Part shown: positions 1 to 35,963 of the stretch, one piece after another
Position numbering within the stretch: the first letter of the stretch is position 1
Layout of the letters: each line of letters starts with the position of its first letter
DNA from: Candidatus Iainarchaeum sp.
GTDB lineage: Archaea; Iainarchaeota; Iainarchaeia; Iainarchaeales; JAFGBZ01
Reading direction: 5' to 3'
Assembly: GCA_016932875.1 (NCBI GenBank)
Contig: JAFGBZ010000008.1
Location: 1-35,963, forward strand
DNA length: 35,963 nucleotides
Notes under the pieces: generated by a model
Seen by the model: the letters and a program-made list of their open reading frames with translations, nothing else
Told to the model about the DNA's origin: nothing
Database searches by the model: none
Translations under genes and position numbers: made by a program

Positions 1-30
1 AACTCAACAACAAATTAATTAAGGGAAGAG

Positions 31-3000
31 ATGGGTTTGAAAATTAATTTTAATTTAAAGTATGCTGTGCTATTTATTTCAATTTTTTTAATTCTTCCTT
101 TTTGTTCTGCACTGACTTTCACTGATTCAAGCAATGCTTCTTATTTCAGTGAAGGAACTGTTTCTAATACAACTGCAGGTGCAACTGATGTAAATCTTGC
201 ATTAACAGGCGGAGCATATTATTCTAACGGAACATTTACTTCAAAAGTGTTTGATTCAGACACTCCAGGAACAATTTGGAATAGTATTGTTTTTGATGAA
301 AGAAATCGTTCAAAAGAACCGTTGCCTAATTCAGCAGGAAGCGATTATGAAATTTCAATGGCTAACAATAAACTTTTGTATCATATGGATTTTTCAGAAG
401 GCGAATGTTCTGATTCATCAGGAACAAGAAATGATGGAGCAGTTTATGGCGCAGAAGTTACTTCTGATTGCATTCTTGGAAGCAATGCATATACTTTTGA
501 TGGAAGAGATTATGTCTGCAAATTAGCCCCTGCAGAGTTAACAACCAGCGCATTTACAATTTCTGCTTGGATTAAAACAAGTTCTACTTCTGCAACACAA
601 ACAATTTTCAGTTTAAGTTCAGTTGAAGGATGCACTGATGAGATTTGGCTGTTTCCTGTAACTTATTTGAATTTTTATATCAGCACAATAAAAGGAACAA
701 GAAAATTAGGTTTTGCAACCGGTGCTGATGCAGGAACAGTATCTACTGGAACTTTTGGAACAGGATGGACTCATGTCGCAGTAACTTATAATTCAATTAG
801 TTCAAAATTGAGTTATTACATTAATGGAAGCCCTGCAGGAAACTTTGCAATTTTAGTAGGAAATCCTTCAGCAAATGCTTCTGTTGGAGCATTAAATTCA
901 AATGGAAACTTTACAAATTTTTTTGAAGGAAACATAGATGAATTAACTTATTTTACCAGAATTTTAACTCCTACTGAAATTTTAAATCATTATAAGCGCG
1001 GGATAATGGATTTGAATTTGCAGGTGCAATCATGTGCTTTAAGTGATTGTTCTGATTCCCCTGCTTTTTTAGGCCCTGACGGAACTGCTTCAACTTATTT
1101 CACTGATTCAAATGTAAGCACATGGGATTTAAATGCATTTGATGCAAACAGGTACTTCCAATATAAAGCTTTTTTCAGAACTGATGACACTAATGTATTA
1201 AAAGAAACAACTCCTTTTTTACAGGAAGTAAGAATTGATTACAGTAAAGGAAATTCAATTACTCCTGGAGATGTAAATATTTCCTGGCCTGTTTCAGGAA
1301 CATATATTTCAGGAAAGCATTCAATTGATTTTAATGCAGCACATTCAGAAGAACTGGAAACAATTGTTTCAATTTGGCTTTCACAAAATCCCGGAGATTT
1401 AAATTATCCTTTGGTTTCAGATTTAAATTTAGTTGGAAAAAATTATTGTTTTGATGCTGATGCAAACTGGATTACACCTAATAACTGTAAATTCATTGAC
1501 ACTTTATTTAATGGAATTGATTTGAATATTGATACTTCTTTATTTCCTGACGGAAATTATGTTGTTGACATTAATGCAGTAACACAATATGATTACAATT
1601 ATTTTACTTCAAGCGAAAGCTTTATGATTGATAACACTGCTCCAAGCACTGCATTAATTGAAATAAATTCAGGAGCTGAAACAACAACTAATCCAATAGT
1701 TCAATTAGAATTAAGCTGTTCAGATGCTGCAAGTGGATGCAGTGAAATGCAGTTCAGCTGTTCGAATAATGCTGAATGGGTAAATGATTTTAATTTAGGA
1801 ACTGGGCAAGGCGGTGCAATAGGAATTTTTGTCGGAGACCCAGATAATGATTCAGAAAACGAAATAATAAGCGCAAATCAAAATTTGAATACAATAAGCA
1901 TATTCAACTGGAATGGAAGCACATGGACAAACGACTTTAATTTAATTACACAAGAAATGCCTCAAGATTTATTTATTGAAGATTCAGATAATGATGGAGA
2001 AAATGAATTATTAGTAACAAATTATGATTCTAATTCAATAAGTTTATACAATTGGAATGGAAGCAACTACATAAACGACTATAATATAGTAACTCAAGGA
2101 AGCCCTACGGGTGTATTTGTTGGTGACGCAGACAATGATGGAGATAACGAAATAATTGTAGCAAACTTTGGATCTAACTCAGTCAGTATATATAATTGGG
2201 ATGAAGAAGCAATTGAAAACCAATATGTAAACGATTATAATTTAGCAACAAAAAACAATCCAATGCAAACATTTATTGAAGATGCAGATAATGATGGAGA
2301 AAATGAAATAATAGTAGTTAACTGGGCTGGCGACACAGTAGGAATATATAATTGGAATGGAAGCAACTACATAAACGACTATAATTTAAATAATTATAAT
2401 GGAGGTGTAAGACTTTTCGTTGGAGATGCAGATAATGATGGAGAAAATGAAATACTTACAGCTAATGCTGGTTCAGTTGGAGCAATAGTTATATATAATT
2501 GGAATGGAAGCACATGGATAAATGATTTTAATTTAAATGTTGAACAAGGAAGAAACGTATTTGTTGGCGATATAGATAATGATGGAGATAACGAAATTTT
2601 GGCAAAAAATGAAACATCTAATTTAATAAGCATATTTAGCTGGACTGAAGGCAACTACATAAATGACTATAATTTAACAACAGGAGCACCCACAACAATA
2701 TTTGTTGGCGATATAAATAATGATGGATTAAACAAAATTTTAATAGGAAATAATTCAATTACAAATCAAATAAGCATATTTAACTGGAACACTAACTTCA
2801 CTTCTTTGGAAAATTATTCTTCTTCAAAATCATTTAATTTAACTTCTCAATCTGGAGCTGACTGTAATTCAGATTATGGAGTTAAAACAGTTTATGTGAA
2901 ATATAAAGACAGGGCAGGAAATACTGTTATTGCAAGCGATTCAATTGAATATGTTGAATCTATTCCTGATTTGAATTTTATTTTTCCAACTGAAGAATAT

Positions 3001-6000
3001 ATTAAAGGAGAAACCCATTCAATTGATTTTAATGTAAGAATTGAAGATAATTATGATTTAAATGCAAGTATTTATTATATTGCTGCAAGCATCCCTCAAC
3101 AAACTTATACGTTATATAAAGATGTAAATCTTGATTCAACTTATTATTGTGTTGATTTAGATAATGATAATTCAACTGTAAATACATGCAGTTTTATTGA
3201 TACTAAATGGAATGGAATTGATTTAAATGTTGATTTCAATTCATTCATTGCAAACCCAACTACCTCAAATTATATTCAAATTGATATTAATGCTTCAAAT
3301 GGTTCAAATGCAACATTTACAAGCAATACTTTTGCAATAGATAAAAGTCCGCCAAGAAATTCAACTATTTCAATTAATTCAGGAAATAGTGTAACTACTT
3401 CAACTGATTTAAATTTAAGTTTAAATTATCGCGATATGACTTTACCAGATAGCGGTTATAATGAAATGAGTTTTTCTTGTGATAATAATGCAGGTTGGAG
3501 CGATGAAATTGAATTAAAGGATTCAATTAAGGTGTCTGCCAGCCCTAAATCTGTTGATTTAGATAATGATGGAGATAATGATTTAGTTGCGCTTTCAACA
3601 ACGAGTCATGCAGTATATATTTATATTTGGAATGAAGTTACTGAAAGTTTTAATGATGCAATAATTTTACCAATAGAAACAATTGATTCAACTTTTTCTT
3701 TAGAAGTAGGTGATGTTGATAATGATGGTTATAAAGATATTGCTGTTGTCGGACGCGGAGTTCCGGGATGGGTTTACATAGTTAAAGGCCCTACTTGGAA
3801 ATCATTTGAAACAATTATTGGTTTAGGCAAACAACCAAGCAGTATTGCAATAGGAGATATAGATAACGATGGAGATAATGACATGATTACTTCTAATTAT
3901 GGAGATAACACAATGGATTTCTTTCAATGGAACGGAAATAACTGGGATGTAAGCTCTGTTCCTGCAACAAGTATTCCTTATGAAGTTGTTATTGCTGATG
4001 CAGATAATGATGGAAGAAATGAAATTCTTTTAGCTCAAGGTTATTGGGATGGAAGTGTTTTAATCAAAAGATGGAATGGTTCAGGATTTGATACAGTTAA
4101 AACACTTACAACAGATCAGTATACACATTATGTAACTGTAGGCGATGCAGATAACGATGGAGACAATGATGTAATAGCTGTTTCAAGCTTTTATAAACCT
4201 GAAACACTGCAAATGTTTGACTGGAATGGAGAAGACTGGGGCGCAGTTCAGAAAATAGGATTTACTGATTCTGCTCAAATACGTTTTGCATTTGTTTTTG
4301 ATGCAGATAATGATTTAAATAACGAAATTCTTTTAGCAAACCGTTCTGATACAAATGATTATTATTATATTTTGGACTGGAATGGAAACGGATTTAATAT
4401 TACTGAACAAATTTCAGCATCAAATGGTTCACAGCATGTTTTTTCAGGAGACATAAATAATGATGGATACAATGATTTAGTTGCATCAATTCAAGCTTCA
4501 AATACACTTTCATTAAGATACTGGGATTCAGGTTATACTGAATGGGAAGCTTACAATAGTTCAAAATTATTTGATTTAGCTGATTATGAAAATGTAGGCT
4601 GTTCAACAGGATATGGGACTAAAACAATTTATGTTAAATATAGTGATTTAGTTGGAAATGAATTTATTACAAGCGATTCAATTGAATTAGTTGAAGGAAT
4701 TGATGTTAATATTATTTCACCTGTTTCAGGAGATTACTGGAGCAATCATCATTCAATTGATTTCAATGTAAAAGCAGGAGAATATGATTTAAACGCATCA
4801 ATTTATTTAATTGAATCATTTCCTTATATTGGAAGTCCTTTAGTTTTATACAAAGATGTTAATTTAGATTCAACTGCTTACTGCATTGATTTAGATAATA
4901 ATAATGCAACAACTAACACTTGTTCATTTAAAAACACTATTTTTGATGGAATTGATTTGAATATTGATACTGTATTATATGCAGACAATAATTATACAAT
5001 ACAAGTAGATATTAATTCTTCAAGTGGAGCAAGCAGTACAGAAACAAGTTCAAGTTTTATGATTGATAACACTATTCCGGAAACAGCAAATCTAGCTTTC
5101 ACAAGTGAGTATAATCCTAATGTAATAACTACTTCAGTTCTTCCTCTTGCATTAAATTGTTCTGATTCAGGAAGCAATTGCAGTGAAATGCAGTTTTCTT
5201 GTTCAAATAATTCTGCACTTGAAAAAACAATGGATGCAATCATTGATTATTCTGATGAATCAAATGATGGATGCAATTACTTTTCTCTGTTTGCTGATAA
5301 TGTGGATGAGGATGAAGAAAAAGAAATTATTGTAGGTTATTACTGTGAAAGATATGATGGTTCGCCTTACTCTTATATAAGAATTTACAATAATTATGGC
5401 TCTGGCTGGGTTAATGATTTTAATGCAGAATTAGGAGAAGATTATGCATTAAGTACAATCAAAAAAATATTTGTAAGCGATTCAGATAATGATGGAAGAA
5501 ATGACATAACTGTTTCTTCTGTTGATGATGAAAGAATTCTTGTATTCCAATGGAATTCATTAGAAGAAGCATATGTGATTGTACAAGATTACACTTCCTC
5601 ATTTACTGAAAGTATAACATATGAAATATTCATTGATGATGCAGATAATGAAGGAACAAATGATATACTTTATAACCCAGGAGACATTCTTCCATGGTTT
5701 AATGGAAACTGGGGTTATGGACCAAGCGGTTCTTGGCTTGGAGGATATACCCTAGGAGGCGAAGCCGATCTCACAAACGGATATATTGCTGATGCAGATA
5801 ATGATGGAAGAAATGAAGTATTATTCATGCATACTATAGATGAAGTACCTCATTCTATTGATTTATATGAATGGGATGATAATGAATGGATTGCAGAACA
5901 CAGAATTGAAATTGATCAAGCGTTTGAAGCAAGCGCAATGGATGTAATTGTTGCTGATGCTGATAATGATTCAAAAAATGAAATAATTGTTTTAAGTTCT

Positions 6001-9000
6001 CTGGAAGGAAAAACAATCAGATTGTTTGAATGGAATGGAAGCACTTGGGAAAATGATTACAATATTAATGGTTTTGAAATTACTGAAGGAGAATTGTTTG
6101 TTGCAGATATTGATAATGATTCAAATAATGATATTCTTGTAATGAATATTGATTTAAAAAAAATAATTGTTTATTCATGGAAAGGAAGCACTTGGGAAAA
6201 TGATTTTAATATAAGCACAAACAAAAGATTACGAAGTTTTTTTGTTTCTGATTTAAATAATGATGGATTAAATGATTTGATTTTCCTGACTGCTGAAGAA
6301 GGTTCAATTGTTGATATCAATTTATCAGTTTATAATTGGAATGATTCTTTCACTTCATGGGAAAATTATTCAACTGAAAAATCATTTGATTTAAGTGCAA
6401 ACTCTGCAGTTGACTGCAATTCAGAGTATGGAACCAAAACTCTTTACACTAAATTTAAAGATAGAGCAGGAAATACAAGGATTGCAGAAAAAGAATTTAT
6501 TTATGCAAGCCAGCCAGTAATTACAGTTAATTATCCTAAAAGCACTTATATTTCAACAATAAATAATTCTGTTGTTGATATTAATTTCACTGTAACTGAT
6601 CCTTATTATGTGACTTCAACTTATCTTGCAAAAAAATATTATTCTGAAACAAAGGGAGCAAAAGAAAATTATTTAGGAGATACTGTTCTTACAAGAGAAG
6701 CAGAAAATACAAATCATTCAGTTGAATGGGATATAAGCAGTATTGCTGATGGAAATTATTATGTTGATTTGAATTTAAATAAAGCAATTGACAGCAGTTA
6801 TTTATATGATTTTAATTCAACTGATACTTCTGTTTACTTTGATGGAACTCGTCCAATAAGTTCAAGTGATGCAAATTCAGGCTGGCAGAAAACTGATTTC
6901 AATTTAGGAATTAGTGTTATTGAAGATTCAAATAATTATGCTTTAAAATACAGAATTGATTTAGATGCAACTGAAGCAATAAGCTGGAGTTCATGGATGG
7001 ATTATGAAGCAACAGGAATTGATTTCCAAAGCGATGGAAATTATGCAATTGATTTTAATGCAACTGATGCTGCAGGTAACAGCGAAAATGCTTCAGCAAT
7101 TCCTAACAGAGCATATATATTAGTTGATAAAACAACTCCAAATAGTTCAAGTGATGCAAATTCAGGCTGGCAGAATACTGATGCAAATGTGAGTTTAACT
7201 TGCAGTGATGTTAATGATTTAGCTGATTATAGTGACTGCAATTATGTTAAATACCAGCTAGATAATGATTCAAGCAATGATGTAAATTACAGTTCTGTAA
7301 TGGACTGGAATGGAGAAGGAATTCAAATAACTGAAGATGGAAATTGGGCGATAAAATACTGGGCAGTAGATAATGCAGGAAATGAAGAAACAGATCCAAT
7401 TGATTATGTTTTAATCGCTAGCGGAAGCCCTGTAGTCAATATTACTAATCCAACAGATGGCGCTTCTTATACTTCAGGAACTTCAAGTGTTACAGTAACC
7501 TATGAAGGAACTCCTGCAGGAAATCCAATAGATTATTATGAAGTGAGAATTAATTCAGGTTCATGGATTAATAATGGAACAAATTCAAGTTATGAATTCA
7601 CTGAATTAACTACTGGAACAAGTTATACTGTTGAAGTAAAAGTTGTTGATACTGCATTAAATGAAGGAACTGATTCAGTTTCATTTAGCATTGAAAATAC
7701 AGGAGGAACTTCAACTCAAACTTGTGCTGAATTAGGTGGAATTGAATGCATCCCAGGAAATCAAACATGTATTGGGCCTTTACTGTGCTGTGAATGGGTT
7801 TGCACTGGATATATTGGAGGCGCAAGCGATACTGCTAATTGTTATGCTTCAAGTGAATGTAATTCAATTCAGACTCTTGAAAAAGATTTAAGCATCGGAT
7901 TTTTTATCACAAACATAGATAATCCTGGTTCACAACATTTTGTTGAAGGAAACAGAATATTGTTCAGCATTATTGCAATAAATTCAGGTTCAGAAAATAT
8001 CACTACTCCGTTTACAGTAAAATTATGGGATGAATTTAATTCAGTTGAAATGACTTCAGAAACAATTAATTCGCTTAATTCAGGAGAGCAAAGAAATATT
8101 TCATTTGAATTTGTTTATAGTTCAAAGAATACCAAAATGAGTAAATGGAATGAAAAAGAAGTTTTATTTACTGCAATAGTTGATGCAGATGAAGAAATAA
8201 TTGAAGTAAATGAATTAAATAATGAATCAACTGCTACTGCAAGATTTGGATTGCTTTCAAATTTAACTTTTTCAGCAATGCCTGTACTGCTTGCAGGAAG
8301 CGATGTAGTAAGCACTCCATTCACAATTATTAATAAGGATGCTGAAATAACAACTCCTTTCAAAATAGGGGTTTCAGTTAATAATATTGGAGAAAATATG
8401 ACTTATTATACAGTTAATTCAATGGGTAAAAACAGCACATTACAGTTTAATTACAATTATACTTTTTCAACAGGGCAAGGAGAAATAACTCCTAAAACAG
8501 GAATTAAAACAATTATTCTTGAAGAAGAAAAAGAAAATACTGCATTATTTGCAGGAGATCCAGGAGAAACAATTTTCTTTTTTGGAATAGATTATGAAAA
8601 TATAATTGTTGAATCAAATGAAGGAGATAATAATTCCTTGCTTATTTATCAGGAAGCGCTTCCTGATTTAGAATTTGAGCCAGAAACAGATAACACAATA
8701 ACAGGAATTATAAATCAAGAAATAATTCTTTCAGGGAATATTAATAATATTGGTTCAAAAGAAAGCGGAAGCTTTAACACAAGAGTTTATTTAAGTTCAG
8801 AAAATATGCCTGAAGAAAAAATAATTGAGCTTTCATCAATCGGAATTAATGCAAGAAACAGTGTTGCAGTTGAATTTGAACTTTCTGAATTTGATTATGC
8901 AGGAAATTATTTTGCAAGAATAGTTATTGATGAAGATGAAGAAGTAACTGAACTGGATGAAACAAATAACCAATATATTTTCAATATGCAAATTATTGAT

Positions 9001-9492
9001 GAAAACAGTCTTTACTCTTATGATGAATTTATTAATAATGAATATCTTTGGGCTACTGTGGCAGAAACAGTAAATAAAAATTCAAGAGAATATGAATTTG
9101 AAGCAGATTTAAATCCAATAAACATTGAAGAATTAACTTTAGATAATCGCTGGGGAGAAAACATTGCATATATATTTAAATTACAGGAAATGCAGTCTGA
9201 AAATAAAGGCGCATTTATCCTTGAAGCAAGCGAAACAAATATGGATTATTATTCAAGCTATGATTCAGAAATAATTGATGAAAGCACAAACTGTTACAGT
9301 TATATGCCTGAAAGTTATGAAATGGGTGCAGATACATTTGTACGCTGGTTTAATGGGCAATATTATCCTACTACAAATGAACCAAGCTTCCTTTCATTAA
9401 TGCATTATTACAGAATTAATTCAATTTCATTTAATTTCCTTCAGGTTGGACATAGATTTAATGAAGGATACTGCGAATATGGAGGCGCTTAA
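31..9492 (+). CDS. Giant secreted multidomain surface/adhesin-like protein (3153 aa)
   Basis: Uninterrupted 9.46-kb ORF in a stop-rich AT-rich background. ATG at 31 follows purine-rich GGGAAGAG. N-terminal hydrophobic signal/anchor (AVLFISIFLILPFCSA). LamG/concanavalin-type lectin signature (AYTFDGRDYV..FTISAWIK..WTHVAVTY..FEGNIDELTYF, nt ~343-1002). Three FG-GAP/VCBS propellers. Two Ig-like repeats starting SSSDANSGWQ (~6850-7420). FN3-like segment (~7423-7705). Cys-rich segment (~7720-7865). CARDB-like domains ending in motifs such as EVNELNNES, ESNEGDNNS and ELDETNNQY (~7886-9000). Orphan C-terminal ~165 aa. No C-terminal TM helix. Confidence 0.9.
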   Translation: MGLKINFNLKYAVLFISIFLILPFCSALTFTDSSNASYFSEGTVSNTTAGATDVNLALTGGAYYSNGTFTSKVFDSDTPGTIWNSIVFDERNRSKEPLPNSAGSDYEISMANNKLLYHMDFSEGECSDSSGTRNDGAVYGAEVTSDCILGSNAYTFDGRDYVCKLAPAELTTSAFTISAWIKTSSTSATQTIFSLSSVEGCTDEIWLFPVTYLNFYISTIKGTRKLGFATGADAGTVSTGTFGTGWTHVAVTYNSISSKLSYYINGSPAGNFAILVGNPSANASVGALNSNGNFTNFFEGNIDELTYFTRILTPTEILNHYKRGIMDLNLQVQSCALSDCSDSPAFLGPDGTASTYFTDSNVSTWDLNAFDANRYFQYKAFFRTDDTNVLKETTPFLQEVRIDYSKGNSITPGDVNISWPVSGTYISGKHSIDFNAAHSEELETIVSIWLSQNPGDLNYPLVSDLNLVGKNYCFDADANWITPNNCKFIDTLFNGIDLNIDTSLFPDGNYVVDINAVTQYDYNYFTSSESFMIDNTAPSTALIEINSGAETTTNPIVQLELSCSDAASGCSEMQFSCSNNAEWVNDFNLGTGQGGAIGIFVGDPDNDSENEIISANQNLNTISIFNWNGSTWTNDFNLITQEMPQDLFIEDSDNDGENELLVTNYDSNSISLYNWNGSNYINDYNIVTQGSPTGVFVGDADNDGDNEIIVANFGSNSVSIYNWDEEAIENQYVNDYNLATKNNPMQTFIEDADNDGENEIIVVNWAGDTVGIYNWNGSNYINDYNLNNYNGGVRLFVGDADNDGENEILTANAGSVGAIVIYNWNGSTWINDFNLNVEQGRNVFVGDIDNDGDNEILAKNETSNLISIFSWTEGNYINDYNLTTGAPTTIFVGDINNDGLNKILIGNNSITNQISIFNWNTNFTSLENYSSSKSFNLTSQSGADCNSDYGVKTVYVKYKDRAGNTVIASDSIEYVESIPDLNFIFPTEEYIKGETHSIDFNVRIEDNYDLNASIYYIAASIPQQTYTLYKDVNLDSTYYCVDLDNDNSTVNTCSFIDTKWNGIDLNVDFNSFIANPTTSNYIQIDINASNGSNATFTSNTFAIDKSPPRNSTISINSGNSVTTSTDLNLSLNYRDMTLPDSGYNEMSFSCDNNAGWSDEIELKDSIKVSASPKSVDLDNDGDNDLVALSTTSHAVYIYIWNEVTESFNDAIILPIETIDSTFSLEVGDVDNDGYKDIAVVGRGVPGWVYIVKGPTWKSFETIIGLGKQPSSIAIGDIDNDGDNDMITSNYGDNTMDFFQWNGNNWDVSSVPATSIPYEVVIADADNDGRNEILLAQGYWDGSVLIKRWNGSGFDTVKTLTTDQYTHYVTVGDADNDGDNDVIAVSSFYKPETLQMFDWNGEDWGAVQKIGFTDSAQIRFAFVFDADNDLNNEILLANRSDTNDYYYILDWNGNGFNITEQISASNGSQHVFSGDINNDGYNDLVASIQASNTLSLRYWDSGYTEWEAYNSSKLFDLADYENVGCSTGYGTKTIYVKYSDLVGNEFITSDSIELVEGIDVNIISPVSGDYWSNHHSIDFNVKAGEYDLNASIYLIESFPYIGSPLVLYKDVNLDSTAYCIDLDNNNATTNTCSFKNTIFDGIDLNIDTVLYADNNYTIQVDINSSSGASSTETSSSFMIDNTIPETANLAFTSEYNPNVITTSVLPLALNCSDSGSNCSEMQFSCSNNSALEKTMDAIIDYSDESNDGCNYFSLFADNVDEDEEKEIIVGYYCERYDGSPYSYIRIYNNYGSGWVNDFNAELGEDYALSTIKKIFVSDSDNDGRNDITVSSVDDERILVFQWNSLEEAYVIVQDYTSSFTESITYEIFIDDADNEGTNDILYNPGDILPWFNGNWGYGPSGSWLGGYTLGGEADLTNGYIADADNDGRNEVLFMHTIDEVPHSIDLYEWDDNEWIAEHRIEIDQAFEASAMDVIVADADNDSKNEIIVLSSLEGKTIRLFEWNGSTWENDYNINGFEITEGELFVADIDNDSNNDILVMNIDLKKIIVYSWKGSTWENDFNISTNKRLRSFFVSDLNNDGLNDLIFLTAEEGSIVDINLSVYNWNDSFTSWENYSTEKSFDLSANSAVDCNSEYGTKTLYTKFKDRAGNTRIAEKEFIYASQPVITVNYPKSTYISTINNSVVDINFTVTDPYYVTSTYLAKKYYSETKGAKENYLGDTVLTREAENTNHSVEWDISSIADGNYYVDLNLNKAIDSSYLYDFNSTDTSVYFDGTRPISSSDANSGWQKTDFNLGISVIEDSNNYALKYRIDLDATEAISWSSWMDYEATGIDFQSDGNYAIDFNATDAAGNSENASAIPNRAYILVDKTTPNSSSDANSGWQNTDANVSLTCSDVNDLADYSDCNYVKYQLDNDSSNDVNYSSVMDWNGEGIQITEDGNWAIKYWAVDNAGNEETDPIDYVLIASGSPVVNITNPTDGASYTSGTSSVTVTYEGTPAGNPIDYYEVRINSGSWINNGTNSSYEFTELTTGTSYTVEVKVVDTALNEGTDSVSFSIENTGGTSTQTCAELGGIECIPGNQTCIGPLLCCEWVCTGYIGGASDTANCYASSECNSIQTLEKDLSIGFFITNIDNPGSQHFVEGNRILFSIIAINSGSENITTPFTVKLWDEFNSVEMTSETINSLNSGEQRNISFEFVYSSKNTKMSKWNEKEVLFTAIVDADEEIIEVNELNNESTATARFGLLSNLTFSAMPVLLAGSDVVSTPFTIINKDAEITTPFKIGVSVNNIGENMTYYTVNSMGKNSTLQFNYNYTFSTGQGEITPKTGIKTIILEEEKENTALFAGDPGETIFFFGIDYENIIVESNEGDNNSLLIYQEALPDLEFEPETDNTITGIINQEIILSGNINNIGSKESGSFNTRVYLSSENMPEEKIIELSSIGINARNSVAVEFELSEFDYAGNYFARIVIDEDEEVTELDETNNQYIFNMQIIDENSLYSYDEFINNEYLWATVAETVNKNSREYEFEADLNPINIEELTLDNRWGENIAYIFKLQEMQSENKGAFILEASETNMDYYSSYDSEIIDESTNCYSYMPESYEMGADTFVRWFNGQYYPTTNEPSFLSLMHYYRINSISFNFLQVGHRFNEGYCEYGGA
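1783..2805 (+). repeat. FG-GAP/VCBS beta-propeller 1: seven ~48-aa blades
   Basis: Seven consecutive units of the form NDxNL..x..(F/I)(V/I)(G/E)DxDNDGxNE(I/L)..N...N.(I/V)S(I/L)(Y/F)NWNGS(T/N)(W/Y), counted directly from the translation. Confidence 0.8.
3532..4545 (+). repeat. FG-GAP/VCBS beta-propeller 2: seven blades
   Basis: Seven Asp-rich Ca-loop-like motifs at regular spacing: DLDNDGDND, GDVDNDGYKD, GDIDNDGDND, ADADNDGRNE, GDADNDGDND, FDADNDLNNE, GDINNDGYND. Each is followed by a W-containing strand such as WNGNNW, WNGSGF or WNGEDW. Confidence 0.75.
5281..6360 (+). repeat. FG-GAP/VCBS beta-propeller 3: seven blades, more divergent
   Basis: Seven motifs: ADNVDEDEEKE, SDSDNDGRND, DDADNEGTND, ADADNDGRNE, ADADNDSKNE, ADIDNDSNND, SDLNNDGLND. 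They have interspersed WNGSTWEND-type strands. Confidence 0.7.
9481..9485 (+). promoter_or_regulatory. Shine-Dalgarno-like GGAGG for the 941-aa ORF, inside the 3' end of the giant ORF
   Basis: GGAGG lies 7 nt upstream of ATG 9493. The giant ORF stop TAA (9490-9492) directly abuts that ATG, an arrangement typical of translational coupling. Confidence 0.6.
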
Positions 9493-12318
9493 ATGAATAA
9501 AAAAATATTTGCATTTATTTTCATTCTTTTTTTGGCGCTTAATTGTTCTGCTGCTTCACAGTTAACGCTTCAGATAAATGAATCAAGCATTATTGAAGCA
9601 ACTCATGTTTATGATAATGATAATTCAATTGCTTTTGTTGATGTGTTTATTATAAATGCGCAAGGAACAACTGAACATTCATTCACAAATGTGACTGAAG
9701 GACAGGAACTTTTAGGAATAACTGAAGAAGAAACCGCTTACTATAATTTTATGGATGATGACGGAACAGAAATAGGACTTGGTTTTCTTATTCCGATAAG
9801 CGGAATTCCTTCAACTCCGCCAGTAATTCCAAGCATTACTGTAATACAAGATGCATGGATTACTCCAAGTGTTTATGATGAAGAAAATGGAAGATACCAA
9901 TTATTGATTGAAGCAGATGTAAATGAAAATCATTCATTAGATAATGTTGAATGGATTTACTCTATTGAAGGTTCACTGCAGAATCAGTCTCTTGAATTAA
10001 CAGGCGGACCAAATATTTATTCAGGAATTCTTGATAATTTAACTGGAGAAAAAATTATTACTTCTAAAATAAGAGCAACTGATTCGCAGGCAAAAATATA
10101 TGAATTCAATTTAGGAAAAAAAATATTTAATTTAATGGCAGTAAATCCTTTCTGTAATTATTCTCAAAATCCAGATGTTGATGGAGACGGATTATTCACA
10201 TGCATGGATGTAGAATGCTTATGGAATTATATTCTTAATTTTGAACTAAATCCTGAATGCAGAAACATTGAAGATTATGCTTCAGCAATAGATGACGGAG
10301 CAATTACTGCAGGCGATGTACAAAGAATGTTCCTGCAGGTTTGCCCTTATGGGCGATGCAGTGAAGGAGAATGTATTGTTCAAGGAAATTTAAAGGAAAC
10401 TAAAAAAGAAAATAAAATATTTTTACAAGGAGAAGGACAAAGTTCAATTCAGTTAAAATTCACTGACTCTGAACATAGCGATGTTTATGTAAGCCATCTT
10501 TATGATGATGATGCAACTATAGGAAAACTGGATGTTTATTATGATAATGGAAATGGAACAACACGCCTTGAATACTTTAATGTTTCACAGAATCAATATT
10601 TAGGAATAAGCATCCCTGAAGATGCGACAAGTTATTACAGTTTTTCTGATTATGATGGAACTATCATAGGGATTGGATTTTTCCTTGAAATAAGTGAACC
10701 TGATGCACCAAGTTTCTGTGAACTTTATCCTCAGGATCCTTCATGTGTTCCTGCTCCGGATTTAATTGAAAGTGCAACAATAAAAGCAAGATTAAATGAA
10801 ACAGAAAAGAAATATTATCTGGATTTTGAAGTAAAGGTTTTCGCAGGAAATGAAATTGACTGGGTTAAAATTGAATATAATTTTTTCAATAAAAATTATG
10901 TTGAAACACTGACTTTAACAGGAAATGAAACAACTTTTACAGGAAGTTTAGGGCCTTTTGAAAATGAATTAATTACTTTTTCAAGAGTAAGAGCAAAATC
11001 AGAAGAAAATACAGATACATTGTACCTTTCTCCAAGATGGGATTATCTTTTGGTTGGAATGATTTCATGCGAAGAAATTTGCTGGGATAATATTGATAAT
11101 GATGCAGACGGCTTCATTGATGAAGGCTGTGCAATTTTGCCCCAGCTTTATCCAAGAATAACTTCCTTGCCTGAATTTGTTTTAATTGGAAAATATTTTA
11201 CTTTAAGTTATGCAATAGGAAATTCAGGAGGAGAAGATGCAAATTCATTCAAATTCAAAACATTATTTGAAAAAGAAAAAATAAGAGAAGAAACAATTAA
11301 TTCTCTTAAAATAAATGAAAGCAAAGAATTTGAAGAAGAACTTTTTTCAGGAATTGAACCAGGAAGAAAAACAGTTAAAATTGAAGTTGATATTCTTAAC
11401 CAAATAAGTGAAAGCAATGAATCAGATAATATTCTTAACACAACACTTTGGGTAAGATTAAACCAGTTTGATGTGAATTACAATTACAATGAAACTTATT
11501 TTTTAGGAGATATAAGAGAAATAAGATTAAGAGATTTATTCAGAGAACTTGTTTCTGATGCAAATTGCGAAATAACTTATCCAAGCGGAAAAAAAATAAA
11601 TCTTGTTTCAGATGAAAAAGGTGTAATTCAGTTTACTTTGCTTGAAGGCGGAACACATAATCTTAAAGCAGAAAAAGAAGGATTTGAAACCTTTGAAGGA
11701 AACTTTGAAATAGAAGCAATAAATGTAGGATACAGAAAAGAACTTGAAATAGGAGATGTGCAGTTAATTAACCTTAAAACAAAAGACGGAAAACCAGTGG
11801 TTAATGCAACAGTAACAATTATTTCCCCAAGCGGAAAAACAGTGAAAATTGAAACAAATGAAAAAGGACAGGCATTTTTTGTAGTGCAGGAAAAAGGAAC
11901 ACATGCATTTATAATTAAAAGAAAAGATGTGAGTTTTTATAATTCAAGATTTGATTCATTAACAACAATAGAACAAATAAGTCTTGTTATGAATCAGTTC
12001 ATTGACATAACTGCAGGAAAAACACTGCTGGACTGGGTATTATTCATTATATTAATCGCATTAAGTGTTTATTCTGCAAGAACAGCATATAAACAGCTTA
12101 AATCACGCATGAAAAAAGGAAGCACAAGAGAAATAAAACTGCAGTTAACAGGAATTTCAATGATTGCAGGAATGCTTTTCATTGCACCAATTGCAGTAAA
12201 AGTTTTATTCGGAATAGGAATTGCATTTGCATTGGTTTTGATTGAAGTTGCTGCTGAAATGCTTGCAGAATATATGCTTAAACAAAAAGAAAAAACCAAA
12301 AAAATTAAAGTTGAATAA
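9493..12318 (+). CDS. Membrane-anchored surface protein (941 aa), putative partner or anchor of the giant protein
   Basis: Signal peptide (IFAFIFILFLALNCSAAS). Two duplicated ~280-aa modules (nt ~9550-10390 and ~10420-11135). Each module ends in a Cys-bounded Asp-rich motif: dockerin/EF-hand-like DVDGDGLFTCMD, or CWDNIDNDADGFIDEGC. CARDB-like domain ending in ISESNESDN. Two carboxypeptidase-regulatory/PEGA-like beta-sandwiches (ITYPSGKKINLVSDEKGVIQF and VTIISPSGKTVKIETNEKGQAFF). Two C-terminal hydrophobic helices (WVLFIILIALSVYSA and ISMIAGMLFIAPIAVKVLFGIGIAFALVLI). Confidence 0.85.
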   Translation: MNKKIFAFIFILFLALNCSAASQLTLQINESSIIEATHVYDNDNSIAFVDVFIINAQGTTEHSFTNVTEGQELLGITEEETAYYNFMDDDGTEIGLGFLIPISGIPSTPPVIPSITVIQDAWITPSVYDEENGRYQLLIEADVNENHSLDNVEWIYSIEGSLQNQSLELTGGPNIYSGILDNLTGEKIITSKIRATDSQAKIYEFNLGKKIFNLMAVNPFCNYSQNPDVDGDGLFTCMDVECLWNYILNFELNPECRNIEDYASAIDDGAITAGDVQRMFLQVCPYGRCSEGECIVQGNLKETKKENKIFLQGEGQSSIQLKFTDSEHSDVYVSHLYDDDATIGKLDVYYDNGNGTTRLEYFNVSQNQYLGISIPEDATSYYSFSDYDGTIIGIGFFLEISEPDAPSFCELYPQDPSCVPAPDLIESATIKARLNETEKKYYLDFEVKVFAGNEIDWVKIEYNFFNKNYVETLTLTGNETTFTGSLGPFENELITFSRVRAKSEENTDTLYLSPRWDYLLVGMISCEEICWDNIDNDADGFIDEGCAILPQLYPRITSLPEFVLIGKYFTLSYAIGNSGGEDANSFKFKTLFEKEKIREETINSLKINESKEFEEELFSGIEPGRKTVKIEVDILNQISESNESDNILNTTLWVRLNQFDVNYNYNETYFLGDIREIRLRDLFRELVSDANCEITYPSGKKINLVSDEKGVIQFTLLEGGTHNLKAEKEGFETFEGNFEIEAINVGYRKELEIGDVQLINLKTKDGKPVVNATVTIISPSGKTVKIETNEKGQAFFVVQEKGTHAFIIKRKDVSFYNSRFDSLTTIEQISLVMNQFIDITAGKTLLDWVLFIILIALSVYSARTAYKQLKSRMKKGSTREIKLQLTGISMIAGMLFIAPIAVKVLFGIGIAFALVLIEVAAEMLAEYMLKQKEKTKKIKVE

Positions 12319-12323
12319 ACGCT

Positions 12324-12329
12324 AGGGGG
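12324..12329 (+). promoter_or_regulatory. Shine-Dalgarno-like AGGGGG upstream of gap
   Basis: AGGGGG lies 8 nt upstream of ATG 12338. Only 19 nt separate the stop of the 941-aa ORF from this start, with no hairpin or T-run between them. Confidence 0.5.
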
Positions 12330-12337
12330 AATCCTAA

Positions 12338-13333
12338 ATGATTAGAGTTGCAATAAATGGTTTTGGCAGAATTGGAAGAATTGTTTTCAGACAGGCATTG
12401 GAAGAAAAAGAAATTGAATTGGTTGCAGTAACTTTTTCTCATGGAAATCAGGCTGCAGCACACTTTCTTGAATTTGATTCAGTGCATGGAAAATTAAATA
12501 AAAAAATTGAAGCAACAGAAAAAGGATTTTCAGTTAATGGAAAAGAAACACTGGTTATAAATGAACGTGATCCAACAAAATTACCTTGGAAAAAATTAGA
12601 TATTGATGTGGTTGTTGAAAGTACTGGAGCATTCAAAACATATGCTGACTGTGAAAAGCATTTAAATGCAGGGGCAAAAAAAGTTTTGTTAAGTGCTCCT
12701 GCAAAAGATGAAAAAATTCCTTCAATAGTATTAGGAGTAAATGAAAAAGCATTAACTGACGGTTCAAAAGTAATTGATAATGCTTCATGCACAACAAATT
12801 GTTTGGCTCCAATAGCAAAAGTATTGCATGAAAATTTTGGAATAAAAAACGGATTTATGACAACAATTCATGCTTATACTAATGATCAAAGAATTTTAGA
12901 CGGAAGTCATAAAGATTTACGCAGAGCAAGAAATGCTGCAACAAACATTATTCCTACAAGCACTGGTGCAGCAAAAGCTATTGGAAAAGTAATTCCTGAA
13001 TTAAAAGGAAAATTAAACGGAATAGCAGTAAGAGTTCCTGTTGCAGACGGTTCATTAGTTGATTTGGTTTTTGAATCAGAAAAACAAACAACAATTGAAG
13101 AAATAAATAAAGCAATGAAAAAAGCATCAGAAGGAAACTTAAAAGGAATTCTTGAATACACTGAAAAACCAATTGTTTCAAGCGATGTGATTGGAAACAA
13201 GCATTCAAGCATTTTTGATGCTCAAAGCACAATGGTTTCAGGAAAAATGATTAAAGTTCTTTCATGGTATGATAATGAAGCAGGATATTCTCAAAGAATG
13301 ATTGATGCAGTAAAAAAAATCAAATTCAGTTAA
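12338..13333 (+). CDS. gap: Glyceraldehyde-3-phosphate dehydrogenase, type I (bacterial/eukaryotic class)
   Basis: N-terminal Rossmann motif INGFGRIGR. Catalytic signature SCTTNCLAP. WYDNEAGYS near the C-terminus. 331 aa, typical for class I GAPDH. Confidence 0.93.
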   Translation: MIRVAINGFGRIGRIVFRQALEEKEIELVAVTFSHGNQAAAHFLEFDSVHGKLNKKIEATEKGFSVNGKETLVINERDPTKLPWKKLDIDVVVESTGAFKTYADCEKHLNAGAKKVLLSAPAKDEKIPSIVLGVNEKALTDGSKVIDNASCTTNCLAPIAKVLHENFGIKNGFMTTIHAYTNDQRILDGSHKDLRRARNAATNIIPTSTGAAKAIGKVIPELKGKLNGIAVRVPVADGSLVDLVFESEKQTTIEEINKAMKKASEGNLKGILEYTEKPIVSSDVIGNKHSSIFDAQSTMVSGKMIKVLSWYDNEAGYSQRMIDAVKKIKFS

Positions 13334-13344
13334 TTAACAAAAAA

Positions 13345-14106
13345 TTACTTTAACAGCAATTTCAAATATTCCTTGAATTCTTTTTCAAATTTTTCTGGAT
13401 GAATTAAATAATCAAATACTTCAGGTTTTTTTGTTCCAAGTAAATACATTGGTTCAGTTGTAATTCCTAATTCAGGAAATTCTTTTGGTTTGCATTCAGT
13501 TATTTCCACATGAGAAGAATAATTTTTATTTTTTTCAAATCCTTTTTCAGTGAAATAATACATTGCACCATGTTTTTCTTTAAAATTGCCATAATCTGAT
13601 TTAAATGTTGCTTCAATCCAGTTAGCCATTACTAATGTTTCATTTGAAGGATTAATTGTTACATGCCCAAATCCAGGAGGAATAATTATTTTTTCTCCTT
13701 CCAAACAGGTAACAGCAATGAATTTTTTTGAATCAATTGACTGCAATAAATACAATGCTTTTCCATGAATTACTTCATAAATTTCAGGATAATGCACGCC
13801 TGCAGGATTTTTTGGATGAAAATGCCCAAAAGTTTTATTGAATTCATTTCCTATTTTAGCTGAAGGAATTAAAGTTAAATCAAATCTTAAACCAGAAGAA
13901 TGGATTTTTTCTTTATGTTCTTTTGAGTGGGTGTCCCTGTACATGAAATAACAGTTTGCAGGAGAATTTGCTTCAGAATTCATTAAAACAGGCTTCATTT
14001 GCTGGATTGTCCTAATATCAGGAATCACTTTTTGCATGCTTTGTCCATCAAATTCAAGCAATTTATTTAATGAAATAGGAAGCCCTGAATTTGAAAGATT
14101 AATCAT
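13345..14106 (-). CDS. pgiA: Cupin-type glucose-6-phosphate isomerase (cPGI)
   Basis: Both published cPGI signatures are present: TxGHxH..ExY (TFGHFHPKNPAGVHYPEIYEV) and PPxxxHxxxN (PPGFGHVTIN). Size of 253 aa fits. Confidence 0.8.
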   Translation of the reverse strand: MINLSNSGLPISLNKLLEFDGQSMQKVIPDIRTIQQMKPVLMNSEANSPANCYFMYRDTHSKEHKEKIHSSGLRFDLTLIPSAKIGNEFNKTFGHFHPKNPAGVHYPEIYEVIHGKALYLLQSIDSKKFIAVTCLEGEKIIIPPGFGHVTINPSNETLVMANWIEATFKSDYGNFKEKHGAMYYFTEKGFEKNKNYSSHVEITECKPKEFPELGITTEPMYLLGTKKPEVFDYLIHPEKFEKEFKEYLKLLLK

Positions 14107-14141
14107 ATTAGTACAAAGAAGGATAATTAATTAAAATTAAT

Positions 14142-14162
14142 ACACCTTATTCTTTAAGGTGT
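14142..14162. promoter_or_regulatory. Perfect inverted repeat ACACCTTA-N5-TAAGGTGT in the divergent pgiA/pgk promoter region
   Basis: An 8-bp arm, 5-nt spacer and 8-bp arm read directly from the sequence, followed by a T-rich run (14163-14177). It lies 36 nt from the pgiA start and 38 nt from the pgk ATG. Confidence 0.45.
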
Positions 14163-14199
14163 TTTTTAATTTTTTTTAAGTGATTTTGTGCAGGAAAAA

Positions 14200-15390
14200 A
14201 TGAATTCGATTTATTCAGCTAAGTTAAAAGGAAAAACTGTTTTTTTAAGATGTGATTTAAACAGCACAATTATTGCAGGCAGAGTTGCTTTAAGCTCCCG
14301 CATTAGAGAGCATGCAAAAACAATTTATTTTTTAAGCGAAGAAGACGCTAAAACAGTTGTTTTAAGCCATCAGGGAAGAGAAGGCAGAGATGATTTTGTT
14401 GACTTGCAAAGACACAGTAAATTAATTAAAAAATTAATTGATAAGCCAGTTAAATTTGTGAAATGGAATGAAGATTATGTTAAAAAAATAAAGGAAATGA
14501 AAAACGGAGAAATAATTCTTTTAGATAATACTCGTTTTCTTGCAGAAGAAGGAAAAGAATTAACTCCTGAAGAACATGCAAAAACAGGATTTATTAAAAA
14601 ACTTACTTCAATTCCTAATTCGATTTTTGTTCAGGATGCTTTAAGCGTCTGCCATAGAAGCCATGCAAGCGTTGTAGGATTAAGCTGCTGCATGCATTCT
14701 TATGTCGGACCAGTGCTTCAAAGAGATTTAGATGCATTAAGCAAATTAAATGAAATAAAGGATTCGAAAACACTTGTTTTAGGCGGAGCAAAAGTAAAAG
14801 ATTCACTTAAAATAATTGAAAAAACTTTAATTAAAAATTATGCAAATAAAATAATTGTCGGCGGAGTATTAGGAGAAGTTTTTCTTAAAGCAAAAGGAAT
14901 AAAATTCGGAGCAAAAGACAAATTCTTGGAAGAAAAAGGATTCAATGAATTTAATTCAAAAGCAAAATCAATTTTAGAAAAATTCAGCGACAAAATTGTT
15001 TTACCAATTGATTTAGGTGCTGAAAACAATAACTGCAAAAGAACTGAAATAAAAATAAAGAATTTACCAAGTGAATTAATGATTTATGATATTGGATGGG
15101 AAACAATTGAAAAATATAAAAAAGTGATTAAAGAATCAAAATTAACAATATTTAACGGCCCAATGGGAATGTTTGAAAGAAACGGGTTTGCTTTAGGAAC
15201 AAAAAAAATCCTTGAATGCATTGCATTTTCAAGAACTTTTTCAATTATTGGCGGCGGAGACACAGAAAAAGCATTAATGAATTTCGGATTAATGCCTCAA
15301 GACTTTAATCATTTAAGCTTAGCAGGAAAAGCCCTTTTATCTTATTTAGCAGGAGAAAAACTGCCAGGATTAGAAGTACTAAAAAAATAA
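14200..15390 (+). CDS. pgk: Phosphoglycerate kinase (archaeal type)
   Basis: LKGKTVFLRCDLNS, VLSHQGREGRDDF, ILLDNTRFLAEE and FSIIGGGDT match PGK N- and C-domain motifs. I prefer ATG 14200 over the in-frame GTG 14188 used by the ORF track. Confidence 0.9.
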   Translation: MNSIYSAKLKGKTVFLRCDLNSTIIAGRVALSSRIREHAKTIYFLSEEDAKTVVLSHQGREGRDDFVDLQRHSKLIKKLIDKPVKFVKWNEDYVKKIKEMKNGEIILLDNTRFLAEEGKELTPEEHAKTGFIKKLTSIPNSIFVQDALSVCHRSHASVVGLSCCMHSYVGPVLQRDLDALSKLNEIKDSKTLVLGGAKVKDSLKIIEKTLIKNYANKIIVGGVLGEVFLKAKGIKFGAKDKFLEEKGFNEFNSKAKSILEKFSDKIVLPIDLGAENNNCKRTEIKIKNLPSELMIYDIGWETIEKYKKVIKESKLTIFNGPMGMFERNGFALGTKKILECIAFSRTFSIIGGGDTEKALMNFGLMPQDFNHLSLAGKALLSYLAGEKLPGLEVLKK

Positions 15391-15449
15391 ATTTAAAAAG
15401 AAAGAACAACATAATATATTATACAATATAACTGAAAAAAGTGAATAAA

Positions 15450-15638
15450 ATGGGAAAACCTTTTCATCGCGAAATAATTAGAAAATTTAAAGACAGTTTC
15501 AGTTTTTTTGTTAAACATCCGACAGGAAAAGGAATTGAAACAACAAGCAAACCAATTAAAGCAAAAATAATCAACAGAGCAAGAAGCAAGCCTATCCCTA
15601 CCTCACAACGTGGAAGATATGCAAAACAAACAAAATAA
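15450..15638 (+). CDS. Small basic hypothetical protein (62 aa from ATG 15450; ORF track starts at GTG 15441)
   Basis: ORF only. Lys/Arg-rich with no recognisable motif. It sits between pgk and the 3' end of coaBC and could be spurious. Confidence 0.3.
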   Translation: MGKPFHREIIRKFKDSFSFFVKHPTGKGIETTSKPIKAKIINRARSKPIPTSQRGRYAKQTK

Positions 15639-15656
15639 TTCAATTTATTTTTTTAA

Positions 15657-16877
15657 TTAAATTATTTCTTTTTCAATTAATTCAATTAATTTTTCTGCAA
15701 GCAATTCTTTTTTTCCTTTAAATTGAATTGAATTTTTTTTTGAAACAAATACAACTTCATTTTCTAATGAGCCAAATGCACTAGAATCATTTAAAACAAT
15801 TAAATCAGGTTTTTTTTCTTTTAAAAGTTTTTTTCCAAGTAATTCAAGTTCTTTTATTGATTTTCCTGATTCAGCTTTAAAGGAACACAAAAAAATATTT
15901 GGATGCTTTGATTTTATTTCCTGAATTAATTTTTTATTAGGAATTAAATTCAATGAAATTTCTTTTTCAGAAGAAATTTTTTTATTTAAATTTTTATCTG
16001 GATTTTTTACTTTAAAATCATTTAATGCCGCAGGAACAATTACTGCATCAAAAGGAATTGATTTTTTGGCTTCATTTAATTCCTTTAAAGTTAAATCAAA
16101 GAATTCATCAAATGAATTTGATTTAATTATTTTAAATGAATTTGACTTATATTCAGATGAAGTGATTAAAGTTACTTCTGCTCCGCGAATAAATGCATTC
16201 TCTGAAATTAGTTCTCCTGTTTTGCCTGAAGCATTATTTGTTATTACTCTAATTGAATCAATTTTTTCTTTTGATGCACCGCTTATTATTAAAAGTTTTT
16301 TTTTTAATTTCTGTGGAGTTAAAGATTTTCTTAAACCTAAAATTATTTCCGTTAAGTCAGGAAATTTTGCTTTATTGTCTTCCATTTTTGGAGAAATAAA
16401 TTGAACTCCTTCCTTCAAGAGTTTTTCAGTGTTTTCTTTAACAAAAGGATTTTCTTTCATTGCTTCATGCATTGCTGGAACAATAATTAAAGGTTTTTTT
16501 GCACCTAAACCAGTTAAAGCAAAAGTTGTTACAATTCCGTCATCAAAACCTGAAGCAATTTTTGAAATAGTTGAAGCAGTGCAAGGACAAATAATTAATG
16601 CATCTGCTTCGCCGTTTAAACCCATTAAAGTTACATGTTCTACTGCGCCGGAAATAAAAGTTAAAGGCATTTCTCCACAAGCAAAATGAATTAATTCCTT
16701 TGAAATCAAATGCTCTGCATTTTTACTCATAATTACTTTAACCTGTGCTCCTAACCTCATTAATTCCCTAATTAAATCAATTGATTTATACACTGCAACT
16801 GAACCAGTTAAAGCCAAAACAATTGTTTTTCCAGCTAAAACACCATCTTTTGCAATGATTTTCTTTGAAGGGTGCAT
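15657..16877 (-). CDS. coaBC: Bifunctional phosphopantothenoylcysteine decarboxylase / phosphopantothenate-cysteine ligase
   Basis: N-terminal flavoprotein domain (IVLALTGSVAVYKSIDLIRELMRLGAQVKVIMS; ICPCTASTISKIASG; IIVPAMHEAM). C-terminal CoaB domain (LIISGASKEKIDSIRVITNNASGKTG). Confidence 0.88.
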   Translation of the reverse strand: MHPSKKIIAKDGVLAGKTIVLALTGSVAVYKSIDLIRELMRLGAQVKVIMSKNAEHLISKELIHFACGEMPLTFISGAVEHVTLMGLNGEADALIICPCTASTISKIASGFDDGIVTTFALTGLGAKKPLIIVPAMHEAMKENPFVKENTEKLLKEGVQFISPKMEDNKAKFPDLTEIILGLRKSLTPQKLKKKLLIISGASKEKIDSIRVITNNASGKTGELISENAFIRGAEVTLITSSEYKSNSFKIIKSNSFDEFFDLTLKELNEAKKSIPFDAVIVPAALNDFKVKNPDKNLNKKISSEKEISLNLIPNKKLIQEIKSKHPNIFLCSFKAESGKSIKELELLGKKLLKEKKPDLIVLNDSSAFGSLENEVVFVSKKNSIQFKGKKELLAEKLIELIEKEII

Positions 16878-16934
16878 ATACTTGTTTTTCCTTAAAAAGT
16901 TTAATAAAGGGAATTAAAGACAATAAATACTATT

Positions 16935-17483
16935 ATGGCGGGAAAATTTTTTTTGGTTAGTTCTTATGCCCAGCTTCCTTCGGCAGTAAAAAATAAGATA
17001 ATTAAAGTAACTTCAGAGCATTTTACTCATACCAGGGAAGTGCTTCCGCCAAATGGTAAATTTGTATCAATAATTTATAAAAATGGAAGACAAATAAAGC
17101 TTCTTTCATTCATGCTTCTTGAAAACAGAAATGATGTGTATTCAGGAAAAATGATTTATGGAAACAAAGAAATAGATAAAAAAATAAGAGATGAATTCAA
17201 AAAATTAACTGGAATAAGTCCAGTGGATTTTCTTGCACTCCCTCCAAAAGTCATGCCTAAACAGACAAATAATTTTACTCCTGAAGGAAGAAAATATTAT
17301 GAAACACTTAAATTAAAAGGAATAGTAAAAGATATAGTTACAAGAACTGAAAATGGAGAAGAAATAAATTTAATTGAACTTACTTCTGATGGACTTCAAT
17401 TAATTGAATCAAAAAAATCAAGCACAGTCAAAAAGAAAACAGGATGGAAAAAATTTCAAAGAAGATATGCAAGAAGGTTATAA
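16935..17483 (+). CDS. Hypothetical protein (182 aa) with a basic C-terminal tail
   Basis: ORF with ATG start. The C-terminus KKKTGWKKFQRRYARRL is strongly basic. Its stop lies 1 nt before the NFACT-N gene start, which suggests an operon. No family recognised. Confidence 0.55.
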   Translation: MAGKFFLVSSYAQLPSAVKNKIIKVTSEHFTHTREVLPPNGKFVSIIYKNGRQIKLLSFMLLENRNDVYSGKMIYGNKEIDKKIRDEFKKLTGISPVDFLALPPKVMPKQTNNFTPEGRKYYETLKLKGIVKDIVTRTENGEEINLIELTSDGLQLIESKKSSTVKKKTGWKKFQRRYARRL

Positions 17484-17484
17484 C

Positions 17485-18594
17485 ATGGAATTAACTAATA
17501 TTGCTTTGGCTTATCAGGTGAATTTCCTTAATGAGGAATTGAAATTAGGTTTTATTAATAAACTTCAGCGTTTAGATAATGGATTTATTAAAATCAAAGT
17601 TCATACAAAAAAAGGTTCAAAGGATTTAATTATTGCTAATAATGCTGCATTCATAACTCAATATAGTTTTCCTGCTTCACAGAATTCAAGTGGTTTTGAA
17701 GGTTATGCAAAAAAAATTTTATTCAATAAAAGAATTAATGAAATCACTCAGCCGGAATATGAAAGAACTATTAAAATTGAATTTGAAGACTTTAATTTAA
17801 TATGCGAATTTTTTCCTGAATCAAATGTAATTCTTACTGACAAGCAAAACATTGTGCAGGCATTCAAAAAACAATTTAAATCAGAGAAAAGAAAAATGAA
17901 AAAAGGATTAATGTTTCCTGAAAGAGAAAAAACAAAAATAAACCCATTAAATGTTTCAGCTGAAGAAATAAAAAAAATAATTGAATCAACTAATCCTGAA
18001 AAAGCATTAATTGATGAAATAAATGCAGTTCCATTAATAATAAAAGAAGCATTAAATTCAGTTCAAAAAAATAAAGCAGGAAAACAAGAACTGAATGCAA
18101 AAAAGCTTGCTGAAAAAATCATTGAACTTCATGAAATAAATGAAAAAAAACTTTCACCTAAATTAATTGAAGGAAAAGTTTACCCTTTTGAATTAAAAAC
18201 CATTAAAAAAGAACAAAAAGAAATTGAATCAATTAATTCTGCTTTAGATGAATTATACAGAAATGAATTAGAAGGAAATCCAAAACTTGAAACAGAAAAA
18301 AAAGAAAAACAAAAATCACTGAATAAAATTGAAGCAAGCATTAAACAGCAAATGCAGGCAAAAGATAAATTCTTGGAAGAAATAAAGAAAAATCAGGAAA
18401 AAGCTGAAATGATTTACCAGAATTACACTGAAATAGAGGAAATAATCAATGCAATTAATTCAGCAGTAAAAAAAGGATTAAGAGAAAAAGAAATCATGCA
18501 AACATTCAAAGAAGCAGGCGAAAAAGGAAACAAAACAGCTTCAATGATTAAATCAATTGATTTAAAGAAAAAAGAAGTTGAAATTGAAATATAA
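17485..18594 (+). CDS. NFACT-N domain protein (Rqc2/FbpA-like ribosome quality control factor), N-domain plus coiled coil only
   Basis: The N-terminus matches the NFACT-N pattern (LTNIALAYQVNFLNEEL..GFINKLQ..; ERTIKIEFEDFNLICEFFPESNVILTD). A Lys/Glu coiled coil follows. I prefer ATG 17485 over the overlapping ATG 17404. No NFACT-R/DUF814-like segment is visible. Confidence 0.65.
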   Translation: MELTNIALAYQVNFLNEELKLGFINKLQRLDNGFIKIKVHTKKGSKDLIIANNAAFITQYSFPASQNSSGFEGYAKKILFNKRINEITQPEYERTIKIEFEDFNLICEFFPESNVILTDKQNIVQAFKKQFKSEKRKMKKGLMFPEREKTKINPLNVSAEEIKKIIESTNPEKALIDEINAVPLIIKEALNSVQKNKAGKQELNAKKLAEKIIELHEINEKKLSPKLIEGKVYPFELKTIKKEQKEIESINSALDELYRNELEGNPKLETEKKEKQKSLNKIEASIKQQMQAKDKFLEEIKKNQEKAEMIYQNYTEIEEIINAINSAVKKGLREKEIMQTFKEAGEKGNKTASMIKSIDLKKKEVEIEI

Positions 18595-18721
18595 ATTGAA
18601 GAAATATAAAAAATTGAAATATAAAAACTAATTAACAGTAGTTGAAACATAAAAATTAGTCTGAAATATAAAAATTAGTCTTCAGACTAAGCAATAAAAA
18701 GAAGAAAATAATTAGTCTTCC
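18583..18721. repeat. Degenerate short direct-repeat array (units related to TGAAATATAAAAATTAGTCTTC)
   Basis: GAAATATAAA(AA) occurs four times (~18586, ~18601, ~18616, ~18663), plus a variant GAAACATAAAAA at ~18643. AATTAGTCT occurs three times (~18654, ~18673, ~18700). The array starts inside the last codons of the NFACT-N gene and fills the convergent intergenic space. Confidence 0.6.
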
Positions 18722-18762
18722 GTTTAACTTATTGGAAAAAAAAGAAGCAGAAATAACTGTAA

Positions 18763-19044
18763 TTATTCTTTTACTTCTTCAATTTCTCTTTCATCGACAA
18801 TGAATACGTCGCTTACAGCAGTTACTGCAGAGTAAGGAATCTTAACAAGTCTGTCTTTTGAATGGACTGTTTTAGCAAACTTACTGTCCCTGTCAACTTC
18901 AACCAGTAAAGCTTCAATGTCTCCGCTGGATTCAGCTATTAACAGGTCAGAAAGGCGTCCTATTTCGTCTCCCCTGTTAGTGATTACTCTTTTAGTAGCC
19001 AACTGTCTTGCAATTGTGTACTTATACATTCCGTCATCCCTCAA
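18763..19044 (-). CDS. PRC-barrel domain protein
   Basis: 93 aa. The pattern TKRVITNRGDEIGRLSDLLIAESSGDIEALLVEVD..VKIPYSAV is typical of small archaeal PRC-barrel proteins. An alternative start is ATG 19029. Confidence 0.65.
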   Translation of the reverse strand: MRDDGMYKYTIARQLATKRVITNRGDEIGRLSDLLIAESSGDIEALLVEVDRDSKFAKTVHSKDRLVKIPYSAVTAVSDVFIVDEREIEEVKE

Positions 19045-19278
19045 AAAATATTATTTCTCTAACATAAAAAGGTTAACTAGTTTATAAATATTGCTTTTTA
19101 ATATACATAAAATAATGAATTTAATACTACTATAAGGTGAAAAAACACCAAAATCAGTTATGTATACGAGTATTTTTGGGTTATTTGCTGTTTTGAACTG
19201 GATTTTTTTACTATTTTTTTCAGATTTTTTTATAAAAAATGAAGCGTTTTTTATTTCTGTCGTTTAAATAAATTAAAG

Positions 19279-19956
19279 ATGTATAAAAAAATATTTTTTC
19301 TGGGTTTAATTTTTTTAATTTTTTTTGGATGCGTTAATTCAGGCAATGAATCAAATAACAATACAATTAATGAGGTTAATAATGCTGAAAATTTAGAAAA
19401 TGTGATTGAAAATCCGGAAGATATTTTGCCGGAAAATACAATTAATGAAAATACAGAAGAAAATAATGAAACAGTAATTGAAAATACTGAATTAAATGAA
19501 AATGAAAATAATCCAGAAGAAAATGAAATTAATAATGAAGAAGAAAATGGTTCTGATGATTCTGGTTATATGGGTGCTTTACCTGATTTGGTTGCTAAAA
19601 CTCTTATATTGAAATCAAATTCAAAAGCAGGCGATGAAAGAGCTGAATTTACTTTTGTTGTAACTAATTCTTCTCCTGTACCAATTTCATTGAATGATAA
19701 TTCAATTGTAATTAAATTAATTGATATAGATAATAATCAGGAAATTGCTTCATTTAAGGACGGCCCTTATATTGAATTAACCAGATTTCTTGCAAACGGA
19801 AGAATGGCTTATCCTTTAACCACAATAAAAAATCCTGAATTTTTAAAAACCCCGGGAATTAAAAGACTTAAAGGAATTGCAGATTATACTAATGACGTGG
19901 AAGAAAAAAACGAAGAAAACAATGAAGTTATTTATGAAATTGAAATAAAAGAATAA
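19279..19956 (+). CDS. Secreted or lipid-anchored CARDB-like protein with an Asn/Glu-rich linker
   Basis: Signal peptide ending in a lipobox-like FFGC. Low-complexity N/E region. One CARDB-like beta-sandwich (LPDLVAKTL...FTFVVTNSS...DYTNDVEEKNEENNE). Confidence 0.7.
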   Translation: MYKKIFFLGLIFLIFFGCVNSGNESNNNTINEVNNAENLENVIENPEDILPENTINENTEENNETVIENTELNENENNPEENEINNEEENGSDDSGYMGALPDLVAKTLILKSNSKAGDERAEFTFVVTNSSPVPISLNDNSIVIKLIDIDNNQEIASFKDGPYIELTRFLANGRMAYPLTTIKNPEFLKTPGIKRLKGIADYTNDVEEKNEENNEVIYEIEIKE

Positions 19957-20017
19957 ATTATAAAATTGAAAAACAAGAATTAAATACTTGATTGAATGAA
20001 GTTTATAAGGTGGTTTA

Positions 20018-20260
20018 TTGGCTGAAGCAAAAAAAAGTTTTTTTTCAAATAAATTTACATTGATTGCACTGGCTTTATTGATAGGAGTTGTTATCGGCGG
20101 TTATTTAATGCATGTATTCATCGAACCTGAATTAAATAAGGATTCAGTTTCAGAAATGAATTCCTTGAAATCAACCAATTCATTGCTTGATGAACAAGTA
20201 AGTGCTTTAAGCGACTGCTTAAAAAAAGTAAATATTGATCCTAATTCCTGCGGGAAATGA
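20018..20260 (+). CDS. Small single-pass membrane protein (80 aa), TTG start
   Basis: Strong SD AAGGTGG (20007-20013) lies 4 nt upstream of TTG 20018. TM helix FTLIALALLIGVVIGGYLMHVF, followed by a short helical tail. Confidence 0.5.
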   Translation: MAEAKKSFFSNKFTLIALALLIGVVIGGYLMHVFIEPELNKDSVSEMNSLKSTNSLLDEQVSALSDCLKKVNIDPNSCGK

Positions 20261-20261
20261 A

Positions 20262-20843
20262 TTATTTTTTAATTATTTCTCCTTTTGGTTTTATTTCTTT
20301 GAATATTTCTGCTTCAAAGAATTCGATTTTAATGTTTTTTTCTTTCCATGCATTTTTATTTAATCCTGCTTTTTCACAAGTCCATTCAAGAAATGTTTTT
20401 GAATCAATTTTATATTCTGTTGCAACCTGCGGAAGCAGTAAACCTGAATGCATTGAATCTGAAACAATTAACCCGTGTTTACCAATAATTATTTTTTTTA
20501 AAAGCTCTTCTTTTTTGCATTTGAATTCCTGCGGAGCAGTTAAAACTGAAACCTCAAAAACTATTTTTTCAAGCTCTTCTTCAATTAAAGAAGGAAATCT
20601 TGGATCCTGAAAGCATGCGTTAAATGCTGCATGAATAATTAATTCGTTTAAAGGATAAATCGGCTGAGTATAACCAATGCATCCTCTTAGTTCTTTTTCA
20701 GGAAATGCATTGATTGTAACAAATGCTCCTCCGAATTCATCTGAACTTTTTTCAGTTGATTCAAATAATTTTCTGTGATTAAAAAAATATTCAATGGATT
20801 TTCTTGCAAGTTTAACAAGTTTTTTTCCTTCAATTAAATTCAA
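20262..20843 (-). CDS. AMMECR1 domain protein
   Basis: LRGCIGYTQPIYPL matches the conserved RGCIG core. 193 aa is typical of archaeal AMMECR1 homologs. Confidence 0.85.
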   Translation of the reverse strand: MNLIEGKKLVKLARKSIEYFFNHRKLFESTEKSSDEFGGAFVTINAFPEKELRGCIGYTQPIYPLNELIIHAAFNACFQDPRFPSLIEEELEKIVFEVSVLTAPQEFKCKKEELLKKIIIGKHGLIVSDSMHSGLLLPQVATEYKIDSKTFLEWTCEKAGLNKNAWKEKNIKIEFFEAEIFKEIKPKGEIIKK

Positions 20844-20858
20844 TTAAATCACTAAAAG

Positions 20859-21455
20859 TTAATCAAATTCTCCTTTACGAATCTGAAGCATTAAATCATC
20901 AGATATTTCCCTTGTTTTTATTCTTTCTTTTTTTGATTCATTCATTGAAATCTTTTTTTCAGCTTTAACAATTATTTCTCTTGCCTGTTCAATGTAAACT
21001 GAATCAATTCTTGATTCAAGTCTTACAAGTTTTTTCTGATTTGAATTAAGAATTTCTTTGTAGGTTTTTTCATCTATTTTGCGGGTGAAAAACTTTTTTT
21101 TTGCTTCATTGAATGAATGCATTAAAGCATCTTTTTCATTTAAAAGTTCATAAAATTTATCTTTTCTTTTTCCAGTAAATTTCATTGATTCCTGAGGTTT
21201 TAGTTTCTCCAGTTTCATTTTTGCATTAAGTAAAGCAATTTCTGCATTAATTTCAATTAATTTACGCTGATTTTCAGAATTAAGCAACTGAAATGCTTCT
21301 TGCGAAATCTCACGCTTGAAAAACTTTTTTTCGCCTAAACGCAGTTCATCCTCAATTTGTTTTTTTTGTGATTCAAATTTAGCTATCTTATTAGAGTAAA
21401 AAAGCCCATGAATTTTAAGCTTTAATTTAGAAAAAACACTGCACATAAAAACCAA
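20859..21455 (-). CDS. Coiled-coil hypothetical protein with an internal duplication
   Basis: Two related segments: KKFFKREISQEAFQLLNSENQRKLIEINAEI and KKFFTRKIDEKTYKEILNSNQKKLVRLESRI. They look SHOCT-like by eye, with low certainty. Confidence 0.55.
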   Translation of the reverse strand: MVFMCSVFSKLKLKIHGLFYSNKIAKFESQKKQIEDELRLGEKKFFKREISQEAFQLLNSENQRKLIEINAEIALLNAKMKLEKLKPQESMKFTGKRKDKFYELLNEKDALMHSFNEAKKKFFTRKIDEKTYKEILNSNQKKLVRLESRIDSVYIEQAREIIVKAEKKISMNESKKERIKTREISDDLMLQIRKGEFD

Positions 21456-21497
21456 GAATAAATAAGGAAAAGAAGAATAAAAAATTATGGATTGATA

Positions 21498-21845
21498 TTA
21501 ATCAAGCGCAAGAGTTGTTTTTATTGCTATATCAACTCGATGCATTGATTCATTTGAAAGTTTTCCTATTTTTTTAATAACTCTGTCTTTAACAGAAATT
21601 GCCCTTAATTGTGTGCACAATATTGTGCTTTTTTCTTTCAGCTCAGAATCCAAAGAAGAAACAATAACAATTGTAGGATATTCTTTTTCAGGAATTTTTG
21701 AAGTTAAAGGAACAACAGTAGTTATTGAACTTAATTTATTCAAAATATTGTTTTGAACAACTAAACAAGGCCGTATTTTTCCTTGCTCTGAACCAAAAAC
21801 AGGTTCCAAATTAACTAAAACAATGTCTCCGCGTTCAACAATCAT
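21498..21845 (-). CDS. mazF: MazF/PemK-family toxin (mRNA interferase)
   Basis: GDIVLVNLEPVFGSEQGKIRPCLVV, VVPLTSK and ILCTQLRAISVKDR match the PemK/MazF fold motifs. It overlaps the upstream antitoxin gene by 11 nt. Confidence 0.85.
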   Translation of the reverse strand: MIVERGDIVLVNLEPVFGSEQGKIRPCLVVQNNILNKLSSITTVVPLTSKIPEKEYPTIVIVSSLDSELKEKSTILCTQLRAISVKDRVIKKIGKLSNESMHRVDIAIKTTLALD

Positions 21846-22104
21846 CTAAAACCACGTCAGCTTCTTTGCTTGCATGCTTCCACTCTTCATCAACTTCTTT
21901 TTCCAGCCAAGAATATTTTTCAAAATATTCCTTGATTAATTCCTCTTTTTCTTTTTGCGGTTTTTCAACAACTATTTTTTTTTCTTCTATTTTAACAATT
22001 AGTTTATCTTTTGGATTTAAACCCGCTATTTCACGAATTGATTTAGGAATTGTTATTTGTCCTCTTTCACCCATTATAGTAATACTTTCATACAAAAAAA
22101 TCAC
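21835..22104 (-). CDS. AbrB/SpoVT/MazE-type antitoxin
   Basis: The looped-hinge-helix signature RGQITIPKSIREIAGLNPKDKLIV is present, with an acidic C-terminal tail. The start is uncertain: GTG 22104 as in the ORF track, or ATG 22074. Confidence 0.8.
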   Translation of the reverse strand: MIFLYESITIMGERGQITIPKSIREIAGLNPKDKLIVKIEEKKIVVEKPQKEKEELIKEYFEKYSWLEKEVDEEWKHASKEADVVLDDC

Positions 22105-22105
22105 C

Positions 22106-22124
22106 TTACATACTTTTACATACT
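22106..22124. promoter_or_regulatory. Tandem direct repeat TTACATACT x2 (10-nt period) immediately upstream of the antitoxin gene
   Basis: Exact 9-mers at 22106-22114 and 22116-22124. They lie in the divergent intergenic region between the TA operon and the 1348-aa gene. Confidence 0.4.
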
Positions 22125-22218
22125 AAATCATATTAATTCATATTTTAAACTTATTTAAATCAACTAATACGTTTATCAACGTAATAATTTAAATAATTTG
22201 CGCTTCTGAGATTAAGAT

Positions 22219-25200
22219 ATGAATAAATTTTCGTTGTTTGTCTTAATCTTGTTTTTGTTGTTTTTCTGCGCTTGTTCTGAACAAAGCGAGGCTGAAAGGC
22301 TTGCATGCATTAATTATTCTTCTTTTTATTCTAATTCTGTTCCTGACTGCAGCAGCTCTGAAGACTGCCTTAAAAAAGTTAAAACTGCATTTAGTCTTGA
22401 AACTGAGTTTTTGAGCACAAATATTTCATGGGAAACAGACAAATATCTTTTTCACACCGCAAAATCATGGTTTTATTTTTCTGAAGCAAAAAAAAATCTT
22501 AAAGAAATTTATTCTTCATGTGTTAAAGGAAAAGAATTTTCTTCAACTGCTAAAAATGCAAATGAGTTAAGCAATAACATAAATCAGCTGTTTAAAGAAA
22601 TTGATTCGAGTACAAAAGAATCAATAATTATTCTTTCATTAATTGACGCTGAACTTAAAGAACAGGATATTAACCTTGCAAGAGAAACTGCTTTGTTCAG
22701 AACACATTCAAAAGTAATTGAAAATATTAACCAAGCAGGACATCCTGAACTGAAATTTGGTTCTGATTTATATTATGCTTCTTATCTTTCACGAGTTAAA
22801 GAATTCAAGAGTTTTCTTGAAATAAAGGAAGTGGATTTTATTGATTCGTTTAAAATTTCTGTTGCTGAACTTATTGAAAAATTTTTTCCAGAATTAAAGA
22901 AAAAAATCCCGTTCAAGGAATTTTTTGTTCCGCTTATTGCTGAAATTACAATAGAAAAAGTAAATTTATCTATTGAAGGAATGATTCTGCATGATTCGGT
23001 TGCTGTAATGAAAGGAATTAGCGCCCAGAAAGCAGTTGAAGCAATTGACGGGTTTGTTTCAGCGCAAAATAGCTCTGTTGCAATGAAATTTATTTCAATT
23101 ATAAAAGAAATTAATGAAACCAAAAAAGAATTTGAAAAAAAAATACAGGAAATGATTAATTTATCAGAAAAAAAGATAAATGCCTCAGAGGAAACCCTGA
23201 AAAATATTTCTTTCAGTTTCGATGAATTCACTTCTGAAGTGCTTCAAGAACTCGCATCAAATTCAGGGGAAGTGATTGTAAAAACAAGTGAAACTGATTT
23301 TTCACTTTCTTCATTCAAAGAAAATGAAATGAAAAAAATAAATGAAATTAAGCTTGAACTGAATGAATTTAAAATTGAAAAATCAACTGAAAAAATATCT
23401 TTAGGACAGGAATATGCAACAGCAAAAAAAATTTATGATGAAACAGAAAAAATCAGCAAAGAAATAGATTATTTCAGCAATGAAGAAAAAAATTCAATTT
23501 ATTTTTTATGCGAAAGCAGAGTATCTGAAATAAAGGAAATAATTTATGCATTCAATCAGTTTTCTTCAAATGAAATTGAAGCAGTTGCTTCAGCAGTAAA
23601 ATTCAATATTGCATTATTTGAAAAATCATCAGAAGAAAAAAAACTTGAATTATGCCCTAAAATAATCAATAAATTTATTGAATTCAGAAGCGCTGAAAAC
23701 AATGAAGAACTATTTATTGAAAACAGTGTTCTTGAAAGCAAAGAATGTGTTTTATTGCTCCGCGAAATGATTTCAAGTAAAATTTTAAGTGATTTCAGGT
23801 TTGCTTTTGAAAAACTGGTTTTAAAGGAAAACAATTATGAATCGCTTCAGGAATGCATTGGATTAAAGGAAAACATGATTAAAGCAGTGTTTGGCTCAAA
23901 AGAATTCATTGAATTTGAAGAAAACCTGACTGAATTTGAAGAAATTGTTTTATCATTGAAATTAATTCCTTCTGCTAAAAACAGTTATGGATTAGAAAAA
24001 AAGCTTGAATTTTACTCTGAATTCAAAAAAGAAAGCAAAATAACTGAATTTCTTAAAAAATCAAATTTAACTGAAGAAATCATTAAAGAAACAGAAAATG
24101 CTGAAAAAATTCTTAAAGAAGAACTTGTTTTATTTATTGAACGAAATGCATTAATTGAAACAGGGCTTAATGAAGCAGTAAAAGCAGGAGAAAAAATAAA
24201 TTCAGTTACAAAAATAAAGTTATTTAATCCTTCAAATGCTTTTGAAGAAAAAATTTCAGTTGAACTCAAATTCAGCGCAGAAAACGCTGAACTGATTTAT
24301 TCTTCTGCAGATTGCACTGCTGAATTTGAAAAAGAAAAAATTATTATTTATTTTATTTCGCTTCCTGAACGAGAAACAATTCTTGAAATCAATTCATTAA
24401 TTATGCCTGCAACTTTAACTGAAACAGAAAAACTAATTTCAATAACCCAAAATAAAGCACTTTTTATGAAAACAATTACAGTAAATGCATCGCAGAAAAT
24501 AAGCCTGCTTCAGATTGAAACAATAATACCAAATAACAGTTCAGAGATAAGCATTCTGAGAAACAGCAAATTAATTGAATTTGAAAAAACAGAGGAAAAA
24601 CTTTCTTTTTATCTTTCACAGTCTGAAAATAAGGATAAAATTGAAGTGTTTTATTCTTTTTTTAATCCGATTAAAACTGTTTTTGAGCTTTCTGAATTAA
24701 AAGATGAAACTGAAACAGAAAAAGAATACACTTACAAGTTTAAAATTGAAAACCTGCTTTCAGAGAAAATTGATTTAATTGAATTAATGCCTTTGCTTCC
24801 TTCAAATAATTCAATTGTATCACAGTTTATTGAAAATGAAAAAAACATTTCAGTTAAAACTGAAAACATGAAAACAATTATTTCAGTTAAAAATCTTCAA
24901 GCAAAAGAAAAAAGAGAATTTACTTTAATTGTAAAAACTTCACAGGAAAAAGAATTCTGGGAAAATAAATTCAATGAATTAAAAGAAGAACTGCTTATTT
25001 TAGATAAACAAGAAACTGCTGAACTTCTTGAAAAAATAAATGCCCTTGAAGCAGTATTCACTACTTCAAAGAAAAATATAACTGAATTCACTAAACTAGA
25101 AAAAGAAGCAAATGAAATAATAAAAAAAAGCAATGAAGAAAAAGAAAAAGAAGCAGAATTCATGCTTTTGCGCTTGAATGCAGAAGAAAGACTTTCAGAA

Positions 25201-26265
25201 GAAATTGCTTTACTTGAAGAAAACGAAAGCATTTCATTGCAGGAAAAATATTCTGAAATGCGCGCACTGCTCTTGCAGGCAGATGAAGCAAAATCATTAG
25301 GAAATATTGATTTGGCTCTTTCATTAATTAAAAGCTTTTCAGGAAAATTAATTGAACTGCCTTCTTCTCTTGAAAAAGATTCATTCATTGAAAGAAAAAA
25401 CGAAATAACTGGAAAAGCAAATTCAGCAGTTGAAAAAGCAGCTTCTTTAGGACTTGAAAGAAGGTTGAGCGCTGAAAAAAAAGAATTAAGTGCGTTAGAA
25501 GAAGAATTTTCTTCAGCGATTACAGAAGGAAAGCTTGGAAGCGCAGAGCAAGTGTTGCAGAAAATGAATGAAAAAGAAAAAGAACTGGAAGAGAATTTAT
25601 TGCAGGAAATACAAAGTGAAATAAATAAAGTAAAGCCAAAAATAATGGAAACTGCAAAAAAAATAAATTTAATTCCTGAAAAAATTTCTGAATTAAAAGA
25701 ATTAATGAATGAATTTGATAAAGTAAAGGATTTGATTGATTATGTTGCTCCTACAACTAAAGAAAGAATTGAATCAATTGAAAAAGAATTTAAAGAAATT
25801 CCAGTAAAAGAATTAAATGGATTGATTCATGAAATTGTTTCATTAGAAGAAGCACTAGATTATGAAAATAAATTAATTAAATTAAATGAATTTAATGAAA
25901 AATATTCTGATTCAATGAAGAAAATTGATTCACTTTATGTTGAACTGAATTCTTCAGTTGAAAAAATAATGCAGGATTCAATGGTTTATTTTAATCTTGC
26001 TTCAAAGCAGGCATCAGGAGAAAAGGCTTTAGAAGCATTGGAAAAAGCAAAGCAGGCAATAGAAGAAAAAAAATTCATTAAATCAATTGCTTTCAGTAAA
26101 ACAGCAATGCTTTCAGCTTCAACAGGAAATGAAATTGATTTAAGTGCTTTTCCAATAGCAGTAATTCCTTTCATTCTTGTAGTAGTAGGAGTGATTGCAT
26201 TTAAATGGAAGCAAAAACAAGAAGACAAAAAACCTAAAAAGAAAAAAAAAGTAAAAGGAATTTGA
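22219..26265 (+). CDS. Giant C-terminally anchored coiled-coil surface protein (1348 aa)
   Basis: Signal peptide with a Cys-containing end (LLFFCACSEQ). Long E/K/L-rich helical regions. A central beta-rich segment (~aa 640-910, for example KISVELKFSAENAELIYS and REFTLIVKT). C-terminal TM (FPIAVIPFILVVVGVIAFKW) followed by a Lys-rich tail. Confidence 0.85.
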   Translation: MNKFSLFVLILFLLFFCACSEQSEAERLACINYSSFYSNSVPDCSSSEDCLKKVKTAFSLETEFLSTNISWETDKYLFHTAKSWFYFSEAKKNLKEIYSSCVKGKEFSSTAKNANELSNNINQLFKEIDSSTKESIIILSLIDAELKEQDINLARETALFRTHSKVIENINQAGHPELKFGSDLYYASYLSRVKEFKSFLEIKEVDFIDSFKISVAELIEKFFPELKKKIPFKEFFVPLIAEITIEKVNLSIEGMILHDSVAVMKGISAQKAVEAIDGFVSAQNSSVAMKFISIIKEINETKKEFEKKIQEMINLSEKKINASEETLKNISFSFDEFTSEVLQELASNSGEVIVKTSETDFSLSSFKENEMKKINEIKLELNEFKIEKSTEKISLGQEYATAKKIYDETEKISKEIDYFSNEEKNSIYFLCESRVSEIKEIIYAFNQFSSNEIEAVASAVKFNIALFEKSSEEKKLELCPKIINKFIEFRSAENNEELFIENSVLESKECVLLLREMISSKILSDFRFAFEKLVLKENNYESLQECIGLKENMIKAVFGSKEFIEFEENLTEFEEIVLSLKLIPSAKNSYGLEKKLEFYSEFKKESKITEFLKKSNLTEEIIKETENAEKILKEELVLFIERNALIETGLNEAVKAGEKINSVTKIKLFNPSNAFEEKISVELKFSAENAELIYSSADCTAEFEKEKIIIYFISLPERETILEINSLIMPATLTETEKLISITQNKALFMKTITVNASQKISLLQIETIIPNNSSEISILRNSKLIEFEKTEEKLSFYLSQSENKDKIEVFYSFFNPIKTVFELSELKDETETEKEYTYKFKIENLLSEKIDLIELMPLLPSNNSIVSQFIENEKNISVKTENMKTIISVKNLQAKEKREFTLIVKTSQEKEFWENKFNELKEELLILDKQETAELLEKINALEAVFTTSKKNITEFTKLEKEANEIIKKSNEEKEKEAEFMLLRLNAEERLSEEIALLEENESISLQEKYSEMRALLLQADEAKSLGNIDLALSLIKSFSGKLIELPSSLEKDSFIERKNEITGKANSAVEKAASLGLERRLSAEKKELSALEEEFSSAITEGKLGSAEQVLQKMNEKEKELEENLLQEIQSEINKVKPKIMETAKKINLIPEKISELKELMNEFDKVKDLIDYVAPTTKERIESIEKEFKEIPVKELNGLIHEIVSLEEALDYENKLIKLNEFNEKYSDSMKKIDSLYVELNSSVEKIMQDSMVYFNLASKQASGEKALEALEKAKQAIEEKKFIKSIAFSKTAMLSASTGNEIDLSAFPIAVIPFILVVVGVIAFKWKQKQEDKKPKKKKKVKGI

Positions 26266-26276
26266 TTAATTCCTTT
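26254..26276. terminator. Perfect 9-bp hairpin (AAAGGAATT-TGATT-AATTCCTTT) covering both convergent stop codons
   Basis: Arms at 26254-26262 and 26268-26276. The plus-strand TGA (26263-26265) sits in the loop. The minus-strand TAA (complement of 26275-26277) overlaps the right arm. An A-run lies upstream (T-run on the minus strand). Confidence 0.5.
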
Positions 26277-27531
26277 AAATCATGCTTTTCTTAAAATAAA
26301 AGTAAATTAATACAATTATTCCGATTATTGCTAAAACCGCGCTTGCAATTAATTCTAATGGAACTCCTGGATTTTCAAATGCAATCATTGTTTTCTCGCA
26401 GTTAAATGAAAGAAGATAATCAGGAATTAATGCATTGCATTCAATTGAATGAATTCCTTCAACTGATGAAAGCAGGATTAAATCAAATTCTTTTGATTCA
26501 GCTGCTTTAAGTTCAAATGATTCAAATGAAGTTGCTGAAACACTTAATTCAGGAGAAGAAAAAAGTGAAAGATTAATTGAAGGCGCGTCAACTACTCCAA
26601 TGTTTTTTACAATTAATTTTATTGGAATTTCTGAATCAATGAAATGAGTTGAATCAGGAACAACTAATATTGGCGCTAATTCAACTTTTGGGGCAACAAC
26701 ATCTAAATAAAGTCTGTTTGATTCAATTCCAGAAATTTTGTCTCCAAAAAAGTTTTCATATTCAAGAATTGCAGGAAGCAATGAAAGTTTTCCTACTTTT
26801 CCAATTCTAATTAAATAAGAAAATGTTGCTTCTCCTGGTTTAACACAGCCAAAAGAATTCCATTCACTGCATGGAGGAACTGTTCCGGAAAAAGTGCTTT
26901 TGCCTGAAACAAATTTAACCCAAGGAGTTCTGTTTTCAAGTTCTGATTTTCTGTAAATAACTGAAACTTTTTGTTCTACTGCACCGTAATTTTTTAAAGT
27001 AATTAAAACAGTTAAGTCTTTTCCTGCAACTGCTTCATCAAGCAGATTCATTTCAAAAGATTTTTCTCTTTCAATTGCAGGAGCAGAATACCAGCCGAAA
27101 AATGAATCAGAAAAAAATTCTATTTTAGGAGAAGAATTTGACGTTTTGGCGCAGATTTTAAGTTTATTTGATTTTTTTATTGCATCAGAAGGAACATAAA
27201 TTCTTTTCCAGCCATTCACTGAAGTGTCTGAACCAGAAATATTTGCAAGTTCAAAAGAAGAAAATTCATTAATAAGAGAATCATTAAGATAAACTGATGC
27301 AAAAGAAGTATTGTTTTTTTGCCCGAAAAAATCAAAATGAAGAGAGAAAACAGGAATTAATTGAAATGAATTTACATCAGACATGAAATCCATTTCAATG
27401 CATTTGCTTTCATTCAATGAATCAAAAACAATTCCAGAATAACCTAAATCACTGAAAACCAGTTCAGTTTCCTGTGCAAAAACACTTAATGAAAGCAATA
27501 AAAAAAATATTAAAACAAATTTTTTCCCCAT
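26275..27531 (-). CDS. Secreted, C-terminally anchored protein with CARDB/DUF11-like beta-sandwich domains (418 aa)
   Basis: SD AAGGTGG 4 nt upstream of the ATG. Signal peptide (FVLIFFLLLSLSVFAQE). Beta-sandwich-like segments (KDLTVLITLKNYGAVEQKVSV and IPIKLIVKNIGVVDAPSINLSL). C-terminal TM (LIASAVLAIIGIIVLIYFYF). Confidence 0.8.
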   Translation of the reverse strand: MGKKFVLIFFLLLSLSVFAQETELVFSDLGYSGIVFDSLNESKCIEMDFMSDVNSFQLIPVFSLHFDFFGQKNNTSFASVYLNDSLINEFSSFELANISGSDTSVNGWKRIYVPSDAIKKSNKLKICAKTSNSSPKIEFFSDSFFGWYSAPAIEREKSFEMNLLDEAVAGKDLTVLITLKNYGAVEQKVSVIYRKSELENRTPWVKFVSGKSTFSGTVPPCSEWNSFGCVKPGEATFSYLIRIGKVGKLSLLPAILEYENFFGDKISGIESNRLYLDVVAPKVELAPILVVPDSTHFIDSEIPIKLIVKNIGVVDAPSINLSLFSSPELSVSATSFESFELKAAESKEFDLILLSSVEGIHSIECNALIPDYLLSFNCEKTMIAFENPGVPLELIASAVLAIIGIIVLIYFYFKKSMI

Positions 27532-27605
27532 AATCCCACCTTAAAAAAGTTTCAACAGCTAAATGATGAAAAAAAAGTTAAATAAAGAGAATGGTTAAGA
27601 AAAAA

Positions 27606-28082
27606 TTAATTTAATTTCTTTAATTCACTTAAAATTTTTTTAACAGGAACTTCAATTTTTCCAGAAGAATCGATGTTTGTTATGTAGACGTAGTTTTTGC
27701 TTGCTTTTTTAAGACAGTAATCAGTTTCTTCACAAAAGATATTGTCAAGAATTTTTTCATCTGAATAACCGCGTTTTTTCATTCTTTTTTCAAGAATACT
27801 GCTATTTGCATGAAGAACAACGCATAAATTCGCAGGAATTTTCATTTCACATAATAAATGCCCTTCAATTACTTGGTTTTTTTCTTTTTTTAATGAAATT
27901 AGGAGCTTTTTCTGCATTTTTTTTACATCAATTTCAATTTCTTTTTCTTTATTTAATTTTCCTAATTTATGTGTTAAAGCAAATTCTTTTTCATTAATTA
28001 CTTTAAATCCAAGCTTTTTGCTTAATTCTTTTGCAATCTCGGTTTTTCCTGTTCCAGGAGTTCCAGTAATAACTAAAATCAT
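27606..28082 (-). CDS. Adenylate kinase isoenzyme 6 / Fap7-type NTPase (small-subunit rRNA maturation factor)
   Basis: N-terminal P-loop ILVITGTPGTGKT. 158 aa, with an overall pattern typical of archaeal AK6/Fap7 homologs (VIEGHL, VLHANSSILEKRMKKRGY). Confidence 0.75.
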   Translation of the reverse strand: MILVITGTPGTGKTEIAKELSKKLGFKVINEKEFALTHKLGKLNKEKEIEIDVKKMQKKLLISLKKEKNQVIEGHLLCEMKIPANLCVVLHANSSILEKRMKKRGYSDEKILDNIFCEETDYCLKKASKNYVYITNIDSSGKIEVPVKKILSELKKLN

Positions 28083-28129
28083 ATTATAACATTAAAACGA
28101 AAAATTAAAGAATTAAAGAGAAAACTAAT

Positions 28130-28473
28130 TACACCTTATTGAATTAATTACGAACAATCGAGCCAAAGCGAAGATTGTTCTCACGTGCCAGCGGAGTGCG
28201 CCGCTGCGTGACGGGCGAAAGAGGGGTGAGGGGCTATTTCTAGCCCCGTTTAAACCTAGAGCTTAAAGCAAGAGAGGAATCATTTGGCCTTTTACCGCCT
28301 TCTTCAAGGAAACGGCATAATTCAAGTGCATGAACTTCGAGCAAATCTATTGAGGATGCTTTTTTTGAGAACCTAAAGGACATAAAATACACTCTCGCTT
28401 AACAGCATTAATAGGATAAACTAACTTATTTAAATACTTTTCGATGAGAAAAACCTCGTGCGCGCTTTTTTTT
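28130..28473 (+). ncRNA. rnpB: Structured GC-rich RNA, most likely RNase P RNA (boundaries +/- 40 nt)
   Basis: This is the only GC-rich island in the window. On the plus strand, RNase P specificity-domain elements appear in the right order. GGGCGAAAGAGGGGUGAG (28213-28230) resembles CR-II GGGUGAAAGGGUG. A P12-like hairpin GGGGCUA-UUUC-UAGCCCC follows (28230-28247). GUUUAAACC (28248-28256) resembles GGUAAACC. AAGCAAG (28266-28272) resembles GAGCAAG. A P4 pair is possible between GAGCCAAAGCGA (28160-28171) and ACAUAAAAUACACUCUCGCUUAACAG (28380-28405, compare ACAAAAC..GGCUUACAGAA). The region ends in a T8 run. Confidence 0.55.
28466..28473 (+). terminator. Oligo-T (T8) archaeal-type termination signal after the structured RNA
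   Basis: CGCGC is followed by TTTTTTTT, read directly from the sequence. Confidence 0.5.
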
Positions 28474-28560
28474 ATGTATATGAGCTTAAAATCAATTTTT
28501 TTCAAAAAAAAAGCTCAAATTGAGCTTTTCTCTTATGTATATTTAGAATTTTTATGTATA
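28472..28560. repeat. Clustered TTATGTATA motifs (x3) in the rnpB / aCPSF1 3' intergenic region
   Basis: Exact 9-mers at 28472-28480, 28533-28541 and 28552-28560. Related TTATGTA/GATGTATAA lie at ~28595-28610. Confidence 0.55.
28509..28529. terminator. Perfect palindrome AAAAGCTCAA-A-TTGAGCTTTT flanked by homopolymer runs (bidirectional terminator candidate)
   Basis: 10-nt arms read directly from the sequence. T7 (28494-28500) and A9 (28504-28512) lie immediately upstream, and TTTT lies downstream. T-runs therefore follow a hairpin on both strands. Confidence 0.45.
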
Positions 28561-28672
28561 AATTAGGTTCGATCAAAAAACACAAAAAAGGGCATTATGT
28601 AGATGTATAATTAAACTTATAATGTATTTATTTTGGAAAAAGTGTTTTTGTTTTATTTTTGTGTGGTTTTAT

Positions 28673-30583
28673 TTATCTTAATCTTACTGAATCCAAATCA
28701 TTCAGTGAACTTGATGAAACATGGAATTTCATATTTAAGTATTTTGCTAAATCTGATGATTTTGTTCTTTCACCGTGATTTACAAGTATTCTTTTTGGTA
28801 ATGGATTCATGCTTGAAACAAATTTAACTAACTGGCTTCTATCTGAATGTCCTGAAAACCCTTCAAATATTTCTACTTTTAAGTTTATTTTAAGGGTTTT
28901 TGCTTTTCCTTTTTCATCCATTATTGTTAATTCACTTATTCCGTTCTGTATTTTTCTTCCTAGTGAACCTTCTCCTTGCCATCCTACAAAGAATATTGCG
29001 TTTTGAGGGTCTTCTGCCATTGCTTGGAAGTAATGCACTGAAGGACCTCCTGTAAGCATTCCTGATGAAGCAATTATTATTGATGATTTTCCTTTTGCTA
29101 TTTCATCTCTGTTTTGGAAATCAGCTGTCTGGAATAAGTCTGAAGTAAAAGGTGAATCATTTTGTAAAACACGTTTTTGAACTGCTTTTCTTAAATATTC
29201 TGGGTAAGCAGTATGAATTGCTGATGCTTCTTTTGTCATTCCATCAACAAATAATTTTGTTTCAGCAGGTAAAAAACCTCTTCTGTAAAAGTTTTCTATT
29301 ACAAGCATTAATTCCTGTGCACGCCCTACTGCAAATACTGGAATTAAGATATTTCCTCCTGATTTCAGCACGTCAATCATTGTTTTAAGGAATTTTTCTT
29401 CTGTGTCCTGTCTTTGTGGCTGAATATCTGTTTTTCCGCCATAAGTGCTTTCAATTATAAGTGTTTCTAATCTTGAAAATTTCATTTCTACATTATTGAA
29501 TAATCTAGTGAAGCCATATTTTATGTCTCCTGAATAAACTAAATTATGGGCTCCTTGTCCCATGTTTAAATGCACTGAACAGCTTCCTAAAATATGTGCT
29601 GCATCATGGAATGTTAAACGCATATCTGGTGCAATGTCTGTTACTTCTCTGTAATCTCTTGTAATGCAGTGTTTTACCATTTCCCTTATGTCACGTTCAG
29701 TGTAAGGCGGTTCTTTTCCGTCTTTTACCATTACATCAATTAAATCAAACTGAAGCAACGCCATTAAATCTCTTGTTGGTTCAGTGCAGTAAACAGGCCC
29801 AGTATAACCCATTTTGAATAAAAATGGAATCATTCCTGAATGATCTAAATGTGCGTGGGAAACAATTACTGCATTTAATTCATTTAATGGAAACCTTAAT
29901 GCTTCAAGATAAGGATAAGCATTTTCTTTTGATGCAATATTTATTCCACAGTCAAGCAGCACTCTTGTTTTTTTTGTTTCAACATAAACACAGCTTCTTC
30001 CTACTTCTCTGAAGCCGCCTAAAGCAGTTAATCTAATCCAGCCGTTTTCTGATGGTTTTTCGCCGTAAATTTTTTGAGCTGTTTCTTCCAAGAATTTTTT
30101 TACTTCGGCTGAATTTTTAATAAAATGATATCTTATTCCTTGCAAAATTTTTGATTCTGCTATTGGAGCACGAATTATTTTTGGAGTCCAGCCTGTTTCT
30201 AATACAATTTGCTTGCTTGTCTGTCCGCCTTTTCCTATTACTAATCCTGGTTTAATTGATTCAATTACCACTTCACTGAATGGCTGACTGAATTGGATTG
30301 ATTTAATTTGCGCATCTTCAGGAATTATCTGCCTGATTTTTTTTTCTGCTTCTGCTTCTTCGCTTAAAAGAGTTTTATCTGTTCTGATGTTTATTCTTTT
30401 CTTTAATTCTGAAGCAATTGATGAAACCAGGTTTTCATTTTCAAAGAATGCTTTTGGATTCTTTGTATAAATTGCTACTTCTGGACCTTCCATTGAAACC
30501 TTTGTTACAAGTGTTTCTGGAGGCAGTTTTTCTTTTATTGTTTCAGTTATTTCTTTTAAATAATCTATATCCATGAGAATCAA
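28673..30583 (-). CDS. aCPSF1/FttA-type KH + metallo-beta-lactamase + beta-CASP ribonuclease
   Basis: Two N-terminal KH-like segments (VIGKGGQTSKQI). MBL motif VSHAHLDHSG. Beta-CASP region with GFSGHSD. 636 aa is typical of archaeal CPSF1. An alternative start is ATG 30574. Confidence 0.92.
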   Translation of the reverse strand: MILMDIDYLKEITETIKEKLPPETLVTKVSMEGPEVAIYTKNPKAFFENENLVSSIASELKKRINIRTDKTLLSEEAEAEKKIRQIIPEDAQIKSIQFSQPFSEVVIESIKPGLVIGKGGQTSKQIVLETGWTPKIIRAPIAESKILQGIRYHFIKNSAEVKKFLEETAQKIYGEKPSENGWIRLTALGGFREVGRSCVYVETKKTRVLLDCGINIASKENAYPYLEALRFPLNELNAVIVSHAHLDHSGMIPFLFKMGYTGPVYCTEPTRDLMALLQFDLIDVMVKDGKEPPYTERDIREMVKHCITRDYREVTDIAPDMRLTFHDAAHILGSCSVHLNMGQGAHNLVYSGDIKYGFTRLFNNVEMKFSRLETLIIESTYGGKTDIQPQRQDTEEKFLKTMIDVLKSGGNILIPVFAVGRAQELMLVIENFYRRGFLPAETKLFVDGMTKEASAIHTAYPEYLRKAVQKRVLQNDSPFTSDLFQTADFQNRDEIAKGKSSIIIASSGMLTGGPSVHYFQAMAEDPQNAIFFVGWQGEGSLGRKIQNGISELTIMDEKGKAKTLKINLKVEIFEGFSGHSDRSQLVKFVSSMNPLPKRILVNHGERTKSSDLAKYLNMKFHVSSSSLNDLDSVRLR

Positions 30584-30624
30584 TTCAAAAAATAAAAATT
30601 AAGAACAACATCTAATTAAGGCAG

Positions 30625-31290
30625 TTAAACCATTGAAATAAATTTTTCCACTTCATTTTTTGGCAGGAATCTTACTCCTCTTGAATCTATTACTACTACT
30701 GTAATGCTTTTACCGCCTGAATAAATGTCTCTTCTTTTTCCTGCAGTGATTGCTTTTACTGCTAAAAGAGCTGCTTCGTTTTCATTCATTCCTTTTTTAT
30801 ACTGTGAATCAAGAGTGCTTAAAGCCAGTTCTGTTCCTGAACCGCTTACTGCATAATCGTTTTTTTCAACTACTCCTCCAAAAGGAGTTATTTCAAATAA
30901 TTCAGGTTTTTCAGCCATTCCGCCTACAACCAATTGAACAATAAATGGATAATATCTGTTTGCATTAAGAATGTTTGAAATAAATGTTGACATTGCTTTT
31001 GCAGTCATTTTTTCTTCTCTTGCCAGTTCATATAATTTTGCCTGGCTTCTGAGAAAACGAATTATTGTTAATGAATCGCCTACATTTCCTGCATTTGTTA
31101 CTGCGACATGTTTTGTTATTTCATAAATTTTTTCTGCATCTTCATCTATTGCAATATGCCCCATTGAAGCACGCTGATCTGCAGCCAAAACAATGGCGTT
31201 AGCTGCTTTTAATCCAATAGTTGTTGTACCAGTTTTAACATCTTCGACCAATAAATCACCAAAAAAATAGGCATAAGTTAAGTATATCAT
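30625..31290 (-). CDS. psmB: Proteasome subunit beta
   Basis: Propeptide followed by the catalytic-Thr motif GTTTIGLKA. Ntn-hydrolase pattern (VLAADQRAS and AVSGSGTELA). Confidence 0.92.
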   Translation of the reverse strand: MIYLTYAYFFGDLLVEDVKTGTTTIGLKAANAIVLAADQRASMGHIAIDEDAEKIYEITKHVAVTNAGNVGDSLTIIRFLRSQAKLYELAREEKMTAKAMSTFISNILNANRYYPFIVQLVVGGMAEKPELFEITPFGGVVEKNDYAVSGSGTELALSTLDSQYKKGMNENEAALLAVKAITAGKRRDIYSGGKSITVVVIDSRGVRFLPKNEVEKFISMV

Positions 31291-31332
31291 CCAAGCAAAA
31301 ATTTAAAAAGAAAAGGGTTTGCATTTGTTTGT

Positions 31333-32073
31333 TTATTTTAAATTATTTTTCTTTTCTTTTGAACTGTTTTCTTTTTGTGTTTCTTTGCTTTCTTTTGATT
31401 CTTTTTCTTCTTTTTTCACTTCTTTTTCTTTGAATTCCACTTCTTTTATTTCTGGAATTGCTTCTTTTAATTGCTTTTCTAATGCATTTTTAACAAAAGA
31501 AATTTCTTTTGGTAATCCTGAAGGCAGAGTTATGGTTATTTTTTCTTTTTCCATTTTATAGTCTACTTCAGGAATAGGCAAGTATTTTTCAGTTAAATGC
31601 TTTGCTTTTTCTTTTGAGTCAGTTACTTTTTTAATTAATTTTAATTCATATTCAATGTTTTTTCCTGCTAAATCATTATTAAAGTCAACTCTTACTCTTC
31701 CGCCTGAAACTGTTTGAACTCTTCCTCTTAAGCCGTCTGCTTCAATTATTAATCCTGGAAATGGATTCATTTTATTGTCTTTAAACTGTTTTATTGGAAT
31801 GACTCTTACTAAATCTTTTTTTCTTTCTCCAAATGCCTGTTCTGGAGTTAATTCAATTTTTCTTGATTCATTTTCTTTCATTTCAGTTAATGCTTTTTCA
31901 AGCACTGGAAACAATTCATTGTTTCCCAATAACACGCATATTGGTTTGAATTCCCTGTTTTCTGAAGCGATTTCTTCTTTTTCAGCAAGTTCCTTGCTTG
32001 TTGTTTCAAAGATTTTTTTTGAATCTGCTTCGCGTCCAGTAAGCTCTATAAGTACAAAATTTGTTTCAGCCAT
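31333..32073 (-). CDS. FKBP-type peptidyl-prolyl isomerase (SlyD-like, with insert-in-flap) and a K/E-rich tail
   Basis: GERKKDLVRVIP, GRVQTVSGGRVRVDFNNDLAGKNIEYELKL matches the DFNHPLAGK FKBP core. The C-terminus is low-complexity EKKEEKESKESKE. Confidence 0.82.
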   Translation of the reverse strand: MAETNFVLIELTGREADSKKIFETTSKELAEKEEIASENREFKPICVLLGNNELFPVLEKALTEMKENESRKIELTPEQAFGERKKDLVRVIPIKQFKDNKMNPFPGLIIEADGLRGRVQTVSGGRVRVDFNNDLAGKNIEYELKLIKKVTDSKEKAKHLTEKYLPIPEVDYKMEKEKITITLPSGLPKEISFVKNALEKQLKEAIPEIKEVEFKEKEVKKEEKESKESKETQKENSSKEKKNNLK

Positions 32074-32156
32074 TAAATCACTCTAGATTTTTTCCAGTAA
32101 AAGAGTTAAAAAGCTTCTTGTTCATGAATTAAAAAGATACTTTTTGAGGGGATTGA

Positions 32157-33488
32157 ATGAAAGGCGAGCAAATAATGGCGTTATTTATTGTTATTTTAAT
32201 GATTGGTTCTATTGTAGGTTTTGCGGTTTGGAGCAGTGAAGACAGAAACCCTGAACCACAAAACCAAATTCAGGAACCATTTGTTCCAACTAATTCAATT
32301 AAATTTACTGCTGAAAGCGTTCCAGTAAAAGTAATCAATACATTCAATTACCTTATTATTACTGCTAATACAAATGAAATGGAAATAAACAAAATTGATT
32401 CTGAAATAAAATCAGTTAATGGAGTGAAACAGATTTCATCTCGTTTTGCAGGAGATGTAAAAGATTCTTTAAGTTCAGGGATGATGTATATTGCTGAAAT
32501 AACTTTTTCTGCAGGAAAAAATCCTGAAGAACTTGTTCAGGAAATTCAAGCAAAAGCAGTTTCATTAACTAATGTGCAAGGAATACTTAATGCAGTAGTT
32601 AATGTGCCTAAAACTGTTACTCTTTCAAATTCTGATTTGAATTTAATTAAAGAACATGAATTTGCTGAAACAAGAACTCAGGCATTAGTGCTTCCTTCAA
32701 CAATTGAAGGTGATGAGCTTCTTGTTTCGCTTGAAGTAAGTTTAGCTAATTCGCTTGTTACATCACAAACTGCTTTTGAAGAAAAAAATATTACTGCTGA
32801 ACCAATTCCAGTAATGCTTGAAAAAGAACTTGACTTAAATGAATTAAAGCCAGAGCTTGCATTGATTGCAACAATTAACAGAAGTTTTTTTGAAGGAAAT
32901 GATAAAACAAATGAATTAATTAAATCAGTTTCAGGAATAACTGGAAGCAATACAATTCTTGCAAGACAGGGAAATATGATTAAAGTTTATTTCAATGAAT
33001 TAAATGAAACTGAATTCAGTGATTTGAATAATTCATTGAATGAAATCACTGGAATTAATGTTGATTCAGATTTAAATAAAGCCACAGTATTTATTCAAGT
33101 GAATGCTGAAACTGAATATAATTCAGTGCTTAATTCAGTTGAAGAAAAAATTTCTCTTGCAGAAATGGATTTTAATTCATTGGTTGAACCAACTGTTTCA
33201 ATTAATTCTGATATAAATATTGAATCAGTTAATTCAAAGGAAATCGCTGAAGCAGTAAATGCTTTGCTTGAAGGAAAAGAATTTGAAGTGCAGATAATGC
33301 AGAAAGCATTGTTTTCAGTTGATAAATTAGTTAATGAAAATGATGAAAGCTTTGAAGTAACTGCTCCAATTGAAGCAATGATTAATCCAGGAAAAACAAT
33401 CGGAGAAAAAGTAAATTTAAGCATTTACTTTTATGGAATAAGAGGAAAAGCAGAATATCTTCAGGCAGAAGAAGTAATGGAAGAATAA
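32157..33488 (+). CDS. N-terminally anchored hypothetical extracellular protein (443 aa)
   Basis: SD-like GAGGGG upstream. TM helix ALFIVILMIGSIVGFAVW. The remainder is acidic with no recognised motif. An alternative start is ATG 32175. Confidence 0.6.
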   Translation: MKGEQIMALFIVILMIGSIVGFAVWSSEDRNPEPQNQIQEPFVPTNSIKFTAESVPVKVINTFNYLIITANTNEMEINKIDSEIKSVNGVKQISSRFAGDVKDSLSSGMMYIAEITFSAGKNPEELVQEIQAKAVSLTNVQGILNAVVNVPKTVTLSNSDLNLIKEHEFAETRTQALVLPSTIEGDELLVSLEVSLANSLVTSQTAFEEKNITAEPIPVMLEKELDLNELKPELALIATINRSFFEGNDKTNELIKSVSGITGSNTILARQGNMIKVYFNELNETEFSDLNNSLNEITGINVDSDLNKATVFIQVNAETEYNSVLNSVEEKISLAEMDFNSLVEPTVSINSDINIESVNSKEIAEAVNALLEGKEFEVQIMQKALFSVDKLVNENDESFEVTAPIEAMINPGKTIGEKVNLSIYFYGIRGKAEYLQAEEVMEE

Positions 33489-33541
33489 TGTATTCTTCCT
33501 TTTTAATTTTTTATTAATTATTCAATATCTTTTCAATTTTT

Positions 33542-33877
33542 TTATTTTTTTAAGTTTTCAATTGCTTCAGCTATATCGCCGTTTGATTCTTTTAATGCGT
33601 TTTCTGCTTCTTTTTTTGTTTTTCCTGTTGTTTCTGCAACCATTGCAATATCTTCTTCAGGTATTTCTGTTTCATTTGTTTCTTCTTTTGCTTCGCCCAT
33701 TACTGTGTATGTTTTTTGTCCGCTCATTTCAACTGCTGTAACCTGAGGATTTTCAATTACTAATTTTTTTGAATTCATTTCAAATATTACTTTTTTTACT
33801 TCAAGTTCATCTGATTTAATTCCCATTTGTTTCATTATTCTTTGCATGTTTTTTGGATTCATTCCGCCTGGAAACAT
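33542..33877 (-). CDS. nac: Nascent polypeptide-associated complex protein (NAC domain + UBA)
   Basis: MFPGGMNPKNMQRIMKQMGI, the NAC beta-barrel segment (KLVIENPQVTAVEMSGQKTYTVMGE) and a C-terminal UBA-like segment (EEDIAMVAETTGKTKKEAENALKESNGDIAEAI). Confidence 0.9.
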   Translation of the reverse strand: MFPGGMNPKNMQRIMKQMGIKSDELEVKKVIFEMNSKKLVIENPQVTAVEMSGQKTYTVMGEAKEETNETEIPEEDIAMVAETTGKTKKEAENALKESNGDIAEAIENLKK

Positions 33878-33919
33878 TTTTTATCACCTTAATCCTTTTT
33901 TAAGTATTAATAAAAAAAA

Positions 33920-34555
33920 TTATTGTTCTGGAGTTAATTTAACTACTTTATCGCAGAACTGTTCAATTGTTTGCACTGCTTCTTTGTATTCTTCTGATTC
34001 AACAAATAAAAATAATCCGATTGATTTTTTTTGATTTATTTTTGATGCAAGAGTGTGAAAGAATTTTTCAACACTGTTTTTATCATTATAAACCAGTAAA
34101 GTTGAAATTGAATCCAATACAAGTACTAGTGTGTTTGTTTTATTTGAAATAGCAGAATCAAGTTCAATAAGTGCTTCAGATAATGCATTTGGAGAATTAA
34201 GAAATGATGTCTGCGAAGTGTTTTCTTTTTCAAGACTTAAAGCACTAATCATATCAATGAAATGTATTTTTTCTGCATTTAACTTATTTTTTTGCATAAA
34301 ATGAAGCAAAAATTCAACTGGTTTATTTAAAGTAACATAAATGGAGTCTTTTGTTGAAACCAGTTCAAGCATTGCATCTCTTGCAGCAGGATAAATTTCC
34401 GGAGCAATAAGCATTAAAACTGCCAATCCTTCATTTGAGCCATCAGATAATTCTTTTTGAATCATTGCCTTTATTTTGCTTTCAATTGAAAAAATGTCTT
34501 CAATGTTTTTTTCATTTTTCTTTTCAGGAACTTCAGCCATTGTTTCTTTTTTCAT
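33920..34555 (-). CDS. P-loop-less KaiC/RecA-fold paralog (DUF835-like), 211 aa
   Basis: No GxxGxGK(T/S) motif. It retains a Walker-B-like strand LVLVLDSISTLLVYN and the pattern YVTLNKP...IHFIDMIS...SPNALSEA. This resembles the ITRxxP...W(L/I)(S/T)...sP..L layout of inactivated KaiC domains. It is a paralog of the 35386-35910 product. Confidence 0.55.
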   Translation of the reverse strand: MKKETMAEVPEKKNEKNIEDIFSIESKIKAMIQKELSDGSNEGLAVLMLIAPEIYPAARDAMLELVSTKDSIYVTLNKPVEFLLHFMQKNKLNAEKIHFIDMISALSLEKENTSQTSFLNSPNALSEALIELDSAISNKTNTLVLVLDSISTLLVYNDKNSVEKFFHTLASKINQKKSIGLFLFVESEEYKEAVQTIEQFCDKVVKLTPEQ

Positions 34556-34563
34556 TTAATCAC

Positions 34564-35310
34564 TTATTTTTGTTCTTCAAGGAATAAATCTGATTTAACC
34601 AAAACTGATACGCCTGTTTTGCTTATTATTATTGGTTTTAATTTTTCAGAGATTTTTGTGTTACGCATTTTTAGTATTCCAATGCTTCTGATGAAATGGC
34701 TTCCTATTTTTGTGTGATAAAGTAAAATTACTCCGTCAGCAACATATTCTTCAAGCCCGTAAAGAGAAGACTGTTTATCTAAAGAAATTTCATTGGTTAT
34801 TATTGTTGTGCATTCAATTTCTTTAAGCATTTTTCCTAGTGCAACAATTCTTTTTCTTGCATCAAGTTCTCTTTCAAAAAATAAACGGAAAATTACTCCT
34901 GGATCAATTACAACTCTTTTTGCATTTATTGAACGGATTGTGTCTTCAATTAAATTTTTTAAGCGTTCAAAATCATATAATTCGACCACAACTACTTTCA
35001 TTTTTTTTTCATTTATTAATTTTTGTAAATCCCAGCCAAATTCTTTTGCTCCTGCAATTATTGTTGATTCACTTTCTTCAAGAGAGATATATACTCCTGG
35101 TTCATTGTATTTTGTTGCACCTTCATAAAGAAACTGCCAGCAGAAAACGGTTTTTCCGCTTCCAGGGTCTCCGCTTAAAACAACTAAATTTCCTTGAGGA
35201 ATTCCTCCGTCAAGAAGTTCATCTAAACCTGCAATTCCGCTTTGAAGTCTGTCCCCTCCACGGAATGGTTTGATTTCAGCTACTTTTTTTTCAAGCATAG
35301 TAAAACACAA
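34564..35310 (-). CDS. Single-domain KaiC-like / RecA-superfamily ATPase
   Basis: GIAGLDELLDGGIPQGNLVVLSGDPGSGKT (Walker A at complement of 35149-35172). Walker B RVVIDPG. The overall KaiC/Rad55 (COG0467-type) pattern is present. An alternative start is ATG 35298. Confidence 0.85.
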   Translation of the reverse strand: MCFTMLEKKVAEIKPFRGGDRLQSGIAGLDELLDGGIPQGNLVVLSGDPGSGKTVFCWQFLYEGATKYNEPGVYISLEESESTIIAGAKEFGWDLQKLINEKKMKVVVVELYDFERLKNLIEDTIRSINAKRVVIDPGVIFRLFFERELDARKRIVALGKMLKEIECTTIITNEISLDKQSSLYGLEEYVADGVILLYHTKIGSHFIRSIGILKMRNTKISEKLKPIIISKTGVSVLVKSDLFLEEQK

Positions 35311-35385
35311 GTTGGTAAATAATAAAAAACAAATCTATAAATAGTCTTTAAAGATTAATAATACTGTTGCCTTTAAAGTGAGATT

Positions 35386-35910
35386 ATGGATAAATTAAAG
35401 CATTTGATTCTTATTGTGCCTAACCAAAGATACGGGGAAAGCATTATTGAATTTGTGAAGAAAATTGAAAGAAAATACAGTAAAATTTGTTATATTACTT
35501 TAAATGATCCTTATGCACAGCTGGAAAAATCTTTTGAGGAAAATCATATTGCAATAGAAAAATTTTTTTTCATTGATGCAATTTCAAGAGTGCTTAAAGT
35601 ACAGAAACAGAATTATAATAACTGTATAATGGTTAGTGCACCAAATTCATTGATTGAGTTAAGTCTTGCAGTAAGTGAAGTCATTGAAAAACATAAACCA
35701 GATGTTTTTATTCTTGATTCTCTTTCAACTCTGCTTATTTATGAAAACAATAATGCAATTACAAGGTTTATTCATTCAATTCTTGTAAAAATTGAAACAA
35801 GCGATGCTGAATTTCTTATGACTGTTCTTTACAGCGATGAAAAAAACAATGCAGTTGAAGAGCTTGGAATGTTTGTTGATGAATTAATGCAAATAAGCAA
35901 ATTCCAGTAA
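35386..35910 (+). CDS. P-loop-less KaiC/RecA-fold paralog (DUF835-like), 174 aa
   Basis: No Walker A motif. CYITLNDP...FFFIDAIS...APNSLIELS...DVFILDSLSTLLIYEN runs parallel to the 33920-34555 product. It is transcribed divergently from the KaiC-like ATPase. Confidence 0.55.
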   Translation: MDKLKHLILIVPNQRYGESIIEFVKKIERKYSKICYITLNDPYAQLEKSFEENHIAIEKFFFIDAISRVLKVQKQNYNNCIMVSAPNSLIELSLAVSEVIEKHKPDVFILDSLSTLLIYENNNAITRFIHSILVKIETSDAEFLMTVLYSDEKNNAVEELGMFVDELMQISKFQ

Positions 35911-35963
35911 TTAGTAAATAAATTTTAATAATTATTTTACTTCAGTAAATAATTCTTCATGTA

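What the first reader, a model, noticed from the sequence alone, without database searches (positions are those of the whole stretch)
31..12318. Translationally coupled giant adhesin plus membrane-anchor gene pair: candidate host-attachment apparatus
The 3153-aa protein has an N-terminal signal/anchor but no C-terminal TM, sortase-like or other obvious anchoring signal. Its TAA stop (9490-9492) directly abuts the ATG of a 941-aa ORF, and that ORF's GGAGG lies inside the giant gene. This implies coupled, possibly stoichiometric expression. The partner has two C-terminal TM helices. It also carries duplicated modules, each ending in a Cys-bounded Asp-rich Ca-binding-like motif, one of them dockerin-like. 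The giant protein ends in a ~165-aa domain (nt ~8995-9489) with no motif I recognise. A plausible model is an anchor subunit holding a lectin + three-propeller + CARDB fibre on the cell surface. That is what an episymbiotic small-genome archaeon would need to hold a host. The pair takes up one third of the window. I do not know of a characterised two-component system with this architecture.
Basis: partly seen in the sequence, partly recalled or inferred. Interest (0 to 1): 0.8.

Follow-up and report, generated by a model that had tools for sequence, protein, structure and literature searches.

The report
Plug-and-socket surface protein gene pair
A small-genome archaeon (Iainarchaeota/Diapherotrites relative) encodes a 3153-residue lectin/propeller surface protein and, fused stop-to-start behind it, a membrane protein that most likely holds it on the cell. 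The same pairing recurs in 11 of 12 related loci, but the parts that define it match no described protein family.

Summary
ORF 31-9492 (3153 aa) and ORF 9493-12318 (941 aa) abut (TAA|ATG), with GGAGG at 9481-9485. The domain calls are right: LamG, three FG-GAP propeller supermodules, CARDB, and an unannotated ~164-aa C-terminal domain (CTD). The partner has a signal peptide, two duplicated ~190-aa modules, CARDB, two prealbumin-like domains and a membrane tail, modelled as three helices rather than two.

In 11 of 12 distinct related loci, a same-strand gene ending in the CTD sits directly before a partner-type gene, from a ~23-nt overlap to a 29-nt gap. Partner identity falls to ~25%. Upstream proteins range from 517 to at least 3970 aa, and three loci lie in unrelated neighbourhoods.

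Only the last CARDB plus CTD is shared by all upstream proteins; the heads vary. A fused relative (P0026) joins the giant's base directly to the partner's CARDB-to-tail half. It lacks exactly the CTD and the partner's N-terminal modules.

The best reading is a CTD "plug" docking onto the partner's N-terminal "socket". Binding was not shown, and host attachment is untested. The dockerin-like motif is sub-threshold and clade-specific. Sulfolobus SlaA/SlaB is the closest mechanistic analogue, without detectable sequence similarity. Verdict: new variant of a known kind, moderately interesting.

The parts
31..9492 (+). Gene for the 3153-aa secreted surface protein (the 'giant')
   Evidence: ORF and translation. 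Pfam finds LamG, FG-GAP and CARDB. Full-length homologs are 48% identical (L002) and 37% identical (L003).
31..111 (+). Predicted cleavable Sec signal peptide (aa 1-27, ...FCSA|LT)
   Evidence: This is the giant's only hydrophobic segment. Complete homologs have comparable n-h-c signals ending in small residues: VNS, LAS, FAQ, ATA. Cleavage is inferred; no predictor was available.
508..981 (+). Laminin_G_3 / concanavalin-A-like lectin domain (aa 160-317); part of the variable head
   Evidence: Pfam E 1.9e-19. The N-terminal ~400 aa, which include this domain, are missing in the L003 homolog.
1270..6600 (+). Three repeated supermodules (aa ~414-980, ~981-1558, ~1559-2190): Ig-like domains, a Cys-containing domain, an FG-GAP beta-propeller and a post-propeller domain; variable head
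   Evidence: Self-comparison; FG-GAP_3 E 1.6e-44. No counterpart was found in the part of the L004, L008 and L009 giants that is held, nor in the complete L013 protein.
7231..8997 (+). Conserved base (aa ~2401-2989): tandem Big/OmpL47-like domains, fn3, Cys-rich knot (aa 2565-2610) and CARDB-type domains
   Evidence: This is the only part, together with the CTD, that aligns with the distant giants of L004, L008 and L009 (23-25% identity). It is collinear with P0026 aa 1256-1889.
8998..9489 (+). C-terminal domain (CTD, aa 2990-3153), the proposed 'plug'; motifs YSYxxFxxNEP and RMHYxRI
   Evidence: No Pfam or PDB match. It sits at the extreme C-terminus of the gene directly upstream of a partner-type gene in 11 of 12 loci (HMM E 1e-19 to 1e-60). 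It is absent from all 152 partner-search hits, including the cis-anchored fusions.
9481..9495 (+). Junction: GGAGG (9481-9485), TAA stop (9490-9492), ATG (9493-9495)
   Evidence: SD-like motifs with overlapping or abutting frames recur in relatives. Only 6 of 24 window genes carry an SD-like motif, including this one.
9493..12318 (+). Gene for the 941-aa membrane partner
   Evidence: ORF and translation. About 25 full-length-like representatives exist among 1.84 billion proteins. AF2 model has mean pLDDT 77.8.
9556..10143 (+). N-terminal module A (aa 22-217): two beta-sandwiches with the VxDDDGSIxFVDVF motif; proposed 'socket'
   Evidence: No Pfam match. Present in every partner-type protein and absent from the cis-anchored relatives.
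10150..10392 (+). Clade-specific Cys-rich helical insert (aa ~220-300), weakly dockerin-like
   Evidence: Dockerin_1 E 0.0018, below the cut-off, half domain only. Modelled as helices. Absent in P0004 and P0005.
10438..11058 (+). N-terminal module B (aa 316-522), a duplicate of module A
   Evidence: 33% identity to module A; two beta-sandwiches in the model.
11068..11130 (+). Acidic double-disulfide repeat, CEEICWDNIDNDADGFIDEGC (aa 526-546)
   Evidence: NCBIfam acid_disulf_rpt, weak. It has the highest identity where present (55%) but is missing in P0002.
11140..11961 (+). CARDB (aa 550-655) plus two prealbumin/CarboxypepD_reg-like domains (aa 660-823): the stalk
   Evidence: Pfam, self-repeat and model.
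11965..12315 (+). Conserved membrane tail (aa 825-941): stalk helix, three TM helices, K/R-rich cytoplasmic loop (KSTREK-type) and C-terminal ...KIKVE
   Evidence: Found in 38 of the 152 retrieved proteins, including the C-termini of large LamG/PKD/CARDB proteins. No Pfam or NCBIfam family passes threshold.

Best explanation
The two genes encode a two-part cell-surface assembly.

**The exported protein.** The upstream protein is exported by a cleavable signal peptide and has no anchor of its own. Its conserved ~164-aa C-terminal domain (CTD), together with the preceding CARDB, acts as a plug.

**The partner.** The downstream protein is inserted in the membrane by a conserved three-helix tail. 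It raises a stalk of CARDB and prealbumin-like beta-sandwiches. At its tip it presents two tandem double-beta-sandwich 'DDD' modules, which act as the socket for the CTD.

**Expression.** The genes are transcribed together, and translation of the partner starts at an SD inside the end of the upstream gene. The two products are therefore made together.

**Function.** The distal head is free to vary between lineages; here it is a LamG lectin plus three FG-GAP propellers. It most likely binds glycans or proteins on another surface, possibly a host cell.

**What is shown.** The anatomy, the conserved adjacency, the modular co-occurrence and the fusion relative are shown.

**What is inferred.** Physical CTD-to-socket binding, signal-peptide cleavage, co-transcription and the adhesive role are inferred.
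For: 1. In 11 of 12 distinct loci with a partner-type gene, the gene directly upstream on the same strand ends in the CTD. Junctions run from a ~23-nt overlap to a 29-nt gap.
2. This holds at ~25% partner identity.
3. It holds in L015, L018 and L019, whose neighbourhoods lack the PfkB/GAPDH synteny, so the pair moves as a unit.
4. Upstream proteins range from 517 to at least 3970 aa and share only the last CARDB plus CTD, so the heads are swapped while the plug is kept.
5. Rosetta-stone evidence: P0026 aligns collinearly with giant aa 2401-2988 and then with partner aa 526-917. It lacks the CTD, the partner's signal peptide and both DDD modules, and it stands alone in its locus.
6. Other large LamG/PKD/CARDB proteins (P0117, P0119, P0131) carry the same tail in cis, again without DDD modules or CTD.
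7. The giant has no second hydrophobic segment and no known sorting signal.
8. The partner model is a bead string with the DDD modules at the far end from three TM helices.
9. An SD-like motif lies inside the upstream gene's 3' end in the window and in relatives, while most window genes lack one.
Against: - No binding or interface was demonstrated. The CTD model failed (pLDDT 38), and multimer prediction was not possible.
- One partner (P0018, L016) has no upstream CTD gene.
- Gene overlaps are common in this compact genome, and most loci also share wider synteny.
- The mirror-tree check is not specific. CTD divergence correlates about equally with module A, module B and the tail (r 0.67-0.77; partial correlations 0.56-0.60).
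- The tail is more conserved than a passive anchor needs, so the partner may do more than anchor.
- Nothing here shows what the head binds.
Confidence: 0.6

Rival explanations
1. The pair is a two-component S-layer-type envelope, like SlaA/SlaB. The upstream protein forms a lattice or canopy, and the partner is its membrane stalk. The role would be structural rather than adhesive.
For: - The logic matches SlaA/SlaB: a large, variable, anchorless outer protein and a smaller partner with N-terminal beta-sandwiches and a C-terminal membrane helix (PMC10903991).
- The locus is single-copy in the window and sits among housekeeping genes in many relatives.
- The partner is more conserved than the upstream protein: 61-64% against 48% for the closest relatives.
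Against: - Upstream proteins vary from 517 to at least 3970 aa with unrelated heads, which is hard to reconcile with a conserved lattice.
- LamG and FG-GAP are adhesion-type modules.
- An S-layer survey proposes a different 1039-aa protein as the Iainarchaeota S-layer protein (10.1101/2024.05.28.596244, supplement).
- There is no sequence similarity to solved S-layer proteins.
Confidence: 0.15
2. The two are co-regulated but physically independent surface proteins. The giant is released, or held by its own N-terminal helix or by glycan contacts. The partner is a separate membrane-anchored adhesin. Adjacency reflects operon economy in a compact genome.
For: - Overlapping and abutting genes are frequent in the window.
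- GAPDH follows only 19 nt later with its own SD.
- Much of the neighbourhood is syntenic.
- P0018 exists without an upstream CTD gene.
- The co-variation signal is not specific.
Against: - The CTD/partner pairing survives relocation to unrelated neighbourhoods.
- It survives wholesale head replacement.
- The fusion P0026 deletes exactly the CTD and the DDD modules.
- The N-terminal hydrophobic cores are short and end in small residues, as in cleaved signals.
Confidence: 0.15
3. The CTD is a sorting or processing signal, and the partner is a dedicated export, assembly or attachment factor rather than the final anchor. This would be comparable in logic to C-terminal sorting domains handled by a membrane machine.
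For: - The CTD always sits at the extreme C-terminus.
- The partner's membrane tail and cytoplasmic loop are unusually conserved: KSTREK, LPFQV and KAIKV motifs at 32-36% identity, equal to the ectodomains. This suggests interaction with other components.
Against: - No catalytic or transporter domain was found in the partner.
- The same tail ends large adhesin-like proteins in cis, where it can only be an anchor or an integral part of the protein.
- The partner's long beta-sandwich stalk suits display rather than processing.
Confidence: 0.1

Closest known systems
Sulfolobales two-component S-layer SlaA/SlaB (PMC10903991, PMC6911244)
   Same: A large, beta-rich, variable outer protein with no anchor of its own is held by a smaller co-encoded partner. 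[quoted passage not shown] The outer component is more variable than the anchor.
   Different: - No detectable sequence similarity.
- The partner here has eight beta-sandwich domains and three TM helices, where SlaB has three domains, a 132-aa coiled coil and one TM.
- The upstream protein carries adhesion modules and swaps heads between lineages.
- No lattice evidence. The phylum is different (DPANN against Thermoproteota).
Cohesin-dockerin display (cellulosome scaffoldin/anchoring proteins)
   Same: A modular plug-and-socket principle: a small C-terminal domain on variable cargo proteins binds repeated beta-sandwich modules of a cell-bound scaffold.
   Different: - No cohesin hit.
- The only dockerin signal is a sub-threshold half-domain in the partner, not in the cargo. 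It is absent from most family members.
- The CTD (~164 aa) is far larger than a dockerin.
DPANN LamG / beta-propeller / CARDB surface proteins (for example Mia14, PMC5498576) and giant nanohaloarchaeal 'SPEARE' proteins (PMC10266531)
   Same: Very large secreted proteins of small-genome archaea built from LamG, propeller, Ig-like and CARDB modules. They are proposed, not shown, to mediate cell-cell contact.
   Different: - Those reports describe single proteins, some membrane-bound themselves or carrying a VirB4-like ATPase.
- Neither paper describes a conserved CTD or a dedicated downstream anchor gene.
- No ATPase domain is present here.
Integrin alpha-type FG-GAP propellers
   Same: FG-GAP repeat propellers on an extracellular stalk, linked to a membrane protein with a conserved cytoplasmic tail.
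   Different: Only the repeat family is shared. The architecture, the number of propellers and the membrane partner are unrelated. Any signalling role is speculation.

Membership tests
SlaA/SlaB two-component S-layer | Sequence or profile similarity to SlaA or SlaB | tested here: not met
   The giant against all PDB chain sequences gave no hit at E<=0.001. The partner profile hit only CARDB-type and filamin Ig chains. That SlaA is among the PDB chains is assumed from PMC10903991, not checked.
SlaA/SlaB two-component S-layer | Adjacent genes for a large anchorless outer protein and a smaller membrane-anchored partner with beta-sandwiches | tested here: met
   conserved in 11 of 12 loci.
SlaA/SlaB two-component S-layer | Partner with a long C-terminal coiled coil and a single TM helix, forming trimers | tested here: not met
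   The model shows a 22-residue stalk helix and three TM helices. Oligomeric state could not be tested.
SlaA/SlaB two-component S-layer | Regular two-dimensional lattice on the cell | not testable with these tools
   Needs cryo-ET or electron microscopy of cells.
Cohesin-dockerin system | Dockerin domain (two Ca-binding loop-helix repeats) on the cargo | tested here: not met
   The cargo CTD has no Pfam hit. The only Dockerin_1 signal is in the partner: E 0.0018, 18.8 bits against a 22.9 cut-off, profile positions 34-57 only. It is absent in P0004 and P0005.
Cohesin-dockerin system | Cohesin beta-sandwich modules on the scaffold | tested here: not met
   Modules A and B have no Pfam hit even at E<=1. 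Foldseek gave only generic multi-Ig strings with TM-scores of 0.1-0.2.
Archaeal C-terminal sorting signals (PGF-CTERM and similar, archaeosortase-dependent) | Short C-terminal motif plus TM helix plus basic tail on the surface protein | tested here: not met
   There is no C-terminal hydrophobic segment in the giant and no NCBIfam sorting-signal model hit.
FG-GAP / LamG / CARDB domain families | Pfam profile match above the gathering score | tested here: met
   FG-GAP_3 150.7 bits, Laminin_G_3 70.7 bits, CARDB 54.7 bits in the giant and 48.1 bits in the partner.
Nanohaloarchaeal SPEARE-type giant proteins | Giant ectodomain with its own membrane attachment and a VirB4/TraG-like ATPase domain, with a second ATPase gene downstream (PMC10266531) | tested here: not met
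   No ATPase domain in the giant or the partner. The downstream gene is GAPDH.

The most novel reading that the evidence does not exclude
The CTD and the DDD modules are a previously undescribed, lineage-wide plug-and-socket display system of Iainarchaeota-type archaea. Any secreted protein that carries the ~164-aa CTD is mounted on a dedicated membrane stalk. The stalk's strongly conserved three-helix tail and cytoplasmic loop couple the outside adhesin to something inside the cell, giving an integrin-like link rather than a passive anchor.
Probability: 0.2. Interest if true: 0.75.

Novelty: new variant of a known kind. Interest (0 to 1): 0.55.

Why it matters
How DPANN archaea hold on to other cells or surfaces is largely unknown. 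Their huge LamG/propeller/CARDB proteins are routinely called adhesins, yet it is unclear how they stay on the cell.

This locus offers a concrete, testable answer for one phylum. Three unannotated modules are defined: the CTD, the DDD module and the three-helix tail. Their pairing rule (a CTD gene directly upstream of a DDD-tail gene) can be searched for in genomes.

It also gives a small set of constructs for binding assays or multimer prediction. The minimal natural pairs, with upstream proteins of 517-832 aa (L015, L018, L019), are much easier to express than the 3153-aa protein.

If confirmed, it would be a second, independently evolved example of the SlaA/SlaB-type principle of an anchorless outer protein held by a membrane stalk.

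Tried and rejected
- **Homolog search with the CTD alone** (175 aa) found nothing, not even the window's own protein. Yet the giants are in the collection. This was a sensitivity failure and cost one search.
- **Profile search with the 19-sequence alignment** returned only the five close relatives, because the candidate cap was saturated.
- **Genome-collection scan** found only L006 (the same contig as L003) and the partial L007.
A5 worked but used one pattern and gave four loci.
- **The CTD model** with four sequences failed (pLDDT 38), so no fold search was run on it. No interface prediction was possible.
- **Foldseek on the full partner model** gave only generic strings of Ig/fn3/MG domains.
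- **Mirror-tree comparison** of the CTD with partner regions was not discriminating.
- **Readthrough of the in-frame TAA** was considered and rejected. The two ORFs share a frame only in the window; relatives overlap by 1-23 nt, mostly out of frame.
- **A lipoprotein anchor** for either protein was rejected. The Cys near the signal-peptide end is not in a lipobox context and is not conserved.
- **N-glycosylation sequon enrichment** was rejected. The 68 observed compare with about 62 expected from composition (my arithmetic).
- **No tRNA or Rfam RNA** occurs in the window.
Full report
**1. The observation**

The window carries two abutting + strand ORFs, 31..9492 (3153 aa) and 9493..12318 (941 aa). 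The giant's TAA (9490-9492) touches the partner's ATG. GGAGG lies at 9481-9485, inside the giant gene and 7 nt before the ATG.

The giant's only hydrophobic segment is N-terminal (aa 3-33). The partner has an N-terminal signal and C-terminal hydrophobic stretches at about aa 839-866 and 883-929.

For the partner it finds CARDB and a CarboxypepD_reg/prealbumin-like domain.

Self-comparison shows three ~580-aa supermodules in the giant, each with a run of FG-GAP repeats. In the partner it shows a duplication of a ~190-aa N-terminal module (33% identity) and of the prealbumin-like domain.

The giant's last 164 aa and the partner's N-terminal modules match nothing in Pfam, even at E<=1, and nothing in PDB sequences.

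- An AlphaFold model of the partner (19-sequence alignment, mean pLDDT 77.8) has three C-terminal membrane helices after a stalk helix, not two.
- The 'dockerin-like' label rests on a sub-threshold half-domain hit.
- Overlapping or abutting genes are common in this compact genome, so the junction alone proves little.

**2. The organism**

Neighbouring genes are archaeal: cupin-type GPI, FttA/aCPSF1, NFACT and a proteasome beta subunit. GC content is about 30%.

The nearest partner homologs come from MAGs labelled Candidatus Diapherotrites / Candidatus Iainarchaeum. One relative sits on a 719-kb contig and another on a 1.24-Mb contig. This fits a DPANN-type small-genome archaeon. Nothing here shows whether it is an episymbiont.

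**3. Conservation of the pair**

The partner has few close relatives. An exhaustive profile search found about 25 full-length-like representatives at 50% clustering. Fetching their contigs gave twelve distinct loci with a partner-type gene and enough upstream sequence.

In eleven of them, the gene directly upstream on the same strand ends in the same C-terminal domain. CTD HMM E-values run from 1e-19 to 1e-60.

| Locus | Junction between the two genes |
|---|---|
| window | 0 nt |
| L002, L003, L004 | 4-nt ATGA overlap |
| L008 | ~23-nt overlap |
| L009 | ~19-nt overlap |
| L013 | 13-nt overlap |
| L014 | 1-nt overlap |
| L015 | 6-nt gap |
| L018 | 29-nt gap |
| L019 | 4-nt gap |

SD-like motifs sit in the 3' end of the upstream gene. 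In the window, only 6 of 24 genes have such a motif, the partner among them. This fits an internal gene of a polycistronic mRNA.

The exception is L016. Its partner P0018 follows a small gene on the opposite strand, and no CTD is found in the 10-kb contig.

Many loci share wider synteny, with PfkB upstream and GAPDH, GPI and PGK downstream. That alone could explain adjacency. But L015, L018 and L019 lie in unrelated neighbourhoods and keep the pairing. The pair therefore behaves as a unit.

**4. What is conserved and what varies**

Upstream proteins measure 3153, 3159, 2765, 3970, at least 2793, at least 3543, 1661, at least 1591, 832, 570 and 517 aa.
- The window's giant aligns over its full length only with its two closest relatives (48% and 37%). 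The latter lacks the N-terminal ~400 aa, including the LamG lectin.
- With L004, L008 and L009, only the last 660-800 aa align (23-25%).
- With L015, only the last CARDB plus CTD aligns.

The constant element is therefore the last CARDB plus CTD, with motifs YSYxxFxxNEP and RMHYxRI. The head is exchangeable.

In the partner, the constant elements are the two DDD modules, CARDB (lost in the ~730-aa variants), the prealbumin-like domain(s) and the tail. The first Cys-rich, dockerin-like insert exists only in the three closest sequences. The acidic double-disulfide repeat is missing in P0002.

**5. Fusion evidence**

P0026 (2177 aa) aligns collinearly with giant aa 2401-2988 (E 2e-27). That alignment stops where the CTD begins. 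P0026 then aligns with partner aa 526-917 (E 6e-56), starting where the DDD modules end.

P0026 has the tail but neither DDD modules nor CTD. It stands alone in its locus.

P0117, P0119 and P0131 are LamG/PKD/CARDB proteins that end in acidic repeats, a prealbumin-like domain and the same tail. They too lack DDD modules and CTD, and P0119 sits among housekeeping genes.

So the tail is a membrane module used either in cis or, when DDD modules are present, next to a CTD-bearing gene. A covalent link replaces exactly the two parts proposed to dock. This is classical gene-fusion evidence for a physical or functional link. It is an inference, not a demonstration.

**6. Mechanism proposed**

- The upstream protein is exported through a signal peptide that looks cleavable. 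The hydrophobic cores are short and end in CSA, VNS, LAS, FAQ or ATA. Cleavage is inferred.
- It has no other anchor and no known sorting signal.
- The partner is N-out, C-in with three TM helices. The K/R-rich loop and tail fit the positive-inside rule.
- The partner's model is a string of eight beta-sandwiches, with the DDD modules farthest from the membrane.
- I propose that the CTD binds the DDD modules. The variable head is then displayed at the end of a long stalk, and overlapping translation keeps the two proteins in step.
- The head modules (LamG, FG-GAP) are adhesion-type domains. The literature on DPANN surface proteins reads such proteins as cell-cell contact factors, without experiments (PMC5498576, PMC10266531).
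- What this head binds is unknown.

**7. Rival readings**

- *A SlaA/SlaB-like structural envelope.* This shares the logic (PMC10903991). It fits poorly with the exchangeable heads, and an S-layer survey proposes a different Iainarchaeota S-layer protein.
- *Independent, merely co-regulated proteins.* This is weakened by the relocated pairs and the fusion. It is kept alive by L016, by the frequent overlaps in this genome, and by a non-specific co-variation check.
- *A sorting-signal-plus-factor model.* This is suggested by the unusually conserved tail. However, the partner has no catalytic domain, and the tail also ends cis-anchored proteins.

**8. Known or new**

- The principle of an anchorless outer protein held by a co-encoded membrane stalk is known from Sulfolobales. 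[quoted passage not shown]
- LamG, propeller and CARDB proteins are known to be abundant in DPANN.
- The CTD, the DDD module, the three-helix tail and their pairing rule have no Pfam, NCBIfam or PDB counterpart. They did not come up in the papers I searched.
- I file this as a new variant of a known kind, of moderate interest. It gives a testable hypothesis about how one DPANN phylum mounts its surface adhesins. The key step, binding, still needs to be shown.

Noticed in passing
window 22219-26265 (+): A second large surface-type gene of 1348 aa with no Pfam or NCBIfam hit. It has a signal peptide ending in FFCACS and is very E/K/L-rich, so probably a long coiled coil. It has one C-terminal TM (aa 1304-1332) and a K-rich tail. 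A 1296-aa gene occupies the syntenic place in L002.
   Followed up: partly
window 12338-13333 (+) and flanks: GAPDH starts 19 nt after the partner's stop, with its own GGGGG SD-like motif, so it may be co-transcribed with the surface pair. The order PfkB | pair | GAPDH (with GPI, PGK and DFP nearby) is kept in L002, L003 and L013 and rearranged in L004.
   Followed up: partly
window, all gene starts: SD-like motifs precede only 6 of 24 predicted genes. Two of them, the partner and GAPDH, directly follow another gene on the same strand, which would suit internal operon positions. Most other genes may be leaderless or use other signals.
   Followed up: partly
window 33920-35910: Three adjacent genes for KaiC / ArlH(FlaH)-like ATPase-domain proteins: 33920-34555 (-), 34564-35310 (-) and 35386-35910 (+).
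   Followed up: no
window 11965-12315; P0026, P0117, P0119, P0131: The partner's three-helix membrane tail, with its cytoplasmic KSTREK-type loop and C-terminal KAIKV-type end, is as conserved as the ectodomains (32-36% against 22-37% mean pairwise identity). It recurs at the C-terminus of other large surface proteins. That is more conservation than a passive anchor needs, and its binding partner is unknown.
   Followed up: partly
L016 168-740 and 1363-4083: The one partner-type gene without an upstream CTD gene (P0018) is preceded by a small ORF that carries half a DDD module (HMM E 1e-20). This may be a remnant or a separate small protein.
   Followed up: no
L003 17351-18223: A LAGLIDADG-type homing-endonuclease-like gene (faint Pfam hit) interrupts the otherwise syntenic region downstream of the pair in the Candidatus Iainarchaeum MAG.
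   Followed up: no

Follow-up and report, generated by a model that had tools for sequence, protein, structure and literature searches.

The window analysed here is a 35,963-nt contig of Candidatus Iainarchaeum sp., an archaeon of the DPANN type, and its end at 35963 is the end of the contig. Near this end, on the minus strand, gene A (33920-34555) encodes a 211-aa A-type inactivated KaiC-fold protein (iKaiC), identified by the DUF7504 profile, AF2 and Foldseek, and gene B (34564-35310) encodes a 248-aa single-domain KaiC-family ATPase, identified by PF06745 and its motifs. On the plus strand lies gene C (35386-35910), encoding a 174-aa C-type iKaiC identified in the same way as A. Convergent with C, the minus strand of 35929-35963 carries the 3' end of a second KaiC gene, KaiC2, with its last 10 codons and the stop codon at 35929-35931. 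The three complete open reading frames were found where the first-pass annotation had placed them, and their coordinates bear out the 8-nt gap between A and B and the divergent orientation of C that it had described. B starts with TTG at 35310, and an alternative in-frame ATG at 35298 would give a protein of 244 aa; the combined size of A and B is 455-459 aa. The AT-rich intergenic spacer between the divergent genes B and C (75 nt, 35311-35385) presumably holds the promoters of both. The palindrome CTTTAAAG occurs twice in this spacer (35346-35353 and 35371-35378), and it was not enriched window-wide (4 observed versus 2.19 expected, with 15 of 100 shuffles reaching 4).

B matched the Pfam KaiC family PF06745 with 204.6 bits (E 1.8e-60; cut-off 26.6), and its sequence contains the Walker A motif GDPGSGKT, LEES, the Walker B motif VVIDPG and ILKMRNT, as expected from its earlier description as a complete single-domain KaiC/RecA-superfamily ATPase. 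When B was aligned to the KaiC CI domain (134 bits), all catalytic motifs were in register, including the Walker A Lys, LEES, the Walker B Asp and the KMR finger. Judged by these motifs, B is predicted to be catalytically intact. It shares 85% identity with its ortholog in the closest relative (locus L001) and is a clear sequence relative of PH0284 (2dr3), PH0186 (2zts) and SSO2452 (2w0m), with E values from 1e-25 to 1e-37. A bona fide circadian KaiC would have ~500 aa with two KaiC domains in tandem and would exceed the equivalog threshold; the single-domain B scored below both cut-offs (NF006799 and TIGR02655; 169.7 vs 408 and 128.5 vs 546 bits). KaiA or KaiB domains were not detected by Pfam scan of window ORFs of at least 110 aa, a set that omitted three opposite-strand ORFs nested in larger genes and a 117-aa ORF lying for the most part opposite the AMMECR1 gene. 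A KaiABC-type oscillator was thus not found at the locus. On the ArlH/FlaH model NF052589 (cut-off 215), B, A and C reached 53.1, 17.9 and 16.8 bits, and none of them qualifies, whereas B scored 162-205 bits on KaiC models.

A and C are paralogs, as had been claimed, with 34% identity over 143 residues (E 2e-20). Motif search detected no G-x4-GK[ST] in either protein, in agreement with the reported absence of a P-loop from both proteins flanking B, and the Walker-B-like strand attributed to them is present as LVLDSISTLLVY in A and FILDSLSTLLIY in C, with the shared pattern DS[IL]STLL[VI]Y. The position of the catalytic Glu of KaiC is occupied by Asn77 in A and Asn40 in C; this invariant iKaiC Asn aligns with a glutamate of KaiC FVTFEE. 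Both proteins stop just past the F[VC]D+V strand, and the C-terminal segment with the Lys/Arg finger is missing. The DUF7504 profile (PF24336, cut-off 27) gave 45.3 bits for A and a marginal 27.4 bits for C, and the KaiC profile gave 33.8 and 22.9 bits, respectively. The two proteins had been assigned to the DUF835 type (PF05763); this assignment fell away, since their scores of 19.5 bits (A, E 9e-4) and 17.2 bits (C, E 4.5e-3) lie below the cut-off of 33.1 and are weaker than those for DUF7504 and KaiC. MEDS (PF14417) matched neither A nor C at E<=1. By profile score, A and C are therefore placed in Pfam DUF7504, C marginally, and most of their relatives carry a precomputed PF24336 hit. No mention of DUF7504 was found in a literature search.

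The AF2 models of C (pLDDT 94.2, pTM 0.90) and A (pLDDT 89.7) were of high confidence. In Foldseek searches, the C model matched KaiC at E 3.4e-7 and PH0284 at a TM of 0.77, and the top match of the A model was PH0284 (E 8.8e-7). Query-normalised TM values against the PDB were 0.66-0.77, and the probability for KaiC and PH0284 was 1.00. Pfam and Foldseek thus agree on the KaiC/RecA fold that had been proposed for both flanking proteins. No solved structure was found within the A/C family by sequence, the best match being to KaiC at E 6.5e-7. An hhalign comparison of the A1 profile with B returned a probability of 6%; since its template was a single sequence, it was uninformative, and the homology of A and C to KaiC rests on Pfam, PDB profiles and Foldseek. 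With a predicted KaiC/RecA fold and lost nucleotide-binding and catalytic motifs, A and C fit the concept of iKaiC proteins.

Nine columns (N, D, P, L, DS, L, Y, F) are invariant among 31 family sequences from several phyla, and the family profile recovered 791 clusters at E<=1e-30 and 2375 at E<=1e-10, that is, about 800 to 2,400 clusters at 50% identity. This conservation indicates that the A/C family is under selection. The possibility that A and C are decayed pseudogenes was rejected in view of the intact ORFs, the motifs invariant across phyla, the high-confidence folds and the hundreds of clusters.

KaiC2 is incomplete here because the contig ends inside the gene, which is represented in the window by 10 codons only. 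The translated end reads HEELFTEVK-stop. In L001, a 374-aa KaiC2 ortholog with the C-terminus ...HEELFKELK-stop (PF06745, 161.8 bits; Walker A GGCGTGKT) adjoins the C ortholog in the matching convergent position. The view of the locus as a three-gene module with two inactive paralogs per ATPase is therefore an artefact of the contig end: as 35929-35963 encodes the end of a second KaiC ATPase, the true ratio is two ATPases to two iKaiCs. The order A-B-C-KaiC2 is identical in L001, L008 and L015, and in L001 genes for surface proteins of the cl4 family come after KaiC2.

Pairing of KaiC and iKaiC genes in related genomes

The survey took in 80 related loci, nearly all of them in DPANN archaea. 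Of the 17 non-redundant loci that have a B-type KaiC gene, 15 carry an iKaiC gene directly downstream of it on the same strand, at a distance of -4 to +8 nt, a spacing that suggests translational coupling. All 16 iKaiCs downstream of B-type KaiCs are A-like, scoring higher against A than against C, and the iKaiCs convergent with KaiC2-type ATPases (GG[CA]GTGKT) are all C-like. The pairs are separable, since L014 and L006 contain only C and KaiC2, and L071, L076, L077 and L083 contain only B and A. The expectation that iKaiCs would be conserved beside KaiC ATPases in relatives was upheld, but not as a triad: from gene order and sequence type, the conserved unit appears as two pairs, a B-type KaiC with an A-type iKaiC and a KaiC2-type KaiC with a C-type iKaiC.

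A helical N-terminal domain of ~50 aa is common to KaiC2 and the long C orthologs of Iainarchaeum-type genomes (hhalign 98.6%, E 1.3e-15). The C orthologs of these genomes are 530-800 aa long and carry additional domains, so that the description of the iKaiCs as stand-alone proteins with no sensor domain holds for the lineage studied here and not for the Iainarchaeum-type C orthologs. In the long iKaiC tail, only sub-threshold SHOCT (20.4 vs 27 bits) and GvpG matches were found.

Genomic neighbourhood

Context was counted over 79 species-level loci. Of these, 48 had an active KaiC gene no more than 1.5 kb away, 31 had a histidine kinase or receiver gene no more than 3 kb away, and 71 had at least one of the two; genes for surface transmembrane proteins were present in 26. 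In other DPANN lineages, iKaiCs are accompanied by CheC-like proteins, histidine kinases and receiver domains, in keeping with the idea of KaiC signalling hubs that had been raised for this locus. The clusters of relatives are flanked by membrane-anchored surface proteins whose cytoplasmic tails share the conserved motif IKxLQxxYFxxGxxxxxxY, and these proteins could act as sensors. The tail HMM recovered two surface-protein families only (40 cl4 and 15 cl7 ORFs). By eye, the tail motif seemed to recur in the window ORF at 20859-21455 and in the tails of the long C-type iKaiCs; in the HMM search, the ORF gave a domain E of 0.57 and the iKaiC tails were not significant, so both candidates were rejected.

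HMM search of the window detected no homolog of the cl4 surface proteins, the cl6 coiled-coil protein, cl8, the type IV pilus (T4P) ATPase, T2SSF or pilins, and no histidine kinase or receiver gene was present in the window. Input and output in this organism are thus deduced from its relatives. PADLOC found no defence-system match in the window apart from a weak P-loop hit, and tRNA and Rfam scans of the window were empty.

Discussion

The gene content of the locus, the loss of motifs from A and C, their fold, the pair-specific synteny and the distribution of the family are direct observations. By a narrow balance, we favour the interpretation that the locus comprises two cognate pairs, each consisting of an active single-domain KaiC-like ATPase and a dedicated non-catalytic iKaiC partner, that work as ATP-driven switches. 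Pair 1 would be B with A, encoded by a tightly coupled two-gene operon, and pair 2 would be C with the convergent KaiC2. B and KaiC2 would assemble RecA/KaiC-type rings that bind and hydrolyse ATP or autophosphorylate and hence change conformation, as KaiC and ArlH do. A and C, which are predicted to retain the fold and, at the old nucleotide site, a conserved crest despite their catalytic losses, would each form a stoichiometric complex with their own ATPase in the role of a regulator or adaptor, and may either read its nucleotide state or restrain its activity. The iKaiC partners could then link the ATPase to surface proteins, a type IV pilus, or two-component kinases and receivers, whose genes adjoin those of the pairs in relatives. 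We infer the A-B and C-KaiC2 complexes from the coupled operon spacing and the subtype-specific pairing; their switching and their output are likewise putative. The first-pass annotation had entertained a mixed hexamer; one in which A and C complete active sites is unlikely because neither protein has the segment bearing the trans-acting Lys/Arg finger.

One alternative, which we regard as unlikely, is that the pairs serve a DPANN type IV pilus or an archaellum-like machine as accessory components of its motor or its regulation, with B acting like ArlH on an assembly ATPase and the iKaiC and a coiled-coil protein forming a scaffold like ArlX/ArlCDE. In relatives, B and A directly follow two T2SSF genes and a pilin with a class-III signal, with a PilB/ArlI-like ATPase also present in L071 and L076 (and L003), and in 13 loci a ~430-aa coiled-coil protein (cl6) with a hydrophobic N-terminus comes next after B and A. 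In L014 and L006, C and KaiC2 lie beside a PilB/ArlI-like ATPase, two T2SSF genes and a pilin. FlaH (4yds, E 7e-6) is among the structural matches of A, and an association of KaiC with T4P has been published (PMC4858521). However, T4P genes were found within 8 kb in just 11 of the 79 loci and nowhere in the 36-kb window, B reached 53 bits with the ArlH model, whose cut-off is 215, as against 162-170 on KaiC models, and two-component genes accompany the family in other phyla instead.

It is rather doubtful that A and C are primarily small-ligand sensors, which would bind a metabolite or nucleotide derivative in a remodelled pocket and pass the signal to the adjacent ATPase. RecA-fold proteins bind nucleotide at the C-terminal ends of the core beta-strands, as follows from the fold, and in the model the invariant residues N40, D64, P86, D111, S112 and Y119 (C numbering) are located at or just past these ends. 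The conserved former nucleotide-binding crest could equally point to small-ligand binding by the iKaiCs, instead of or besides binding to the ATPase. In archaeal two-component proteins, MEDS and DUF835 are regarded as domains for sensing or input (PMC5847659), but A and C have no MEDS match and score below threshold for DUF835. Furthermore, we know of no ligand for any iKaiC. That each iKaiC type is strictly paired with one particular type of ATPase favours protein-protein recognition first over ligand sensing, although a ligand-sensing role is compatible with two cognate pairs and does not exclude them. A role in recombination as RadB/Rad51-paralog-like mediators, with inactive RecA-fold paralogs helping the active one on DNA, is already disfavoured and very improbable: RecA, RadA, RadB and Rad51 models match B weakly (E 1e-7 to 2e-2) and the Foldseek matches of A include, at a low rank, the RAD51-paralog complex 9q25, but B scored 170-205 bits on KaiC models against 27-32 on RadA/RadB models, and the conserved neighbours are surface proteins, two-component or pilus genes, with no conserved DNA-repair genes around the cluster.

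The two cognate pairs can be compared with known systems. Archaeal KaiC signalling hubs with iKaiC were proposed by Makarova, Galperin and Koonin 2017, as cited in PMC5847659. As in these hubs, the A/C family combines a KaiC/RecA fold devoid of ATPase motifs with a position alongside KaiC ATPases and two-component proteins, and its function is predicted. The iKaiC domains DUF835 and MEDS occur fused to receiver domains (PMC5847659), whereas A and C are stand-alone proteins of ~175-210 aa that belong to DUF7504 and are each gene-paired to one KaiC subtype.

Like B, ArlH (FlaH) is single-domain and KaiC-like (~230 aa); its binding to ArlI and ArlX/ArlCDE depends on nucleotide and phosphorylation, and it changes partners via autophosphorylation (PMC8978795). 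The B and A genes of relatives that adjoin the coiled-coil protein in T4P loci are reminiscent of ArlH and ArlX. B differs from ArlH in its score on the ArlH model, and no arl operon lies at the locus. To our knowledge, ArlH has no dedicated P-loop-less paralog. The resemblance to cyanobacterial KaiC is that the best alignment of B is with its CI ATPase domain and that, in the mechanism proposed here as well, a small partner would read the state of a ring ATPase. In contrast, cyanobacterial KaiC is a CI-CII double domain and B is single-domain with no KaiA/KaiB homolog nearby, and its partner here, unlike KaiA or KaiB, is a degenerate KaiC domain encoded separately. PH0284, PH0186 and SSO2452, the best structural templates for A and C, keep the P-loop that A and C lost, and we are aware of no cellular role for them.

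Among the candidate signalling families of archaea, the KaiC-like ATPases are the most expanded. As far as we know, the function of this expansion is still largely hypothetical, and almost no archaeal KaiC-like ATPase has a known partner or output. Earlier publications have already suggested a module of KaiC and inactivated KaiC, and Pfam lists the family as a DUF, so our findings extend known work and introduce no new principle; modules of this kind are catalogued, uncharacterised and widespread in DPANN archaea. What the locus offers is a sharper, testable unit, namely small soluble one-to-one pairs of an ATPase and a pseudo-ATPase that are subtype-specific and conserved across several DPANN phyla. 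The genomes of DPANN members are very small and encode few other regulators. It is a speculative and improbable extension that the KaiC/iKaiC pairs and the tail-bearing surface proteins form a DPANN-wide transmembrane system for signalling or attachment control without two-component chemistry, in which contact, for example with a host cell, would be passed through the tails to the KaiC switch, and the iKaiC would set the output to pili or other effectors. The recurring surface-protein and pilus neighbours hint at a connection of these pairs with the cell surface or host contact in DPANN archaea.

Results

Three intact open reading frames, A, B and C, were found near the contig end at exactly the positions assigned by the first-pass annotation. 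B (34564-35310, minus strand) encodes 248 aa when translation is taken to begin at a TTG codon and 244 aa when it begins at the ATG at 35298. A (33920-34555, minus strand, 211 aa) lies 8 nt downstream of B, and C (35386-35910, plus strand, 174 aa) is divergent from B across an AT-rich spacer of 75 nt. B scored 204.6 bits against PF06745, and its sequence identifies it as a bona fide KaiC-family ATPase domain. The best solved-structure alignment of this single-domain protein was to the CI domain of KaiC (134 bits vs 63 for CII), with Walker A GDPGSGKT, the catalytic LEES, Walker B VVID and the ILKMR Lys/Arg finger in register. B fell below the equivalog cut-offs of both circadian KaiC (169.7 vs 408 bits) and ArlH (53.1 vs 215 bits).

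A and C are paralogs (34% identical, E 2e-20), and their closest named relatives are from Diapherotrites/Iainarchaeum and other DPANN archaea. They had been assigned to DUF835, but both score under that Pfam threshold (A 19.5 and C 17.2 bits, cut-off 33.1); they match DUF7504 (45.3 and 27.4 bits, cut-off 27), and on the KaiC profile A reached 33.8 and C 22.9 bits (cut-off 26.6). The KaiC-fold layout proposed for them was borne out. By sequence the A/C family has no member among solved structures, and AlphaFold2 models from a 31-sequence alignment (C, pLDDT 94.2 and pTM 0.90; A, pLDDT 89.7) had as Foldseek neighbours KaiC and the single-domain archaeal KaiC-like ATPases PH0284, PH0186, SSO2452 and FlaH (E 3e-7 to 3e-5, query-normalised TM <=0.77). 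Both retain the Walker-B strand and next helix, DS[IL]STLL[VI]Y, together with a few invariant residues at the C-terminal ends of core strands. The P-loop is absent, as had been noted, with APEIYPAA in the equivalent loop of A and VPNQRYGE in that of C. Also lost is the catalytic Glu, the invariant Asn of Y[IV]TLN aligning with KaiC FVTFEE, and both proteins stop just past the F[VC]D+V strand, so that the C-terminal ~50 residues with the trans-acting Lys/Arg finger are wholly missing.

The ratio of one ATPase to two inactive paralogs in the first-pass annotation has to be revised to 2:2. The minus strand of the final 35 nt of the window (35929-35963) holds the last 10 codons and stop of a gene convergent with C, ending HEELFTEVK-stop. 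In the closest relative, L001 (GCA_054474055.1; identity 85% for B over 228 aligned residues, 65% for A and 74% for C), the C ortholog has as its convergent neighbour a gene for a 374-aa KaiC ATPase (161.8 bits on PF06745, Walker A GGCGTGKT) with the C-terminus HEELFKELK-stop. Since the window is the entire contig, this second KaiC gene, KaiC2, is incomplete here; with it, the locus comprises two ATPases and two inactivated KaiC-fold proteins (iKaiCs). Two surface-protein genes lie downstream of KaiC2 in L001, a region missing from our contig.

Scanning one genome per GTDB species for a degenerate motif gave 221 relatives, of which 80 loci were kept, nearly all from DPANN archaea (Iainarchaeum/Diapherotrites, Altiarchaeota, Aenigmatarchaeota, Woesearchaeota, Nanoarchaeota and Micrarchaeota). 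When 1.84 billion representative proteins were searched with an A/C-family profile, the thresholds E<=1e-30 and E<=1e-10 gave 791 and 2375 clusters, mostly stand-alone proteins of 170-190 aa. ORFs were called in every locus and classified by HMMs and BLAST clustering. Of 17 non-redundant loci with a B-type KaiC, defined by GDPGSGK[ST] and >250 bits to B, 15 had an iKaiC downstream of it on the same strand at a spacing of -4 to +8 nt, and all 16 iKaiCs in this position scored higher against A than against C. The iKaiCs convergent with a KaiC2-type ATPase (mostly GG[CA]GTGKT) were all C-like. KaiC/iKaiC pairing is thus subtype-specific. C with KaiC2 occurs with no B and A nearby in L014 and L006, and B with A occurs without KaiC2 in L071, L076, L077 and L083; the two pairs are separable modules. 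C orthologs reach 530-800 aa in Iainarchaeum-type genomes, where they have a ~50-aa N-terminal helical domain in common with KaiC2 (hhalign 98.6%, E 1.3e-15), which ties C to KaiC2 independently. Beyond that domain, these extended orthologs (L014 7053-9428; also L011, L016, L018, L020, L022 and L023) have long low-complexity linkers rich in K and E, the iKaiC domain, and a coiled-coil tail with a SHOCT-like motif at its end that scores below threshold (20.4 vs 27 bits).

Other arrangements were also observed. In L017, L026, L034, L039 and L050 (Altiarchaeota and others), a co-directional operon encodes a KaiC of ~240 aa (Walker A G[SP]PG[IM]GKS), a C-like iKaiC of ~187 aa and a very divergent iKaiC of ~180 aa, in that order; unlike the window, this operon does have one ATPase and two iKaiCs. 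L074 (6754-13797), from one uncultured archaeon, shows an enlarged cluster with five iKaiC genes, in which three tandem iKaiC genes come after a KaiC of 380 aa and a double-domain KaiC of 642 aa (342 bits on PF06745, with two domain matches).

Among 79 species-level loci, an active KaiC was found <=1.5 kb from an iKaiC in 48, a histidine kinase or receiver gene <=3 kb away in 31, and a KaiC (<=5 kb) or kinase/receiver in 71. Two or more iKaiCs were present in 30 loci, membrane-anchored surface proteins were nearby in 26, CheC-like proteins in 15 and type IV pilus (T4P) genes (<=8 kb) in 11. Iainarchaeum-type genomes, which include the closest relatives of the window, have the order cl4 surface proteins (two to three), C, a small coiled-coil protein, KaiC2, B, A and a ~430-aa coiled-coil protein, adjoined in some by two T2SSF genes, a PilB/ArlI-like ATPase and class-III-signal pilins. 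The surface proteins cl4 and cl7, two unrelated-looking families from different phyla, share a conserved cytoplasmic tail beyond the C-terminal TM helix, IKxLQxxYFxxGxxxxxxYxxxxxxYxxxL, and an HMM of this tail retrieved only these families. Their genes adjoin KaiC/iKaiC genes in several DPANN phyla (for example L001 286-3499), and the tail is a candidate docking site for KaiC modules. None of these surface, coiled-coil, T2SSF, PilB/ArlI-like or pilin families was found inside the 36-kb window; any members that this organism has would be located past the end of the contig, as they are in L001.

The window (GC ~30%) encodes giant surface proteins and archaeal housekeeping proteins, namely NAC, an FKBP26-type PPIase, a proteasome beta subunit, FttA/aCPSF1, GAPDH, PGK and a cupin-type GPI. 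A is followed after 42 nt, on its own strand, by the NAC gene (nascent polypeptide-associated complex, NAC+UBA; 33542-33877, minus strand), and because this adjacency recurs in L001 the two may be co-transcribed; in more distant relatives the ~430-aa coiled-coil gene takes its position. GAPDH (12338-13333), the glucose-6-phosphate isomerase (13345-14106, minus strand) and phosphoglycerate kinase (14188-15390) form a compact glycolysis cluster (12338-15390). At 31-12318 and 22219-26265 (both plus strand) lie genes for very large predicted surface proteins of a kind typical of the DPANN cell surface: one of 3153 aa (FG-GAP repeats, LamG, CARDB, fn3), one of 941 aa (CARDB, C-terminal TM) and a coiled-coil-rich one of 1348 aa (C-terminal TM, no Pfam match). 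A MazEF-type pair occupies 21498-22104 (minus strand), with a MazF/PemK toxin (21498-21845; PF02452, 108.8 bits) overlapped and preceded by an 89-aa ORF (21835-22104) with an AbrB/MazE-like N-terminus, GQITIPKSIREIAGL. A 198-aa helical protein without Pfam match (20859-21455, minus strand) carries two copies of KKFFxRxIxxxx[YF]xxL...KL; its likeness to the tails of KaiC-associated surface proteins had no statistical support (domain E 0.57).

Discussion

A KaiC-type switch with a dedicated non-catalytic iKaiC partner is the reading that best fits the tight operon coupling, the subtype-specific one-to-one pairing, the intactness of the ATPase and the loss of both cis and trans catalytic elements from a partner whose fold is preserved. 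B and KaiC2 would be ATP-driven switches, and A and C would each bind their own ATPase as regulator or adaptor. Lacking the finger segment, an iKaiC placed in a ring would leave the adjacent active site incomplete, and therefore any co-assembly would damp or gate activity, not share it; an iKaiC stacked on, or peripheral to, the ring is equally possible. KaiC CI with KaiB is one precedent for such a switch with a partner. In the other, ArlH, autophosphorylation alters oligomeric state and partner binding (PMC8978795). Judging from relatives, input and output may involve surface-protein tails, pili and two-component proteins. An accessory role of the pairs in a T4P machine and a small-ligand sensor in the iKaiC pocket are alternatives that overlap the KaiC-switch model; a recombination-mediator role of the KaiC/iKaiC genes is a further, unlikely alternative. 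The more ambitious idea of a DPANN surface-to-KaiC signalling system seems improbable at present.

KaiC-T4P locus association has been published (PMC4858521), and PMC5847659 already describes inactivated KaiC domains (iKaiC, DUF835, MEDS) and summarises the signalling-hub hypothesis of Makarova et al. 2017. The A/C family is the existing Pfam DUF7504, for which a literature search found no publication. In the literature surveyed, with Makarova et al. 2017 covered through a citing paper, it appears undescribed that two iKaiC subtypes pair strictly with two KaiC subtypes, that the A/C family is spread across DPANN and that surface proteins with a common tail recur as neighbours. KaiC with an inactivated KaiC is a known but uncharacterised kind of module, and the pairs found here extend that kind.
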